A stretch of 64,000 nt of DNA, from contig NZ_DASRXZ010000124.1 in NCBI RefSeq assembly GCF_035687345.1, positions 110 to 64,109 of the forward strand, read 5' to 3'. Both the position numbers and the translations under genes were made by a program. Under the pieces are notes generated by a model. It was given only the letters and a program-made list of their open reading frames with translations, searched no databases and was not told where the DNA came from. The DNA comes from Microbacterium sp. (lineage in GTDB: Bacteria; Actinomycetota; Actinomycetes; Actinomycetales; Microbacteriaceae). Of the stretch, positions 1 to 64,000 are shown piece by piece. Every line of letters starts with the position of its first letter. The stretch's first letter is position 1.

Positions 1-730
1 GCGCGGGTCGCGAGAGGCACCACGCCGCCGTCGCGGCATCGAACGGGTCGAGCTCCGAGGCGTCCCACGCGAGCATCCCCTCGAAGAGCGCCGGCAGGTC
101 ATCGAGAGCCACGGCGGCCTCGAGCGCTCGCGGATCGACGCGCGTGGACTCGTCGAGCGCCGCGTCCGTGCACAGGACCGCCACCGCCTCGGCGAGCGCC
201 GCGAGCGCGGACGCCACGGCCGAGGCATCCGTCTCATCGACCTCGGGAAGCTCGCTGCCCGACCACTGGTCGCCGTCGGGCTCGGCGAGCCGCTCGGCGC
301 CGGACGGGTCGATCTCGAGCTCGTCGAGTGATCGCGGCGCGGGCTCGGGTCGCACGAACGAGTCCCAACCGTCGTCCGCGACGCACAGCGCGTCGACGAT
401 CCCCAGGCCGCACGCGTCGCCCTTCGACACGAGCGCACGTGCGAGCTCGTCACGGGGCGGTGTGCCGTCGGCGTCGAACGACGCGTCGTCGAACACGACG
501 AGTGCGACGGAATCGGCGGATGCCACGCGGCACACCATGCCGATGCACGTCGCCGCGTACGCCTCGATGTCGGCGCCCTCGTCCGGAAGGTCGAGGCGCA
601 TCGCGCCGAGCGTCCGCGTGCGTGCGAACGGCACGAGCACGAGACTGCGCCGCGGACGGAAGCCGAGCATGCGGGGGAGCAGGGACAGGAACTCCGCGGC
701 GCTGCCCGCGGTGATGATCGTCGTGGTCAT
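1..730 (-). CDS. DUF4192-like protein, 3' end runs off window
   Basis: Manual translation from ATG at 730: MTTIITAGSAAEFLSLLPRMLGFRPRRSLVLVPF...GAMRLDLP, typical DUF4192 N-terminus; absent from ORF track because no stop lies in the window. Confidence 0.7.
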   Translation of the reverse strand, partial: MTTTIITAGSAAEFLSLLPRMLGFRPRRSLVLVPFARTRTLGAMRLDLPDEGADIEAYAATCIGMVCRVASADSVALVVFDDASFDADGTPPRDELARALVSKGDACGLGIVDALCVADDGWDSFVRPEPAPRSLDELEIDPSGAERLAEPDGDQWSGSELPEVDETDASAVASALAALAEAVAVLCTDAALDESTRVDPRALEAAVALDDLPALFEGMLAWDASELDPFDAATAAWCLSRPA

Positions 731-842
731 ACGGCGACGATCCCCGAGGCGGCGGTCGCGGCATCCGCGATCCCACGGTCGTGGGTGAAAGGCCGTGTCA
801 GGCGCGGGGCTGTGCAGGAGGCGTCGCCGGTATCCTTGATCC

Positions 843-1025
843 GTGGACAACTACTGGCTCGCCGTGATCTGGTCGCTGCTGCCGACCGTCGTGGTCAGCG
901 CCATCTTCTTCTTCGTCCTGCGCAGCGTGGTCCGCGCCGACCGCAACGAGCGACGCGAGTACGCGCGCATCGAGGCCGAGGAGCGCGCCAAGCGCGGACT
1001 TCCGCCCGTCGCCGACGCGAAGTGA
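843..1025 (+). CDS. Small single-TM membrane protein (60 aa)
   Basis: Hydrophobic helix then charged tail (RADRNERREYARIEAEER); TATCCT -10-like hexamer 7 nt before GTG. Confidence 0.75.
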   Translation: MDNYWLAVIWSLLPTVVVSAIFFFVLRSVVRADRNERREYARIEAEERAKRGLPPVADAK

Positions 1026-1090
1026 GCCTCCCCGTCCCGTGACGGTCCCTCCCACTACGCTGGTGATCTCGGCTGGGGGAAGGGGGATCC

Positions 1091-2557
1091 GTGATCAGCA
1101 TCACGTTCGACGCGAGCTGGTGGCTGATCATCGTCTTCGTCTTCGACCTCGCGATCCGCATCGCGGCGATCATCGTCGTGCCCCGCAACCGGCGTCCGAC
1201 GGCGGCGATGGCGTGGCTGCTCGCGATCTACTTCATCCCGCTGATCGGCGTCTTCCTGTTCCTGCTGATCGGCAACCCGCGGCTGCCGCGCAAGCGCCGG
1301 CTCAAGCAGGAGCGCATCAACGCGTACATCCGCGACACGAGCGCCTCGCTCGAGCTCGGGTCGCTGCGGCCCGGTCAGCCCGACTGGTTCACGTCGATGG
1401 TGACCCTCAACCGCAAGCTCGGCGCGATGCCGATCACGGGTGACAACGCCGCGCACCTCATCTCCGACTACCAGTCGAGCCTCGACGCGATGGCGGAGGA
1501 GATCCGCACCGCCGAGAAGTACGTCCACGTCGAGTTCTACATCTTCCAGTCCGACGACTCGACCGACAACCTGTTCCGGGCGATGGAGGAGGCGTGCGCG
1601 CGCGGCGTGACCGTGCGGGTGCTGCTCGACCACTGGGCGAACCGCGGCAAGCCGTTCTACAAGGAGACGCTCAAGCGCCTCGACCGCATGGGCGCCCAGT
1701 GGCGGCTCATGCTCCCGGTGCAGCCGCTCAAGGGCAAGTACCAGCGCCCCGACCTGCGCAACCACCGCAAGCTCCTCGTGGTCGACGGCGCGGTCGCGTT
1801 CATGGGGTCGCAGAACGTCACGGACTCGACCTACAACCTCAAGAAGAACATCCGCCGCGGACTCCACTGGGTCGACCTCATGGTGCGCTTGGAGGGGCCG
1901 GTCGTGGCATCCGTCAATGCCGTGTTCCTGTCGGACTGGTACAGCGAGACCGACGAGGTGCTCACCGACGAGATCGACCTGTTCGACGTGAAGTCCGGGC
2001 CCGGCGACCTCGATTGCCAGATCGTGCCGTCAGGGCCCGGGTTCGAGTTCGAGAACAACCTGCGCCTGTTCGCGGGCCTCATGTACTACGCGCAGCGCAA
2101 GGTCATCATCGTGAGCCCGTACTTCGTCCCTGACGAGGCGCTGCTGCTTGCGATCACCACCGCGTGCCACCGCGGTCTGGACGTGCAGCTCTTCGTGTCG
2201 GAAGAGGGCGACCAGGCGATGGTCTACCACGCGCAGCGCAGCTACTACGAGACCCTGCTGCGCGCGGGGGTGCGCATCTGGATGTACCGCAAGCCGTTCA
2301 TCCTGCACGCGAAGTCCATGACGATCGACGACGAGGTCGCGATCATCGGGTCGAGCAACATGGACATGCGCTCGTTCGGTCTCAACATGGAGATCTCGAT
2401 GCTCGTGCGCGGCACCGAGTTCATCGACGAGATGCGCGAGGTCGAGCAGCGATACCGCGACCTCAGCCGAGAGCTGACGATCGAGGAGTGGGAGAAGCAG
2501 CCGCTGCGCTCGACCGTCCTCGACAACCTCGCGCGGCTCACGTCCGCTCTGCAGTGA
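1091..2557 (+). CDS. cls: Cardiolipin synthase
   Basis: Two N-terminal TMs (PLDc_N-like) and two HKD motifs (HRKLLVVD, HAKSMTID). Confidence 0.93.
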   Translation: MISITFDASWWLIIVFVFDLAIRIAAIIVVPRNRRPTAAMAWLLAIYFIPLIGVFLFLLIGNPRLPRKRRLKQERINAYIRDTSASLELGSLRPGQPDWFTSMVTLNRKLGAMPITGDNAAHLISDYQSSLDAMAEEIRTAEKYVHVEFYIFQSDDSTDNLFRAMEEACARGVTVRVLLDHWANRGKPFYKETLKRLDRMGAQWRLMLPVQPLKGKYQRPDLRNHRKLLVVDGAVAFMGSQNVTDSTYNLKKNIRRGLHWVDLMVRLEGPVVASVNAVFLSDWYSETDEVLTDEIDLFDVKSGPGDLDCQIVPSGPGFEFENNLRLFAGLMYYAQRKVIIVSPYFVPDEALLLAITTACHRGLDVQLFVSEEGDQAMVYHAQRSYYETLLRAGVRIWMYRKPFILHAKSMTIDDEVAIIGSSNMDMRSFGLNMEISMLVRGTEFIDEMREVEQRYRDLSRELTIEEWEKQPLRSTVLDNLARLTSALQ

Positions 2558-2636
2558 CGGATGCCGCGGCATCCGCGTTATCGAGCCGTGATCGGACTCC
2601 CTGGCGACGTTCGGCCGGCTCCGGGATGATCGAGGC

Positions 2637-3374
2637 ATGTCTCCGACTCGCCGCGTGACCCTCGCCACCGCCGCCCTGATCTTCGCCGCGCTGCTCGGCG
2701 GGTGCGCCACGAATCCCGGCGCGGTGACCCCGTCGCCGGCCGATGAGACGGCGGGCGAGTCACCCGCGAACGGATCGGATGCCGACGTCGAGGCGGCGTG
2801 GCTCGACGGCGGACGGATGGTCGGCATCGTGACGCAGGGGTCGTCGACGTGTGTGCCGGTGGCCGACGACGTCGAATTGGCGGACGGCGTGCTGAGCGTG
2901 ACGCTCGTCGTGCCCGGCGACCGCGCCCAGCCGTGCACGCGCGACCTCGTTCCGCGTGTGACGCTCGTCGGCCTGCCGGAGCCCGTCGACCCGTCGGCCG
3001 GCCTGCGCATCGTCGTGAAGGGGGACGGCGTCGAGGACGACACGGACCTCGACGGCGTCGACCTGCCGACGCCCGACGGACCGACCGACTACCAGCCGAG
3101 CGCCGGATGGACCGACGAGGACGGTCAGTTCGTCATCCTGACGTGGGGCTCGTCGTCGTGCCCACCCGTCATCGAGGACGTGCAGGCGACCGGCGAGGCC
3201 GAGATCACCGTCACGTTCCAGGAGCCGCCCGCCGACCAGGTGTGCACGATGGACATCGGGCCGCGCGGCAACGTCGCCCAGGTCGACGGTCTCGACGACG
3301 ACTCCGACGTCGAGCTCGTGCTCACCGGAGGGGGAGCGGAGTTCGACGGCATCCGCATCCCGATCGTCGGCTGA
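2637..3374 (+). CDS. Lipoprotein with two tandem Cys-paired domains, function unknown
   Basis: Lipobox LLGGC; internal duplication GSSTC...CTRDLVPR / GSSSC...CTMDIGPR. Confidence 0.8.
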   Translation: MSPTRRVTLATAALIFAALLGGCATNPGAVTPSPADETAGESPANGSDADVEAAWLDGGRMVGIVTQGSSTCVPVADDVELADGVLSVTLVVPGDRAQPCTRDLVPRVTLVGLPEPVDPSAGLRIVVKGDGVEDDTDLDGVDLPTPDGPTDYQPSAGWTDEDGQFVILTWGSSSCPPVIEDVQATGEAEITVTFQEPPADQVCTMDIGPRGNVAQVDGLDDDSDVELVLTGGGAEFDGIRIPIVG

Positions 3375-3375
3375 T

Positions 3376-4326
3376 TCAGCGTGGCTGCGGCGTATCGCCG
3401 ATCATGACGATGACGGCGTTGGTGCCGCCCCACCAGAAGCCGAGTCGCTGCCCGGGCGTCATCTCCTGGGGCCGCTCGTCGGCCGGGATCCACGCGTAGG
3501 GGATGGGTACGACGAGCGCGCTCTCGCTGCGCAGCACGGCCGGCACGCAGCGCCCCCGCGCGCGCTCCTCGCGCGTCACGACGACGCAGTGCTCGCGCTG
3601 GAGCGCGCCATCGGCGCCGGCGATCCACAGGTCCCAGCCGTAGTACTCGCCGAGCGGCTCGACCCATTGGATCGTGCCGCTCGTGGGCACCTCGGGCGCA
3701 TCGGAGTCGGGCAGGTCCACGAAGCTGCCGAACGATCCGTCGAGGGGGATCCGCAGCAGGATCTTCGACGTGAGGTCGCGCGTGAACGAGTACGCCTCGG
3801 GGGCTTCCACGTAGTCGACCTCGGTCGCGGGACCCGCGTCGCGAAGCAGGCTCTGCACGATGCTCGACCCGATCACGGCGGCGGCCACGACGGCGACCGC
3901 GATTCCGGCCACGATCAGCGTGCGGCGACGGGAGCGCGTCGACGTAGGTGCTTCGGCGGGAGGTTCGGTCGCCGAGCTGGGCGACGCGGGCGAACCGGAT
4001 CCCCCGCCCCCGCCCTCGCGCGGACCGCTCGGCACCGCGGTTGCAGCCTCCGCGGGCCGCGCGAGCACCTGCACGCCCGCGGGCCCCGCGTCCTCCGAAC
4101 CCGTGGTCTCACCCGCGGCGCGGACGTCGTACGCCGTGCCTCCGGTCGAGGCATCCGCCGCGGGACCGGCCTCACTCGCGGCGCGAGCGCTCTGCGCGTG
4201 CTCGGCGCGCACCCTGTCCTCGAGCTCGATGAGGCGTGCGAGCTCGTCCGCTCCGAGGGTTTCGGCCGCGGGGCCGTACGCCCGGCGCCTCAGCGCGTCG
4301 AGCTCGGCCCGCTCCGCGGCATCCAT
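3376..4326 (-). CDS. Hypothetical single-pass membrane protein
   Basis: Start trimmed to ATG 4326 ([19 protein letters not shown]), low-complexity linker, TM helix ([17 protein letters not shown]), C-terminal globular domain; abuts upstream GNAT. Confidence 0.7.
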
Positions 4327-4327
4327 C

Positions 4328-4816
4328 TCACCGCTCCCCGCTCCGCCCGTTGAGCGGCTTGCGGAGGAAGACCTGCTCGACGCCGTCGTCGCCCGGCACG
4401 CGCTGCGACTCGCGGTAGCCCTCGCGAAGGTACAGCCGGAGGTTCGCCTCGCTGAGCGAGCCGGTGAACAGCTCGGCGACGGATGCGCCGGCATCCGCCC
4501 CTCTCCGTTCGACCGCGGCGAGCAGCCGCGACCCGATGCCGCGGCCCTGCACGTCGGGCGCGATGACGAGCCGCCCGATGAGCAGCAGCTCGCCGTCGCG
4601 CTGCGCCCGCACGGCGCCCACCATCCGCGGGCCGAGATGCGCGACGAACCCGAGGTTCTCCCGAAGCTCGGACTCGAGCGACTGGAGCGTCTGCGTGAGG
4701 GCGGGCAGCGACGGCGTGTTGTAGATCCGCGCCTCCTGCACGAAGGCGGCGCGCTGGAGCGTCAGCACCTCGCCCGCGTCATCGGCACTGATCTCGCGGA
4801 TCGTCACGTCGGCCAC
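4328..4816 (-). CDS. GNAT family N-acetyltransferase
   Basis: C-terminal part of ORF 4328..5755; motif [11 protein letters not shown]; TACCGT 6 nt before GTG 4816. Confidence 0.85.
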
Positions 4817-4906
4817 CTTCTCACGGTAGACCCGGCGCGGCGCGCGCGGGAGAGCGCGATCGGGTCCACCAGGCTTCGCGCAGGCGCGTCGCCTACCCTG
4901 GAATCC

Positions 4907-6178
4907 ATGACTTCGTCGCGCCCGCCTGCCCGTGAGACGCGTCCGGCGACCCCGCGGGTGCGCGAGACGGCCCAGGTTCGCCCGGCCACCGAGGGGTGGA
5001 CGCAGAAGAAGGACGCCGAAGGCCGCCCGCTCCTGCAGTTCGCGAGCCCGAAGCGCGGCAAGCCTCCCGTGCACCTCGCCGACCTCACGCCCGCCGAGCG
5101 GGTCGCGAAGGTGACCGAGCTCGGCATGCCCGGGTTCCGCGCGAAGCAGCTCGAGAAGCACTACTTCACGCACTGGACCCATGACCCCGCGGAGATGACC
5201 GATCTTCCCGCGGCGGGCCGCGAGGAGTTCGTGCACGGCATGCTGCCACCGCTGCTCACCGAGGTGCGGCGCCTCGAGACCGACTGCGGCGACACGATCA
5301 AGTTCCTCTGGAAGCTGCACGACGGAGCACTCGTCGAGTCGGTGCTCATGCGGTATCCGGGGCGCATCACGCTGTGTGTGTCGTCGCAGGCCGGATGCGG
5401 CATGAACTGCCCGTTCTGCGCGACGGGCCAGGCCGGTCTCACGCGCAACATGTCGGCGGCCGAGATCATCGAGCAGGTCGTGCGCGCGAACCGTCTCATC
5501 GCCGACGGAGGACTGGGCGACCCGCGCCGCGTCGGCCACGAGGGAGAGCGCGTCACCAACATCGTGTTCATGGGCATGGGCGAGCCGCTCGCGAACTACG
5601 CGCGCGTCATGCAGGCCGTGCGGGTCATGGTCGACAAGGAGCACGGACTCGGCATGAGCGCGCGCGGGATAACGGTGTCGACCGTCGGTCTCGTGCCCGC
5701 GATCACGAAGCTCGCGAACGAGGACATCCCGGTGACGTTCGCGCTGTCGCTGCACGCGCCCGACGACGAGCTGCGCGACGAGCTCATCCCCGTGAACTCA
5801 CGGTGGAAGGTCGACGAGGCGCTCGACGCCGCGCGCGCCTACTTCGACAGAACCGGCCGCCGCGTCTCGATCGAGTACGCCCTCATCAAGGACATGAACG
5901 ACCACCCCTGGCGCGCCGACCTCCTCGCGGAGAAGCTCAACGCGCGCGGTCGCGGGTGGGTGCACGTCAATCCGATCCCGCTCAATCCGACGCCGGGATC
6001 GATCTGGACGGCATCCGAGCGCGACGTGCAGGACGAGTTCGTGCGCCGCCTCAACGACGCCGGCATCCCGACCACGCTCCGCGACACGCGCGGCAAGGAG
6101 ATCGACGGGGCCTGCGGACAGCTCGTCGCCACCGAGGACGACCAACGGGTCGCCGCGGTGACGCCGCTCGAGGTGTGA
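4907..6178 (+). CDS. rlmN: 23S rRNA (adenine-C2)-methyltransferase RlmN (radical SAM)
   Basis: [30 protein letters not shown]; start trimmed to ATG 4907 preceded by TACCCT. Confidence 0.95.
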
Positions 6179-6377
6179 GGCTGGCGTAACGCGATATATC
6201 GTGTTGCCGTGACGACGGATGCCGCGGCCGAGGCATCCGCTGCTGAATCGTTTCGCCCTCGGTGAACGCACCTGATGAATGTCTGTGGTGCGTGCCAGGG
6301 TTGAATCCGCATCCCTTCAACTCGTGGCCCCTTCGCGGGCCTCGTCGTCTTTCCCCTCGCCGCCCCCGGGAGTCATC

Positions 6378-8111
6378 GTGCTGGCCAAGCTCCTCGTCCG
6401 CTATCTCAAGCCCTCCGTGTGGCTGCTGCTGGGAGTGCTGCTGTTCCAGTTCGCCTCGGCACTCGCGATGCTGTACCTCCCGAGCCTCAACGCCGACATC
6501 ATCGACAACGGCCTGTCGCGCGGCGACACCGAGTACATCTGGCGCACCGGCGTCCTCATGCTCACGGTCTCGCTCGGGCAGATCGTCGCGTCGATCATCG
6601 CGACCTACCTCGCGGCGAAAGCCGCCATGCGCGCCGGCCGCGACCTGCGAGACGACATCTTCGCGCGCGTCTCCGGCTTCTCCGAGCGCGAGGTGACCGG
6701 CTTCGGCGCAGGCTCGCTCATCACGCGCAACACGAACGACGTGCAGCAGGTGCAGATGCTCGCGATGATGGCGGCGACGTTCCTCGTCTCGGCGCCGCTG
6801 CTGGCGATCGGCGGCATCATCCTCGCGATCGAGCAGAGCGTGAGCCTCTCGTGGATCATCGCGGTCGCGGTGCCCGTGCTGCTGGTCGTCGCCGCGCTCA
6901 TCATCAGCCGCATGGTGCCGCTGTTCCGCACCTACCAGCTGAAGCTCGACGCCGTGAACCGTGTGATGCGCGAGCAGCTCACCGGCATCCGCGTCATCCG
7001 CGCCTTCGTGCGCGAGCCCATCGAAGAAGAGCGGTTCCGCGAGGCGAACACCGACATCATGGTGGTCGGTCGCAAGGTCGGGTCGCTGTTCGTCGTGCTG
7101 TTCCCGGCCATCATGCTGATCCTCAACGTGACCGTCGTGGGCGTCATCTGGTTCGGCGGCATCCAGGTCGACGCGGGCGAGGTGCAGATCGGCACGCTCT
7201 TCGCGTTCATGCAGTACGTCATGATCATCCTGTCGGGTGTCATGATGGCGAGCTTCATGACGCTGATGATCCCGCGCGCTTCCGTGTCGGCCGAGCGCAT
7301 CGGCGAGGTGCTCGAGTCGCAGAGCACGCTCGAGCGACCCGCGCACGGCGTGGTCGAGCAGCCCGAGCCCGGCACGGTCGAGTTCCGCGATGTGACGTTC
7401 ACCTACCCGGGGGCCGAGCATCCGATCCTGTCGGGTGTGAGCTTCCGGGCCGAGCCCGGCCAGACCGTCGCGATCGTCGGCTCCACCGGCGCCGGCAAGA
7501 CGACGCTCGTGTCGCTCATCCCGCGGCTGTTCGACGTCACGGGCGGCGCGGTGCTCGTCGGCGGCGTCGACGTGCGGCAAGCCGACCTCGACGCGCTCTG
7601 GAGCACGATCGGCCTCGTTCCGCAGCGGCCGTTCCTCTTCTCCGGGACGGTCGCGACGAACCTGCGGTTCGGCCGCGAGGAAGCGACGGATGCCGAGCTG
7701 TGGCGCGCGCTCGAGATCGCGCAGGCGAGCGACTTCGTGAGCCAGATGGAGGGCGGCCTCGACGCGCGCATCGCGCAGGGCGGCACCAACGTGTCGGGCG
7801 GCCAGCGGCAGCGGCTCGCGATCGCCCGGGCGATCGTGCACAACCCGCGCGTGCTCGTCTTCGACGATTCGTTCTCGGCACTCGACCTCTCGACCGATGC
7901 ACGGTTGAGGCAGGCGCTGTGGAGGGAGCTGCCCGACGTCACGAAGATCGTCGTCGCGCAGCGCGTCTCGACGATCACCGACGCGGATCGCATCGTCGTG
8001 CTCGACGACGGCGGCGTCGTCGGCCTCGGCACGCACGACGAGCTGCTCGAGACGTGCCAGACCTACCAGGAGATCGTCGAATCCCAGCTCGGAGTGGAGG
8101 CGGCTCGATGA
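6378..8111 (+). CDS. Heterodimeric ABC exporter subunit 1 (TMD+NBD)
   Basis: Six TMs, Walker A GSTGAGKT, signature VSGGQ, Walker B VFDD (degenerate site); GGGAG RBS before GTG 6378. Confidence 0.92.
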   Translation: MLAKLLVRYLKPSVWLLLGVLLFQFASALAMLYLPSLNADIIDNGLSRGDTEYIWRTGVLMLTVSLGQIVASIIATYLAAKAAMRAGRDLRDDIFARVSGFSEREVTGFGAGSLITRNTNDVQQVQMLAMMAATFLVSAPLLAIGGIILAIEQSVSLSWIIAVAVPVLLVVAALIISRMVPLFRTYQLKLDAVNRVMREQLTGIRVIRAFVREPIEEERFREANTDIMVVGRKVGSLFVVLFPAIMLILNVTVVGVIWFGGIQVDAGEVQIGTLFAFMQYVMIILSGVMMASFMTLMIPRASVSAERIGEVLESQSTLERPAHGVVEQPEPGTVEFRDVTFTYPGAEHPILSGVSFRAEPGQTVAIVGSTGAGKTTLVSLIPRLFDVTGGAVLVGGVDVRQADLDALWSTIGLVPQRPFLFSGTVATNLRFGREEATDAELWRALEIAQASDFVSQMEGGLDARIAQGGTNVSGGQRQRLAIARAIVHNPRVLVFDDSFSALDLSTDARLRQALWRELPDVTKIVVAQRVSTITDADRIVVLDDGGVVGLGTHDELLETCQTYQEIVESQLGVEAAR

Positions 8112-10204
8112 GCACCGACAAGACAGCCACCCGCCGCGGCCGCCGGGCCGAGCGCGAGCTCACCGAAGAGGAGAAGCTCGAGCTCGAGCTCGCCGAGCAG
8201 GCGCGCCTGGCCGCCGACGACTGGAGTGGCGGCGTCGCGCCCGGCAAGGCCGCCCACTTCTGGCCCTCGTTCCGCCGGCTCATCGGCCTGCTCAAGCCGC
8301 ACGCGTGGGCGTTCGGGTTCGTGTCGCTCCTCGGCGCGATCGGCGTCGTGCTCGCCGTGCTGTCGCCGAAGGTGCTGGGCGAGGCGACGAACATCCTCTT
8401 CGAGGGCGTCGTCTCGTCGCTCGCTCCCGCGGGTGCCACGAAGGAGCAGGTCGTCCAGGGCCTCATCGACGCCGGTCAGCAGGACCTCGCGAACATCGTC
8501 GAGGCGATGCAGAACTTCGTGCCCGGCGCCGGCGTGAACTTCCTCGCGCTGAGCCGCGTGCTGCTGCTCGTGCTCGTGCTGTACTTCGCGTCGTCGCTCC
8601 TGATGTGGCTGCAGGGCTACGTCATCAACGTCATCATGGTGCGCACGATGTGGCGCCTGCGCGAGCAGGTCGAGGCGAAGATCAACAGCCTGCCGCTTCG
8701 CTACTTCGACCGTGTGCAGCGCGGCGAGGTCATCTCGCGCGTGACGAACGACATCGACAACATCACGCAGATGATGCAGCAGTCGCTCTCAGGCGCGCTC
8801 ACGAGCGTGCTCACCGTGGTCGGCGTCCTCATCATGATGCTGTCGATCTCGTGGCAGCTCACGCTCGTGGTGCTCGTGAGCTTCCCGCTCATGGGCATCC
8901 TGTTCGGTGTGATCGGTCCGCGCTCGCAGAAGGCGTTCGGCATCCAGTGGCGCAAGGTCGGCCGCCTCAACGCGCGCGTCGAGGAGTCGTTCTCGGGCCA
9001 CGCGCTCGTCAAGGTGTTCGGTCGCGAGCAGGCCGCCCGCGAGGCGTTCCGCGAAGAGAACGAGGAGCTCTACCAGGCCTCGTTCAAGGCGCAGTTCCTC
9101 GCGAACATCATGCAGCCCGCGATGATGTTCATCGGCAACCTCACGTACGTCGGCATCGCGGTGTTCGGTGCGCTCATGGTCGCCGCAGGCCAGCTGCGGC
9201 TCGGTGACGTGCAGGCGTTCATCCAGTACTCCCAGCAGTTCACGCAGCCGCTCGCGCAGCTGGGCGGGATGGCGGCGGTCGTCCAGTCCGGCACGGCGTC
9301 GGCCGAGCGCGTGTTCCAGTTCCTCGACGAGGATGAGCAGGAGCCGGATGCCGCCGACGCACCCGCGCCGGTGGAGGGCGACGGGACGATCGAGTTCCAG
9401 GACGTCGCGTTCTCGTACTCGCCCGAACGCCCGCTCATCCACGACCTGTCGTTCCGCGTCGAGCCGGGGCAGACCGTCGCGATCGTGGGGCCCACGGGTG
9501 CCGGCAAGACGACGCTCGTGAACCTCATCATGCGGTTCTACGAGCTCGACGGCGGCCGCATCCTCCTCAACGGGCAGAACATCGCCGAGCTCACCCGACG
9601 CGACATCCGCGCCAAGACCGGCATGGTGCTGCAGGACCCGTGGCTGTTCGCCGGCACGATCCGCGAGAACATCCGCTACGGGCGCGCCGACGCCACCGAC
9701 GAGGAGATCCTCGAGGCTGCGCGCGCGACGTACGTCGACCGGTTCGTGCACTCGCTGCCCGACGGCTACGACACGCTCCTCGACGAGGACGCGTCGAACA
9801 TCTCGGCGGGCGAGCGTCAGCTCATCACGATCGCGCGCGCGTTCGTCGCGCAGCCGTCCGTGCTGATCCTCGACGAGGCGACCAGCTCGGTCGACACGCG
9901 CACCGAGCTCCTGCTGCAGCACGCGATGGCGGCGCTGCGAAAGGGACGCACGTCGTTCGTGATCGCCCACCGTCTCTCCACGATCCGCGATGCCGACCTC
10001 ATCCTCGTGATGGAGAACGGCGGGATCGTCGAGAAGGGCACGCACGACGAGCTCATCGCCGCCGAGGGCGCGTACTACCGGCTGTACAACTCGCAGTTCG
10101 AGCAGGCGGCGATCGACCTCGACGAGGAGTTCCGCGTCGAGGCCGAGGAGGCGACCGCCCGCGCCGAGGGCGAGCCGGCCGACGAGACCGCGCCCGTCAA
10201 TTGA
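8108..10204 (+). CDS. Heterodimeric ABC exporter subunit 2 (TMD+NBD)
   Basis: ATGA overlap with subunit 1; GPTGAGKT, ISAGE, ILDE; start MSTDKTAT at 8108. Confidence 0.92.
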   Translation: MSTDKTATRRGRRAERELTEEEKLELELAEQARLAADDWSGGVAPGKAAHFWPSFRRLIGLLKPHAWAFGFVSLLGAIGVVLAVLSPKVLGEATNILFEGVVSSLAPAGATKEQVVQGLIDAGQQDLANIVEAMQNFVPGAGVNFLALSRVLLLVLVLYFASSLLMWLQGYVINVIMVRTMWRLREQVEAKINSLPLRYFDRVQRGEVISRVTNDIDNITQMMQQSLSGALTSVLTVVGVLIMMLSISWQLTLVVLVSFPLMGILFGVIGPRSQKAFGIQWRKVGRLNARVEESFSGHALVKVFGREQAAREAFREENEELYQASFKAQFLANIMQPAMMFIGNLTYVGIAVFGALMVAAGQLRLGDVQAFIQYSQQFTQPLAQLGGMAAVVQSGTASAERVFQFLDEDEQEPDAADAPAPVEGDGTIEFQDVAFSYSPERPLIHDLSFRVEPGQTVAIVGPTGAGKTTLVNLIMRFYELDGGRILLNGQNIAELTRRDIRAKTGMVLQDPWLFAGTIRENIRYGRADATDEEILEAARATYVDRFVHSLPDGYDTLLDEDASNISAGERQLITIARAFVAQPSVLILDEATSSVDTRTELLLQHAMAALRKGRTSFVIAHRLSTIRDADLILVMENGGIVEKGTHDELIAAEGAYYRLYNSQFEQAAIDLDEEFRVEAEEATARAEGEPADETAPVN

Positions 10205-10281
10205 CCCCGTCGGCGGTGGGTCTGCCGTGAGGCCCACCGCCGGCGTCGGCGCTCGACTCGAGGCCGCTCGAGGCCGGCGGT

Positions 10282-10740
10282 TCAGCGGCGGCGGTTCTCC
10301 CACTCCTCGACGAGTTCGGGCATCCGCTCGGCGAGGTACCGCAGGAACGCGGCCATGTCACGTGCGCGCGACACGGATGCCGGGGCATCCGTGTTCTCGT
10401 CCGCGATCGTGTCGAGGTACTCGCCGAGCTTCGCATAGAGCGGCGCGTTCGCGATGACCATCGAACGCCACCCGTCGTCCATCAGGTCGTAGCGCGCGAG
10501 GCGATCGCCGGGCTTCGAGAGCCTCTGGATGATGCGCATCGACTGCAGGTACCGCACGGCCCCCGAGACCGCGGCGGCCGACACCCCGAGTCGATCGGCG
10601 AGCTCCGCGGCGGTGTAGCCCTCGTCCGGGGATCCGACCAGCGCCATCATGACCCGCGCCGGCATCCGCGGCATACCGGCCGCGGCCAGCATGGCCGCGC
10701 CCTGCTCGGCGGCGTCGATCCCCGCGTGCTCGTCGCTCAT
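10282..10740 (-). CDS. GbsR/MarR-family winged-helix regulator
   Basis: GMPRMPARVMMAL...TAAELADRLGVSAAAVSGAVRYL; last gene of ABC-2 operon. Confidence 0.85.
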   Translation of the reverse strand: MSDEHAGIDAAEQGAAMLAAAGMPRMPARVMMALVGSPDEGYTAAELADRLGVSAAAVSGAVRYLQSMRIIQRLSKPGDRLARYDLMDDGWRSMVIANAPLYAKLGEYLDTIADENTDAPASVSRARDMAAFLRYLAERMPELVEEWENRRR

Positions 10741-10758
10741 GCTCCCCCCTCCCCGAAT

Positions 10759-12381
10759 CTATCCTCCTGTCGCGAGCTCTCGACGACGCATGAGCCCGAG
10801 CGAGGCGACGGCTCCGACCGCGACGGCGCCCACGAGCCACCAGAGCCCGCGCACGTCGATCGTGTCGCCGTCGACGATCGGCGTCACGGCGACCGGTGAC
10901 ACCCTCACGAGCCACTCGGGGAACCCGAACAGCGGACCGAAGAGACCCAGCGTCATGCCGAGGACGACCAGCGACCACCCGAGCGGGATGGTGATGCGCG
11001 GCGCGAGCACGAAGGCGAGCGCGGTCGCGACGAGGAAGACGGATGCGCCGATCGCCTGCCCCGCGCCGGTGACGACGACGGTGAGCATGAGGTCCCAGTC
11101 GCCGCCGCGCGCGGCGATCCCGAGCGCGGCACCGCCGATGGCGGCCGCGACGACGAGCAGGATTCCGACCGCGGCCACGACGAGGTAGTCGGCGAGCCAG
11201 CGCACGCGCGCGACCGGCGCCGAGAGGACGATCTCCGCGGTTCCGTGCGCCTCCTCCTGACGTGCGCGGCACACGACCTGCACCGCGCAGCACGCGGCGA
11301 GCACTCCGAGCATCGTGAAGAACGTCGTGATCGTTCCCTGCTCGACGCTTCCGTCGCCGGAGATCTGGCGGACGATCTCCTCGATCGCGGGGTTCGACGC
11401 GCCCACCTCCTCGACGATCGATGCGAGCGACGTCGACATGACCCCGGCGATGAGTCCGCCGACGACCCAGCCGATGATGGCCCCCCGCGTGAGCCGCCAC
11501 ACGAGCGCGGTCGGCGATGACAGGGCGACGGATGCCTCGGTCCGCCCGCGCCGCGCGGGGATGAAGCTCTCGCCGAGGTCGCGCGCCGCAGCGAGGGCGA
11601 TCGTCGACCCGGCGAGCACCAACCCCACGCCGACCCCCAGGAGCACCGGCCACCAGAGGTCCTCGTCGAAGGCGCGGGTGTTCTCTGCCCATCCGAACGG
11701 CGACGCCCATGCGAGCCCCGAGCTCTCCACGCGGGAGAGGTCGTCGCTCGGCGTGCCGATCGCGTTGCCGATGCCCGATACGAGGAAAGCCGCGAGCGTG
11801 ATCCACACCGCGGTCGCGTTCGCGGCGCGCGACGTGCGCAGAAGCTGGGCGCACACGAGTCCGACGCCGAGGAAGCACGCCCCGACGCAGGCTGCGGCGG
11901 CGCCCGCGACGACGGCTCCGGCGGTGTCGAGGCCCACCGCGATGTAGGCGAGGGCGACGAGAGCACCCAGCACCACGTTCGCCCCGATGCCGTGGAGGGC
12001 GGTCGCGACGACGGGCATCATGCGTCCCGCCGGTGTCGCCGACACGAGCTCGGCCCGCCCGGCCTCCTCGTCGCCGCGCGTGTGCCGCACGGCGAGGAAC
12101 GTGCTCATGAACGCGGCCAGCAGCGCGAGCCACGGCATGATGAGGAACACCATGAAGGCGCCCTCGTCGGGGCCGGACGGAAGCCCGCGGAAGAGCAGGA
12201 TCACAGGGTTCGCGACCGCCGCCGCGAGCAGCGACGCGCGCTCCTGCTCCGAGCCGTAGGACTGGGAGACGCCGACGTACGACAGGTACGCGAGAAGGCC
12301 CGTGCCGGCCGTCCACATCAGCAGTTGGCGCCAGTCGCGCCGCACGCGCTGCGCCCACAGTATGCCGAGCGCCACGGTCAT
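10759..12381 (-). CDS. ABC-2 type exporter permease (about 12 TM, polyketide/ionophore exporter-like)
   Basis: MTVALGILWAQRVRRDW; duplicated RxxEExG motif (RGDEEAGRAELV, RQEEAHGTAEIV); ATGA overlap with ATPase. Confidence 0.85.
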   Translation of the reverse strand: MTVALGILWAQRVRRDWRQLLMWTAGTGLLAYLSYVGVSQSYGSEQERASLLAAAVANPVILLFRGLPSGPDEGAFMVFLIMPWLALLAAFMSTFLAVRHTRGDEEAGRAELVSATPAGRMMPVVATALHGIGANVVLGALVALAYIAVGLDTAGAVVAGAAAACVGACFLGVGLVCAQLLRTSRAANATAVWITLAAFLVSGIGNAIGTPSDDLSRVESSGLAWASPFGWAENTRAFDEDLWWPVLLGVGVGLVLAGSTIALAAARDLGESFIPARRGRTEASVALSSPTALVWRLTRGAIIGWVVGGLIAGVMSTSLASIVEEVGASNPAIEEIVRQISGDGSVEQGTITTFFTMLGVLAACCAVQVVCRARQEEAHGTAEIVLSAPVARVRWLADYLVVAAVGILLVVAAAIGGAALGIAARGGDWDLMLTVVVTGAGQAIGASVFLVATALAFVLAPRITIPLGWSLVVLGMTLGLFGPLFGFPEWLVRVSPVAVTPIVDGDTIDVRGLWWLVGAVAVGAVASLGLMRRRELATGG

Positions 12382-13337
12382 CGCCCCGCTGCCGCCGACG
12401 TCACGCGCTCGTGCTCGCCTTCGCCGTTCCGCTCGGCGGCGACGTCCTCGCCGTAGTGCCGCAGGAACAGCTCCTCGAGCGTGGGCGGCTGCACGCGCAG
12501 GCCGGCCACTCGCCTCCGGGCCAATTCGGGCAGCACGGATGCCAAGGCGTCGCTGTCGACCGTGAAGCGGGCGCGGCCGGCCTCGAACGCCGGATCGTGG
12601 GCGCCCACGATGCCGTCGAGCGCGGTCGAGTCGGCCGCCTCGAACGACACCTCGGTGCGGGTGAGATGGCGCAGGTCGGCGAGGGTTCCGGACTCGACGA
12701 TGCGGCCCGCACGGATGATCGAGACCCGATCGCACAGCTGCTCGACCTCCGACAGGATGTGGCTCGAGAGCAGGACCGTCGCTCCCGCGTCCCGCACGCG
12801 GGCGACTTCGCGCCGGAAGACGACGTCCATGAGGGGGTCGAGGCCGCTCGTGGGCTCGTCGAGCACATAGAGGTCGGCCGGTACGGCGAGAGCCGCGATG
12901 AGGGCGATCTTCTGCCGGTTGCCCTTCGAGTACGCGCGGCCCTTCTTGCGCGGGTCGAACTGGAACGCCTCGAGCAGCCGCTGCTTCTCGGCGCGGTACA
13001 CGGCATCGCGACGCGAGGCGCCGCGCAGCCGTGCGAGGAAGTCGATCGCCTCTCCGCCGGAGAGGTTCGGCCACACGCTCACGTCGCCCGGTACGTACGC
13101 GATGCGACGGTGGAGCGCGACGGCGTCGCGCCACGGATCGCGGTCGAACACGCGCGCCTCGCCGCTCGTCGCGCGTGCGAGGCCGAGGAGCACCCGGATG
13201 GTCGTCGACTTGCCGGCGCCGTTCGGTCCGAGGAAGCCGTGAATCTGTCCGGACGAGACCTCGAGGTCGAGTCCGTCGAGCGCGCGCACGCGCCCGTAGT
13301 GCTTGTGCAGTCCGCTCGTGCGGATGACTGTCGTCAT
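12378..13337 (-). CDS. ABC transporter ATP-binding protein
   Basis: GPNGAGKS, YSKGNRQK, VLDEPTSGLDP. Confidence 0.93.
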   Translation of the reverse strand: MTTVIRTSGLHKHYGRVRALDGLDLEVSSGQIHGFLGPNGAGKSTTIRVLLGLARATSGEARVFDRDPWRDAVALHRRIAYVPGDVSVWPNLSGGEAIDFLARLRGASRRDAVYRAEKQRLLEAFQFDPRKKGRAYSKGNRQKIALIAALAVPADLYVLDEPTSGLDPLMDVVFRREVARVRDAGATVLLSSHILSEVEQLCDRVSIIRAGRIVESGTLADLRHLTRTEVSFEAADSTALDGIVGAHDPAFEAGRARFTVDSDALASVLPELARRRVAGLRVQPPTLEELFLRHYGEDVAAERNGEGEHERVTSAAAGR

Positions 13338-13358
13338 GTCGGCTCACACTACGCGGAT

Positions 13359-13374
13359 TTCACGAATTTGTGAA
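13359..13374. promoter_or_regulatory. Imperfect palindrome TTCACGAATTTGTGAA, candidate operator in divergent promoter region
   Basis: AT-rich inverted repeat just upstream of TAGTGT -10 (minus strand) of ABC-2 operon. Confidence 0.5.
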
Positions 13375-13459
13375 TAGTGCGAAGCGAGTCCCGCAGAGTG
13401 GGCGTCGCACGACGTAAGGCGGCGATTCGGGCATCCGCTTCGCCATTACGTTTGTGCGC

Positions 13460-14470
13460 ATGGTTCAGCATCGGTACCTCGGAAACAGCGGATTCAAGAT
13501 CTCGGAGATCACGTACGGCAACTGGCTGACGCACGCGTCGCAGGTGGCGAACGAGGCCGCGATCGCGACCGTGCACAAGGCGCTGGACCTCGGCATCACG
13601 AGCTTCGACACGTCCGACAACTACGCGAACACCGCTGCCGAGTCCGTGCTCGGCGAGGCGCTCAAGGGGCAGCGGCGCGAGTCGCTCGAGATCTTCACGA
13701 AGGTGTACTGGCCGACGGGGCCCATGGGTCCGAACGACCACGGCCTGAGCCGCAAGCACATCCTCGAGTCGATCAACGGCTCGCTCAAGCGTCTCGGCAC
13801 CGACTACGTCGACGTCTACCAGGCGCACCGCTACGACTACGAGACACCCCTCGAAGAGACGATCCAGGCCTTCGCCGACATCGTCCGTCAGGGCAAGGCG
13901 CTGTACATCGGAACGTCCGAGTGGACCGCCGAGCAGCTGCGCGAGGGTCACGCGCTCGCCAAGAGCTACGGCGTGCAGCTCATCTCGAACCAGCCGCAGT
14001 ACTCGGCGCTGTGGCGCGTGATCGAGGGCAAGGTCATCCCCACGAGCGAGGAGCTCGGCATCTCGCAGATCGTATGGTCGCCGATGGCGCAGGGCGTGCT
14101 GAGCGGCAAGTACCTGCCCGGTCAGCCGCTGCCCGAAGGGTCGCGTGCGACCGACGAGTCGGGTGCGAACTTCATCAAGCGGTTCCTCGCCGACGACGTG
14201 CTCGAGGCCGTGCAGCGGCTCAAGCCCATCGCCGCCGATGCCGGCCTCACGATGCCGCAGCTCGCGATCGCGTGGGTGCTCGCGAATCCGAACGTGTCAG
14301 CGGCGATCGTCGGGGCGTCTCGCCCCGAGCAGCTCGAAGACACCGTCAAAGCGTCGGGCGTCGCGCTCGACCCCGCCGTCAAGGCCGCGATCGACGAGAC
14401 TCTCGCCGGCGTCGCGATCACCGACCCGCAGAAGACGTACGAGTCCTCCCCGAAGGCGCGACTGACCTGA
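13460..14470 (+). CDS. Aldo/keto reductase (Kv-beta-like)
   Basis: GITSFDTSDNY, IFTKVYW, SLKRLGTDYVDVYQAH, SPMAQGVLSGKY. Confidence 0.92.
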   Translation: MVQHRYLGNSGFKISEITYGNWLTHASQVANEAAIATVHKALDLGITSFDTSDNYANTAAESVLGEALKGQRRESLEIFTKVYWPTGPMGPNDHGLSRKHILESINGSLKRLGTDYVDVYQAHRYDYETPLEETIQAFADIVRQGKALYIGTSEWTAEQLREGHALAKSYGVQLISNQPQYSALWRVIEGKVIPTSEELGISQIVWSPMAQGVLSGKYLPGQPLPEGSRATDESGANFIKRFLADDVLEAVQRLKPIAADAGLTMPQLAIAWVLANPNVSAAIVGASRPEQLEDTVKASGVALDPAVKAAIDETLAGVAITDPQKTYESSPKARLT

Positions 14471-14483
14471 CATCGTAGGAGCC

Positions 14484-14960
14484 ATGGCCGTCACGAGCGC
14501 GGGGATCCTGCTGTACCGGCTGAATGACGGTGCCCCCGAGGTGCTCATCGCGCACATGGGCGGCCCGTACTGGGCGTCGAAGGACGAAGGCGCGTGGTCG
14601 GTGCCGAAGGGCGAGTACGACGAGGGCTCCGAGTCGGCGCTCGACGCGGCCAAGCGCGAGTTCGGTGAGGAGCTCGGCATCGACCCGCCCGAGGGTCCGT
14701 TCGCCGAGCTCGGGACGTTCCCGTACTCCTCGGGCAAGCGCGTCACGGTGTTCATCGCCGACGGGGCGGACTTCGAGCTCGAGGGCCTCGAATACGGCGA
14801 GTTCGAGCTGGAGTGGCCGCCGCGGTCGGGGCGCACGCAGACGTTCCCCGAGGTCGACCGCGTCGAATGGGTGGGCTTCGACGAGGCGCGGGAGAGGCTC
14901 GTGAAGGGACAGCGCCCGGCGATCGACCGGCTCGAGGAGCACCTCGCAGAGGCTTCATGA
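14484..14960 (+). CDS. NUDIX hydrolase
   Basis: Nudix box PKGEY...AAKREFGEELG; HMGGPYW..KD.GAWS. Confidence 0.85.
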   Translation: MAVTSAGILLYRLNDGAPEVLIAHMGGPYWASKDEGAWSVPKGEYDEGSESALDAAKREFGEELGIDPPEGPFAELGTFPYSSGKRVTVFIADGADFELEGLEYGEFELEWPPRSGRTQTFPEVDRVEWVGFDEARERLVKGQRPAIDRLEEHLAEAS

Positions 14961-14961
14961 C

Positions 14962-14993
14962 AAGGGGGCGGATGCCGCGGCATCCGCCCCCTT
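14962..14993. repeat. Perfect 32-bp palindrome, REP-like/terminator hairpin
   Basis: AAGGGGGCGGATGCCGCGGCATCCGCCCCCTT directly after NUDIX stop. Confidence 0.75.
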
Positions 14994-15140
14994 CTCCCGT
15001 TCACCGGGCGTCGTGTGACGTCACGCAGCGTCACACAGCACCTGCCGCCTGTCAGGCATTCGTACGATCGTCACCGGTTTGCCCGCCGGAGCCCTTCCCC
15101 AGGTTCCGCCCCATCCCCGCGGGCACGAACACGGAGAACC

Positions 15141-16592
15141 ATGAGCAACCCCACCGCGTCCGCCGCAGCGGACACCGAATCCGCGTCGAAGCGCTTCTCG
15201 CCGCGCAGGCTGCTCGGCAGCTTCGGCTTCCAGATCCTCGTCGCCCTCGTGCTCGGCATCGTGCTGGGCCTGGTCGCCCGTGGAATCGGGCCCGACGCCG
15301 AGGGCGCGCCGAACGGCCTGGCCGCGACGCTCGACGTCATCGGCTCGTCGTACGTGACGCTGCTGAAGGCCGCCGTCGTGCCGCTCATCTTCACGGCGAT
15401 CGTCGCGAGCATCTCGAACCTCCGCCGCGTCCGCAACGCCGCGCGCCTCGCGGGCCAGACGCTGCTGTGGTTCGCGATCACGGCGCTCATCGCCGTGACG
15501 ATCGGCATCGTGCTGGGTCTGGTGATCCAGCCCGGCTCGCGCGCCGGCGCGGGTCTCGAGCCGAGCGACCCCTACACCGTCGGCTCGTGGTGGAACTTCC
15601 TCATCGGCCTCATCCCGCAGAACTTCCTCGGCCTCCAGGTGTCGTCGAGCTTCGACGCCGAGGCCGGAGCGGTCGCCTCGTCGGTCGGCTTCAACGTGCT
15701 GCAGGTCATCGTCGTGTCTGCCGTCATCGGTCTCGCGGCCCTGCGCGTCGGCAAGAAGGCCGAGCCGTTCCTGTCGTTCGTCGAGTCGACGCTCAAGGTC
15801 ATCCAGCGCGTGCTGTGGTGGATCATCCGGATCGCCCCGATCGGCACGCTGGGACTCATCGGCAGCGCCGTCGTGAAGTACGGCTGGGAGAAGCTCGCAT
15901 CGCTCGGCTGGTTCGCGATCGCGATCTACATCGGCCTCGCGCTCGTCCTGTTCGCGGTGTACCCGATCCTCGTGAAGTCGCACGGCCTCTCGATCCGTCA
16001 GTATTTCTCCGGCGCATGGCCGGCGATCCAGCTCGCGTTCGTGAGCCGCTCGTCGATCGGCACGCTTCCCGTGACCGAGCGCGTCACCGAGCGCAACCTC
16101 GGTGTGCCGAGCGCGTACGCCTCGTTCGCCGTGCCCTTCGGGGCGACGACCAAGATGGACGGCTGCGCCGCCATCTACCCGGCGATCGCCGCGATCTTCG
16201 TCGCGCAGTTCTTCAACATCGAGCTCTCGCCGCTGCACTACGTGCTCATCGCGGTCGTCTCGGTGTTCGGCTCCGCCGCGACCGCCGGCACGACGGGTGC
16301 GACCGTCATGCTGACGCTCACGCTGTCGACCCTCGGCCTCCCGCTCGAAGGCGTCGGCCTGCTGCTGGCGATCGACCCGATCCTCGACATGGGCCGCACC
16401 GCGGTCAACGTCGCGGGCCAGGCGCTCGTGCCGACGATCGTCGCCAAGCGCGAGGGCATCCTCGACGAGAAGCTCTACAACGCTCCGCGTCAGGGCCTTC
16501 CGTTCCTCGACGACTCCGCGGAGGACACCCCCGAGGTGGACCTCGACGCCGAGATCGCGGCGCACGACGACCAGGTGCACGCCGGACGCTGA
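15141..16592 (+). CDS. Dicarboxylate/amino acid:cation symporter (DAACS)
   Basis: SRSSIGTLP, GATTKMDG, LLAIDPILDMGRTAVNV; GGAG RBS before ATG 15141. Confidence 0.92.
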   Translation: MSNPTASAAADTESASKRFSPRRLLGSFGFQILVALVLGIVLGLVARGIGPDAEGAPNGLAATLDVIGSSYVTLLKAAVVPLIFTAIVASISNLRRVRNAARLAGQTLLWFAITALIAVTIGIVLGLVIQPGSRAGAGLEPSDPYTVGSWWNFLIGLIPQNFLGLQVSSSFDAEAGAVASSVGFNVLQVIVVSAVIGLAALRVGKKAEPFLSFVESTLKVIQRVLWWIIRIAPIGTLGLIGSAVVKYGWEKLASLGWFAIAIYIGLALVLFAVYPILVKSHGLSIRQYFSGAWPAIQLAFVSRSSIGTLPVTERVTERNLGVPSAYASFAVPFGATTKMDGCAAIYPAIAAIFVAQFFNIELSPLHYVLIAVVSVFGSAATAGTTGATVMLTLTLSTLGLPLEGVGLLLAIDPILDMGRTAVNVAGQALVPTIVAKREGILDEKLYNAPRQGLPFLDDSAEDTPEVDLDAEIAAHDDQVHAGR

Positions 16593-16608
16593 TCCGGCCC
16601 CGTCGCGC

Positions 16609-16653
16609 GGGCGCGGCATCCGTCTTCCACAGAGCGAGACGGATGCCGCGCCC
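16609..16653. terminator. 17-bp stem hairpin of GGCATCC/GGATGCC family
   Basis: GGGCGCGGCATCCGTCT-N11-AGACGGATGCCGCGCCC after symporter stop. Confidence 0.65.
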
Positions 16654-16679
16654 GTCCCGTTTCCGGCAAGACTGAGAGC

Positions 16680-17516
16680 ATGACCGAACTGCCGCATCCC
16701 CTCGGAGCGTTCGGCGTCTGGCGCCGCCGCGACGGCCTCACGCCCGAGTTCGCGAGCAACGTCGAACGCCTCGGCTACACGACCCTGTGGATCGGCGGAT
16801 CGCCGGGCGCCGACCTCGCCGAGGCGGAGGCATGCCTCGACGCGACAGAGAGCCTCGTCGTGGCGACCGGCATCGTGAACATCTGGCGTGCCGCCCCGCG
16901 CGAGGCGGCCGCGTCGTTCCATCGGCTGGAGGCGCGGCATCCGGGTCGCTTCGTACTCGGCATCGGGTCGGGCCATTCCGAGGCCGACCCGCGCCGGGCC
17001 AAGCCGCTCACCGCGATGCGCGAGTACCTCGACGCGCTCGACGCCGAGGGGGTGCCCGCGGGGCGCCGCGTGCTCGCCGCGCTCGGACCCAAGACCCTGC
17101 GGCTCGCGGCCGAGCGCACGCTCGGCGCGCACCCGTACCTCACGCCGCCCCGCCACACGCGGTGGGCCCGCGAGATCCTCGGGCCGAACGCGCTGCTCGC
17201 GCCCGAGCAGATGGTGATCGCCGAGACGGATGCCGCAACCGCCCGCGCCGTCGGACGCCGGATCCTGCGCCGCTACCTGGCCCTCGAGAACTACGCCGGC
17301 ACGCTGCGGAAGTCGGGCTACGGCGACGACGACCTCTCGGGCGACGGCAGCGACCGACTCGTCGACGAGCTGACGCCGTGGGGCGACGCGGCCGCGCTCG
17401 CCGCGGCGGTGCGCGCCCACCTCGATGCGGGCGCCGACCATGTGTGCGTGCAGGCGCTGCCCGCCGACGGCGACGTGGTGCCCGCGCTCGCTGAGCTGCG
17501 CAGGGCACTCGCGTAG
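16680..17516 (+). CDS. Luciferase-like monooxygenase (LLM) class oxidoreductase, probably F420-dependent
   Basis: VATGIVNIW, RFVLGIGSGH, LAALGPKTLRLA, GAHPY, AGADHV. Confidence 0.8.
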   Translation: MTELPHPLGAFGVWRRRDGLTPEFASNVERLGYTTLWIGGSPGADLAEAEACLDATESLVVATGIVNIWRAAPREAAASFHRLEARHPGRFVLGIGSGHSEADPRRAKPLTAMREYLDALDAEGVPAGRRVLAALGPKTLRLAAERTLGAHPYLTPPRHTRWAREILGPNALLAPEQMVIAETDAATARAVGRRILRRYLALENYAGTLRKSGYGDDDLSGDGSDRLVDELTPWGDAAALAAAVRAHLDAGADHVCVQALPADGDVVPALAELRRALA

Positions 17517-17586
17517 GCTCGCAAGGGGTTGTCGCGCCCGGTTCGAGGCGCGAGACTGTGCGAGTTCCATCCACGAGAGGACGACC

Positions 17587-17958
17587 ATGGCCCACGGCGA
17601 CATCACTCACGTCGACATCCCCGTCACCGACTTCGCGAAGGCGACGGAGTTCTACTCGCGCCTGTTCGGGTGGCAGATCGCCGATGTCCCCGGCTTCGAG
17701 GGATACCCGATGTGGCAGGCGCCCAACAAGATCAGCGGAGGCGCCCTCGCGCAGCGAAGCGAGGGCTTCACGCAGCCCCGGTCGTACGTCGAGGTCGACT
17801 CGATCGACGAGGTCATCGCGATGGCCCGCGCCTCCGGCGGTTCGGTCGCGGTCGAGAAGTCCGAGATCACCCCGACGAGCTGGTGGGCCGCGATCGTCGA
17901 CCCCGACGGCAACGTCATCGGGCTGTTCGAGGGCACGACCGAGGTCGAGGAGTCGTGA
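17587..17958 (+). CDS. VOC/glyoxalase family protein
   Basis: HVDIPVTD...FYSRLFGW; DPDGNVIGL. Confidence 0.88.
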   Translation: MAHGDITHVDIPVTDFAKATEFYSRLFGWQIADVPGFEGYPMWQAPNKISGGALAQRSEGFTQPRSYVEVDSIDEVIAMARASGGSVAVEKSEITPTSWWAAIVDPDGNVIGLFEGTTEVEES

Positions 17959-18461
17959 CGCAGGGGCTCCACGACGGGGTCACCGCAGAGTCGGAGCGGA
18001 AGGGCGTGTGGTTCGGCGACATCTCGTCGGTCGACTTCGACGCGATGGCCGAGCAGACGCTCATCCGCAACCTCGGCATCGAGATCGTCGAGATCCGCGA
18101 TGACGCCCTGGTGGGGCGGATGCCGGTCGACCACCGCACCGTGCAGCCCGCGGGCGTGCTGCACGGCGGGGCATCCGTCGCGCTCGCCGAGACCCTCGCG
18201 TCGTGGGCGGGGTTCCTCGCGATCGACCGCGAGCGATTCCACGTCGTCGGGCAGGAGATCAACGCGAACCACATCCGCCCCCTCACGAGCGGATGGGTCG
18301 TCGGCACGGCGAAGCCGGTCAACATCGGTCGGCGGGCCCACGTGTGGGAGATCCGCATCGTCGAGGAGGGCACCGGACGACTCGCGTGCATCTCGCGATG
18401 CACGCTCGCCGTGATCGAGCAGCGCAGCACGTACGGGCGGCCGGGGGAGCGGGGCGCGTAG
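17955..18461 (+). CDS. PaaI/MenI-like hotdog thioesterase
   Basis: QPAGVLHGGASVALAE, GQEINANHIR; GTGA overlap. Confidence 0.88.
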   Translation: MTQGLHDGVTAESERKGVWFGDISSVDFDAMAEQTLIRNLGIEIVEIRDDALVGRMPVDHRTVQPAGVLHGGASVALAETLASWAGFLAIDRERFHVVGQEINANHIRPLTSGWVVGTAKPVNIGRRAHVWEIRIVEEGTGRLACISRCTLAVIEQRSTYGRPGERGA

Positions 18462-18517
18462 CGCCGGGCGCCTGCGTGCACCGGCCCCTCGACGGCGTTC
18501 CCGCGCCGCTCTTTCGC

Positions 18518-18592
18518 CCGGATCAGGACATCTGGTGACCGCAGGACGATTCGCGCGGGATCGGCCTGTTCAGGCCGGATGTCCTGATCCGG
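18518..18592. repeat. Palindromic MITE/REP-like element, copy 1
   Basis: CCGGATCAGGACATCTGG ... CCGGATGTCCTGATCCGG; shares left arm with 44812..44889. Confidence 0.7.
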
Positions 18593-18685
18593 TAAAGAGG
18601 CGCTGCACCCGCGACGTCCCGTGTCGACTGGTCGTGTATACGTTGCGCCCGCCAATAACCCCCTGATGAGGCATCCGAAGGCCTT

Positions 18686-18696
18686 TGTGTATACAC
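18686..18696. promoter_or_regulatory. GntR/FadR-type operator candidate (TGTGTATACAC)
   Basis: Palindrome GTGTATACAC 30 nt upstream of GntR gene; second half-match TGTATACG at 18635. Confidence 0.6.
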
Positions 18697-18725
18697 TGAG
18701 GACCGGCCGACGAAGGGGGTGACCG

Positions 18726-19559
18726 ATGCGCGCGAGCGACCGCGCCTACCGCACCCTGCTCGACGAGATCCAGACGGGTGCCCTCCCGCCCGGCGCCGTG
18801 CTCGCCGAGGTCGAGCAGGCGACGCGCCTCGGAGTGAGCCGCACGCCCCTGCGCGAAGCGCTCGGACGTCTCGCGGCGGACGGGCTCGTCGTCCAGCAGT
18901 CGCCTCGCGTCACGGTGGTCGCCGACGTCGACGCCGACGACATCCGCGCCCTGTTCGAGGTGCGTCGCGCGCTCGAGGAGTCCGCCGCCCGGACGGCCGC
19001 GCAGCGCGGCGACGGCGCGGAGTTCGCGACCCTCGCCGAGGAGTTCGCCGCGGCATCCGTCGACGGTCCTGACGCGACCGACGACTACTACGCCCTCATC
19101 GCCCGCTTCGACGCGGCCCTCGACGCCGCCGTCGCGAACGACTACCTCACCGCCGCGCTGCGGACCGTGCGCACGCACCTCGTGCGGGTGCGCCGGCTCG
19201 CGCGCGACAACCCCGAGCGGCTCGCGGCGTCGGTCGCCGAGCACCGGCTCATCGCGAGTGCGATCGCCGCAGGCGACGCCGAGCTCGCCGCGCACGCGAC
19301 GCACGTGCACCTGCACAACGCGCTCGCGAGCATCCTCGCTTCGCTCGACCACACCGCTTCGACAGGCTCAGCGACCGGGGCGGGTGCTGGGTCCGGCGAC
19401 GCTTCGACAGGCTCAGCGACCGGGGTCGGTGCTGGGTCCGGTGACGCTTCGACAGGCTCAGCGACCGGTGGGATGGCGGGCACAGGGCCGGTTCCCGAGC
19501 TTGCAACTTCGGTCCCTGAGCTCGTCGAAGGGCCGCGCCTCACGAAAGGAAGAGCATGA
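18726..19559 (+). CDS. GntR family regulator (FCD domain) with repeat-derived C-terminal tail
   Basis: [27 protein letters not shown]; tail of ASTGSATG repeats; ATGA overlap with prpD. Confidence 0.9.
19356..19533 (+). repeat. Three tandem 45-bp units plus an inverted copy of a REP-like motif
   Basis: GCTTCGACAGGCTCAGCGACCGG at 19356, 19401, 19446; inverted GGTCCCTGAGCTCGTCGAAGGGC at 19511. Confidence 0.85.
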
Positions 19560-21085
19560 CCGTCATGCATCACGTCCGTGTCCACCGCAGCGAAGAGAAC
19601 CTCGCTCGGGAGGACCAGCTCGCGTGGAAGATCGCCGAAGTCGCCGCCGACCCGGTCGAGGTCGAGCCCGACGTCGTCGACATGATCATCAACCGCGTCA
19701 TCGACAACGCGGCGGTCGCAGCGGCATCCCTCACCCGTGCACCCGTCAGCGCCGCCCGCCAGCAGGCCCTCGACCACGCCGTCTCGATCTCGGGTGACGG
19801 CGCGACCGTGTTCGGGTGCCCGCTCGAGCGCCGCACGTCGCCCGAGTGGGCGGCATGGGCGAACGGCGTCGCCGTGCGCGAGCTCGACTACCACGACACG
19901 TTCCTCGCGGCGGACTACTCGCACCCCGGCGACAACATCCCCCCGATCGTCGCGGTCGCGCAGCATGTCGGCTCCGACGGGGCGGCGCTCGTGCGCGGCC
20001 TCGCGACCGGATACGAGATCCAGATCGACCTCGTCCGCGCGATCAGCCTGCACAAGCACAAGATCGACCACGTCGCTCACCTCGGCCCGTCGGCCGCCGC
20101 CGGCATCGGCACGCTCCTCGGGCTGCCCGTCGAGACGATCTACCAGGCGATCGGGCAGGCCCTGCACACGACGACCGCGACCCGCCAGTCGCGCAAGGGC
20201 GAGATCTCGACGTGGAAGGCGCACGCCCCGGCGTTCGCGGGCAAGATGGCCGTCGAGGCGGTCGACCGCGCGATGCGCGGCGAGACGTCGCCCTCGCCGA
20301 TCTACGAAGGCGAAGACGGTGTGATCGCGTGGTTGCTGGACGGGCCGGATGCCTCGTACGAGGTGCCCCTGCCCGCACCGGGCGAGCCCAAGCGCGGCAT
20401 CCTCGACTCGTACACGAAGGAGCACTCCGCCGAGTACCAGGCGCAGGCGTGGATCGACCTCGCGCGAAAGCTCCACAACGAGCACCCCGAGCACGCGTTC
20501 GCGCCCGACAACATCGAGTCGATCGTGCTGCACACGAGCCACCACACGCATTACGTGATCGGGTCGGGCGCCAACGACCCGCAGAAGTACGACCCCACCG
20601 CGTCGCGCGAGACGCTCGACCACTCGATCCCGTACATCTTCACCGTCGCGTTGCAGGACGGCACGTGGCACCACGTCGACTCGTACCTTCCCGAGCGCGC
20701 CGCGCGGCCCGACACCGTCGCGCTGTGGCAGAAGGTCACGACCGAGGAAGACCCGGAGTGGACCCGCCGCTACCACTCGGAGGACCCGAACGAGAAGGCG
20801 TTCGGCGGCCGGGTCGTGATCCGCTTCGCCGACGGCGGCGAGATCGTCGAGGAGATCGCGGTCGCCGACGCGCACCCGCTCGGCGCCCGGCCGTTCGTGC
20901 GCGAGGACTACGTCCGCAAGTTCCGCCTGCTCGCCGAGCCCGTGCTCGACCCGGACGAGATCGAGCGGTTCCTCGAACTCGCCCAGCGCCTGCCCGAGCT
21001 CACGGCCGACGAGGTGCGTCAGCTCTCGATCGTCGCGAAGCCCGGCGTCCTCGCGAGCGCGCCGGCGCCGAAGGGCCTGTTCTGA
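19556..21085 (+). CDS. prpD: 2-methylcitrate dehydratase (MmgE/PrpD)
   Basis: [40 protein letters not shown]. Confidence 0.93.
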
Positions 21086-21091
21086 TGCGAC

Positions 21092-21113
21092 GCTTCGACG
21101 AGCTCAGCGACCC
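21092..21113 (+). repeat. Solo REP-like copy between prpD and prpB
   Basis: GCTTCGACGAGCTCAGCGACCC, same family as 19356 units. Confidence 0.7.
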
Positions 21114-21125
21114 GGGGAGGATCTG

Positions 21126-22025
21126 ATGCTGTACTCGACCATCACGCCCGCCGAGAAGCGGCGCGCCTTCCGCGAGCGGCTCGCGACCGGGGAGCTGCTG
21201 CGGTTCCCGGGGGCGTTCAACCCGCTGTCCGCGCGCCTCATCGAGCGCAAGGGCTTCGAAGGCGTCTACATCTCGGGCGCCGTGCTGTCGGCCGACCTGG
21301 GCCTGCCCGATATCGGCCTCACGACCCTCACCGAGGTCGCGGGCCGCGGGCAGCAGATCGCGCGCATGACCGATCTCCCCGCGATCATCGACGCCGACAC
21401 GGGCTTCGGCGAGCCCATGAACGTCGCCCGCACGATCCAGACACTCGAGGACGCGGGTCTTGCCGGCACGCACATCGAGGACCAGATCAACCCCAAGCGG
21501 TGCGGGCACCTCGACGGCAAGGCCGTCGTCGACGAGGACACCGCGGCCAAGCGCATCCGTGCCGCGGCCGACGCGCGTCGCGATCCGAACTTCCTCATCA
21601 TGGCCCGCACCGACATCCGCGCCGTCGAGGGCCTCGACGCGGCGATCGACCGCGCGAAGGCGCTCGTCGAGGCGGGCGCCGACGCGATCTTCCCCGAGGC
21701 GATGCGCACGCTCGACGAGTTCGCCGCGGTGCGCGCCGCGGTCGACGTGCCGATCCTCGCGAACATGACGGAGTTCGGGAAGAGCGACCTCTTCTCGGTG
21801 GACCAGCTGCGCGACGTCGGCGTGAACATCGTGATCTGGCCGGTCTCGCTCCTGCGGATCGCGATGGGCGCGGCATCCGGCGCTCTGGATACGCTCATCG
21901 AAGAAGGACACCTCACGAGGAGGCTCGACCAGATGCAGCACCGCGCCGAGCTGTACGACCTCGTCGACTACGAGTCCTACAACCACTTCGACACGAACGT
22001 CTTCAACTTCCACGTCGAGCGTTGA
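21126..22025 (+). CDS. prpB: Methylisocitrate lyase
   Basis: DADTGFG, KRCGHL, ILANMTEFGKS. Confidence 0.95.
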   Translation: MLYSTITPAEKRRAFRERLATGELLRFPGAFNPLSARLIERKGFEGVYISGAVLSADLGLPDIGLTTLTEVAGRGQQIARMTDLPAIIDADTGFGEPMNVARTIQTLEDAGLAGTHIEDQINPKRCGHLDGKAVVDEDTAAKRIRAAADARRDPNFLIMARTDIRAVEGLDAAIDRAKALVEAGADAIFPEAMRTLDEFAAVRAAVDVPILANMTEFGKSDLFSVDQLRDVGVNIVIWPVSLLRIAMGAASGALDTLIEEGHLTRRLDQMQHRAELYDLVDYESYNHFDTNVFNFHVER

Positions 22026-22041
22026 CCCGCGAAGGAGCACC

Positions 22042-23235
22042 ATGACGACCGAACCGGACATCAAGAAGGGACTCGCGGGCGTCGTCGTCGACTACACCGC
22101 GATCTCGAAGGTGAACCCCGACACGAACTCCCTGCTGTACCGCGGCTACCCCGTGCAGGAGCTCGCGGCGACGCAGCCGTTCGAGGCGGTCGCGTACCTG
22201 CTGTGGCACGGCGAGCTCCCCGACGATGTGCAGCTCGCGCAGCTGCGCGCCGTCGAGCGCTCGTACCGCGCGCTCCCCGCCGACGTGCGCGCGGTCATCG
22301 ACCGGGTCCCGATCGACGCCCACCCGATGGACGAGGTCCGCACCGCCGTGAGCCTCATCGGTGCGCGCGACCTCGCCGGTACCGGCTCGGTGCTCGACGC
22401 GAGCGGCTCCGCCGAGGAGAACCTGGCGCGCAGCATCCGCCTGTTCGCCGTTCTTCCCGCGATCGTCGCGTACGGTCAGCGCCGCCGGCGCGGACTCGAT
22501 CCCGTCGAGCCGCGCGACGACCTCGACTACGCCGCCAACTTCCTGTGGATGACGTTCGGTGAGATGCCCGAGGACGTCGTAGTCGACGCGTTCAACCGGT
22601 CGATGATCCTGTACGCCGAGCACTCGTTCAACGCCTCGACGTTCACCGCGCGAGTCATCGCGTCGACGCTGAGCGACCTGTACTCCGCGGTCGTCGGCGC
22701 GATCGGCGCGCTCAAGGGACCCCTCCACGGAGGGGCGAACGAGGCCGTGCTGCACATCTTCGACGAGATCGGCGACGCGTCGAACGTCGCGCCGTGGCTC
22801 GACGAGGCGCTCGCGGAGAAGCGCAAGATCATGGGCTTCGGGCACCGCGTCTACAAGCGCGGCGACTCGCGCGTGCCCACGATGAAGGCCGCTCTCGACA
22901 CGCTCGTCGAGCACTACGACCGGCCGGAGGTCGCGGAGCTGTACGAGAAGCTCGAGTCGGAGTTCGTGTCGCGCAAGGGCATCTACCCGAACCTCGACTA
23001 CCCCTCGGGCCCCGCGTACAACCTCATGGGCTTCGACACGCCCACGTTCACGCCGCTGTTCGTCGCGGCGCGCGTGACGGGGTGGACGGCGCACATCATG
23101 GAGCAGCTCGCCTCGAACGCGCTCATCCGGCCGCTGTCGGCGTACAACGGCCCCGACGAGCGCCACGTCGACGGCTATGTTCCGGATGAGGCGACGGCGG
23201 CGGTCGCGGCGCGCGCCGAGGAGGCCGCCGACTGA
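22042..23235 (+). CDS. prpC: 2-methylcitrate synthase/citrate synthase
   Basis: LYAEHSFNASTF, GPLHGGANE, GFGHRVY, YPNLDY; in prp operon. Confidence 0.92.
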   Translation: MTTEPDIKKGLAGVVVDYTAISKVNPDTNSLLYRGYPVQELAATQPFEAVAYLLWHGELPDDVQLAQLRAVERSYRALPADVRAVIDRVPIDAHPMDEVRTAVSLIGARDLAGTGSVLDASGSAEENLARSIRLFAVLPAIVAYGQRRRRGLDPVEPRDDLDYAANFLWMTFGEMPEDVVVDAFNRSMILYAEHSFNASTFTARVIASTLSDLYSAVVGAIGALKGPLHGGANEAVLHIFDEIGDASNVAPWLDEALAEKRKIMGFGHRVYKRGDSRVPTMKAALDTLVEHYDRPEVAELYEKLESEFVSRKGIYPNLDYPSGPAYNLMGFDTPTFTPLFVAARVTGWTAHIMEQLASNALIRPLSAYNGPDERHVDGYVPDEATAAVAARAEEAAD

Positions 23236-23241
23236 CGCACG

Positions 23242-23340
23242 CGTGCGCAACTCCGGAGATCCGGATGCGCCGCGGCCCGCGGCCGCGTGATTCCAGGGCC
23301 GCTCAGCGGCACTCCACCCGGATCTCCGGAGTTCCGCACG
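23242..23340. repeat. 99-bp element with 23-bp terminal inverted repeats
   Basis: CGTGCGCAACTCCGGAGATCCGG ... CCGGATCTCCGGAGTTCCGCACG (1 mismatch). Confidence 0.75.
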
Positions 23341-23440
23341 AAGATGCACGGCAACCGGCGGGCACATAGTCTGGCCGGAGCGCCCGGCGACGGGCGCTCG
23401 CCGTCGAAGGACGCCAGTGGGCGGACCTGAAGGGAGCAGT

Positions 23441-25006
23441 GTGGCTCGGATCGGAATCGTCCGCGAGGTGGGGGACGCGCGCGTCGCCGCGACGCCCGTG
23501 ACCGTGACGGCACTCGTGTCGCTCGGCTACGAGGTGGTCGTGGAACGCGGGGCAGGTGAGGCGTCGTCATTCCCGGATGCCGCGTACGAGGCATCGGGCG
23601 CACGCGTGGTCGACCCGCCGGAGGCATGGGGCAGCGACCTCGTGCTCAAGATCAACCCGCCCACGCGCGACGAGATCGACCGGCTGGCCGACGGGGCGGC
23701 GATCGCGGCCCTGCTGTCTCCCGCGCTGCGCCCCGACCTGCTGGAGGCGCTCAGCACGCGCGGCCTCACGGCGATCGCCCTCGACGCGGTGCCTCGCATC
23801 TCGCGCGCGCAGTCGATGGATGTGCTGAGCTCGATGGCGAACATCGCCGGCTACCGCGCCGTCGTCGAGGCGGCGCACGAGTTCGGACGCTTCTTCACGG
23901 GCCAGGTGACGGCCGCCGGCAAGGTGCCGCCCGCGAAGGTGCTCGTGGCCGGTGCGGGTGTCGCGGGACTCGCCGCGATCGGAGCCGCGAGCAGCCTCGG
24001 CGCGATCGTGCGCGCGACCGACCCGCGTCCGGAGGTCGCCGACCAGGTGCGCTCGATCGGCGGCGAGTACCTCGCGGTCGAGGTCGACGAACGCATGGAG
24101 TCGACCGACGGCTACGCGAAGGCGACGTCCGAGGACTACGACCGCGCCGCCGCCGCGCTCTACGCCGAGCAGGTGCGCGACGTCGACATCGTCATCACGA
24201 CCGCGCAGATCCCCGGCCGCCAGGCTCCGCGCCTCATCACCGCCGACATGGTCGCGACGATGAAACCCGGCAGCGTCATCGTCGACATGGCCGCCGCCCA
24301 GGGCGGCAACGTCGAGGGATCCGTCAACGGCGAGCGCGTGGTCACCGACAACGGCGTCGTGATCCTCGGGTACTCCGACCTCGCATCGCGACTGCCGGCG
24401 CAGGCGTCGCAGCTGTACGGCACGAACCTCGTCAACCTCCTCAAGCTCCTCACGCCGAACAAGGACGGCACGCTCGTCATCGACTTCGACGACGTCGTGC
24501 AGCGCGCGGTGACCGTCGTGCGCGACGGGGAGACGACATGGCCGCCGCCCCCGGTCGCGGTCTCGGCGCCGCCCGCTCCCGCGCGGGCTCCCGAGGTCGA
24601 GGCGGAACCGGCCGAGGCGAAGCGGATGCCGCTGTGGGGGAGGGCCCTGCTCATCGCGGCGGGCATCGTGGCGCTGTTCGCGGTCGCCGCGATCGCGCCG
24701 CCGCCCCTGCCGCAGCATCTCACGGTGCTCGTGCTCTCCGTCGTCGTGGGCTTCTACGTGATCGGCAAGGTGCACCATGCTCTGCACACGCCGCTCATGT
24801 CGGTGACGAACGCGATCTCGGGCATCATCGTCGTCGGCGCGATGCTGCAGGTCACGAGCGGTGACCCGGTCGTGCAGGCGCTCGCGTTCGCCGCGATCCT
24901 CGTCGCGAGCATCAACGTCTTCGGCGGCTTCGCGGTCACGCGCCGCATGCTCAAGATGTTCTTCCGAGAAGACACGCCCGCCCAGAGCGCGGGGGCCACC
25001 CGGTGA
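23441..25006 (+). CDS. pntA: NAD(P) transhydrogenase subunit alpha (dI plus TM part)
   Basis: [43 protein letters not shown]. Confidence 0.95.
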
Positions 25007-26400
25007 CGGCCGAGTCCATCGCGGCGGCCGCCTACATCGTCGCCGCGCTGCTGTTCATCATGAGCCTCGCGGGGCTCAGCCGCCACGAGAGCGCCCGCAA
25101 CGGCGTCGTCTACGGCATCGTCGGCATGACGATCGCGCTCGCCGCCACGATCGTGCTCACCGTGCTCGACGCGTGGACGACCGGCGCCACGTTCGGACTC
25201 GTGCTGCTCGTGGTCGCCGTGCTCATCGGTGCCGCGATCGGCCTGTGGCGCGCTCGCGTCGTCGAGATGACCGGCATGCCGCAGCTCATCGCGCTACTGC
25301 ACAGCTTCGTGGGTCTCGCCGCTGTGCTCGTGGGGTGGAACGGATACCTCGACGAGCCCGAGCTGCCGGCCGAGCTCGTCGGCATCCACCACGCCGAGGT
25401 CTTCATCGGCGTGTTCATCGGCGCCGTGACGTTCACGGGCTCGATCGTCGCCTTCCTCAAGCTGTCGGCCCGCATGTCGTCGGCGCCGCTCGTGCTTCCG
25501 GGTCGCAACGCGATGAACCTCGGAGCGCTCGTCGTGTTCGTGGCGCTCACCGTGTGGTTCGTGATCGACCCGCAGCTGTGGCTGCTCATCGCCGTGACGG
25601 TGCTCGCGCTCGCGCTCGGGTGGCATCTGGTCGCGTCGATCGGCGGGGGCGACATGCCCGTCGTCGTGTCGATGCTCAACAGCTACTCCGGCTGGGCGGC
25701 GGCCGCGGCGGGCTTCCTGCTGAACAACGACCTGCTGATCGTGACGGGTGCGCTCGTCGGGTCATCCGGCGCTTACCTGTCGTACATCATGTGCAAAGCG
25801 ATGAACCGGTCGTTCCTGTCGGTCATCGCGGGCGGTTTCGGCATCGAGGCGCCGACAGCATCGGATGCCGAGCACGGCGAGTACCGGGAGCTCGGGCCGG
25901 AGGACGTCGCGCAGCTGCTGCGCGACGCCGACAGCGTCATCATCACGCCCGGCTACGGCATGGCGGTCGCGCAGGCCCAGTACCCGGTCGCGGGGCTGAC
26001 GAGCCGCCTGCGCGAGCTCGGCGTGAGCGTTCGCTTCGGCATCCACCCCGTCGCCGGGCGCCTGCCCGGGCACATGAACGTGCTGCTCGCCGAGGCCCGC
26101 GTGCCGTACGACATCGTGCTGGGGATGGACGAGATCAACGACGACTTCGCGACCACCGACGTCGTGCTCGTGATCGGCGCGAACGACACGGTGAACCCCG
26201 CCGCGGCCGAGGACCCCGGCTCGCCGATCGCCGGCATGCCGGTGCTGCGCGTGTGGGAGGCCCAGCAGGTCGTCGTGTTCAAGCGCTCGATGGCGTCGGG
26301 ATACGCGGGGGTCGCGAACCCGCTGTTCTACCGCGAGAATGCCGCGATGCTGTTCGGCGACGCGAAGCAGCGGGTGGAGGAGATCCTGCGGGAGCTGTAG
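25003..26400 (+). CDS. pntB: NAD(P) transhydrogenase subunit beta
   Basis: [53 protein letters not shown]. Confidence 0.95.
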
Positions 26401-26430
26401 TCGCACGGAGCCGCTGTTCGGTTCGCCATT

Positions 26431-26448
26431 TACTTGGATGTCCAAGTA
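26431..26448. promoter_or_regulatory. Palindromic operator TACTTGGA-TG-TCCAAGTA
   Basis: Perfect 8-bp arms overlapping a TATCAT -10 upstream of the acyl-CoA dehydrogenase operon. Confidence 0.65.
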
Positions 26449-26531
26449 TCATGGGAGTCGTGCCAACGACGGCACACGGGCCGCACGCCCCCACGAAGGG
26501 CCGGCCCGGGTTGTGAACCGAGGAGACCCCC

Positions 26532-27695
26532 ATGGCGACCACCCTGAGCAACCCCGCGATGACGGCGGAGGAGCGAGCCGCGATCATCGAGGCGGTGCGC
26601 GAGTTCGCGCAGACCGAGCTCGAGCCCAACGCGATCGAGTGGGACGAGAAGTCCCATTTCCCGCGAGACGTCCTCCAACGAGCGGGTGAGCTCGGCATCG
26701 GCGGCATCACCGTCCGCGAGGAGTCGGGCGGCACCGGTCTCGCCCGGGTCGACGCGGCCGCTGTGTACGAGGAGCTTGCGAAGGGCGACCCCGCGATCGC
26801 GTCGTACATCTCGATCCACAACATGGTCGCGTGGATGATCGACACCTACGGCAGCGACGCCCAGCGCGCCGAGTGGCTCCCGACGCTCACGTCGATGCAG
26901 GGCTTCGGCGCGTACTGCCTCACCGAGCCGGGAGCGGGATCGGATGCCGCGGCGATCGCGACGTCCGCGATCCGCGACGGCGACGAGTACGTCATCACGG
27001 GCGTCAAGCAGTTCATCTCGGGTGGGGGCGAGGCATCCGTCTATGTCGTCATGGCCCGCACCGGTGACCCGGGCGCGCGCGGGATCACCGCGTTCGTCGT
27101 GCCCGACGGCACGCCGGGACTGTCGTTCGGCCAGCTCGAGAAGAAGATGGGCTGGCACGCGCAGCCGACCCGCCAGGTGATCCTCGACGAGGTGCGCGTG
27201 CCCGCCGACGCCGTGCTCGGCGAGCTCGGCCAGGGCTTCAAGATCGCGATGAACGGCCTCAACGGCGGCCGCATCAACATCGCCGCGTGCTCGATCGGCG
27301 GGGCGCAGTGGGCGCTCGACAAGGCGCGCCGCTACATGCACGAGCGCTTCACATTCGGCGAGCCGCTCGCCGAGAAGCAGTCCGTCGTCTTCACGCTCGC
27401 CGACATGACGACCGAACTGCACGCGGCGCGCCTCATGGTGCAGGACGCCGCGACGGCGCTCGACCGGAAGGAGCCGGATGCCGCGGTGCGCGCCGCGATG
27501 GCGAAGCGCTTCGCGACCGACGTCGGGTTCCGCGTCGCGAACGCGGCGCTTCAGCTTCACGGCGGCTACGGCTACCTGCAGGATTACGGCATCGAGAAGG
27601 TCGTGCGCGACCTCCGCGTGCACCAGATCCTGGAAGGGACGAACGAGATCATGCGCGTCATCATCGGCCGTGACCTGCTGGAGCGTGCGTCGTGA
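26532..27695 (+). CDS. Acyl-CoA dehydrogenase (isobutyryl-CoA dehydrogenase-like)
   Basis: YCLTEPGAGSDA, KQFISG, QLHGGYGY, VHQILEGTNEIMR; coupled to mmsB. Confidence 0.92.
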   Translation: MATTLSNPAMTAEERAAIIEAVREFAQTELEPNAIEWDEKSHFPRDVLQRAGELGIGGITVREESGGTGLARVDAAAVYEELAKGDPAIASYISIHNMVAWMIDTYGSDAQRAEWLPTLTSMQGFGAYCLTEPGAGSDAAAIATSAIRDGDEYVITGVKQFISGGGEASVYVVMARTGDPGARGITAFVVPDGTPGLSFGQLEKKMGWHAQPTRQVILDEVRVPADAVLGELGQGFKIAMNGLNGGRINIAACSIGGAQWALDKARRYMHERFTFGEPLAEKQSVVFTLADMTTELHAARLMVQDAATALDRKEPDAAVRAAMAKRFATDVGFRVANAALQLHGGYGYLQDYGIEKVVRDLRVHQILEGTNEIMRVIIGRDLLERAS

Positions 27696-28618
27696 CCGCC
27701 GTCGAGCAGGGCGCTCGCGTCGCGTTCCTCGGCCTCGGGCACATGGGCCTGCCCATGGCCAGGAATCTCAAGGCCGCCGGGTACGACGTCGTCGGCTTCG
27801 ATGTGTCGCCGGCCGCGATGCAGGCGGCGAACGAAGCGGGCATCGAGACGGCCTCGTCAGGACCGGATGCCGCAGCCGGCGCCCGGGTCGTCATCACGAT
27901 GTTCCAGACCGGAGCCCAGGTGCTCGCGGCGTACTCGGGCGGCGACGGCGTGGACGGGCTCGTCGACGTCGCCCCGCCCGGGACTCTGTTCATCGACTGC
28001 TCGACGATCTCGGTCGACGAGGCGCGCGAGGCGCACCGCCTCGCCGAGGCCGCCGGTCACCGCGCGCTCGACGCCCCCGTGTCGGGCGGAGTCGTCGGCG
28101 CCGAGAACGCGACGCTCGCATTCATGGTCGGTGGTGGCGAGGAGGACTTCGAGGCGGCGAAGCCGCTCCTCGAGGCGATGGGCCGCCGTGTCGTGCACTG
28201 CGGCGGAGACGGCCTCGGCCAGGCGGCGAAGGTGTGCAACAACATGATCCTCGCGGTGTCGCAGATCGCCGTCGCCGAGGCGTTCGTGCTGGGGGAGCGG
28301 CTGGGACTCACGCACCAGGCGCTCTTCGACGTCGCCTCGAACGCGTCGGGCCAGTGCTGGGCGCTCACGACGAACTGCCCCGTGCCGGGACCCGTGCCGA
28401 CCTCGCCCGCGAACCGCGACTACCAGCCCGGGTTCGCCGGATCGCTCATGGCGAAGGACCTCGGCCTCGCCGAACGCGCGATCGAGTCGACCGGAGTCGA
28501 CGCGAAGCTCGGGCTCATGGCACGCGAGATCTACAAGGAGTTCGCGGAGGGCCCGGGTGCGAACCAGGACTTCTCGGGAGTCATCAACACCATCCGGGCG
28601 CTGTCCGGCGATCGATGA
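27692..28618 (+). CDS. mmsB: 3-hydroxyisobutyrate dehydrogenase
   Basis: FLGLGHMG, DAPVSGG, AAKVCNNM, GQCWALTTNCPVPG. Confidence 0.92.
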   Translation: MTAVEQGARVAFLGLGHMGLPMARNLKAAGYDVVGFDVSPAAMQAANEAGIETASSGPDAAAGARVVITMFQTGAQVLAAYSGGDGVDGLVDVAPPGTLFIDCSTISVDEAREAHRLAEAAGHRALDAPVSGGVVGAENATLAFMVGGGEEDFEAAKPLLEAMGRRVVHCGGDGLGQAAKVCNNMILAVSQIAVAEAFVLGERLGLTHQALFDVASNASGQCWALTTNCPVPGPVPTSPANRDYQPGFAGSLMAKDLGLAERAIESTGVDAKLGLMAREIYKEFAEGPGANQDFSGVINTIRALSGDR

Positions 28619-28629
28619 CAGGCGCCCGC

Positions 28630-29142
28630 TCAGTCCTCGAAGTCGCCCGCGTCGCGCCGGAGGCGCGTGATGAGCTCGACGAGCTGCTCGGTGTCCTCCC
28701 GCGAGAGGCCGGGCTGCTCGAACACGCTCTCGTTGAGCGCGGCGGTGGCCCGCTCGGACAGCTCGCGCCCGGCGTCGGTGAGCACGACGAGCGTCGCACG
28801 GCCGTCGTCGGGGTGCGGCTCGCGGCGCACGAGCCCGACGGCCTCGAGGCGGTCGACCGTGTTCGTGACGCTCGCCGGATGCACCTGCAGGCGCGAGCTC
28901 GCCGAGGCCATCGGCATCCGTCCCGACCGCGAGAAGCTCAAGAGTGTCAGCAGCTCGTATCGGGCGAACGTCAGCTGGAAGGGGCGCAGCGTCTCGTCGA
29001 CGCGCGCGAGCATGAGCTGGTGCGCGCGCATGATCGACGTCACGAGCGACATGCCGGGCGCGGCATCCGTCCACCCGTGCGCGACCCATTGGCGCTGGGC
29101 TTCGGCGATCGGGTCGATCGGCAGGCGTCTGTTGCGGGCCAC
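28630..29142 (-). CDS. MarR family regulator
   Basis: LQVHPASVTNTVDRLE...HPDDGR; GGAGG RBS supports GTG 29142 (ORF track start 29157). Confidence 0.88.
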   Translation of the reverse strand: MARNRRLPIDPIAEAQRQWVAHGWTDAAPGMSLVTSIMRAHQLMLARVDETLRPFQLTFARYELLTLLSFSRSGRMPMASASSRLQVHPASVTNTVDRLEAVGLVRREPHPDDGRATLVVLTDAGRELSERATAALNESVFEQPGLSREDTEQLVELITRLRRDAGDFED

Positions 29143-29195
29143 GGGCACCTCCGGCACTCAGACTAGCCAGCAGCACGACACGAGGAGGAAGACGC

Positions 29196-29645
29196 ATGCC
29201 ACGCATCGGCGAACTCGCCATCTCATCGCCCGACATCCGGCCGCTCGCGCGCATTCCCGATCACCACACCGGACGCGGCGCCGACCGCCCGCCTCGGCTC
29301 GAGATCACCGGCGTTCCGGAGGGGACGGTCGAGCTGACCGTCATCATGCACGACCCGGATGCCCCGAGCCCGCACGGCTTCACGCACTGGGTCGTCCACG
29401 GGCTGGCGCCCGCCGCGCGCGTCGAGGTCACTCCCGACGCCGAACGCCCCGGGCCGAACTCCACGGGGCGGCCGGGATGGGTCGGGCCGTACCCGCCGGC
29501 CGGGCACGGCGTTCACCACTACTACTTCTGGGCGTACGCGCTGAGCCGGCCGGTCGAGGGCGCGCCCTCTCGTGAGGAGTTCCTCGACCGATACGCGGAC
29601 GCCGTCATCGAGCAGGCGCGGTTCGTGGCGACGTACAGCTCGTGA
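29196..29645 (+). CDS. YbhB/YbcL (PEBP) family protein
   Basis: MHDPDAP..GFTHWVV, GPYPPAGHGVHHYYF. Confidence 0.9.
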   Translation: MPRIGELAISSPDIRPLARIPDHHTGRGADRPPRLEITGVPEGTVELTVIMHDPDAPSPHGFTHWVVHGLAPAARVEVTPDAERPGPNSTGRPGWVGPYPPAGHGVHHYYFWAYALSRPVEGAPSREEFLDRYADAVIEQARFVATYSS

Positions 29646-29691
29646 CAGACAATGGACCTCGGCGCACCGCGCCGGAACGTGAGGAGGCTCG

Positions 29692-30468
29692 ATGACCGAG
29701 TTCGAGACGATCCTGGTGCGGCAGGAAGGCCGCGTCGGCTGGATCACGATCAACCGACCCGACGCGCTCAACGCGCTCAACACCCAGGTGATGTGGGACA
29801 TCCTCTCCGCCGCCGAGGCGTTCGACGCCGACGAGGGCGTGGGCTGCATCGTCGTGACCGGCTCCGAGCGTGCGTTCGCCGCCGGCGCCGACATCAAGGA
29901 GATGGAGTCGAAGTCCGGCCTCGAGATGCTCATGGGCGACCACTTCGGCGGATGGCCGCGCTTCGCCGCCCTCCGCACGCCGGTCGTCGCCGCCGTCGCC
30001 GGCTATGCGCTCGGCGGCGGGTGCGAGCTCGCCATGATGTGCGACATCATCCTCGCCGCCGACACCGCCAAGTTCGGGCAGCCCGAGATCAACCTCGGGG
30101 TCATGCCGGGCATGGGCGGCTCGCAGCGCCTCGTGCGCGCGGTCGGGTATTACAAGGCGGCCGAGCTCATCCTCACGGGGCGCATGATCGACGCGACCGA
30201 GGCCGAGCGCATCGGGCTGGTCTCACGCGTGGTCCCCGCGGACGATCTGCTCACCGAGGCAGGGCGCGTCGCCGAGACGATCGCATCGAAGTCGCTCCCG
30301 TCGCTGTACGCGACGAAGGCGGCGCTCGACGCGGCGATGGAGACACCGCTCGCCGAGGGTCTGCGATTCGAGCGGCACGTGTTCGCGTCGCTGTTCGACA
30401 CGGCCGACCAGAAGGAAGGCATGGCCGCGTTCCGCGAGAAGCGGGAGCCGCGGTTCGAGCACCGCTGA
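29692..30468 (+). CDS. Enoyl-CoA hydratase
   Basis: [33 protein letters not shown]. Confidence 0.93.
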
Positions 30469-30618
30469 CAGGTCCGGGGCCAGGCGCGGATGCGGCCGCC
30501 GCGGCATCCGCAATGTATGCACAAACGGGCTGAACCGCCCACCCGCGCGGGGATACTCCCGCCGATTGGGTACATAAAACGGCCGCCGGTAGACTCGCCG
30601 GAGGCGTGAGGAGAGTCG

Positions 30619-41025: not shown

Positions 41026-44000
41026 ATGGTGACCAACCCCATCCAGGGGGACACCGACCTTGCGGCGCCGGGCGACGATCTCGCCTCGCGGGCCGTGGGA
41101 CTGGCGCAGAGGTGGATCGCCGAAAGCGCCCAGGTCGACGTGGACCCCTCAGCCGAGCGACTCGCCGGCGTACTCAAAGACCCCAACGGACTGCCCTTCA
41201 CGATCGGCTTCGTCGACGGCGTGATGCGGCCCGAGAGCCTGTTGGCGGCGGCGTCGAATCTGCAGCGGGTGGCCCCGCTCGCGCCGCGCTTCCTGCCGTG
41301 GTACCTGAGGGCCGCGGTGCGCACCGGCGGCGTCGTGGCTCCCGTGCTCCCGTGGCCTACCGTCCCGATCGCACGCCGCGTCCTGCGCCGGATGGTCGGA
41401 CACCTCGTCGTGGACGCACGGCCCGAGAAGCTCGGCCCCGCGATCGCGAAGATCCGCGAATCCGGTGCGAGGCTCAACCTCAACCTCCTCGGTGAGGCGG
41501 TGCTGGGCGAGCAGGAGGCGCTGCGACGGCTCGACGGCATCCACGAGCTCATCCGGCGCCGCGATGTGGACTACGTGTCGGTGAAGGTCTCGGCGATCGC
41601 GAGCCACATCTCGATGTGGGCGTTCGACGAGGTGGTCGACAAGGTCGTCGAGCGCCTCATGCCGCTGTACCTCACCGCGGCGACCGACGGCACCTTCATC
41701 AATCTCGACATGGAGGAGTACCGCGACCTCGATCTCACGATCGCGGTGTTCACGCGCATCCTCGAAGACCCGCGTCTGCGCGGCCTGGAGGCCGGCATCG
41801 TGCTGCAGGCCTACCTCCCCGACGCGCTGCCCGCTCTGACCGAGCTCACCGCGTGGGCGCAGCAGCGTGTCGCGAACGGAGGCTCGCGCGTCAAGATCCG
41901 GCTCGTCAAGGGTGCGAACCTCGCGATGGAGCGCGTCGACGCCATCATGCACGGGTGGCCGCTCGCGACCTACGGCAGCAAGCTCGACTCGGACGCGAAC
42001 TACATCCGGTGCCTCGACTTCGCGCTGCGCGCCGAGAACACGGCCGCCGTGCGCATCGGGGTCGCAGGCCACAACCTCTTCGACATCGCCTACGCGTGGC
42101 TGCTCGCGGGTCGACGCGGCGTCCGCCCGCACGTCGAGTTCGAGATGCTCCTCGGCATGGCGCAGGGCCAGGTGGCCGCGGTCTCGCGCGAGGTGGGCCA
42201 CGTGCTTCTTTATGTGCCCGTCGTGCGTCCCGACGAGTTCGACGTCGCGATCAGCTACCTCGTGCGCCGCCTCGAGGAGAACGCGTCGAGCGAGAACTTC
42301 CTCTCCGCCGCGTTCGATCTCGCCGACGATCCGTCGATGTTCGCGCGCGAACGCGACCGGTTCCTCGCGTCGATCCAGCGCGCAGCGGATCCCACGCTGC
42401 CGACCGGGCCGAACCGCACGCAGGACCGCACCGCTCCGACGGATGCCGCCCCGGCGGCTCCGGGTCTTCGCGCGCGTGTGCGCCGACCGGCCGACGACGC
42501 CGGCCTCACGAAGGCGGTGCTCGACATCGCGCGGCCGGGCGAACCGGGCGACACCGCGCCCATGGAGCCCGACCGCGGATCGCAGCTGTTCGGCGGAGAG
42601 TCGTTCGTCGAGACGGCGGTGTACTCCTCGCGCGAGACCGAGGTGCCCGCATCCGGCGCCCCCGGCTTCGAGAACGCGGCCGACACCGATCCCGCGCTCG
42701 CGGCGAACCGCTCGTGGAGTCGCTCGATCCTCGGTCGCGTCGAGTACTCGACCGCCGGCGACGCGACGATCCAGGCCGCGCGCATCGAAGACGCCGACGC
42801 GCTCGAGGGCGTCGTCGCGCGCGTGCGGGAAGCCGCCGCGGCGTGGGGCGCTCTGCCCGCCGCCGAGCGGTCGGCCGTGCTGCAGGCCGCGGGTCGCGCG
42901 CTCGAAGCGCGTCGGGCGGAGCTCATCGAGGTGGCCGCGTCCGAGACGGGCAAGGTGCTCGCCGAGGCCGACGTCGAGGTGAGCGAGGCCGTCGACTTCG
43001 CGAACTACTACGCCGCGACCGCCCGCGAGCTCGACCGCGTGAGCGGCGCCGTGTTCATGCCGTCGCGCCTCACAGTCGTGACGCCGCCGTGGAACTTCCC
43101 GATCGCGATCCCCGCAGGCGGCGTGCTCGCCGCGCTCGCGGCGGGCTCCGGCGTCGTGTTCAAGCCCGCACCGCAGGCGCGTCGCTGCGCAGCGGTCGTC
43201 GCCGAGGCGCTGTGGGAGGCCGGCGTCCCGCGCGACGTGCTCGCCCTGGCCGACATCGACGAAGGGGCGCTCGGCCAGAAGCTCGTGTCGCATCCGGACG
43301 TCGACCGCGTCATCCTCACGGGCTCCTGGGAGACCGCGGCGCTCTTCCGCTCGTGGCGCCCCGACCTGCGGCTGCTCGCCGAGACGAGCGGCAAGAACGC
43401 GATGATCATCACCCCGTCGGCCGACCTCGACCTCGCGGCATCCGATCTCGTCAAGAGCGCGTTCGGGCACGCGGGCCAGAAGTGCTCGGCCGCGTCGCTC
43501 GCGATCCTCATCGGGCCCGTCGGCCACTCGAAGCGCTTCGCCCGCCAGCTGTACGACTCGGCGACCTCTCTTCGCATCGGCCCTCCGACCGACCCGCTGT
43601 CGGAGATGGGCCCTGTCATCGAGCAGCCGCACGGCAAGCTCGAGTGGGCGCTCACAACGCTCGACGAAGGCGAGAAGTGGCTCATCGAGCCGACGCTTCA
43701 CCGGGCTCAAGGACCGGATCAACTGCCGGAGTACGCCGGGAGACTGTGGACGCCGGGCATCCGCACCGGCGTGCAGCCCGGTTCGCGCTTCCACATGGAG
43801 GAGTTCTTCGGGCCGGTGCTCGGCATCATGCACGCTCAGTCGCTGTCGCACGCGATCCAGCTGCAGAACGCCGTCTCGTACGGGCTCACGGCGGGCCTCT
43901 ACACGCAGGACCCGCACGAGCTCGCGTTCTGGCTCGAGCGCGTCGAAGCGGGAAATCTCTACGTCAACCGCGGCATCACGGGCGCCATCGTGCAGCGGCA

Positions 44001-44796
44001 GCCGTTCGGCGGGTGGAAGCGCTCGTCGGTCGGCGCGGGTGCGAAGGCCGGTGGGCCGAACTACCTCATCGGGCTCGGGAAGTGGCGCGCGTCGGCGGGC
44101 GCGACCGTGTCGAAGACCCTCCACTTGCGCGGGCTCGACACCCGCATCGCCGAGGTCATCGAGTCGGCGCAGCCCTCGCTCGGGTTCGAGGAGTTCGAGT
44201 GGGTGCGCCGCGCCGCGCTGTCGGACGCCCTCGCGTGGGACCGGGAGTTCGGCCAGGTGAAGGACGTCTCGCGCCTCGGCATCGAGCGGAACCTGTTCCG
44301 GTATCGACCCGTTCCGGGCCTCGCGGTGCGGGCGACGGCGGATGCCCCGTGGCACCACACTCTGCGCGTCGCGCTCGCGGGCGTCCGCGCCGGCACGCCG
44401 CTCACAGTGAGTGCTCCGGCGGGCTTCCCGCCCGCGGTGCGCCGCGCGCTCAGTGAGCAGGGCGTCGCGGTGTACGTCGAGACGGACGAGCAGTGGATCG
44501 AGCGGGTATCCGGTGCGTCGGGCGCGGATCAGGTCGAGGGAGCGGATGCGCTGCAACCCGGCACCCGGCCCGAGCGGCCGCCCCGCGTCCGGCTGGTCGG
44601 CTCCGCCGCATCCGTCTCGGCTCTTCACCGGGCCCTCGCGGAGGCGACGGGCGGCGATCCCGATGTCGCGGTCTACGACAACGAGGTGACGACGGCCGGG
44701 CGGATCGAGCTGCTTCCGTTCCTGCGCGAGCAATCCATCACGATCACCGCGCACCGCTTCGGCAACCCCGACCCCTGGTCGGAGTCGGTCATTTGA
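41026..44796 (+). CDS. putA: Bifunctional proline dehydrogenase / P5C dehydrogenase
   Basis: INLDMEEY, RLVKGAN, YLVRRLEEN, PPWNFP, AETSGKN, AGQKCSA, EEFFGP. Confidence 0.95.
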   Translation: MVTNPIQGDTDLAAPGDDLASRAVGLAQRWIAESAQVDVDPSAERLAGVLKDPNGLPFTIGFVDGVMRPESLLAAASNLQRVAPLAPRFLPWYLRAAVRTGGVVAPVLPWPTVPIARRVLRRMVGHLVVDARPEKLGPAIAKIRESGARLNLNLLGEAVLGEQEALRRLDGIHELIRRRDVDYVSVKVSAIASHISMWAFDEVVDKVVERLMPLYLTAATDGTFINLDMEEYRDLDLTIAVFTRILEDPRLRGLEAGIVLQAYLPDALPALTELTAWAQQRVANGGSRVKIRLVKGANLAMERVDAIMHGWPLATYGSKLDSDANYIRCLDFALRAENTAAVRIGVAGHNLFDIAYAWLLAGRRGVRPHVEFEMLLGMAQGQVAAVSREVGHVLLYVPVVRPDEFDVAISYLVRRLEENASSENFLSAAFDLADDPSMFARERDRFLASIQRAADPTLPTGPNRTQDRTAPTDAAPAAPGLRARVRRPADDAGLTKAVLDIARPGEPGDTAPMEPDRGSQLFGGESFVETAVYSSRETEVPASGAPGFENAADTDPALAANRSWSRSILGRVEYSTAGDATIQAARIEDADALEGVVARVREAAAAWGALPAAERSAVLQAAGRALEARRAELIEVAASETGKVLAEADVEVSEAVDFANYYAATARELDRVSGAVFMPSRLTVVTPPWNFPIAIPAGGVLAALAAGSGVVFKPAPQARRCAAVVAEALWEAGVPRDVLALADIDEGALGQKLVSHPDVDRVILTGSWETAALFRSWRPDLRLLAETSGKNAMIITPSADLDLAASDLVKSAFGHAGQKCSAASLAILIGPVGHSKRFARQLYDSATSLRIGPPTDPLSEMGPVIEQPHGKLEWALTTLDEGEKWLIEPTLHRAQGPDQLPEYAGRLWTPGIRTGVQPGSRFHMEEFFGPVLGIMHAQSLSHAIQLQNAVSYGLTAGLYTQDPHELAFWLERVEAGNLYVNRGITGAIVQRQPFGGWKRSSVGAGAKAGGPNYLIGLGKWRASAGATVSKTLHLRGLDTRIAEVIESAQPSLGFEEFEWVRRAALSDALAWDREFGQVKDVSRLGIERNLFRYRPVPGLAVRATADAPWHHTLRVALAGVRAGTPLTVSAPAGFPPAVRRALSEQGVAVYVETDEQWIERVSGASGADQVEGADALQPGTRPERPPRVRLVGSAASVSALHRALAEATGGDPDVAVYDNEVTTAGRIELLPFLREQSITITAHRFGNPDPWSESVI

Positions 44797-44811
44797 GCTC
44801 CACTCTTGCCT

Positions 44812-44889
44812 GCCGGATCAGGACATCTGGCGGGAGCAGGACACTCCCCGTCGAGTGCTCCTGCTCCCGCCAGATGTCCTGATCCCGGC
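44812..44889. repeat. Palindromic MITE/REP-like element, copy 2 (about 35-bp stem)
   Basis: GCCGGATCAGGACATCTGGCGGGAGCAGGACACTC ... GAGTGCTCCTGCTCCCGCCAGATGTCCTGATCCCGGC. Confidence 0.8.
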
Positions 44890-44935
44890 GGGTGGCGGGG
44901 CGGCCGATCCTGCCATCGTGCGGCAGGATGACCCT

Positions 44936-45496
44936 GTGCACATCGCCCGCCCCGAGACCTTCATCAGCATCGACGTCGAGACGGCGGGCCCGAACCCGGA
45001 AGAGTACTCCCTGCTGTCGATCGGCGCCTGCGTCGTCGACGACCCTGACATGGCGTTCTACGTCGAGCTGAAGCCGGTGTCGGAAGCGGTCGACGCCGAG
45101 GCGATCGCCGTGAGTGGTCTGTCGATCGAGCGACTGAGCGTCGAGGGCGTCGAGCCGGCCGAGGCGATGCGCCGGTTCGACGAATGGATCGCAGATGCGA
45201 CGCCCCCGGGGCGCACGCCCGTGTTCACCGCGTTCAACGCGCCGTTCGACTGGATGTTCGTCGACACGTACTTCCGCCGGCACCTCGGGCGCAACCCGTT
45301 CGGGCACTCGGCGCTCGACATCAAGGCGTACTACATGGGCCTGGCGGGCAGCTCGTGGGCCGACACGAGCATGCGCGTGCTGTCGCCGCTCTACCTGGAC
45401 GGGCGTGATCTGTCGCACAATGCCCTTGGGGACGCGCGCGATCAAGCCGAGATGTTTCGGCGGATGCGGGGGACCGCGCGCCGCGGATCCGAGTGA
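44936..45496 (+). CDS. DEDDh 3'-5' exonuclease
   Basis: ExoI IDVET, ExoII FNAPFD, ExoIII HNALGD; start trimmed to GTG 44936. Confidence 0.88.
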   Translation: MHIARPETFISIDVETAGPNPEEYSLLSIGACVVDDPDMAFYVELKPVSEAVDAEAIAVSGLSIERLSVEGVEPAEAMRRFDEWIADATPPGRTPVFTAFNAPFDWMFVDTYFRRHLGRNPFGHSALDIKAYYMGLAGSSWADTSMRVLSPLYLDGRDLSHNALGDARDQAEMFRRMRGTARRGSE

Positions 45497-45519
45497 CGCC
45501 GCCGTCAGAGGAGCACGCC

Positions 45520-46854
45520 ATGGCCGTCGTGGACCACACCGCCGAGCTGCAGAGGATCATCGAGTCCGCGAGGCGCCTCGGCGTCGAGATGGACGAGGAG
45601 GAGAGCATCCGGTGGCTCGCGGCGATCGCCGCGGATGCGACGGACAACGCGCTCGAAGTCGACCTTGACAGCGGCACGTACGGCTACCGTCCGACGATGC
45701 TCGACTTCAGCCCGAAGGACATCGCGCGCTTCCGCCGCATCGGCGAGATCGTCGAGGTGAGGGGCGAAGGCGCCGAGAGCGCGCTCGCGCTGTCGGGCTC
45801 GGCGGCGCAGTCGAAGATCCAGACCTACCCGGGCGATGCCGACTACTTCCAGCGCCTCAACATCAAGGCGGACACGCGCGAAGAGGCGTGCGCGATCATG
45901 GCGCGACTGCTCCGCGAGCACGTGGTCGAGCGCCATCAGGGGCCGTCCTTCCAGTTCCTCGAGGCCAAGTTCGGCACGCATCAGGTCGAGGGCACGGTAC
46001 GCGGCGCGCCCGTTCGCAGGGGCAGCCCGGTCTCGTGGACGTTCGCCGAGGTCGAGGCCGGCGTGCAGGTCGTCGAGCGCGCGGATGCCGAGCCCCTCGA
46101 GCTGCGATGGGAGGAGGTCGCCCTCGATCCCGGCTGGTGCAAGCTCGACTGGGTCGTCACCGACCCGGAGCGCGGCGGGCTCTCGAACGCGAGCAACGTC
46201 ATCGACGTCACGTGGGAGGCGCCGGACGGAAGCATCGTCGCGCTCGACGGCTACCTGGACGCGTACTTCCAGGAGATCTACCTCGACGCGGCATCCGTTC
46301 CCACCTTCGCGAAGGTGGCGCAGTTCGTCAGCGCCGATGCGCTCGACGAGTACGTCGCGGCGCTCGAGGGCGAGGTGCGCAAGTACCTCACGTACGACCT
46401 GAACTACGGCAAGGCCGCGAAGCGCATGTACAACGTGTTCCGGCTGTCGGGGCGCCACATGGACGCGGCGTTCGTGCGCGAGCTGTTCGACGAGCCCGCG
46501 ACGACGCTGTATCAGGTGTGGTCGCTCATCCGCACGCTCGACAACGCGACGCAGGAGGGGTCGTCGATTCCGATCGAGCAGGTTCAGGACCAGGCCGACG
46601 CCCTCGTGCTGCAGATCGTGGAGACGCTCGAGGGAGATGCCGAATCGGAGCTCGTCGCGGCGATGCTGCGCCTTCGCCGCACCCTCGAGGGGCAGAAGAG
46701 CGGCGAGGCGCGGTCTGCGGAGGTCGCTGCCGCCCAGGCGCTCGTCGTGAATCTCGTGAACACGTTCTACCGTGAGCGCCTCATGCTCATGCCGACCATC
46801 GCGGAGTACATCGAGCGCATCCAGGCGGAAGCGGCGCCGGGCGACGAGCACTGA
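45520..46854 (+). CDS. Unknown 444-aa protein, candidate Pol-beta superfamily nucleotidyltransferase
   Basis: AGAGGAG RBS before ATG 45520; LSGS-x11-DADY motif and later KLDW. Confidence 0.6.
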   Translation: MAVVDHTAELQRIIESARRLGVEMDEEESIRWLAAIAADATDNALEVDLDSGTYGYRPTMLDFSPKDIARFRRIGEIVEVRGEGAESALALSGSAAQSKIQTYPGDADYFQRLNIKADTREEACAIMARLLREHVVERHQGPSFQFLEAKFGTHQVEGTVRGAPVRRGSPVSWTFAEVEAGVQVVERADAEPLELRWEEVALDPGWCKLDWVVTDPERGGLSNASNVIDVTWEAPDGSIVALDGYLDAYFQEIYLDAASVPTFAKVAQFVSADALDEYVAALEGEVRKYLTYDLNYGKAAKRMYNVFRLSGRHMDAAFVRELFDEPATTLYQVWSLIRTLDNATQEGSSIPIEQVQDQADALVLQIVETLEGDAESELVAAMLRLRRTLEGQKSGEARSAEVAAAQALVVNLVNTFYRERLMLMPTIAEYIERIQAEAAPGDEH

Positions 46855-46879
46855 GGCCGCTGGTTGCCGCCCTCGCGCA

Positions 46880-47914
46880 TCACTCGGTGCTGACGAACCC
46901 CGTCGACTCCCGACGCACGATGCGGAAGTCGGGCTTGATCGTCTCGGGCGGACGCCGATCGCCCTTCTCGTTGATGCGCTCGATGAGCCGGTCGACGGCG
47001 ATGCGGGCGATCTCATCGCGCCCCGTGTCGACGGTCGACATCGAGGGGATCGAGTACTTGCCTTCGTCGATGTTGTCGAAACCGATCACGGCCACGTCGT
47101 CGGGGACGCGCACCTTCTCTTCGACGAGGGCGCGCAGCACACCGAGTCCCAGCGTGTCGTTGAGCGCGAAGACGGCGTCGAAGTCGACGCCCTCTGCGAC
47201 CAGGCGATGGGTCGCGGCGGCGCCTCCTGCGCGGTTCCACTGCGACATCGACGTCGGTCGCACGAGGGTCGGGTCGAGTTCGATGCCGGCCTGCTCGAGC
47301 GCGCGCAGGTAGCCCTTCAGGCGCAGGCTCGCCGAGCTCGCCTCGTCGTCTCCGTCGAGCTCGGCGCCGATGATCGCGATGCGGCGGCGGCCGATCTCGA
47401 TGAGGTGCTCGACGGCGGCCTGCGCCGACGACATGTTGTGCATCGTGACGTGGTCGGTCGGGCCGTCGAAGATGCGCTCGCCGAGCAGAACGAGCGGCGC
47501 ATCCGTCACGAGCGCCTCGGCGTCGCCCTGCCCGAGGCTCACCGGGCTGAAGAGGAGCCCGTCGAGGAAGCGCGGGCGGCTGGACGACACGGCGAGCAGC
47601 TCGGCGTCGCGGCTGCCGCTGGTCTGTTCGACCATCACGCCGAGGCCCCGCTTCTCGGCGGCGCGGATCACCGCGTCGGCGAGCTCGGCGAAGTAGTTCT
47701 CGCGAAGCGAGGGGACCGCGAGTCCGATCACGCCGGTACGGCCGGAGCGGAGGCCGCGCGCGGAGAGGTTCGGTCGGTAGTCGAGCTGTTCGATGGCCGC
47801 GTTCACGCGGTCACGGGTGCCCGGGCGCACGTGCGGGTAGTGGTTGATGACGTTCGACACCGTCTTGATAGAGACGCCGGCCACCCGTGCGACGTCGTGC
47901 ATCGTCGGTCCCAT
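46880..47914 (-). CDS. LacI family regulator
   Basis: TMHDVARVAGVSIKTVSNVIN, YRPNLSARGLR, VPDDVAVIGFDN. Confidence 0.93.
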   Translation of the reverse strand: MGPTMHDVARVAGVSIKTVSNVINHYPHVRPGTRDRVNAAIEQLDYRPNLSARGLRSGRTGVIGLAVPSLRENYFAELADAVIRAAEKRGLGVMVEQTSGSRDAELLAVSSSRPRFLDGLLFSPVSLGQGDAEALVTDAPLVLLGERIFDGPTDHVTMHNMSSAQAAVEHLIEIGRRRIAIIGAELDGDDEASSASLRLKGYLRALEQAGIELDPTLVRPTSMSQWNRAGGAAATHRLVAEGVDFDAVFALNDTLGLGVLRALVEEKVRVPDDVAVIGFDNIDEGKYSIPSMSTVDTGRDEIARIAVDRLIERINEKGDRRPPETIKPDFRIVRRESTGFVSTE

Positions 47915-48012
47915 CGATGCTCCCCCGTCTGACTTCCGAACCAATCTACTGCGCTCCGGGCCTCCTCGCGGACGCCCGGACCCTCGGTGCCTCCCATGAT
48001 TTTCAACGTGAG

Positions 48013-48029
48013 AAATGCAACGTTGTAAA
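48013..48029. promoter_or_regulatory. LacI-type operator AAATGCAACGTTGTAAA
   Basis: Matches TACAACGTTGTA sites at 52271-52298 and 61346-61384. Confidence 0.7.
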
Positions 48030-48070
48030 GTAGTGTAGCCCGCGGTGGTGAACGTCAGGGAGGACGGACC

Positions 48071-49054
48071 ATGCTGAGCGCGACCGACTGGCCGATCGCC
48101 GCTGCGATGCTTTCTCTGGGCGATGCCCATCCGAGCGCGGAGGGCCCGTCGTCGGCCGGGGTCGATCGCTGGCTCGAGGATCTGACTGAAGTGAGCGATG
48201 CCGGCTTCACCGACGTCGACCTCACGGACTCGTGGGTCCGCTACGGAGACCTCGACCAGCACGGCCTGACCGCGCTCCGGGAATGCCTCGCCTCGTCGGG
48301 CCTCCGCGCCGCATCGCTGTCCGCCATCCGTCGCAGCGTGATCGACGAGCGGCACGGCGACGAGCACCTCGCGTACGCGCACCGCACGATCGACGTCGCC
48401 GCGGAGCTCGGAGTCTCGGTCGTGTCGGTGGGCCTGCATCGCGCGCTGACACCGCGTCAGCGCGAAGCGCTCTGGTTCTGGACGGTCGAAGGCCATCGCG
48501 ATCCGCTCCTCGACGAGAGCGCGTGGCAGCTCGCCGTGACGCGTTTCCGCGAGCTCGGGCGTCACGCCGGCGAAGTCGGTCTCCTGCTGTCGCTCGAGCT
48601 GTACGAGCACACGTTCCTCGGCACCGCGGCGTCGGCCGTGCACCTCGTGGAGGACATCGGACTCGACGTCGTCGGTCTCAACCCCGACATCGGCAACCTG
48701 ATCCGCCTGCACCAGGCCGTCGAGGACTGGCGGGCGATCGTCGAAGCGACCATGCCGTACGCGAACTTCTGGCACGTCAAGAACTACACGCGCGACGAGG
48801 ATCCCGCGGCCGGGCTCTACTCGACCGTGCCGACGTCGCTCGAGCTCGGCCTCATCGACTACCGCACCGCCGTGAAGATCGCGCTCCGCAGCGGCTTCCA
48901 GGGCGTCATCTGCGTCGAGCACTACGGCGGCGACGGGCTGTCGGTGAGCGCGACGAATCGCGACTACCTGCGCCAACGGGTTCTTCCGCGCCGCGAGTAC
49001 ACCCTCGGCCGGAGCCGAGTCCGCCAGTCGCACGCAGCAGAGGTGACCGCATGA
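48071..49054 (+). CDS. Xylose isomerase-like TIM-barrel (AP_endonuc_2) protein, candidate 3-keto-acid decarboxylase
   Basis: SLELYE, NPDIGN, WHVKNY, CVEHYGGD metal-ligand pattern. Confidence 0.75.
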   Translation: MLSATDWPIAAAMLSLGDAHPSAEGPSSAGVDRWLEDLTEVSDAGFTDVDLTDSWVRYGDLDQHGLTALRECLASSGLRAASLSAIRRSVIDERHGDEHLAYAHRTIDVAAELGVSVVSVGLHRALTPRQREALWFWTVEGHRDPLLDESAWQLAVTRFRELGRHAGEVGLLLSLELYEHTFLGTAASAVHLVEDIGLDVVGLNPDIGNLIRLHQAVEDWRAIVEATMPYANFWHVKNYTRDEDPAAGLYSTVPTSLELGLIDYRTAVKIALRSGFQGVICVEHYGGDGLSVSATNRDYLRQRVLPRREYTLGRSRVRQSHAAEVTA

Positions 49055-50787
49055 CCCGAATCTTCGCCGACCCGGATGCCTTCGTCGCCGACGCCCTCCG
49101 CGGGTTCGCGCGCGCACACCGTGACGAGGTCGCCCTCGTCGACGGGGGAGTCGTGCGGGCGGATCCGCTCGATCGGGGCAAGGTCGCCGTGCTCATCGGC
49201 GGCGGCTCCGGGCACTATCCCGCATTCGCCGGATACGTCGGACCGGGGCTCGCGGCAGGCGCGATCTGCGGGAACATCTTCACCTCCCCGTCGACGGCCC
49301 AGGCGATGCGCGTCGCCCACGCGGCCGACGCGGGCGGAGGCATCCTCTTCACGTACGGGCGCTACGCCGGCGACATCCTCCACCTCGGCGAGGCCGAGCG
49401 GCGACTGCGCGCCGAAGGCGTCGACGCACGGACCGTGCTCATCACCGACGACGTCGCCAGCGCTCCGCCCGAGGGGCTCGATGAACGTCGCGGCATCGCG
49501 GGCATCGTATGCGTGTTCCACGTGGCCGGTGCCGCGGCCGAGCGGGGCGACTCGATCGAGGAGGTCGAACGGCTCGCAACGCTGGCGAACAGCCGCACGC
49601 GCAGCCACGGCGTGGCGTTCGCGGGCTGCACGCTTCCCGGTGCCGACCACCCGCTGTTCGAGGTGCCCGAGGGGCAGATGTCGATCGGCCTCGGCATCCA
49701 CGGCGAGCCCGGCGTGCGCGATGTGCCCCTCCAGTCGGCACCCGAGCTCGCGGTGACCCTCGCCGCCCCGCTCCTGGCCGAACGCCCGGCCGAAGCGCGA
49801 CGCGCAGCCGTGATCCTCAACGGTCTGGGCTCAGTCAAGTACGAGGAGCTGTACGTGCTCTTCGGCTACGTGGTCGACCATCTCGAGGCTCAGGGCATCG
49901 AGGTCGTCGATCCCGAGTGCGGCGAGTTCGTCACGAGCCTCGACATGGCCGGAGTCTCGCTCACGATCATGTGGCTCGACGACGAGCTCGAGGAGCTGTG
50001 GAAGGCGCCGGCGTCATCACCGGCGTTCCGCAAGGGTCATGTCGCGACCCGATCCGGCGCGCAGCGGACGATCGAGCAGGTGGCAGCAGCAGACGCGGCC
50101 CGGGCCGCCGCGGTCGAGGCGACTCCCGCGTCGCGCGCGGCCGCGCAGGTCGCCCGCCGACTGCTCCGCGCGGCCCGCGACACGGTCGCCGCCCACGTCG
50201 ACCAGCTCGGCGAGCTCGACGCGGTCGCCGGTGACGGCGACCACGGCATCGGGATGCTGCGCGGCCTCACGGCGGCGGTGGAGGCATCCGCCGGAGCCGA
50301 CGACGCGACAGGCGTGCGTGAGCTGCTCCAAGCCGCCGGCGACGCGTGGTCGGAGGTCGCCGGAGGTACGTCCGGCGCGCTGTGGGGCGCCGCGCTCGCG
50401 CAGCTCGGCTCGTCGCTCGGCTCTCCCGACGCGTTCACGGCGAGCGATGTCGCGGATGCCGTCACCGCCGCCCGCGCGCGGATCGCCGAGCTCGGCGGCG
50501 CGGACCTCGGCGACAAGACCATGCTCGACGCGGTCGCGCCGTACGCCGACACCCTGACCGAGCGCGTGCGAGCGGGTGCGGACCTGCGGTCGGCGCTGAC
50601 GGATGCCGCCGCCGCCTCCCGCACCGCCGCGGAGGCGACCGCGCCGATGACGCCCCGCCGCGGGCGCGCGAGACCGCTCGCCGAGCGGAGCATCGGACAC
50701 CCCGATCCCGGAGCGACGTCGTTCGCGCTCATCGCCGAGGCGCTGGCCGCGGCGGCGGCATCCGAGGATCCCGAAGAAGCGGAGTGA
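49051..50787 (+). CDS. Fused DhaK-DhaL family kinase (candidate erythrulose kinase)
   Basis: GGGSGHYPAF, GNIFTSP, YAGD, GLGIHGEPG, GDGDHG, GDKTMLD, GHPDPGA. Confidence 0.88.
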   Translation: MTRIFADPDAFVADALRGFARAHRDEVALVDGGVVRADPLDRGKVAVLIGGGSGHYPAFAGYVGPGLAAGAICGNIFTSPSTAQAMRVAHAADAGGGILFTYGRYAGDILHLGEAERRLRAEGVDARTVLITDDVASAPPEGLDERRGIAGIVCVFHVAGAAAERGDSIEEVERLATLANSRTRSHGVAFAGCTLPGADHPLFEVPEGQMSIGLGIHGEPGVRDVPLQSAPELAVTLAAPLLAERPAEARRAAVILNGLGSVKYEELYVLFGYVVDHLEAQGIEVVDPECGEFVTSLDMAGVSLTIMWLDDELEELWKAPASSPAFRKGHVATRSGAQRTIEQVAAADAARAAAVEATPASRAAAQVARRLLRAARDTVAAHVDQLGELDAVAGDGDHGIGMLRGLTAAVEASAGADDATGVRELLQAAGDAWSEVAGGTSGALWGAALAQLGSSLGSPDAFTASDVADAVTAARARIAELGGADLGDKTMLDAVAPYADTLTERVRAGADLRSALTDAAAASRTAAEATAPMTPRRGRARPLAERSIGHPDPGATSFALIAEALAAAAASEDPEEAE

Positions 50788-50790
50788 CCC

Positions 50791-51252
50791 ATGGGATGGA
50801 AGATCGTCGTCGGCGCGGATGACGCCGGCTTCGCGTACAAGGAGGCCCTCCGCGAGCTGCTCGAGGCGGACCCGCGCGTGGACGACGTCGTGGACGTCGG
50901 CGTCTCGAGCACCGAGACCACGCCCTATCCGAACGTCGCCGTGAGCGCGGCGACCATCGTCGCGCGGGGTGAGGCCGACCGCGCGCTGCTCGTGTGCGGC
51001 ACGGGGCTGGGCGTCGCCATCGCGGCGAACAAGGTGCGCGGCATCCGTGCCGTCACGGCCCACGACAGCTACTCGGTCGAGCGCTCGGTCAAGAGCAACA
51101 ACGCTCAGGTCCTCACGCTCGGCGCACGCGTGATCGGGCTCGAGCTCGCGAAGAAGCTCGTGGGCGAGTGGCTCGAGCACCGATTCGACCCCGCTTCCGC
51201 GTCGGCCGCCAAGGTCAGTCTCATCGAGCGCTACGAAGGAGAAGCACAGTGA
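50791..51252 (+). CDS. rpiB: RpiB/LacA/LacB isomerase (candidate D-erythrulose-4-P isomerase)
   Basis: GADDAG (Asp where canonical RpiB has His), [32 protein letters not shown]. Confidence 0.82.
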
Positions 51253-52202
51253 TCCGCAGGGCGGCGGTCGTGGGCTCGGGATACATGGGCGGCGGGATCG
51301 CGCAGGTCCTCGCGCTCGCCGGTCGGGACGTCGTCCTCGCCGACGCGAGCGCAGAGCTCGCGGCGACCAATCGCGAGCGCCTCATCCGTGAGGCGGGTGA
51401 GTACGCCGAGCGCGGGATCTTCCCCGCCGACGCCGAGGAGCGCATCGCCACGCGACTGACGGCCGCCGCCTCGCTCGAGGAAGCCGTGGCCGACGTCGAC
51501 TTCGTCGAGGAGGCGGTCCCGGAGATCCTCGAGCTCAAGCACGAGACGCTGCGACGCATCAGCGCCGGATGCCGCCCCGACACACTCATCGGCAGCAACA
51601 CGTCGACCATCTCGATATCCGCCCTCGCCGAGGCGGTCGAGCGTCCCGAGCGGTTCCTCGGCGTCCACTTCAGCAACCCGGCGACGTTCGTGCCCGGCGT
51701 CGAGGTGATACCGCACGCCGGCACCGATCCCGATGCGGTCACCCGCGTCGTCGACCTCCTCGCCGAGTGCGGCAAGGTCGGGGTGCCCATCAAGGACGTG
51801 ACCGGGTTCGTCCTCAACCGGCTGCAGTACGCGCTGTTCGGCGAGGCAGCCCGCCTGGTGGAGGAGGGCGTCGCGACGCCCGAGGCGATCGACCTCATCG
51901 TGCGCACGACGTTCGGGTTCCGGCTGCCGTTCTTCGGCCCGTTCGCGATCGCCGACATCGCGGGTCTCGACGTGTACGAGTTCTGCTATCGCTCGCTGAG
52001 CGCCGCGTACCCGGATCGCTTCGCCGAGCCCGAGGTCCTCCGCGAGAAGGTGGAGCGCGGCGACAAGGGAGTCAAGTCCGGTCGCGGGTTCCTCGCGACC
52101 TCCGCCGAGAAGGCTCCGGAGCTCGCGGCGTACCGCGACGACGCCTATGCGGCGCTGTCCGCGCTTCTGCGTCGACTCGGGCCGGCCCCCGTCGACTACT
52201 GA
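51249..52202 (+). CDS. 3-hydroxyacyl-CoA dehydrogenase family protein (candidate aldonate 3-dehydrogenase)
   Basis: [38 protein letters not shown]. Confidence 0.85.
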
Positions 52203-52239
52203 GAGTTTCGGGCCGCAGCGGGAAATTTGCGACGGCCTC

Positions 52240-52298
52240 TTGACAGCGTGGAGCGCCGGTGCCATGGTATCTACAACGTTGCTCTACAACGTTGTAGA
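52240..52298 (+). promoter_or_regulatory. Sigma-A-like promoter with tandem LacI operators
   Basis: TTGACA at 52240, CATGGT 17 nt later; CTACAACGTTGC and perfect TCTACAACGTTGTAGA. Confidence 0.75.
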
Positions 52299-52392
52299 CC
52301 AGTCGGAAATCGAGACGTCCACCCGGCGGCTCGGAGTACTCCTCCCACGGTCACGCACCGACGAAGAAGTCCAGCAACCGAAAGGAACTCCA

Positions 52393-53760
52393 GTGAAGAC
52401 AAGGCGTGTTTTTGCTGTGGTCACGGCGCTCGCTTTCGCGGGCGCGCTCGTCGCCTGCTCCGGCGGTGGCGGCGGCGGTGACAACAACGGCGGAGGCGGA
52501 GGCGACTCCGCATCGAACTGCGAGAACGAGATCAAGAACCCGGATGCCCCGGTGGTCACGCTCTGGGCGTGGTACCCGAACTCCGAGCTCGTGGTCGACA
52601 ACTTCAACGAGGCGAACGACGACGTCCAGGTCTGCTGGACCAACGTCGGCGCCGGCGGTGAGGCATACGACAAGTTCCAGACGGCGATCTCGGCCGGCAG
52701 CGGCGCACCCGACGTCATGATGGTCGAGGCCGACCGCATCGCGACCTTCCAGGCTCAGGGCGCCCTGGTCGACCTGAAGGACCTCGGCTACGAGGACGTG
52801 AAGGACAACTTCAGCGAAGGCGCCTGGAAGGACGTGTCGGTCGGCGACGGCATCTACGGCGCTCCGATCGACGGTGGCCCGATGGGCATGATCTACCGCA
52901 CCGACATCTTCGAGGAGTACGGCATCACGCCGCCCACCACGTGGGAGGAGTTCGAGGCCACGGCGCAGAAGGTGAAGGACGCGGGCGGTCCGTGGTTCGC
53001 GAGCTTCGCCGCGAACCAGCCGGCGTACGTGACGGCGCTCTTCTACGGGAACGGCGCGGAGCCGTTCGAGTACGACCCCGCGAACGAGGGCGAGATCGGG
53101 ATCAACCTGAACAGCCCCGAGATCAAGGAGGTGCTCGAGTACTGGAGCGGCCTCGTCGAGAAGGACCTCGTCGGCACGGAGGACCAGTTCACCCCCGAGT
53201 ACATCGCGGGTGTGATCAACGGGAACTACGCGACGTACCTGTCCGCCGCATGGGCGCCCGGCTACCTCCAGGGTGCCGGCGTCGGTGAAGGCGCGGATGC
53301 GGGCGTCTGGGCGACCGCGCCGATGCCGCAGTGGGATCCGAACAACCCCATCGCGATCAACTGGGGCGGCTCGGCCTTCTCGGTCTCGAGCCAGGCGAGC
53401 AACCCTGAGCTCGCAGCCAAGGTCGCGTTCGGCGTGTACGCCGACCAGGCGTCGCTCGATGACGGGTGGCAGAACCAGATCATCTTCCCGCTCAACGTGA
53501 ACGTGCTGGACTCCGATGAGTTCCTCAACTACGAGGTGCCCTTCTTCAGCGGCCAGCAGGCGAACAAGGAGGTGTACGTGCCCGCGGCCAACGCGTACAA
53601 GGGCATGACGTACACGCCGCTCGGGCAGTACTACTACTCCGCGTTGACGAAGCAGATCGCCGCGATCAACGACGGACAGATCACCGGTTCCGAAGCAGCC
53701 GACGCACTCCAGGAGGACGTGGTGTCGTACGCGGAGGAGCAAGGGTTCACCGTCAACTGA
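52393..53760 (+). CDS. Sugar ABC transporter substrate-binding lipoprotein
   Basis: Lipobox LVAC, APDVMMVE, NWGGSAF; AAAGGA RBS. Confidence 0.92.
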   Translation: MKTRRVFAVVTALAFAGALVACSGGGGGGDNNGGGGGDSASNCENEIKNPDAPVVTLWAWYPNSELVVDNFNEANDDVQVCWTNVGAGGEAYDKFQTAISAGSGAPDVMMVEADRIATFQAQGALVDLKDLGYEDVKDNFSEGAWKDVSVGDGIYGAPIDGGPMGMIYRTDIFEEYGITPPTTWEEFEATAQKVKDAGGPWFASFAANQPAYVTALFYGNGAEPFEYDPANEGEIGINLNSPEIKEVLEYWSGLVEKDLVGTEDQFTPEYIAGVINGNYATYLSAAWAPGYLQGAGVGEGADAGVWATAPMPQWDPNNPIAINWGGSAFSVSSQASNPELAAKVAFGVYADQASLDDGWQNQIIFPLNVNVLDSDEFLNYEVPFFSGQQANKEVYVPAANAYKGMTYTPLGQYYYSALTKQIAAINDGQITGSEAADALQEDVVSYAEEQGFTVN

Positions 53761-53774
53761 CGCGTCACGTCACG

Positions 53775-53806
53775 GAGGGCCGGTCCGTGCACGCGGACCG
53801 GCCCTC
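53775..53806 (+). terminator. Intercistronic hairpin after SBP gene
   Basis: GAGGGCCGGTCCG-N6-CGGACCGGCCCTC. Confidence 0.6.
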
Positions 53807-53832
53807 GGTCATCCCTCATACCCGGAGAAATC

Positions 53833-54762
53833 ATGACCGCCTCAACAGCAAGCCCGATGACGAAGAAGGGGCATCGCCGCTCCACCACCGCCAGACAGAA
53901 CCTGTTCGGGTGGCTCTTCGTCGGACCGTTCGGGATCATCTTCCTCGCCCTGCTCGTGCTGCCGATCGGCTTCGCGCTCTACTTGAGCCTCTTCCAGAAG
54001 TCGCTCATCGGCGGCACGCGATTCGTCCTCTTCGGCAACTATGCGAAGGCCTTCACCGACCCGTCGTTCCTCGACGGCGTGTGGTTCGTCATCAGCTTCT
54101 CGCTCGTCCTCATCCCGCTCCAGATGGCGGTCTCGCTCGCGATCGCGCTGATCCTCGACATCCTGATCACGCGGTTCGCGCGGTTCTCGCGGCTCATGAT
54201 CTTCATGCCGTACGCGATCCCGACTGTCATCGGCGCCCTCATGTGGGGGTTCCTGTACAGCGACAACTTCGGTCCGCTCGCGGAGCTCTTCGGAATTTTC
54301 GGAGCTCAAGCCCCTGATTTCCTGAGTCGCAGCCTGATCTTCTGGGGTCTGCTCAACATCGTGACCTGGCAGTGGGCCGGCTACTACATGATCATCCTGT
54401 ACGCCGCTCTGCAGGGCATCGACCCGACGCTGTACGAGGCGGCTCGCATCGACGGTGCGTCGCAGTGGCAGATCGTTCTGCGCATCAAGATCCCGCTCCT
54501 CACGCCGGCGCTGCTCCTCATCCTCGTGTTCGCGCTCATCGGGACCCTGCAGTTCTTCAATGAGCCGAAGATCCTGCAGCAACTCGCCGCGGGCGCGATC
54601 CCCGACGACTTCACGCCGAACATGTACGCGTACCAGCAGGCCTTCTCCCTGGCGAACCAGAACTACGGCGCGGCGATCTCGTTCGCACTCGGTGCCGTCG
54701 TGTTCGTGTGCGTCTACATCTTCCTGTTCGCCACTCGCAAGCGAGGGAGCTTCCTGTCATGA
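53833..54762 (+). CDS. Carbohydrate ABC permease
   Basis: EAA motif LYEAARIDGAS. Confidence 0.93.
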   Translation: MTASTASPMTKKGHRRSTTARQNLFGWLFVGPFGIIFLALLVLPIGFALYLSLFQKSLIGGTRFVLFGNYAKAFTDPSFLDGVWFVISFSLVLIPLQMAVSLAIALILDILITRFARFSRLMIFMPYAIPTVIGALMWGFLYSDNFGPLAELFGIFGAQAPDFLSRSLIFWGLLNIVTWQWAGYYMIILYAALQGIDPTLYEAARIDGASQWQIVLRIKIPLLTPALLLILVFALIGTLQFFNEPKILQQLAAGAIPDDFTPNMYAYQQAFSLANQNYGAAISFALGAVVFVCVYIFLFATRKRGSFLS

Positions 54763-55685
54763 CCATCACTCCCACGGAGCTCACCGGCGCACCCGCCGCC
54801 GAACCAGGCGCCGTCGAGCGGCGAAAGACTCCTCGAACCCCCGGACGCATCCCGCTGAGCATCGTGCTCGGCGTGCTGATGGTGTACTTCCTCGTTCCGT
54901 TCTGGTGGCTGATCGTCAACAGCTCGAAGACCGCGTCGGGCCTGTTCGGCGGTGACAGCGCACTGTGGTTCAGCGACGACATCAACTACATCGGCAACAT
55001 CGTCGACCTCTTCACCTACAGCGGCGGCATCTACGCGCGCTGGCTCGGGAACTCCGCGCTGTACGCGATCGTCGGCGGAGTCGGCGCGACGGCCCTCGCG
55101 GTCCTCGCGGGGTACGGCTTCGCGAAGTACCGGTTCTTCGGCCGGCGCGCCTCGTTCGCGATCCTGCTCGGCGCGGTCATGGTGCCGACCACCGCCCTCG
55201 TGATCCCGACGTTCGTGCTCTTCGCGCAGATGGGGTGGACGAACACGATCTGGGCGGTCATCTTCCCGACGCTGCTCAACCCGTTCGGCGTGTACCTCAT
55301 GCACGTGTACGCCCGTGACGCGGTGCCGGACGAGCTGCTGGATGCGGCGCGCGTCGACGGCGCGGGCGAGTTCCGCACCTTCTTCCAGGTCGCGCTGCCG
55401 ATGCTGCGCCCTGCGATCGTGACGGTGCTCCTGCTGTCGGTCGTCGCGTCGTGGAACAACTACTTCCTGCCGCTCGTGATGCTCTCCGACAACCGTCTGT
55501 TCCCCGTGACCGTCGGCATCGGCCTGTGGCAGTCGACCGCGTCGACGTACGGTGCCGCAGGCGGGCAGACGCTGTGGAGCATCATCATCCTCGGTTCGCT
55601 CGTCTCGGTGATCCCGCTGATCATCGCGTTCCTGACGCTCCAGAAGTACTGGCGCGGCGGCCTGTCGATCGGGAGCCTCAAGTGA
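54759..55685 (+). CDS. Carbohydrate ABC permease
   Basis: ELLDAARVDGAG; ATGA overlap. Confidence 0.93.
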   Translation: MTITPTELTGAPAAEPGAVERRKTPRTPGRIPLSIVLGVLMVYFLVPFWWLIVNSSKTASGLFGGDSALWFSDDINYIGNIVDLFTYSGGIYARWLGNSALYAIVGGVGATALAVLAGYGFAKYRFFGRRASFAILLGAVMVPTTALVIPTFVLFAQMGWTNTIWAVIFPTLLNPFGVYLMHVYARDAVPDELLDAARVDGAGEFRTFFQVALPMLRPAIVTVLLLSVVASWNNYFLPLVMLSDNRLFPVTVGIGLWQSTASTYGAAGGQTLWSIIILGSLVSVIPLIIAFLTLQKYWRGGLSIGSLK

Positions 55686-55734
55686 CCCGCCGCCGGGAAG
55701 ATCGCCGCCACCGCTCCTGCTCGGGAAGAGAAGA

Positions 55735-57240
55735 ATGATCCGCGCACACCTCACCATCGATCCGCACTTCACGGTCGGTCGCATCAATCGCAGGCTCTTC
55801 GGATCCTTCGTCGAGCACCTGGGCCGGTGCGTGTACGACGGCATCTACGAGCCGGGGCATCCGTCGGCCGATGAGAACGGCTTCCGCCGTGACGTCATCG
55901 ACCTCGTCAAGGAGCTCGGCGTCTCGACGATCCGCTACCCGGGCGGCAACTTCGTCTCGGGCTACCGCTGGGAGGACGGCATCGGACCGCGCGATCAGCG
56001 TCCGCGCCGCCTCGACCTCGCGTGGCACTCGACCGAGACGAACCAGATCGGGCTCGACGAGTTCGCGACGTGGCTCGAGAGCGTCGGAAGCGAGCTCATG
56101 TACGCGGTGAACCTCGGCACGCGCGGCGTGCTCGAGGCGCTCGACGTGCTCGAGTACGCGAACCTCAAGCCGGGCACGTACTGGGCCGACCAGCGCGTCG
56201 CCAACGGGCGACCCGAGCCCCACAACATCCGCATGTGGTGCCTGGGCAACGAGATGGACGGCCCCTGGCAGCTCGGCCACAGCACCCCGGAGGCGTACGC
56301 GCAGCTCGCGGCGACCACGGCTGCGGCGATGCGCCAGATCGATCCCGACCTCGAGCTCGTCGTGTGCGGCAGCTCGAGCGCCCACATGGAGACCTTCGGC
56401 GAGTGGGAGCGCATCGTCCTCGAGAAGACCTACGACTGCGTCGACTACATCTCGTGCCACGCGTACTACGAGCCGGAAGGCGACGACTACGGGAGCTTCC
56501 TCGCCTCGGGTGTCAACATGGACCGCTTCATCGATGCCGTCATCGCGACGGCGGACTCGGTCAAGGCGGTGCTGCGCAGCGACAAGACGATGAACATCTC
56601 GTTCGACGAGTGGAACGTCTGGTACCAGTCGCGGTACCAGGAGGTCGAGCGGATCACGGATGTGCAGACGTGGCCCGTCGCGCCGCGCCTGCTCGAGGAC
56701 TCCTACTCCGTGCTCGACGCGGTCGTCTTCGGAAGCCTGCTGATCTCGCTCATCCGCCACGCCGACCGCGTCACGGCCGCGAGCCTCGCGCAGCTCGTCA
56801 ACGTGATCGCTCCGATCATGACCGAGCCGGGCGGGCCGGCGTGGCGGCAGACCACGTTCTACCCGTTCTCGCTCACGTCGAAGCTCGCGCGCGCGACCGC
56901 GCTCGAGCTCAAGCTCGACAGTCCGACGTACGACACCGCCCTCCACGGTGAGGTGCCCCTCGTCGACGCGGTCGCGACGCACGACGACGGCGGCACGACG
57001 ATCTTCGCCGTGAACCGCAGCCTCACTGACGAGGTGACCCTCGAGATCGACACGCGCGCGCTCGGCGCGGTCGGGAGCGCCGAGGCGACGTCGCTGTTCG
57101 ACGACGACATCCACGCCGCGAACACGCTCGACCAGCAGGACCGCGTCGTGCCGAAGCCGAACGCGTCCGCGCAGGTGGGAGACGGGCTCGTGACCGTCAC
57201 GCTCCCTCCCGTGTCGTGGACGGTGCTGACCCTGGGCTGA
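55735..57240 (+). CDS. abfA: Alpha-L-arabinofuranosidase (GH51)
   Basis: FGSFVEHLGRCVYDGIY, RYPGGNF, WCLGNEMDG, ISFDEWNVW. Confidence 0.93.
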   Translation: MIRAHLTIDPHFTVGRINRRLFGSFVEHLGRCVYDGIYEPGHPSADENGFRRDVIDLVKELGVSTIRYPGGNFVSGYRWEDGIGPRDQRPRRLDLAWHSTETNQIGLDEFATWLESVGSELMYAVNLGTRGVLEALDVLEYANLKPGTYWADQRVANGRPEPHNIRMWCLGNEMDGPWQLGHSTPEAYAQLAATTAAAMRQIDPDLELVVCGSSSAHMETFGEWERIVLEKTYDCVDYISCHAYYEPEGDDYGSFLASGVNMDRFIDAVIATADSVKAVLRSDKTMNISFDEWNVWYQSRYQEVERITDVQTWPVAPRLLEDSYSVLDAVVFGSLLISLIRHADRVTAASLAQLVNVIAPIMTEPGGPAWRQTTFYPFSLTSKLARATALELKLDSPTYDTALHGEVPLVDAVATHDDGGTTIFAVNRSLTDEVTLEIDTRALGAVGSAEATSLFDDDIHAANTLDQQDRVVPKPNASAQVGDGLVTVTLPPVSWTVLTLG

Positions 57241-57259
57241 TGACGGAGAGGAGGAGCGG

Positions 57260-58642
57260 ATGACGCAGCCGAGCGTGCTCCGCGTCGACGGCACCCGCAT
57301 CGCGGCGGGCGACACACCGGTGATCCTCCGGGGCTTCGGCCTCGGCGGGTGGATGAACATGGAGAACTTCATCACGGGATACGCCGGATCGGAGTCCCAG
57401 CAGCGCCGCGCGCTGCGGCGCGTGCTCGGTGACGAGGCATACGAGCGCTTCTTCGACCGCTTCCTGCGCGAGTTCTTCACCGAGGCGGATGCCGCGTACC
57501 TCGCCTCGCTGGGCCTGAACTCGCTGCGCATCCCGTTCAACTACCGTCACTTCGAGTCCGACGCCGAGCCGCTCGCCATCAAGGCGGAAGGCTTCGCGCT
57601 CCTGGATCGGGTCGTCGACGCGTGTGCGGCGCACGGCATCTACACGATCCTCGACCTGCACGCGGTGCCGGGGGCCCAGAACCAGCACTGGCACAGCGAC
57701 AACCCGACGCAGTGGGCGTACTTCTGGGAGCAGCGCCAATTCCAGGACCGCGTCGTCAACCTGTGGGAGCACATCGCCGAGCACTATCGTGACAATCCGT
57801 GGGTGGCCGGCTACAACCCCGTGAACGAGCCTGCAGATGCGCACGGCGACGCGATCGGGCCGTTCTACCGCCGGCTCGAGTCGGCGATCCGGGCGGTCGA
57901 CCCCGACCACATCCTCTTCCTCGACGGCAACCGGTACTCGACGCAGTTCGACCAGCTCGGCGACCCGCTGCCCAACACGGTCTACACCGCGCACGACTAC
58001 GCCCTCCCCGGATTCGTGGACGGCGGCCCGTACCCCGGCGTCTCGCGCGGCGAGTACGTCGATCGCGACCGCGTCGAGGAGACCTTCCTGCAGCGCACCG
58101 CGTACATGCGCGAGACGGGCACGCCCATCTGGGTCGGCGAGTTCGGGCCCGTCTACACGGGTGACCCGGTGCGCGACGAGCAGCGGTACCGGCTGCTGCA
58201 GGACCAGCTCGAGATCTACGACAGGTACGACGCGAGCTGGGCGCTGTGGACGTACAAGGACATCGGGCTCCAGGGCGTGGTGACGGTCGATCCCGACTCG
58301 GACTACCTGCGCCGCATCGCGCCGGTGCTCGAGAAGAAGGCGCGACTGGGCGTCGACTCGTGGGGGTCGACGGATGCCGGCATCCGAGACATCCTCGAGC
58401 CGATCGAGCGTCTCTTCGAGAACGAGTTCCCCGATTTCCAGCCGTACCCGTGGGGTGCGCGCCGGTGGATCCACGGGCACGTCCGTCACGTCATGCTCGC
58501 CGAGGCCATGGTCGACGACTTCGCGCGCGCTTTCGAGGGGGTGGGGCCCGACGAAGCGGAGCTGCTCGCCGACGCCTTCGCGTTCCGCAACTGCCGCATC
58601 CGTGAGGGACTCGCCGCCATCCTCGAACGCGCCGCGCGCTGA
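57260..58642 (+). CDS. Glycoside hydrolase family 5 (cytoplasmic; beta-xylosidase-like by recall)
   Basis: LDLHAVPG.QN..WHSDN, acid/base YNPVNEP, nucleophile WVGEFG; no signal peptide. Confidence 0.85.
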   Translation: MTQPSVLRVDGTRIAAGDTPVILRGFGLGGWMNMENFITGYAGSESQQRRALRRVLGDEAYERFFDRFLREFFTEADAAYLASLGLNSLRIPFNYRHFESDAEPLAIKAEGFALLDRVVDACAAHGIYTILDLHAVPGAQNQHWHSDNPTQWAYFWEQRQFQDRVVNLWEHIAEHYRDNPWVAGYNPVNEPADAHGDAIGPFYRRLESAIRAVDPDHILFLDGNRYSTQFDQLGDPLPNTVYTAHDYALPGFVDGGPYPGVSRGEYVDRDRVEETFLQRTAYMRETGTPIWVGEFGPVYTGDPVRDEQRYRLLQDQLEIYDRYDASWALWTYKDIGLQGVVTVDPDSDYLRRIAPVLEKKARLGVDSWGSTDAGIRDILEPIERLFENEFPDFQPYPWGARRWIHGHVRHVMLAEAMVDDFARAFEGVGPDEAELLADAFAFRNCRIREGLAAILERAAR

Positions 58643-58654
58643 ACCGGTCGAGCG

Positions 58655-59668
58655 ATGCCGAGAACCCAGCGAGTGACCCTCAAGGAGATCGCCGCTCGGA
58701 CGGGGGTCTCCATGACGACCATCTCGAAGGTGCTCAACGGCGCCGCGGATGTGTCGTCGGCGACGCGTGCGCTCGTCGAGGAGCAGCTGCGCGAGAGCGG
58801 GTACCGGCGACGCAAGAGCAAGCAGCGGCGCGAGTACATCGAGGTCGTGCTCGACGAACTCGACGGCGAGTGGGCTCTCGCGATCATCGAGGGCGTCCGC
58901 GAGGCCGCGGCGGAGGTGGGTCTCGCCATCTCGCTCTCGGTCAGCGGTGACCGACAGGGCCCCGGCCCGGAGTGGTTCGAGTCGGTCGTGCGCCGTGCGC
59001 CTACGGGTGTCATCCTGCTCTTCGCGGGACTGCCGCGCGCCGGCCAGCAGAAGCTGAGCGCGCGGGGCATCCCGTTCGTCGTGATCGATCCGTCGGGCGA
59101 TCCCGACCCCGACATTCCCGCGATCGGGTCGGCGAACTGGTCGGGCGGGCTCGCGGCCACGCGCCATCTCATCGACCTCGGCCACCGGCGAATCGCGGCG
59201 ATCAGCGGTCCGCGCGACGTCATGTCGGCTGTCGCCCGGATCGACGGATTCCGCGCCGCGATGACCTCGGCACACCTGCCCGTGCGCCCCGAGTGGGTGC
59301 GATTCGGGGAGTTCCGCCTCGAGAGCGGCGAGCTGCACGCGACGGGGTTGCTGAGCGGGCGCGAGACTCCGACGGCGATCTTCGCCGGCAGCGACATCCA
59401 GGCGCTCGGCGTGCTGCACGCGGCGAACTCGCTGGGCATCGCGGTGCCGGAAGATCTGTCCGTCGTGGGGTTCGACGATCTGGCGATCGCCGAACTGGCG
59501 AGTCCTCGGCTCACGACGATCCACCAGCCCGTGCGCGAGATGGCGGAGCAGGCCACGCGACTTCTGCTCGAGCTCGCCGACGCGCCGACGGCGGAGGTCA
59601 CGCGGGTGGAGCTGGCGACATCGCTCGTCGTCCGCGAGTCGACGGCTCCGCCGCCCGCTCGCTCTTAG
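58655..59668 (+). CDS. LacI family regulator
   Basis: TLKEIAARTGVSMTTISKVLNG, VPEDLSVVGFDD. Confidence 0.92.
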   Translation: MPRTQRVTLKEIAARTGVSMTTISKVLNGAADVSSATRALVEEQLRESGYRRRKSKQRREYIEVVLDELDGEWALAIIEGVREAAAEVGLAISLSVSGDRQGPGPEWFESVVRRAPTGVILLFAGLPRAGQQKLSARGIPFVVIDPSGDPDPDIPAIGSANWSGGLAATRHLIDLGHRRIAAISGPRDVMSAVARIDGFRAAMTSAHLPVRPEWVRFGEFRLESGELHATGLLSGRETPTAIFAGSDIQALGVLHAANSLGIAVPEDLSVVGFDDLAIAELASPRLTTIHQPVREMAEQATRLLLELADAPTAEVTRVELATSLVVRESTAPPPARS

Positions 59669-59720
59669 ACGAGGAAACGGGCTGCCGACGACAGCGCCGG
59701 CAGCCCGCATCCGTGTCGGA

Positions 59721-61283
59721 CTACTCCCAGAAGCCCAGGTTGAACAGCAGCTGGTCAGCGAGCGCCAGGAAGCCGTCCGCCTCTTCAGCGGTCAGCTTGC
59801 CGTTGCTCGCGAACGCGTTCACCTGGTCGACGAAGCCGCCCAGCACCTCGAGGGCCTCGTCGTTCTTGTCTTTGGCGACGAGGTTGTAGGCCTGGTTGAG
59901 CTTCACGGTCAGGGCGTTCTTGTTCCCGCCGTTCAGGCTCGTGGCGGCCACGCCGTCCTTCAACTGGCCGATCTCGTCCGCGATGAACTTCTCCGGCTGC
60001 CACAGGTAGTCGCGCGCGAAGATCGTGAACAGCTGGTTCCACGCGTTGAAGTCGTGCGCACCTGCCACCACGACGTTCTCGACGAACGCGACCGCATCGC
60101 GCTGGGCGACCTGGTTCGCGTTGGGCAGACCGAAGTCCCATGCCCCGCCGCCATACAGGATGTACGGGGCCGCGAGGTTCGGCGCCGCCACCTGGACGCT
60201 GACGCCGCCGCTCCACGGGCCGTACCAGCCGAACAGCGTGGGATCGAAGTTGATGATGTTCTGTGTCACGAACGATCCCGCCGACAGGCCGGCGAATGCG
60301 CGGTCGATCGGCTTCGTCGAGACGTTGTAGTTCTCCTCGACGAACGGCATCACGATGTTGCGCAGGTTGGGGTAACCCTGGTTCGCTGCGCCCAGGTAGT
60401 TCGTGTTCGTCGTGATGACGACCGCCGGCTCGGTGAGGCCGTCGGCGAGCAGGTTGTCCATGATCACCGGCACGTCGCCGATGTTCATCCAGTCGGACTG
60501 GTCCTGACCGCCGCCGTGCTGCATGTAGATGAGCTTGTACGGCTCGGCGCGGTTCTCGTCGTAGCCCGGAGGCAGGTACACGCCGATCGTGCGCGGGATG
60601 CCGTTCAGCGGAGGCAGGCTCGGGATCTCGACGTAGCTCCACGTGCCCTTCGCGGTGTCGGGGCGCTCGTTCTCGATCTCGCGGGCCGCCAGCGGAGCGT
60701 AGTTCTGCTTCTCCGCGTCATAGGGCACGTACACCTTGTTGAACGCGCGGCGCGCCGTTCCCGTGAGGCCGTCCGGAGCGTAGATCGGCGAGTTCGCCGG
60801 ATCCGTCACCCACAGGTTCGTGTTGTTGTTGACGTAGAACCAGTACTGGTTGACGCCGGCCGCGAGCGGCACGTCGTGCACCCAGTACCCGTCGCCGACG
60901 GGGGTCATCTCGACGTCGTAGGCGCCGCCGCCGCGCATGAGGCCCGGACGATACTCGGACGGCTGATAGACCGTCGTGTCGCTCGGGTCCTCCCAGTTGC
61001 GCAGCAGGATGTCCGCGACGAAGCGGACGCTCGTGGCATCCGGGTTGTAGTAGACGAAGTGCCCCGTGTAGCCGGTGGGGGAGTTCTCGTCCTTGACGAT
61101 CGTGGGCCCCGGAGTGAGGTCCACGTCGTCGGCTTGAGCGGCAAGCGGCGCCGAGCTCAGCACCATCGCCAGCGCGACACCGACAGCGGTGAACGGCCGC
61201 GCGAGGCGGGAGCGGCGCCGCTCGGCGCCGGCGTCTATCGAGGCGCCTGCGCCCCGATTCCGCCGCAGCAGAACTGTCATCAC
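59721..61283 (-). CDS. Secreted multi-domain esterase (Ig-like N domain, CE1-like alpha/beta hydrolase, C-terminal helical module)
   Basis: Signal peptide ending AQA, YLPPGY, GLSAG nucleophile elbow, HDFNAW. Confidence 0.8.
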   Translation of the reverse strand: MMTVLLRRNRGAGASIDAGAERRRSRLARPFTAVGVALAMVLSSAPLAAQADDVDLTPGPTIVKDENSPTGYTGHFVYYNPDATSVRFVADILLRNWEDPSDTTVYQPSEYRPGLMRGGGAYDVEMTPVGDGYWVHDVPLAAGVNQYWFYVNNNTNLWVTDPANSPIYAPDGLTGTARRAFNKVYVPYDAEKQNYAPLAAREIENERPDTAKGTWSYVEIPSLPPLNGIPRTIGVYLPPGYDENRAEPYKLIYMQHGGGQDQSDWMNIGDVPVIMDNLLADGLTEPAVVITTNTNYLGAANQGYPNLRNIVMPFVEENYNVSTKPIDRAFAGLSAGSFVTQNIINFDPTLFGWYGPWSGGVSVQVAAPNLAAPYILYGGGAWDFGLPNANQVAQRDAVAFVENVVVAGAHDFNAWNQLFTIFARDYLWQPEKFIADEIGQLKDGVAATSLNGGNKNALTVKLNQAYNLVAKDKNDEALEVLGGFVDQVNAFASNGKLTAEEADGFLALADQLLFNLGFWE

Positions 61284-61345
61284 TGTTCCTCCTTGAATAG
61301 TGGCGGGCCTCGACCAAGCCCGTTTGAGCGTCAGGGTATTGACGA

Positions 61346-61384
61346 TTTACGACGTTGTAAAGAGAATTCTTACGACGTTGTAAA
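61346..61384. promoter_or_regulatory. Two LacI-type operators upstream of the esterase
   Basis: TTTACGACGTTGTAAA and CTTACGACGTTGTAAA, 23 bp apart. Confidence 0.72.
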
Positions 61385-61475
61385 TCCGGTCGTCCGGCGT
61401 GATGACCGGTATTCGGCGGTGCCTTCGGAGGGCGTGGGAGGGGATGCCGCAGCCCCTGACGCGGCATCCGTCGAC

Positions 61476-62321
61476 TCAGTCCAGCGGATCGGCCTCGAGG
61501 TCGCGCACGTGGTAGAACTCCTGGTCCCACAGGAGGTACACGAGCCACGCCGGGAGGTAGTACGCCTCCTGCAGGAAGTTCGCCTGCGACGCGTGGATCG
61601 CCCAGCCCTCGTGCTTCTTGCCGACCTCGGCCGACATCGCGTACTCGGGGTCGGGCTGGTTCTCGACGACGAACGTGCCCACCTCGCCACCGAAGATCGA
61701 AAGGGCGGTCGTCGGGCTGATCGTGTACACGATGTGGTCGGGGCCGCGATAGGACCCGCCCTCCTCGGCGAGCTGCGCGATCGCGAGCTCGGTGATGCGA
61801 CCCATCTGCATGTGATCGGGGTGCCCGGTCGCGCCCGACTCGGGCCAGAACGCGACGACGACGTCGGGCCGCACACGCTTCATGACGGATGCCACGCGGT
61901 CGACGAGCTCCTCCTCGTCGACGTCGGCCACACCGCCGTCGGGGTAGTCCCACACCTCGTGCTCGTCGACGCCGAGGTTGAAGCTGTTCTTGAGCGCCTC
62001 GGCCTTGCGGATGTCGCCGAGATCGTCCTGTCGTGCGACCACCGGCGTCTGGTGGCCGGCCTCGCCCTGCGTCGCGGTGATCATCGCGGTGTAGGCGCCG
62101 TCATGCTCATTCGCGCGCCAGAAGAGTCCGTTGACGGTCTGCTCGTCATCGGGGTGGGCGAACACGCCGAGCACGCGCGTTCCGCCGAGCTCGCCGACCA
62201 CCGAGTCGACGCCCTTCGCGGTCGGCATGTGGAAGAGGTGGCGGCCCGCCCAGTACGCGCCCGCGAGGAGGACGACGAGGACGGACGCGACGACGATGAG
62301 CGCGATCCAGCGCTTGCGCAT
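61476..62321 (-). CDS. PIG-L family deacetylase with N-terminal signal anchor
   Basis: MRKRWIALIVVASVLVVLLAGAYW; AHPDDE, TQGEAG, HPDH. Confidence 0.85.
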   Translation of the reverse strand: MRKRWIALIVVASVLVVLLAGAYWAGRHLFHMPTAKGVDSVVGELGGTRVLGVFAHPDDEQTVNGLFWRANEHDGAYTAMITATQGEAGHQTPVVARQDDLGDIRKAEALKNSFNLGVDEHEVWDYPDGGVADVDEEELVDRVASVMKRVRPDVVVAFWPESGATGHPDHMQMGRITELAIAQLAEEGGSYRGPDHIVYTISPTTALSIFGGEVGTFVVENQPDPEYAMSAEVGKKHEGWAIHASQANFLQEAYYLPAWLVYLLWDQEFYHVRDLEADPLD

Positions 62322-62430
62322 GAGGGGACTCCGAGTGGTGCTGGGGCGACCCGTCGGCCGTGACGGGTCGAGGAATCCTAAACCGAACGGCCGGCATCGT
62401 CGCGCCGGCTGTGGATGGGTGCAGCGCCTG

Positions 62431-62494
62431 TGTAAAGAATTCTTGACACGATTGACCACGCGCGGCTACGGTTCGATGTAAAGAAAACCTGACA
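62431..62494 (+). promoter_or_regulatory. Promoter with two 18-bp operator-like sites
   Basis: TGTAAAGAATTCTTGACA (62431) and TGTAAAGAAAACCTGACA (62477); TTGACA-N18-TACGGT. Confidence 0.7.
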
Positions 62495-62509
62495 TCGAAG
62501 GAGCCGGCG

Positions 62510-62944
62510 ATGGTTTACGAAGAGCGCAACACGTGGGCGGGCCTCATCGTGATGGCGATCGTGATACCCGCGTACATCGTCGTGGTGCTGCAGACGGCCG
62601 GCGGTGGCCCGCTGACGGACGTCGACTGGTGGCCGATCATGCTGTGGACGATCGTCGCCGGCATCGTGCTGACGATCCTCGTGAGCATCGCGTGGGGAAT
62701 CATCGCCGGCATGCGGGATCCCGACGGGGTCGGGAAGTCCGACCAGCGCGACCGCGACATCGCGCACATGGGCGAGCGCGTGGGCACGGCGTTCCTCGTG
62801 CTGGGCGGTCTCGCGGTGATCGTGCTGTGCGCGTTCGAGGCGGACTGGTTCTGGATCGCCAACGCGATGTTCTTCGGGTTCGCGATCTCGAGCTTCGTCG
62901 GCGGGATCGCGCGCGTGATCGCCTACCGACGCGGACTCGTGTGA
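62510..62944 (+). CDS. Four-TM membrane protein of unknown function
   Basis: Hydrophobic segments, DQRDRDI loop, AAGGAG RBS. Confidence 0.8.
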   Translation: MVYEERNTWAGLIVMAIVIPAYIVVVLQTAGGGPLTDVDWWPIMLWTIVAGIVLTILVSIAWGIIAGMRDPDGVGKSDQRDRDIAHMGERVGTAFLVLGGLAVIVLCAFEADWFWIANAMFFGFAISSFVGGIARVIAYRRGLV

Positions 62945-63165
62945 TGGTCAAGCCCACGCGCGTCACGAACTCGATCCGCCCGCTGCGCGAGGAGGCGGGT
63001 CTCACGCAGGCCGAGCTGGCGAAGCGCATCGGAGTCACCCGCCAGACCCTCATCGCGATCGAACAGGGGAAGTACTCGCCCACGCTCGAGCTCGCGTTCC
63101 AGATCTCACGCGTCTTCGGGGTGGGTCTCGACGACGTCTTCCAGTACCCGGAGGAGACCCCATGA
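62944..63165 (+). CDS. Cro/C1-type HTH regulator (73 aa)
   Basis: LTQAELAKRIGVTRQTLIAIEQGKYSPTLELAFQI. Confidence 0.92.
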   Translation: MVKPTRVTNSIRPLREEAGLTQAELAKRIGVTRQTLIAIEQGKYSPTLELAFQISRVFGVGLDDVFQYPEETP

Positions 63166-64000
63166 ACACGGATGCCGCAACCACGCGCGCCTGGATCCAG
63201 CCCGCCTACGGCGGCCCCGAGGTCCTCGAGCAGCGCACGATCGACCCTCCCGCGCCCGGCAAGGGGGAGGTGCTCGTGCGGGTGCGCGCGACGGCCCTCA
63301 ACTCGGCCGACGCGAAGATTCTGCGCGGCAAGCCGGGCGTGCTCCGGCTCGGGTTCGGCCTGCGGCGCCCCCGCAATCCCGTGCGCGGGATGGACGTCGC
63401 GGGCACCATCGTCGCTGTCGGTGAGGGCGTCGACGAGTCGCATCTCGGCGACGAGGTCGTCGGCGAGATCTCCGGCGGCGGGGGAGGCCTCGCGACGCAC
63501 ACCGTGACCCGGTTCGACCGCGTCGTGCCTCGCCCCGCGGAGATCGACGCGGTGACTGCTGCCGCCGTGCCCCTCGCGGGCGGAACGGCGTGGCAGGCGC
63601 TGCGCCTCGCCGGGGTGGGCGCCGGCAGCCGCGTGCTCGTGATCGGGGCATCCGGCGGTGTCGGCACCTACACCGTGCAGCTCGCAGCCCGCTCCGGCGC
63701 CGAGGTGTGGGCGCTGTGCGGCGAGCGGAACCGTGCGCTCGTCGAGAGGCTCGGCGCCACGCGCACGTTCGACTACCGCACGAACGGTCCCGAGTCGCTC
63801 CCGGAAGGGACGTTCGACGCGGTGATCGACATCGCGGGCAAGGCTCCGCTGCGGGTGGTGCAGCACCTCGTGCGCGAGGGCGGGTGCGTCGTGATGGTCG
63901 GCGGAGAGGGCGATGGGCCGTTCGGGCCGATCGGGCGGATGCTGCACGCCCTGTTCCGGTCGATCGGCTCGAAGCGGCGCTTCCGCCCGTTCGCGGCGCG
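63162..64000 (+). CDS. NAD(P)-dependent MDR-family oxidoreductase, 3' end runs off window
   Basis: Manual translation: YGGPEVLE...VRVRATALNSAD...GMDVAG...VLVIGASGGVGTYTVQLA. Confidence 0.88.
   Translation, partial: MNTDAATTRAWIQPAYGGPEVLEQRTIDPPAPGKGEVLVRVRATALNSADAKILRGKPGVLRLGFGLRRPRNPVRGMDVAGTIVAVGEGVDESHLGDEVVGEISGGGGGLATHTVTRFDRVVPRPAEIDAVTAAAVPLAGGTAWQALRLAGVGAGSRVLVIGASGGVGTYTVQLAARSGAEVWALCGERNRALVERLGATRTFDYRTNGPESLPEGTFDAVIDIAGKAPLRVVQHLVREGGCVVMVGGEGDGPFGPIGRMLHALFRSIGSKRRFRPFAA

What the first reader, a model, noticed from the sequence alone, without database searches (positions are those of the whole stretch)
45520..46854. Unannotated 444-aa protein with a Pol-beta nucleotidyltransferase active-site signature
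Seen: LALSGSAAQSKIQTYPGDADYF fits the hG[GS]x9-13Dh[DE]h consensus of the Pol-beta NTase superfamily (GS at 45796, DAD at 45835). A plausible third carboxylate follows in WCKLDWVV (46141), then a helical C-terminal region (YGKAAKRMYNVFRL). It has a clear RBS and no TM or signal peptide. It does not resemble the families I recognise (CCA/poly(A) polymerase, GlnD, MNT toxins, CD-NTases, aminoglycoside NTases). The FLEAKFG / SWT..EV..G / KLD / K..KR spacing reminds me of uncharacterised NTases seen in giant viruses, but that is unverified recall. Inference: a divergent, possibly undescribed NTase family.
Basis: partly seen in the sequence, partly recalled or inferred. Interest (0 to 1): 0.82.

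Follow-up and report, generated by a model that had tools for sequence, protein, structure and literature searches.

The report
Orphan nucleotidyltransferase paired with Cap18-like exonuclease
The 444-aa gene encodes a real, never-annotated nucleotide-joining enzyme whose only structural relatives are giant-virus and virophage proteins, and it forms a conserved two-gene unit with an exonuclease of the type that cuts 2'-5' nucleotide bonds in bacterial cGAS-like immunity, which points to an undescribed make-and-break pathway for a nucleotide product.

Summary
The ORF (45520-46854, +, 444 aa) and its GS...DxD motif are there as described. The motif alone is no better than chance. Near-invariance across a large family and a confident AlphaFold model (pLDDT 89) make the Pol-beta nucleotidyltransferase (NTase) reading solid. 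No Pfam, NCBIfam, PADLOC or PHROG model hits it, and profile comparison with CD-NTases is negative. The proposed third carboxylate (KLD, D210) is the least conserved candidate; E148, D229 and D243 are better.

The gene directly upstream is a DEDDh exonuclease of the CBASS Cap18/Exo clade (PADLOC 8e-68; PDB 7T2S 3e-47; about 50% identical to exonucleases inside real CBASS operons). A preprint reports these as 2'-5'-specific phosphodiesterases. The pair is conserved in 61 of 80 fetched loci from Actinomycetota and Chloroflexota, is fused in two lineages, has no conserved third gene, and is absent from plasmids and phages.

Best reading (about 0.5): a synthase/hydrolase pair for a nucleotide or oligonucleotide product, possibly 2'-5'-linked. 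This is untested biochemically and I found no paper describing it.

The parts
44918..45496 (+). Cap18/Exo-like DEDDh exonuclease gene, the upstream partner. The longest ORF starts at GTG 44855, but that codon lies inside a repeat hairpin. In-frame GTG 44918 or GTG 44936 are the likelier starts. Stop TGA at 45494-45496.
   Evidence: PADLOC PDLC00753 'Effector/Exonuclease' E 8.1e-68, against Pfam RNase_T at only 1.2e-9. PDB 7T2S (E. coli upec-117 Cap18) E 3.4e-47, next PDB hit 3e-4. About 50% identical to exonucleases inside annotated CBASS operons. D9, E11, P15, V55, N97, D101, H157 and D162 (VcExo numbering) are all present.
45497..45519 (+). 23-nt spacer between the two genes, with GGAG at 45510-45513
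   Evidence: Read directly from the sequence. The gap between the aligned ends of the two genes is a few tens to about 190 nt in most relatives (up to about 400), and 4-nt overlaps occur in distant ones.
45520..46854 (+). 444-aa Mg662-like nucleotidyltransferase (P0001)
   Evidence: AlphaFold2 pLDDT 89.4, pTM 0.87. Foldseek top hits 4XUL, 4AMS and 4AMQ plus virophage and giant-virus ORFans. Family of at least 5746 proteins in the 90% database and 530 clusters at 50% identity.
45520..45759 (+). N-terminal extension of about 80 aa, mostly helical (H6-19, H26-41, a small hairpin, H65-78), with near-invariant W32, G55 and R72
   Evidence: Secondary structure of the model; conservation. Function unknown.
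45772..46269 (+). NTase core, residues 85-250: beta1 (85-91), G93-S94, short helix, beta2 with D106/D108, helix 120-137, beta3 with E148, then further strands carrying D210, D229 and D243
   Evidence: The order alpha-beta-[GS]-alpha-beta[DxD]-alpha-beta[E] in the model matches the minimal Pol-beta NTase topology. That topology is established knowledge, not tested by superposition here.
45796..45801 (+). G93-S94 (GS motif)
   Evidence: G in 33/35 and S in 30/35 cluster representatives
45835..45843 (+). D106-A107-D108 (metal-binding DxD)
   Evidence: D106 30/35 and D108 30/35; nearly invariant in alignment A1
45961..45963 (+). E148, the topologically expected third carboxylate (first strand after the helix that follows DxD)
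   Evidence: E/D in 28/35 representatives and E in 68/68 genome loci. The position is inferred from secondary-structure order; distances were not measured.
46147..46149 (+).
   Evidence: D in only 22/35 representatives
46204..46260 (+). Acidic cluster D229, D243, D247 (with W232, Q251): alternative third carboxylate or substrate contacts
   Evidence: D229 32/35, D243 33/35, D247 32/35
46288..46830 (+). C-terminal all-helical lobe (residues 257-437) with the basic motif K298, K301, R302, Y304, N305, R308 (46411-46443) and FDEP 323-326
   Evidence: R308 35/35, R302 34/35, K298 32/35; helices in the model. A triphosphate-binding role is inferred by analogy with other two-lobed NTases.

Best explanation
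The 444-aa protein is a catalytically competent Pol-beta-fold NTase of the Mg662/virophage fold family. It works together with the upstream Cap18-like DEDDh exonuclease as a writer/eraser pair.

Proposed mechanism. The NTase uses the G93-S94 loop and D106/D108, plus a third acidic residue (most likely E148 or D229), to bind two metal ions and an NTP. The basic patch of the helical lobe (K298, R302, R308) holds the triphosphate. The enzyme joins nucleotides into a di- or oligonucleotide product, possibly 2'-5'-linked and possibly cyclic. The exonuclease hydrolyses that product or a released linear intermediate. This sets a threshold or turnover rate, as reported for Exo with bacterial cGAS.

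The unit behaves like a chromosomal, slowly evolving accessory module rather than a mobile defence island, and its receptor or target is not encoded next to it.

Shown here: the fold, motif conservation, exonuclease family membership, gene linkage, fusions and distribution. Inferred: activity, product, linkage type and the physiological role.
For: Fold: confident model. Its only strong structural matches are NTases solved with GTP bound (4XUL, 4AMS, 4AMQ) and their viral relatives. The next-best matches are DncV, CD-NTases and MiD51, all weak.

Active site: GS and DxD are nearly invariant across 50%-identity clusters.

Partner: the exonuclease belongs to the Cap18 clade. Of six plasmid homologues examined, five sit in real type II or type III CBASS operons. 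Cap18/Exo enzymes are reported to cut 2'-5' dinucleotide intermediates and 2-5A but not DNA or RNA (bioRxiv 10.1101/2025.03.04.641389).

Linkage: the exonuclease is directly upstream in all 15 Microbacteriaceae loci and in 61 of 80 loci from the scan of species-representative genomes, which span Actinomycetota and Chloroflexota. It is also coupled to an NTase only 38% identical to this one. Two in-frame Exo-NTase fusions exist. No third gene is conserved.

The genome has no SMODS CD-NTase, so this NTase is the exonuclease's only conserved partner.

Not mobile: no NTase match in 72,556 plasmids, 50,697 phages or IMG/VR. In Anaerolineales the pair is syntenic between genes that read as dnaG/rpoD and glyQS. 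NTase phylogeny follows phylum.
Against: No biochemistry exists for this family, and I found no paper describing Mg662's activity.

2'-5' specificity is extrapolated from three proteobacterial CBASS enzymes in one preprint. The NTase-linked exonucleases differ systematically at VcExo position 120 (His in 24/27, against Phe/Ile in CBASS) and at position 165 (Asp against Tyr/Phe).

At least one NTase sub-lineage has lost the exonuclease. In 6 of 7 such genomes none was found at E <= 1e-20. So the exonuclease is dispensable and may not act on the NTase product.

No receptor or effector was identified. The AlphaFold model of the natural fusion gives pTM 0.67 with a disordered linker, so a fixed interface is not supported.

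Distant family members sit in unrelated contexts: glycan-binding fusions and a biosynthetic-looking cluster.
Confidence: 0.5

Rival explanations
1. RNA (or DNA) 3'-end tailing and trimming pair. The NTase adds untemplated nucleotides to an RNA or oligonucleotide 3' end, like poly(A), CCA or TUTase enzymes, and the DEDDh exonuclease trims them, giving a housekeeping RNA-quality or maturation module.
For: Pol-beta NTases with a helical second lobe are often terminal transferases (established knowledge). DEDDh enzymes such as RNase T trim RNA 3' ends, and weak matches to those families exist. The context is housekeeping and the pair evolves slowly.
Against: The exonuclease is specifically Cap18-like (E 3e-47, against 3e-4 for RNase T and PolC exonucleases). 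One tested member of that clade (SmExo) showed no activity on ssDNA, dsDNA, RNA or hybrids. No fold match to PAP, CCA or TUTase enzymes appears among the top Foldseek hits. The pair is present in only 8% of sampled Microbacteriaceae and 22% of sampled Anaerolineales, which is odd for core RNA processing.
Confidence: 0.17
2. A minimal CBASS-like anti-phage system. The NTase is a phage-sensing signal synthase from a non-CD-NTase family, the exonuclease is its safety threshold, and the effector is encoded elsewhere or is the NTase's own extra domains.
For: The closest homologues of the exonuclease live in CBASS operons. Distribution is patchy and the pair is absent from the sampled genomes of the same genus. 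The fold relatives are viral.
Against: No effector is conserved nearby. There is no PADLOC hit for the NTase, no plasmid, phage or viral-contig copies, one copy in this genome, and neighbours that read as housekeeping genes (proline utilisation and a LacI-family regulator here; dnaG/rpoD and glyQS in Anaerolineales; only the LacI gene was checked with a family search). Amino-acid identity across phyla is 53-60% and the tree follows phylum, which is unlike fast-evolving defence genes.
Confidence: 0.13
3. Nucleotidylylation of a small molecule or protein (adenylyl- or guanylyl-transfer to a metabolite, antibiotic, glycan or protein), with the exonuclease functionally unrelated or removing the mark.
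For: Many Pol-beta NTases modify small molecules or proteins (aminoglycoside NTases, GlnE/GlnD; established knowledge). Distant members are fused to glycan-binding modules (AbfB, FBA, lectin) or lie in a biosynthetic-looking cluster. Some lineages lack the exonuclease.
Against: Tight and ancient linkage to a phosphodiesterase-type exonuclease, plus two fusions, argues for a shared phosphodiester substrate. There is no fold match to aminoglycoside or GlnE-type NTases among the top hits.
Confidence: 0.12
4. Inactive NTase-fold scaffold or nucleotide sensor, a MiD51-like pseudo-enzyme that binds but does not transfer nucleotides.
For: MiD51 and MiD49 (nucleotide-binding, catalytically inactive NTase folds) appear among the weak Foldseek hits. 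A few family representatives have lost GS or DxD.
Against: GS and both Asp residues are kept in 30-33 of 35 divergent clusters and in close relatives. This is the pattern of a working active site.
Confidence: 0.05

Closest known systems
Megavirus chilensis Mg662 and its mimivirus homologue (PDB 4AMS, 4XUL with GTP, 4AMQ: 'A Megaviridae ORFan gene encodes a new nucleotidyl transferase'), with virophage and giant-virus relatives (Zamilon V6BPH6, Sputnik V21-like, YSLV5, mavirus, Pithovirus 'nucleotidyl transferase')
   Same: Overall two-lobed NTase fold. Foldseek probability 1.0, E 1.6e-5 to 4e-5 and TM 0.41-0.57 against the PDB entries; E down to 2e-14 and TM up to 0.68 against predicted viral structures. 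Similar size (340-440 aa).
   Different: Only 10-15% sequence identity, and no sequence or profile match. This one is cellular rather than viral and is paired with a Cap18-like exonuclease. Mg662's activity and biology are unpublished as far as the paper library shows.
CBASS CD-NTase plus Cap18/Exo (E. coli upec-117 CdnC-Cap18, PDB 7T2S; S. marcescens and V. cholerae cGAS-Exo)
   Same: An NTase encoded with an exonuclease of the same clade (47-52% identity). The functional logic may be the same: synthase plus 2'-5' phosphodiesterase as a threshold.
   Different: The synthase is not a CD-NTase: no SMODS hit, hhalign probability below 1%, and a Foldseek match to DncV of only E 0.037 with TM 0.16. 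There is no effector, no Cap2/Cap3 and no HORMA/TRIP13. The pair is chromosomal, non-mobile and slowly evolving. The exonuclease has His in place of Phe/Ile at position 120.
Eukaryotic OAS with 2'-5' phosphodiesterases (PDE12, 2'-PDE)
   Same: Conceptually, a Pol-beta-fold synthase of 2'-5'-linked oligonucleotides plus a dedicated degrading enzyme. CBASS Exo cleaves 2-5A in vitro.
   Different: There is no detectable homology to OAS, the degrading enzyme is from a different fold family, and no RNase L-like receptor is present. A 2'-5' product here is purely inferred.

Membership tests
Pol-beta nucleotidyltransferase superfamily | hG[GS] loop after beta1 | tested here: met
   ALALSGS with G93 33/35 and S94 30/35. 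The residue before G is Ser rather than hydrophobic.
Pol-beta nucleotidyltransferase superfamily | [DE]h[DE]h on beta2, 9-13 residues after GS | tested here: met
   D106-A-D108-Y, 11 residues after S94, at the start of strand 106-116. Each Asp is kept in 30/35 representatives.
Pol-beta nucleotidyltransferase superfamily | Third carboxylate on a neighbouring strand, clustered with the DxD | tested here: inconclusive
Candidates are E148 (E/D 28/35), D229 (32/35) and D243 (33/35).
Pol-beta nucleotidyltransferase superfamily | alpha-beta-alpha-beta-alpha-beta core fold | tested here: met
   Order of elements in the pLDDT 89 model. All strong Foldseek hits are NTases.
Mg662 / virophage V21-like NTase fold family | Global structural similarity to 4AMS, 4XUL and 4AMQ | tested here: met
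   Probability 1.0, E 1.6e-5, TM 0.41-0.57 over 385-428 columns. 15 BFVD hits with E < 1e-3.
Mg662 / virophage V21-like NTase fold family | Detectable sequence homology | tested here: not met
   phmmer and profile hmmsearch against PDB sequences give no hit to these chains at E <= 10. Identity in the Foldseek alignments is 10-15%.
CD-NTase (cGAS/DncV-like, SMODS) | Match to SMODS/CD-NTase sequence models | tested here: not met
   No Pfam hit for any of 33 family members. No PADLOC cyclase hit. hhalign against two CD-NTase alignments gives probability 0.1-0.4%.
CD-NTase (cGAS/DncV-like, SMODS) | Structural match to CD-NTase, cGAS or OAS | tested here: inconclusive
   DncV E 0.037, probability 0.25, TM 0.16. 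DwCdnB and ClCdnE have E 0.2-0.6. These are second-tier hits only.
CBASS system | Cyclase plus an adjacent effector gene responsive to a cyclic oligonucleotide | tested here: not met
   No conserved third gene across 14 + 80 loci. No SMODS gene in the genome.
Cap18 / CBASS-associated Exo (the upstream gene) | Sequence membership and DEDDh catalytic residues | tested here: met
   PDLC00753 8e-68; 7T2S 3.4e-47. D9, E11, D101, H157, D162 and N97 are invariant. CBASS exonucleases form one clade (99/94) inside or beside the NTase-linked ones.
Cap18 / CBASS-associated Exo (the upstream gene) | Residues reported to shape 2'-5' selectivity (P15, V55, F120 of VcExo) | tested here: inconclusive
   P15 and V55 are kept. 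Position 120 is His in 24/27 NTase-linked enzymes, against Phe/Ile in CBASS ones (residue roles).
Cap18 / CBASS-associated Exo (the upstream gene) | 2'-5' phosphodiesterase activity | not testable with these tools
   Needs an enzyme assay.

The most novel reading that the evidence does not exclude
This is a cellular branch of the Mg662/virophage NTase fold family. It synthesises a 2'-5'-linked nucleotide messenger for ordinary, non-immune physiology in Actinomycetota and Chloroflexota, with a dedicated Cap18-type phosphodiesterase as its eraser. CBASS would then have recruited its Cap18 accessory exonuclease from this older module rather than the reverse. That would make it a third, independent synthase family for 2'-5' nucleotide signalling beside OAS and cGAS/CD-NTases.
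Probability: 0.25. Interest if true: 0.88.

Novelty: new variant of a known kind. Interest (0 to 1): 0.72.

Why it matters
If the pair makes and clears a nucleotide product, it defines a new synthase family present in at least 539 species genomes with no annotation at all. It would give a first functional handle on the giant-virus and virophage Mg662/V21 ORFans. It would also show that the Cap18 2'-5' phosphodiesterase has a life outside CBASS. The hypothesis is directly testable with two small soluble proteins and standard nucleotide assays.

Tried and rejected
- Family libraries for the NTase (Pfam, NCBIfam, PADLOC, PHROGs; also all 33 alignment members against Pfam) gave nothing.
- PDB sequence and profile searches gave only noise: HAD hydrolase and designed helical proteins.
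- hhalign against CD-NTase alignments was negative.
- NTase searches of plasmids, phages and IMG/VR gave nothing.
- I looked for a conserved third gene or effector in 14 + 80 loci. Only lineage-specific synteny with ordinary metabolic or housekeeping genes turned up.
- Empty-site test in same-genus genomes: the region downstream of the proline-utilisation gene is not syntenic, so neither insertion nor deletion could be shown.
- Composition: the pair is 68-70% GC against 67-77% in the flanks, with no foreign signal.
- Rfam scan of the locus: only sub-threshold microRNA-hairpin artefacts on the repeat palindrome, and no riboswitch. No sigma-70-like promoter.
- AlphaFold of the natural fusion gave pTM 0.67, which is inconclusive for an interface. 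A first alignment for that job (A2) was misaligned and discarded.
- Literature on Mg662, 4AMS, L544 and virophage V21: no functional paper found.
- Model coordinates are not exposed by the tools, so active-site distances and a superposition on 4XUL could not be computed.
Full report
**Observation.** The ORF at 45520-46854 (+) is open for 444 codons. GGAG lies 6 nt before the ATG.

The short motif by itself is weak evidence. The residue before the glycine is Ser, so the strict hG[GS]x9-13Dh[DE]h pattern does not match here. That strict pattern also has four unrelated matches in the window's six-frame translation. Conservation and fold are what make the motif meaningful.

**Family.** No Pfam, NCBIfam, PADLOC or PHROG model matches. 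None of 33 diverse members hits Pfam. PDB sequence and profile searches return only noise.

The family is nevertheless large. There are 5746 hits among the 8000 scored candidates in the 90%-clustered database, all unnamed or 'hypothetical'. An exhaustive HMMER scan finds 530 clusters at 50% identity. At least 539 species-representative genomes carry a copy.

Among 35 divergent full-length representatives, conservation is as follows:
- G93 33/35, S94 30/35, D106 30/35, D108 30/35
- E148 as E/D 28/35
- D229 32/35, D243 33/35, D247 32/35
- K298 32/35, R302 34/35, R308 35/35

**Fold.** An AlphaFold2 model built from a 33-sequence alignment is confident (pLDDT 89.4, pTM 0.87). The element order is helix 65-78, strand 85-91, GS, short helix, strand 106-116 (DxD), helix 120-137, strand 144-153 (E148). 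This is the minimal Pol-beta NTase topology. It is followed by further strands and an all-helical C-terminal lobe (residues 257-437).

Foldseek against the PDB gives three strong hits: Megavirus chilensis Mg662 (4XUL with GTP, and 4AMS) and 4AMQ. These entries are titled 'A Megaviridae ORFan gene encodes a new nucleotidyl transferase'. E is 1.6e-5 to 4e-5, probability 1.0 and TM 0.41-0.57. The next tier is weak: DncV (E 0.037), MiD51 and two CD-NTases.

Against predicted viral structures, 15 proteins match at E < 1e-3. These are Zamilon, a Sputnik V21-like protein, Yellowstone and Qinghai Lake virophages, mavirus, and proteins of Mimivirus, Pithovirus, Sylvanvirus, Tupanvirus and Klosneuvirus. 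The best has E 2e-14 and TM reaches 0.68.

Profile-profile comparison with two CD-NTase alignments is negative, with probability below 1%. The protein should not be filed as a CD-NTase.

**The partner gene.** The gene directly upstream ends at 45496, 23 nt before the ATG. It is a DEDDh exonuclease. It matches PADLOC's CBASS 'Effector/Exonuclease' model at 8e-68, against only 1e-9 for Pfam RNase_T. [quoted passage not shown]

Its plasmid-borne homologues are about 50% identical. Five of the six I inspected sit in annotated CBASS operons: type III with HORMA/TRIP13-like genes in Bradyrhizobium (two plasmids), Mesorhizobium and Acinetobacter schindleri, and type II with SAVED, E1/E2 and JAB in Pseudomonas.

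A preprint (10.1101/2025.03.04.641389) reports the biochemistry of these Exo enzymes:
- S. marcescens Exo was inactive on DNA and RNA.
- All three homologues tested selectively hydrolyse 2'-5'-linked linear dinucleotide intermediates of bacterial and human cGAS.
- Exo also cleaved 2'-5' oligoadenylate.
- This sets an activation threshold for signalling.

Numbered from window 44948, the window's enzyme is collinear with VcExo. It keeps D9, E11, P15, V55, N97, D101, H157 and D162. Position 120, a stacking Phe in VcExo, is His in 24 of 27 NTase-linked enzymes but Phe or Ile in CBASS ones. Position 165 also differs systematically. Clade membership is therefore firm, but 2'-5' specificity is only plausible.

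**Linkage.**
- The exonuclease is directly upstream on the same strand in all 15 loci found in the window's family.
- It is also upstream in 61 of the 80 best loci from the scan of species-representative genomes. These include Chloroflexota at 53-60% NTase identity.
- An NTase only 38% identical to this one still has a translationally coupled Cap18-like exonuclease, itself 46% identical to the window's.
- Two independent in-frame Exo-NTase fusions exist: P0102 (656 aa) and P0271 (663 aa, on a 72-kb contig).
- No third gene is conserved. Neighbours are lineage-specific and look metabolic or housekeeping. By my reading of the sequences, they are dnaG, rpoD and glyQS in Anaerolineales, and an aminotransferase and an ABC-transporter ATPase in some Microbacteriaceae. 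Here they are a proline-utilisation (PutA-like) gene by eye and a LacI-family regulator confirmed by Pfam.
- The window's genome has no SMODS cyclase and only one copy each of the NTase and the exonuclease.

**Distribution and evolution.** The NTase occurs in 16 of 201 sampled genomes of the window's family, in 9 of 101 genera, but in none of the other four sampled genomes of its own genus. It occurs in 33 of 151 Anaerolineales.

The NTase has no copy in 72,556 plasmids, 50,697 phages or IMG/VR. The pair shows no compositional anomaly.

In the NTase tree, Actinomycetota form one clade (SH-aLRT 100) separate from Chloroflexota. The tree needs only 4 label changes, against 23.5 for shuffled labels. 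The window's protein is sister to a Microbacteriaceae MAG.

In the exonuclease tree, CBASS-linked enzymes form one supported clade (99/94) lying among the NTase-linked ones. The outgroup branch is very long, so the direction of recruitment is unsettled.

In six of seven genomes whose NTase lacks an adjacent exonuclease, none was found at E <= 1e-20 anywhere in the assembly (these are MAGs, so incompleteness is a caveat). The exonuclease therefore looks like a dispensable modulator, as in CBASS, where about 4% of operons have one.

**Interpretation.** The evidence shows an intact NTase active site in an Mg662-like fold, co-inherited and occasionally fused with a Cap18-clade phosphodiesterase, in a non-mobile and slowly evolving chromosomal unit.

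The best-supported mechanism is a writer/eraser pair acting on a nucleotide or oligonucleotide product (confidence about 0.5). A 2'-5' linkage is an attractive but inferred detail. The rivals are an RNA-end tailing and trimming pair, a minimal defence system with an unlinked effector, nucleotidylylation of a non-nucleotide acceptor, and a pseudo-enzyme.

The AlphaFold model of the natural fusion folds both domains well (pLDDT 87.7). Its pTM is 0.67 and its linker is disordered, which neither supports nor excludes a fixed interface.

**Novelty.** The paper library holds nothing on this pair, on Mg662's function or on non-CBASS Cap18 homologues. Earlier AI notes of this scan reached the same reading for Chloroflexota and Acidimicrobiia windows. 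I consulted them only after forming mine, and they are not independent evidence.

This window and session add:
- an Actinomycetota/Microbacteriaceae case that is sporadic within its genus
- the two fusions
- the two trees
- the negative profile test against CD-NTases
- the lineage that has lost the exonuclease
- the His-for-Phe difference at exonuclease position 120

Noticed in passing
window 44815-44885: Perfect 27-nt inverted repeat with a 17-nt loop, between the stop of the proline-utilisation gene and the exonuclease gene. Arms with 3 or fewer mismatches recur at about 10 places on 8 contigs of the genome (0 for the reversed control), so this is a dispersed REP- or MITE-like palindrome. 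It overlaps the longest-ORF start (GTG 44855) of the exonuclease, which argues for a later start codon. Rfam reports only sub-threshold microRNA-hairpin artefacts on it.
   Followed up: partly
P0272-P0275: Cap18-like exonuclease domains also occur fused to other modules: PAS plus a histidine-kinase ATPase domain (P0274, P0275), a HAD hydrolase (P0273) and a peptidase S9/S15 (P0272). This hints that the exonuclease family is used as a module in signalling proteins outside CBASS.
   Followed up: no
P0227 (L138:693-4568) and P0181 (L139:4001-7204): Distant members of the NTase family (31-34% identity) are C-terminal domains of large bacterial proteins. One has AbfB, F-box-associated (glycan-binding), C-type lectin and PLAT modules and lies next to a TonB-dependent receptor. 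The other has a beta-propeller and sits in a cluster with an AMP-binding/carrier protein, PLD, carbamoyltransferase, glycosyltransferase and P450 genes.
   Followed up: partly
L061, L065, L067, L072, L076, L078, L094 (genomes G498-G503, G347): In a group of Chloroflexota/Armatimonadota genomes, most of them close together in the NTase tree, the NTase has no adjacent exonuclease. In 6 of 7 genomes no Cap18-like exonuclease was found at E <= 1e-20 anywhere in the assembly.
   Followed up: partly
phage records LR756500.1, LR756501.1, PV764938.1: Only jumbo phages of more than 460 kb carry weak relatives (31-39% identity) of the Cap18-like exonuclease. No phage carries the NTase.
   Followed up: no
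L136 (Acinetobacter pittii plasmid pApiA45Pc): A Cap18-like exonuclease stands alone beside an IS element and plasmid partition genes, with no CBASS genes within 5 kb. It is nearly identical in the tree to the exonuclease of a complete Acinetobacter schindleri CBASS operon, so it is probably a remnant.
   Followed up: no
L037 (contig of a MAG labelled Phycisphaerales) and L076/L107 (Armatimonadetes): NTase sequences from MAGs labelled Planctomycetota and Armatimonadota nest inside the Actinomycetota and Chloroflexota clades respectively. This is either mis-binned contigs or rare transfers.
   Followed up: no

What the first reader, a model, noticed from the sequence alone, without database searches (positions are those of the whole stretch)
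48071..52202. Four-gene operon suggesting an aldonate 3-oxidation / decarboxylation route to erythrose-4-phosphate
Seen: overlapping TIM-barrel (AP_endonuc_2), DhaKL kinase, RpiB and 3-hydroxyacyl-CoA-dehydrogenase-like genes behind a LacI operator, with no thiolase or hydratase. Established: L-gulonate 3-dehydrogenase belongs to this dehydrogenase family; OiaC-type TIM barrels decarboxylate 3-oxo acids to erythrulose; DAK-family DerK and RpiB-family DerI convert D-erythrulose to erythrose-4-P. I recall a similar D-ribonate route in M. smegmatis (unverified). No TIM-family LerI is present, which favours D-erythrulose and hence a D-pentonate such as xylonate, ribonate or arabinonate. Co-regulation with GH51/GH5 would tie this route to hemicellulose pentoses.
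Basis: partly seen in the sequence, partly recalled or inferred. Interest (0 to 1): 0.6.

Follow-up and report, generated by a model that had tools for sequence, protein, structure and literature searches.

The report
Sugar-acid breakdown operon in xylan regulon
These four genes match a known Mycobacterium smegmatis route that turns five-carbon sugar acids into erythrose-4-phosphate; the only fresh point is that this Microbacterium appears to switch them on together with genes for taking up and cutting xylan/arabinan fragments.

Summary
The four genes are real and are reciprocal best hits of one M. smegmatis cluster (TIM barrel 44%, kinase 50%, RpiB 73%, dehydrogenase 52%), so the pathway is probably the published D-ribonate route (Luo & Huang 2018). 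As cited in PMC13753588, that route is C2 oxidation, 2-oxo to 3-oxo isomerisation, spontaneous or unassigned decarboxylation, then kinase; RpiB/DerI would finish it. I could not read the primary paper, so matching its enzymes to these genes rests on family names recalled from its abstract. LerI is absent from locus and genome, but DerK versus LerK cannot be called. A LacI-type palindrome lies before the cassette, the ABC-GH51-GH5 operon and esterase genes; it precedes the cassette in 13/18 loci carrying this LacI versus 1/110 without. Relatives suggest a swap from GntR control. Most novel open reading: D-xylonate from oxidised xylo-oligosaccharides (about 0.25). This scan already noted the same idea on another genome (e1-5267739).

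The parts
46880..47914 (-). LacI-family repressor (LacI_a), divergent; probable regulator of the cassette and the ABC/GH operon
   Evidence: Pfam LacI + Peripla_BP_3; the operator before the TIM barrel tracks with this gene, 13/18 vs 1/110 loci
48016..48027 (.). LacI-type operator TGCAACGTTGTA, just upstream of a conserved -10-like box (48031-48036)
48071..49054 (+). Xylose-isomerase-like TIM barrel; orthologue of the M. smegmatis protein of PDB 5TNV; probable 2-oxo- to 3-oxo-aldonate isomerase (OrnI-like); E176, D206, H235, K237, E283 invariant
   Evidence: Z 35.5, rmsd 2.6, 295 aligned; 44%, reciprocal best hit
49051..50787 (+). Fused DhaK-DhaL kinase of the PRK14479 subfamily; probable erythrulose kinase
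   Evidence: (714.6 bits, cut-off 492; glycerone kinase TIGR02361 348 vs cut-off 575)
50791..51252 (+). RpiB-family isomerase of the DerI type; probable D-erythrulose-4-P to D-erythrose-4-P isomerase
   Evidence: 73% to the M. smegmatis cluster RpiB, 29% to the genome's other RpiB
51249..52202 (+). 3HCDH-family NAD-dependent dehydrogenase; probable aldonate dehydrogenase (Rib2D-like); S119, H140, E152, N190 kept
   Evidence: below every NCBIfam cut-off; 52%, reciprocal best hit
52240..52296 (+). Second promoter region: conserved TTGACA (52240-52245) and tandem operators (52272-52283, 52285-52296)
52393..55685 (+). Oligosaccharide ABC importer: binding protein 52393-53760, permeases 53833-54762 and 54759-55685
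55735..57240 (+). GH51 alpha-L-arabinofuranosidase
   Evidence: NCBIfam ArfA 715.8 vs cut-off 625; PDB GH51 E 9e-177
57260..58642 (+). GH5 enzyme closest to Geobacillus GE32/GE39-type beta-xylosidase
   Evidence: 9KU5 E 1e-106, next hit 2e-18; GE39 (>94% to GE32) assayed as a beta-xylosidase, PMC6020330
58655..59668 (+). Second LacI-family regulator (LacI_b)
59721..61283 (-). Esterase-domain protein; two operator copies upstream at 61348-61359 and 61371-61382

Best explanation
The operon is an orthologue set of the M. smegmatis aldonate cluster. Inferred steps: (1) the 3HCDH-family enzyme oxidises a (2R)-pentonate at C2 with NAD+; (2) the metal-dependent TIM barrel isomerises the 2-oxo acid to the 3-oxo acid through an enediolate; (3) the beta-keto acid loses CO2 without a dedicated gene, giving erythrulose; (4) the fused DhaKL kinase phosphorylates D-erythrulose at C4; (5) the DerI-type RpiB gives D-erythrose-4-P for the pentose phosphate pathway. 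With no LerI in the genome, a D-configured C4 (D-xylonate, D-ribonate or D-arabinonate) fits best. In this Microbacterium lineage the cassette lacks GntR and a free-acid permease and shares a LacI operator with an oligosaccharide importer, an arabinofuranosidase, a beta-xylosidase-like GH5 and esterases, so the acid probably arrives with hemicellulose fragments. Shown here: genes, orthology, synteny, operator conservation, LerI absence. Inferred: all chemistry and the substrate.
For: All four genes are reciprocal best hits of one M. smegmatis locus, TIM-RpiB-DAK / GntR / AP_endonuc_2-3HCDH-GntP; its TIM barrel matches all 8 tested 5TNV motifs and its TIM is LerI-like (PDB 11EF E 1e-73, against 8e-43 for the best TPI). 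PMC13753588 and PMC12994016 describe the M. smegmatis D-ribonate route as Rib2D + OrnI + spontaneous or unidentified decarboxylation + kinase, with no decarboxylase gene in the cluster. Orthologous clusters carry carboxylate transporters: GntP, a D-galactonate-type MFS (41/80 loci) or TTT. The same TIM-barrel family also sits beside genes whose best model is L-threonate dehydrogenase, a C2 oxidiser (below cut-off), and beside a tartrate/isopropylmalate-dehydrogenase-family gene. Two invariant glutamates around a metal site and ketose-epimerase/isomerase fold neighbours suit enediolate chemistry. Operator evidence.
Against: The primary paper was not available, so that Rib2D and OrnI are these very M. 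smegmatis genes rests on family names recalled from its abstract (3HCDH, AP_endonuc; a second, ADH_N-family dehydrogenase was also named, from memory). 3HCDH-family enzymes normally oxidise C3, and in Rhizobiaceae the TIM barrel pairs with a PdxA-family enzyme, a family known for C3 oxidation. 44-52% identity does not fix substrate. The kinase cannot be typed.
Confidence: 0.62

Rival explanations
1. One reading: the dehydrogenase oxidises the aldonate at C3 and the TIM barrel is an OiaC-like decarboxylase; same end product.
For: 3HCDH family chemistry is beta-hydroxy oxidation and the catalytic residues are kept. A PdxA-family partner replaces it in Sinorhizobium, Pararhizobium and Paracoccus. 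One homologue carries an automatic UniRef name 'L-gulonate 3-dehydrogenase'.
Against: The published orthologous route is C2 oxidation plus isomerase. L-gulonate-dehydrogenase structures are among the most distant relatives. OiaC is described as a separate gene lying near, not identical to, OrnI. No ApnO gene is in this operon.
Confidence: 0.18
2. Same enzymes, but the physiological substrate is an L-series acid (L-arabinonate or L-lyxonate, giving L-erythrulose) or a tetronate (giving dihydroxyacetone and DHAP); housekeeping TPI would cover the LerI step, or RpiB would be idle.
For: GH51 arabinofuranosidase is in the regulon. 40/80 orthologous loci and M. smegmatis do carry LerI beside this kinase. 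Some loci keep only the TIM barrel and dehydrogenase (L008, L022, L057).
Against: There is only one TIM-family gene in the genome. RpiB is kept in 69/80 loci, which points to a C4 product. Free arabinose has its own araDBA operon, and the motif copy before araD is not conserved in 5 relatives.
Confidence: 0.12
3. The TIM barrel is a ketose (tetrulose) 3-epimerase that turns L- into D-erythrulose after C3 oxidation and spontaneous decarboxylation.
For: Many fold neighbours are D-tagatose/allulose/L-ribulose 3-epimerases (Z 22-24), with weak HMM matches to 3-epimerases.
Against: These scores are far below cut-offs and far below 5TNV. The barrel co-occurs with LerI in half of the loci, where an epimerase would be redundant.
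Confidence: 0.05
4. The dehydrogenase is an ordinary 3-hydroxyacyl-CoA dehydrogenase and the kinase a dihydroxyacetone kinase; the grouping is incidental.
For: The best sequence and fold matches in the PDB are acyl-CoA dehydrogenases.
Against: Scores are below all curated cut-offs. There are no beta-oxidation neighbours. The dehydrogenase is linked to the TIM barrel in 76/80 loci across two phyla. The genome has other 3HCDH genes and a separate DhaK/DhaL pair.
Confidence: 0.03

Closest known systems
D-ribonate catabolic pathway of Mycobacterium smegmatis (Luo & Huang 2018, BBRC 505:1107, PMID 30316512, as cited in PMC13753588 and PMC12994016): Rib2D, OrnI, erythrulose kinase
   Same: Same four protein families; reciprocal best hits at 44-73% identity; no decarboxylase gene; TIM barrel is the 5TNV protein.
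   Different: Gene order (one operon here, divergent pair around GntR there); no LerI, GntR or GntP here; LacI operator shared with an oligosaccharide ABC importer, GH51, GH5 and esterases; substrate untested.
M. smegmatis tetritol lower pathway LerK/DerK, LerI, DerI (Huang et al. 2015, as cited in PMC12994016)
   Same: Same kinase subfamily and DerI-type RpiB leading to erythrose-4-P.
   Different: No polyol dehydrogenase and no LerI; the kinase falls outside both mycobacterial kinase clades.
D-apionate oxidative route 3: ApnO, OiaC, LerK, EryH, EryI (Carter et al. 2018, as cited in PMC13753588)
   Same: 3-oxo acid, decarboxylation, erythrulose, erythrose-4-P logic.
   Different: No ApnO and no EryH/LerI; the TIM barrel here is the orthologue of the M. 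smegmatis cluster protein.
Four-step tetronate pathway: Ltn2D/DenD, OtnI, OtnK, OtnC (as described in PMC12994016)
   Same: C2 oxidation followed by 2-oxo to 3-oxo isomerisation.
   Different: There the 3-oxo acid is phosphorylated and decarboxylated by an enzyme; here a DAK-family kinase would act after CO2 loss.

Membership tests
M. smegmatis D-ribonate route | 3HCDH-family dehydrogenase orthologous to the one in the M. smegmatis kinase cluster | tested here: met
   52% over 314 aa, reciprocal best hit; next paralogue 35%
M. smegmatis D-ribonate route | AP_endonuc_2 TIM barrel orthologous to the cluster gene | tested here: met
   44% over 302 aa, only hit in the genome; 5TNV Z 35.5 vs next 25.6
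M. smegmatis D-ribonate route | Erythrulose-kinase-type DAK and DerI-type RpiB downstream | tested here: met
   50% and 73%, reciprocal best hits; PRK14479 above cut-off
M. smegmatis D-ribonate route | The characterised Rib2D and OrnI are the genes of locus L191 | tested here: inconclusive
   Primary paper not held; secondary papers give no locus tags; match rests on family names from memory
M. smegmatis D-ribonate route | C2 oxidation of D-ribonate and 2-oxo to 3-oxo isomerisation | not testable with these tools
   needs enzyme assays
OiaC 3-oxo-isoapionate decarboxylase route | ApnO oxidoisomerase and EryH/LerI in the same cluster | tested here: not met
   operon holds four genes, none ApnO- or TIM-like
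OiaC 3-oxo-isoapionate decarboxylase route | Sequence kinship of the TIM barrel to OiaC | not tested
   no OiaC reference sequence could be fetched
L-gulonate 3-dehydrogenase (lambda-crystallin) | Closer to lambda-crystallin than to other 3HCDH-family enzymes | tested here: not met
   3ADO and 3F3S rank 45th-46th of 51, E 1e-31 vs best 8e-48
3-hydroxyacyl-CoA dehydrogenase (beta-oxidation) | Curated family cut-off reached and thiolase/hydratase neighbours | tested here: not met
   best 227 bits vs cut-off 427; all 20 models below cut-off; no such neighbours
3-hydroxyacyl-CoA dehydrogenase (beta-oxidation) | Fold and Ser/His/Glu/Asn catalytic set | tested here: met
   9FBD Z 33.9, rmsd 2.2, 286 aligned; S119, H140, E152, N190 invariant
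D-erythrulose kinase DerK (versus LerK) | Groups with the polyol-dehydrogenase-linked mycobacterial kinase rather than the LerI-linked one | tested here: inconclusive
   52% vs 50%; outside both clades in a quick tree with a long outgroup branch; which clade is DerK is from context and memory
ATP-dependent glycerone kinase (TIGR02361) | Curated cut-off | tested here: not met
   348.1 vs 574.95 bits
LacI regulon with ABC/GH51/GH5 | Same palindrome conserved before cassette and ABC operon, tied to the LacI orthologue | tested here: met
   13/18 vs 1/110 before the cassette; present before the binding-protein gene in 12 of 13 loci holding it
LacI regulon with ABC/GH51/GH5 | Binding of LacI_a to the site and identity of the inducer | not testable with these tools

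The most novel reading that the evidence does not exclude
The regulon imports arabinoxylan oligosaccharides whose reducing end has been oxidised to xylonic acid (for example by fungal oxidases), strips them with esterases, GH51 and the GH5 beta-xylosidase, and sends the released D-xylonate through C2 oxidation, isomerisation and CO2 loss to D-erythrulose and erythrose-4-P. That would be a dehydratase-independent D-xylonate route and would explain why LerI is missing wherever the cassette sits beside oligosaccharide importers.
Probability: 0.25. Interest if true: 0.6.

Novelty: new member of a known kind. Interest (0 to 1): 0.32.

Why it matters
The pathway itself is published, so this mainly corrects annotations ('3-hydroxybutyryl-CoA dehydrogenase', 'dihydroxyacetone kinase') and shows the route is widespread: 30 of 151 genomes of this genus carry the TIM barrel, as do Micrococcaceae, Halomonadaceae and Rhizobiaceae. 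The regulon gives a testable clue to the natural substrate. If it is D-xylonate from oxidised xylan, it would add a pentonate route without a dehydratase and show how soil actinobacteria use oxidised hemicellulose. The enzymes also allow a direct test of how a 3-hydroxyacyl-CoA dehydrogenase fold could oxidise C2.

Tried and rejected
The primary papers (Luo & Huang 2018; Huang 2015; Carter 2018; Zhang 2016) were not held and no paper names the MSMEG loci. The kinase tree did not separate DerK from LerK: the two mycobacterial kinases are sisters and the window protein lies outside (quick tree; careful run unfinished). A motif copy 15 nt before araD (G000 C133:27463) suggested an arabinose regulon, but none of 6 araD loci in 5 relatives has it at <=2 mismatches: rejected. 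LerI and oligosaccharide/GH context never co-occur in 76 full-flank loci (45 LerI only, 28 glycan only, 3 neither), but this is about 4 changes and 2 well-supported independent pairs, sign test p>=0.5: a lead, not a result; some relatives also hold a second TIM elsewhere. The consensus promoter scan found nothing. Folding the dehydrogenase gave only generic 3HCDH matches. The Atlas search gave only unnamed AP_endonuc_2 clusters. OiaC was not listed among HMM or fold matches, which does not exclude it. No complex prediction was run.
Full report
Observation. The four ORFs are at the stated place and belong to the stated families. Two junctions overlap by 4 nt and one has a 3-nt gap. A divergent LacI gene lies at 46880-47914, and the palindrome TGCAACGTTGTA at 48016-48027 is far above chance. 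Closest loci are from Microbacterium. The genome is 100% complete and has one TIM-family gene, so LerI was not found. No thiolase or hydratase flanks the operon.

Conservation. Of 80 loci retrieved with the TIM barrel, 76 hold the dehydrogenase, 73 the kinase, 69 the RpiB and 40 a TIM-family paralogue. The barrel-dehydrogenase pair is the tightest unit. Many relatives add a GntR regulator and a carboxylate transporter: D-galactonate-type MFS in Arthrobacter, GntP in mycobacteria and Kushneria, TTT in Rhizobiaceae. This points to a sugar-acid substrate and away from acyl-CoA metabolism; the dehydrogenase also misses every curated cut-off.

Orthology to a known system. The only PDB sequence relative of the barrel is 5TNV from M. 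smegmatis (fold Z 35.5). I fetched the M. smegmatis locus: TIM, RpiB, DAK, GntR, AP_endonuc_2, 3HCDH, GntP. All four window genes are reciprocal best hits of it (44, 50, 73 and 52%), and its barrel matches all eight 5TNV motifs tested. Its TIM is LerI-like. Two open papers describe the M. smegmatis D-ribonate route of Luo & Huang 2018 as dehydrogenase Rib2D, isomerase OrnI, spontaneous or unidentified decarboxylation, and kinase, passing through the 2-oxo acid and lacking a decarboxylase gene (PMC13753588, PMC12994016). From memory, the abstract names the families 3HCDH, ADH_N and AP_endonuc. I could not read the paper, so the gene-to-enzyme match is probable, not shown.

Mechanism. Most likely: NAD+ oxidation at C2, metal-dependent 2-oxo to 3-oxo isomerisation (E176, D206, H235, E283 invariant), CO2 loss, phosphorylation of erythrulose, and RpiB isomerisation to erythrose-4-P. 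All steps are inferred. The barrel's other partners partly agree: genes best matching L-threonate dehydrogenase (C2 oxidiser; below cut-off) and a tartrate/isopropylmalate-dehydrogenase-family gene. Nothing ties the dehydrogenase specially to L-gulonate 3-dehydrogenase, and OiaC kinship could not be tested. The kinase is of the erythrulose-kinase type, not a classical glycerone kinase, but is about equidistant from both mycobacterial paralogues; LerK is reported to accept both enantiomers. The case for D-erythrulose therefore rests on LerI absence alone.

Regulation and context. The palindrome recurs in tandem before the ABC binding-protein gene, which has its own conserved TTGACA, and before esterase-domain genes here and on contig C68. 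It precedes the barrel in 13 of 18 loci with this LacI and 1 of 110 without, and the sites are kept in close relatives. Deeper-branching Microbacteriaceae loci (L010, L011, L014, L066, L196, L199) keep a GntR gene between LacI and the barrel and lack the site there, while keeping it at the ABC operon. The simplest reading is that GntR was lost and the cassette joined the LacI regulon; the tree is unrooted, so direction is inferred from how widespread GntR is. The downstream enzymes are a GH51 arabinofuranosidase and a GH5 closest to a Geobacillus beta-xylosidase. In a separate clade the cassette follows a GH3 closest to beta-xylosidases and precedes an alditol/xylitol-oxidase-like gene (L017, L200), which could supply a pentonate. 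The genome has xylA and araDBA for free pentoses and no gene passing a pentonate-dehydratase cut-off among its two PF00920 matches. LerI and glycan context exclude each other in 76 loci, but on too few independent changes to test.

Verdict. My rough split for the natural substrate: D-xylonate 0.3, other D-pentonate 0.25, L-arabinonate or L-lyxonate 0.15, tetronates 0.15, other 0.15. The scan has already noted the same pathway in a xylan context on another genome (e1-5267739) and the PdxA version (e1-3179968); these are unchecked notes, not independent support, and I reached the reading before seeing them. Interest 0.32.

Noticed in passing
L214:7633-14650 (Sinorhizobium meliloti plasmid), L215, L216, L205: The same TIM barrel (52%) and kinase pair with a PdxA-family dehydrogenase and a TTT transporter instead of the 3HCDH enzyme; 93 plasmid records, mostly Sinorhizobium, carry the barrel. 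Looks like non-orthologous replacement of the first step.
   Followed up: partly
L017:5653-13462, L200:6288-14142, L043: Cassette followed by an alditol/xylitol-oxidase-like FAD gene (2VFR E 7e-118), and in L017 and L200 preceded by a GH3 beta-xylosidase-like gene; a possible pentose-to-pentonate entry step. The window's genome has a 60% homologue of the oxidase elsewhere (G000 C114:9912-11147), without the operator.
   Followed up: partly
L008 (Microbacterium humicola) 8001-9950: Kinase and RpiB are missing from the cassette while barrel, dehydrogenase, LacI, ABC, GH51 and GH5 remain.
   Followed up: no
L020, L023, L026, L034, L035, L037, L050, L052, L075: A Pseudarthrobacter clade lacks LerI and GntR and places the cassette behind LacI, an ABC importer, Gfo/Idh/MocA oxidoreductase and ThuA-like genes.
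   Followed up: partly
G000 C133:27463 (L139:8464-8475): One-mismatch copy of the operator just before araD of the araDBA operon; not conserved in five relatives.
   Followed up: yes
G000 C68:10083-18251 (L140): Separate cluster with an ABC sugar importer, split DhaK/DhaL and a BtpA/SgcQ-family gene; substrate unknown.
   Followed up: no
G000 C6:21567-24759 (L211): D-erythronate dehydrogenase (NF043036 above cut-off) divergent from a GntR-like gene and a DUF1537-type kinase-like gene; could feed 2-oxo-tetronate to the barrel studied here.
   Followed up: partly
window 44855-46854: Exonuclease-like ORF followed by a 453-aa ORF with no Pfam match; already followed up by the scan as e1-5236339.
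   Followed up: no
window 41026-44796: 1256-aa ORF that reads like a proline dehydrogenase/P5C dehydrogenase fusion (PutA); not checked with a family search.
   Followed up: no
window 61476-62459 (-): PIG-L family deacetylase-like gene next to the esterase gene, conserved there in L194.
   Followed up: partly
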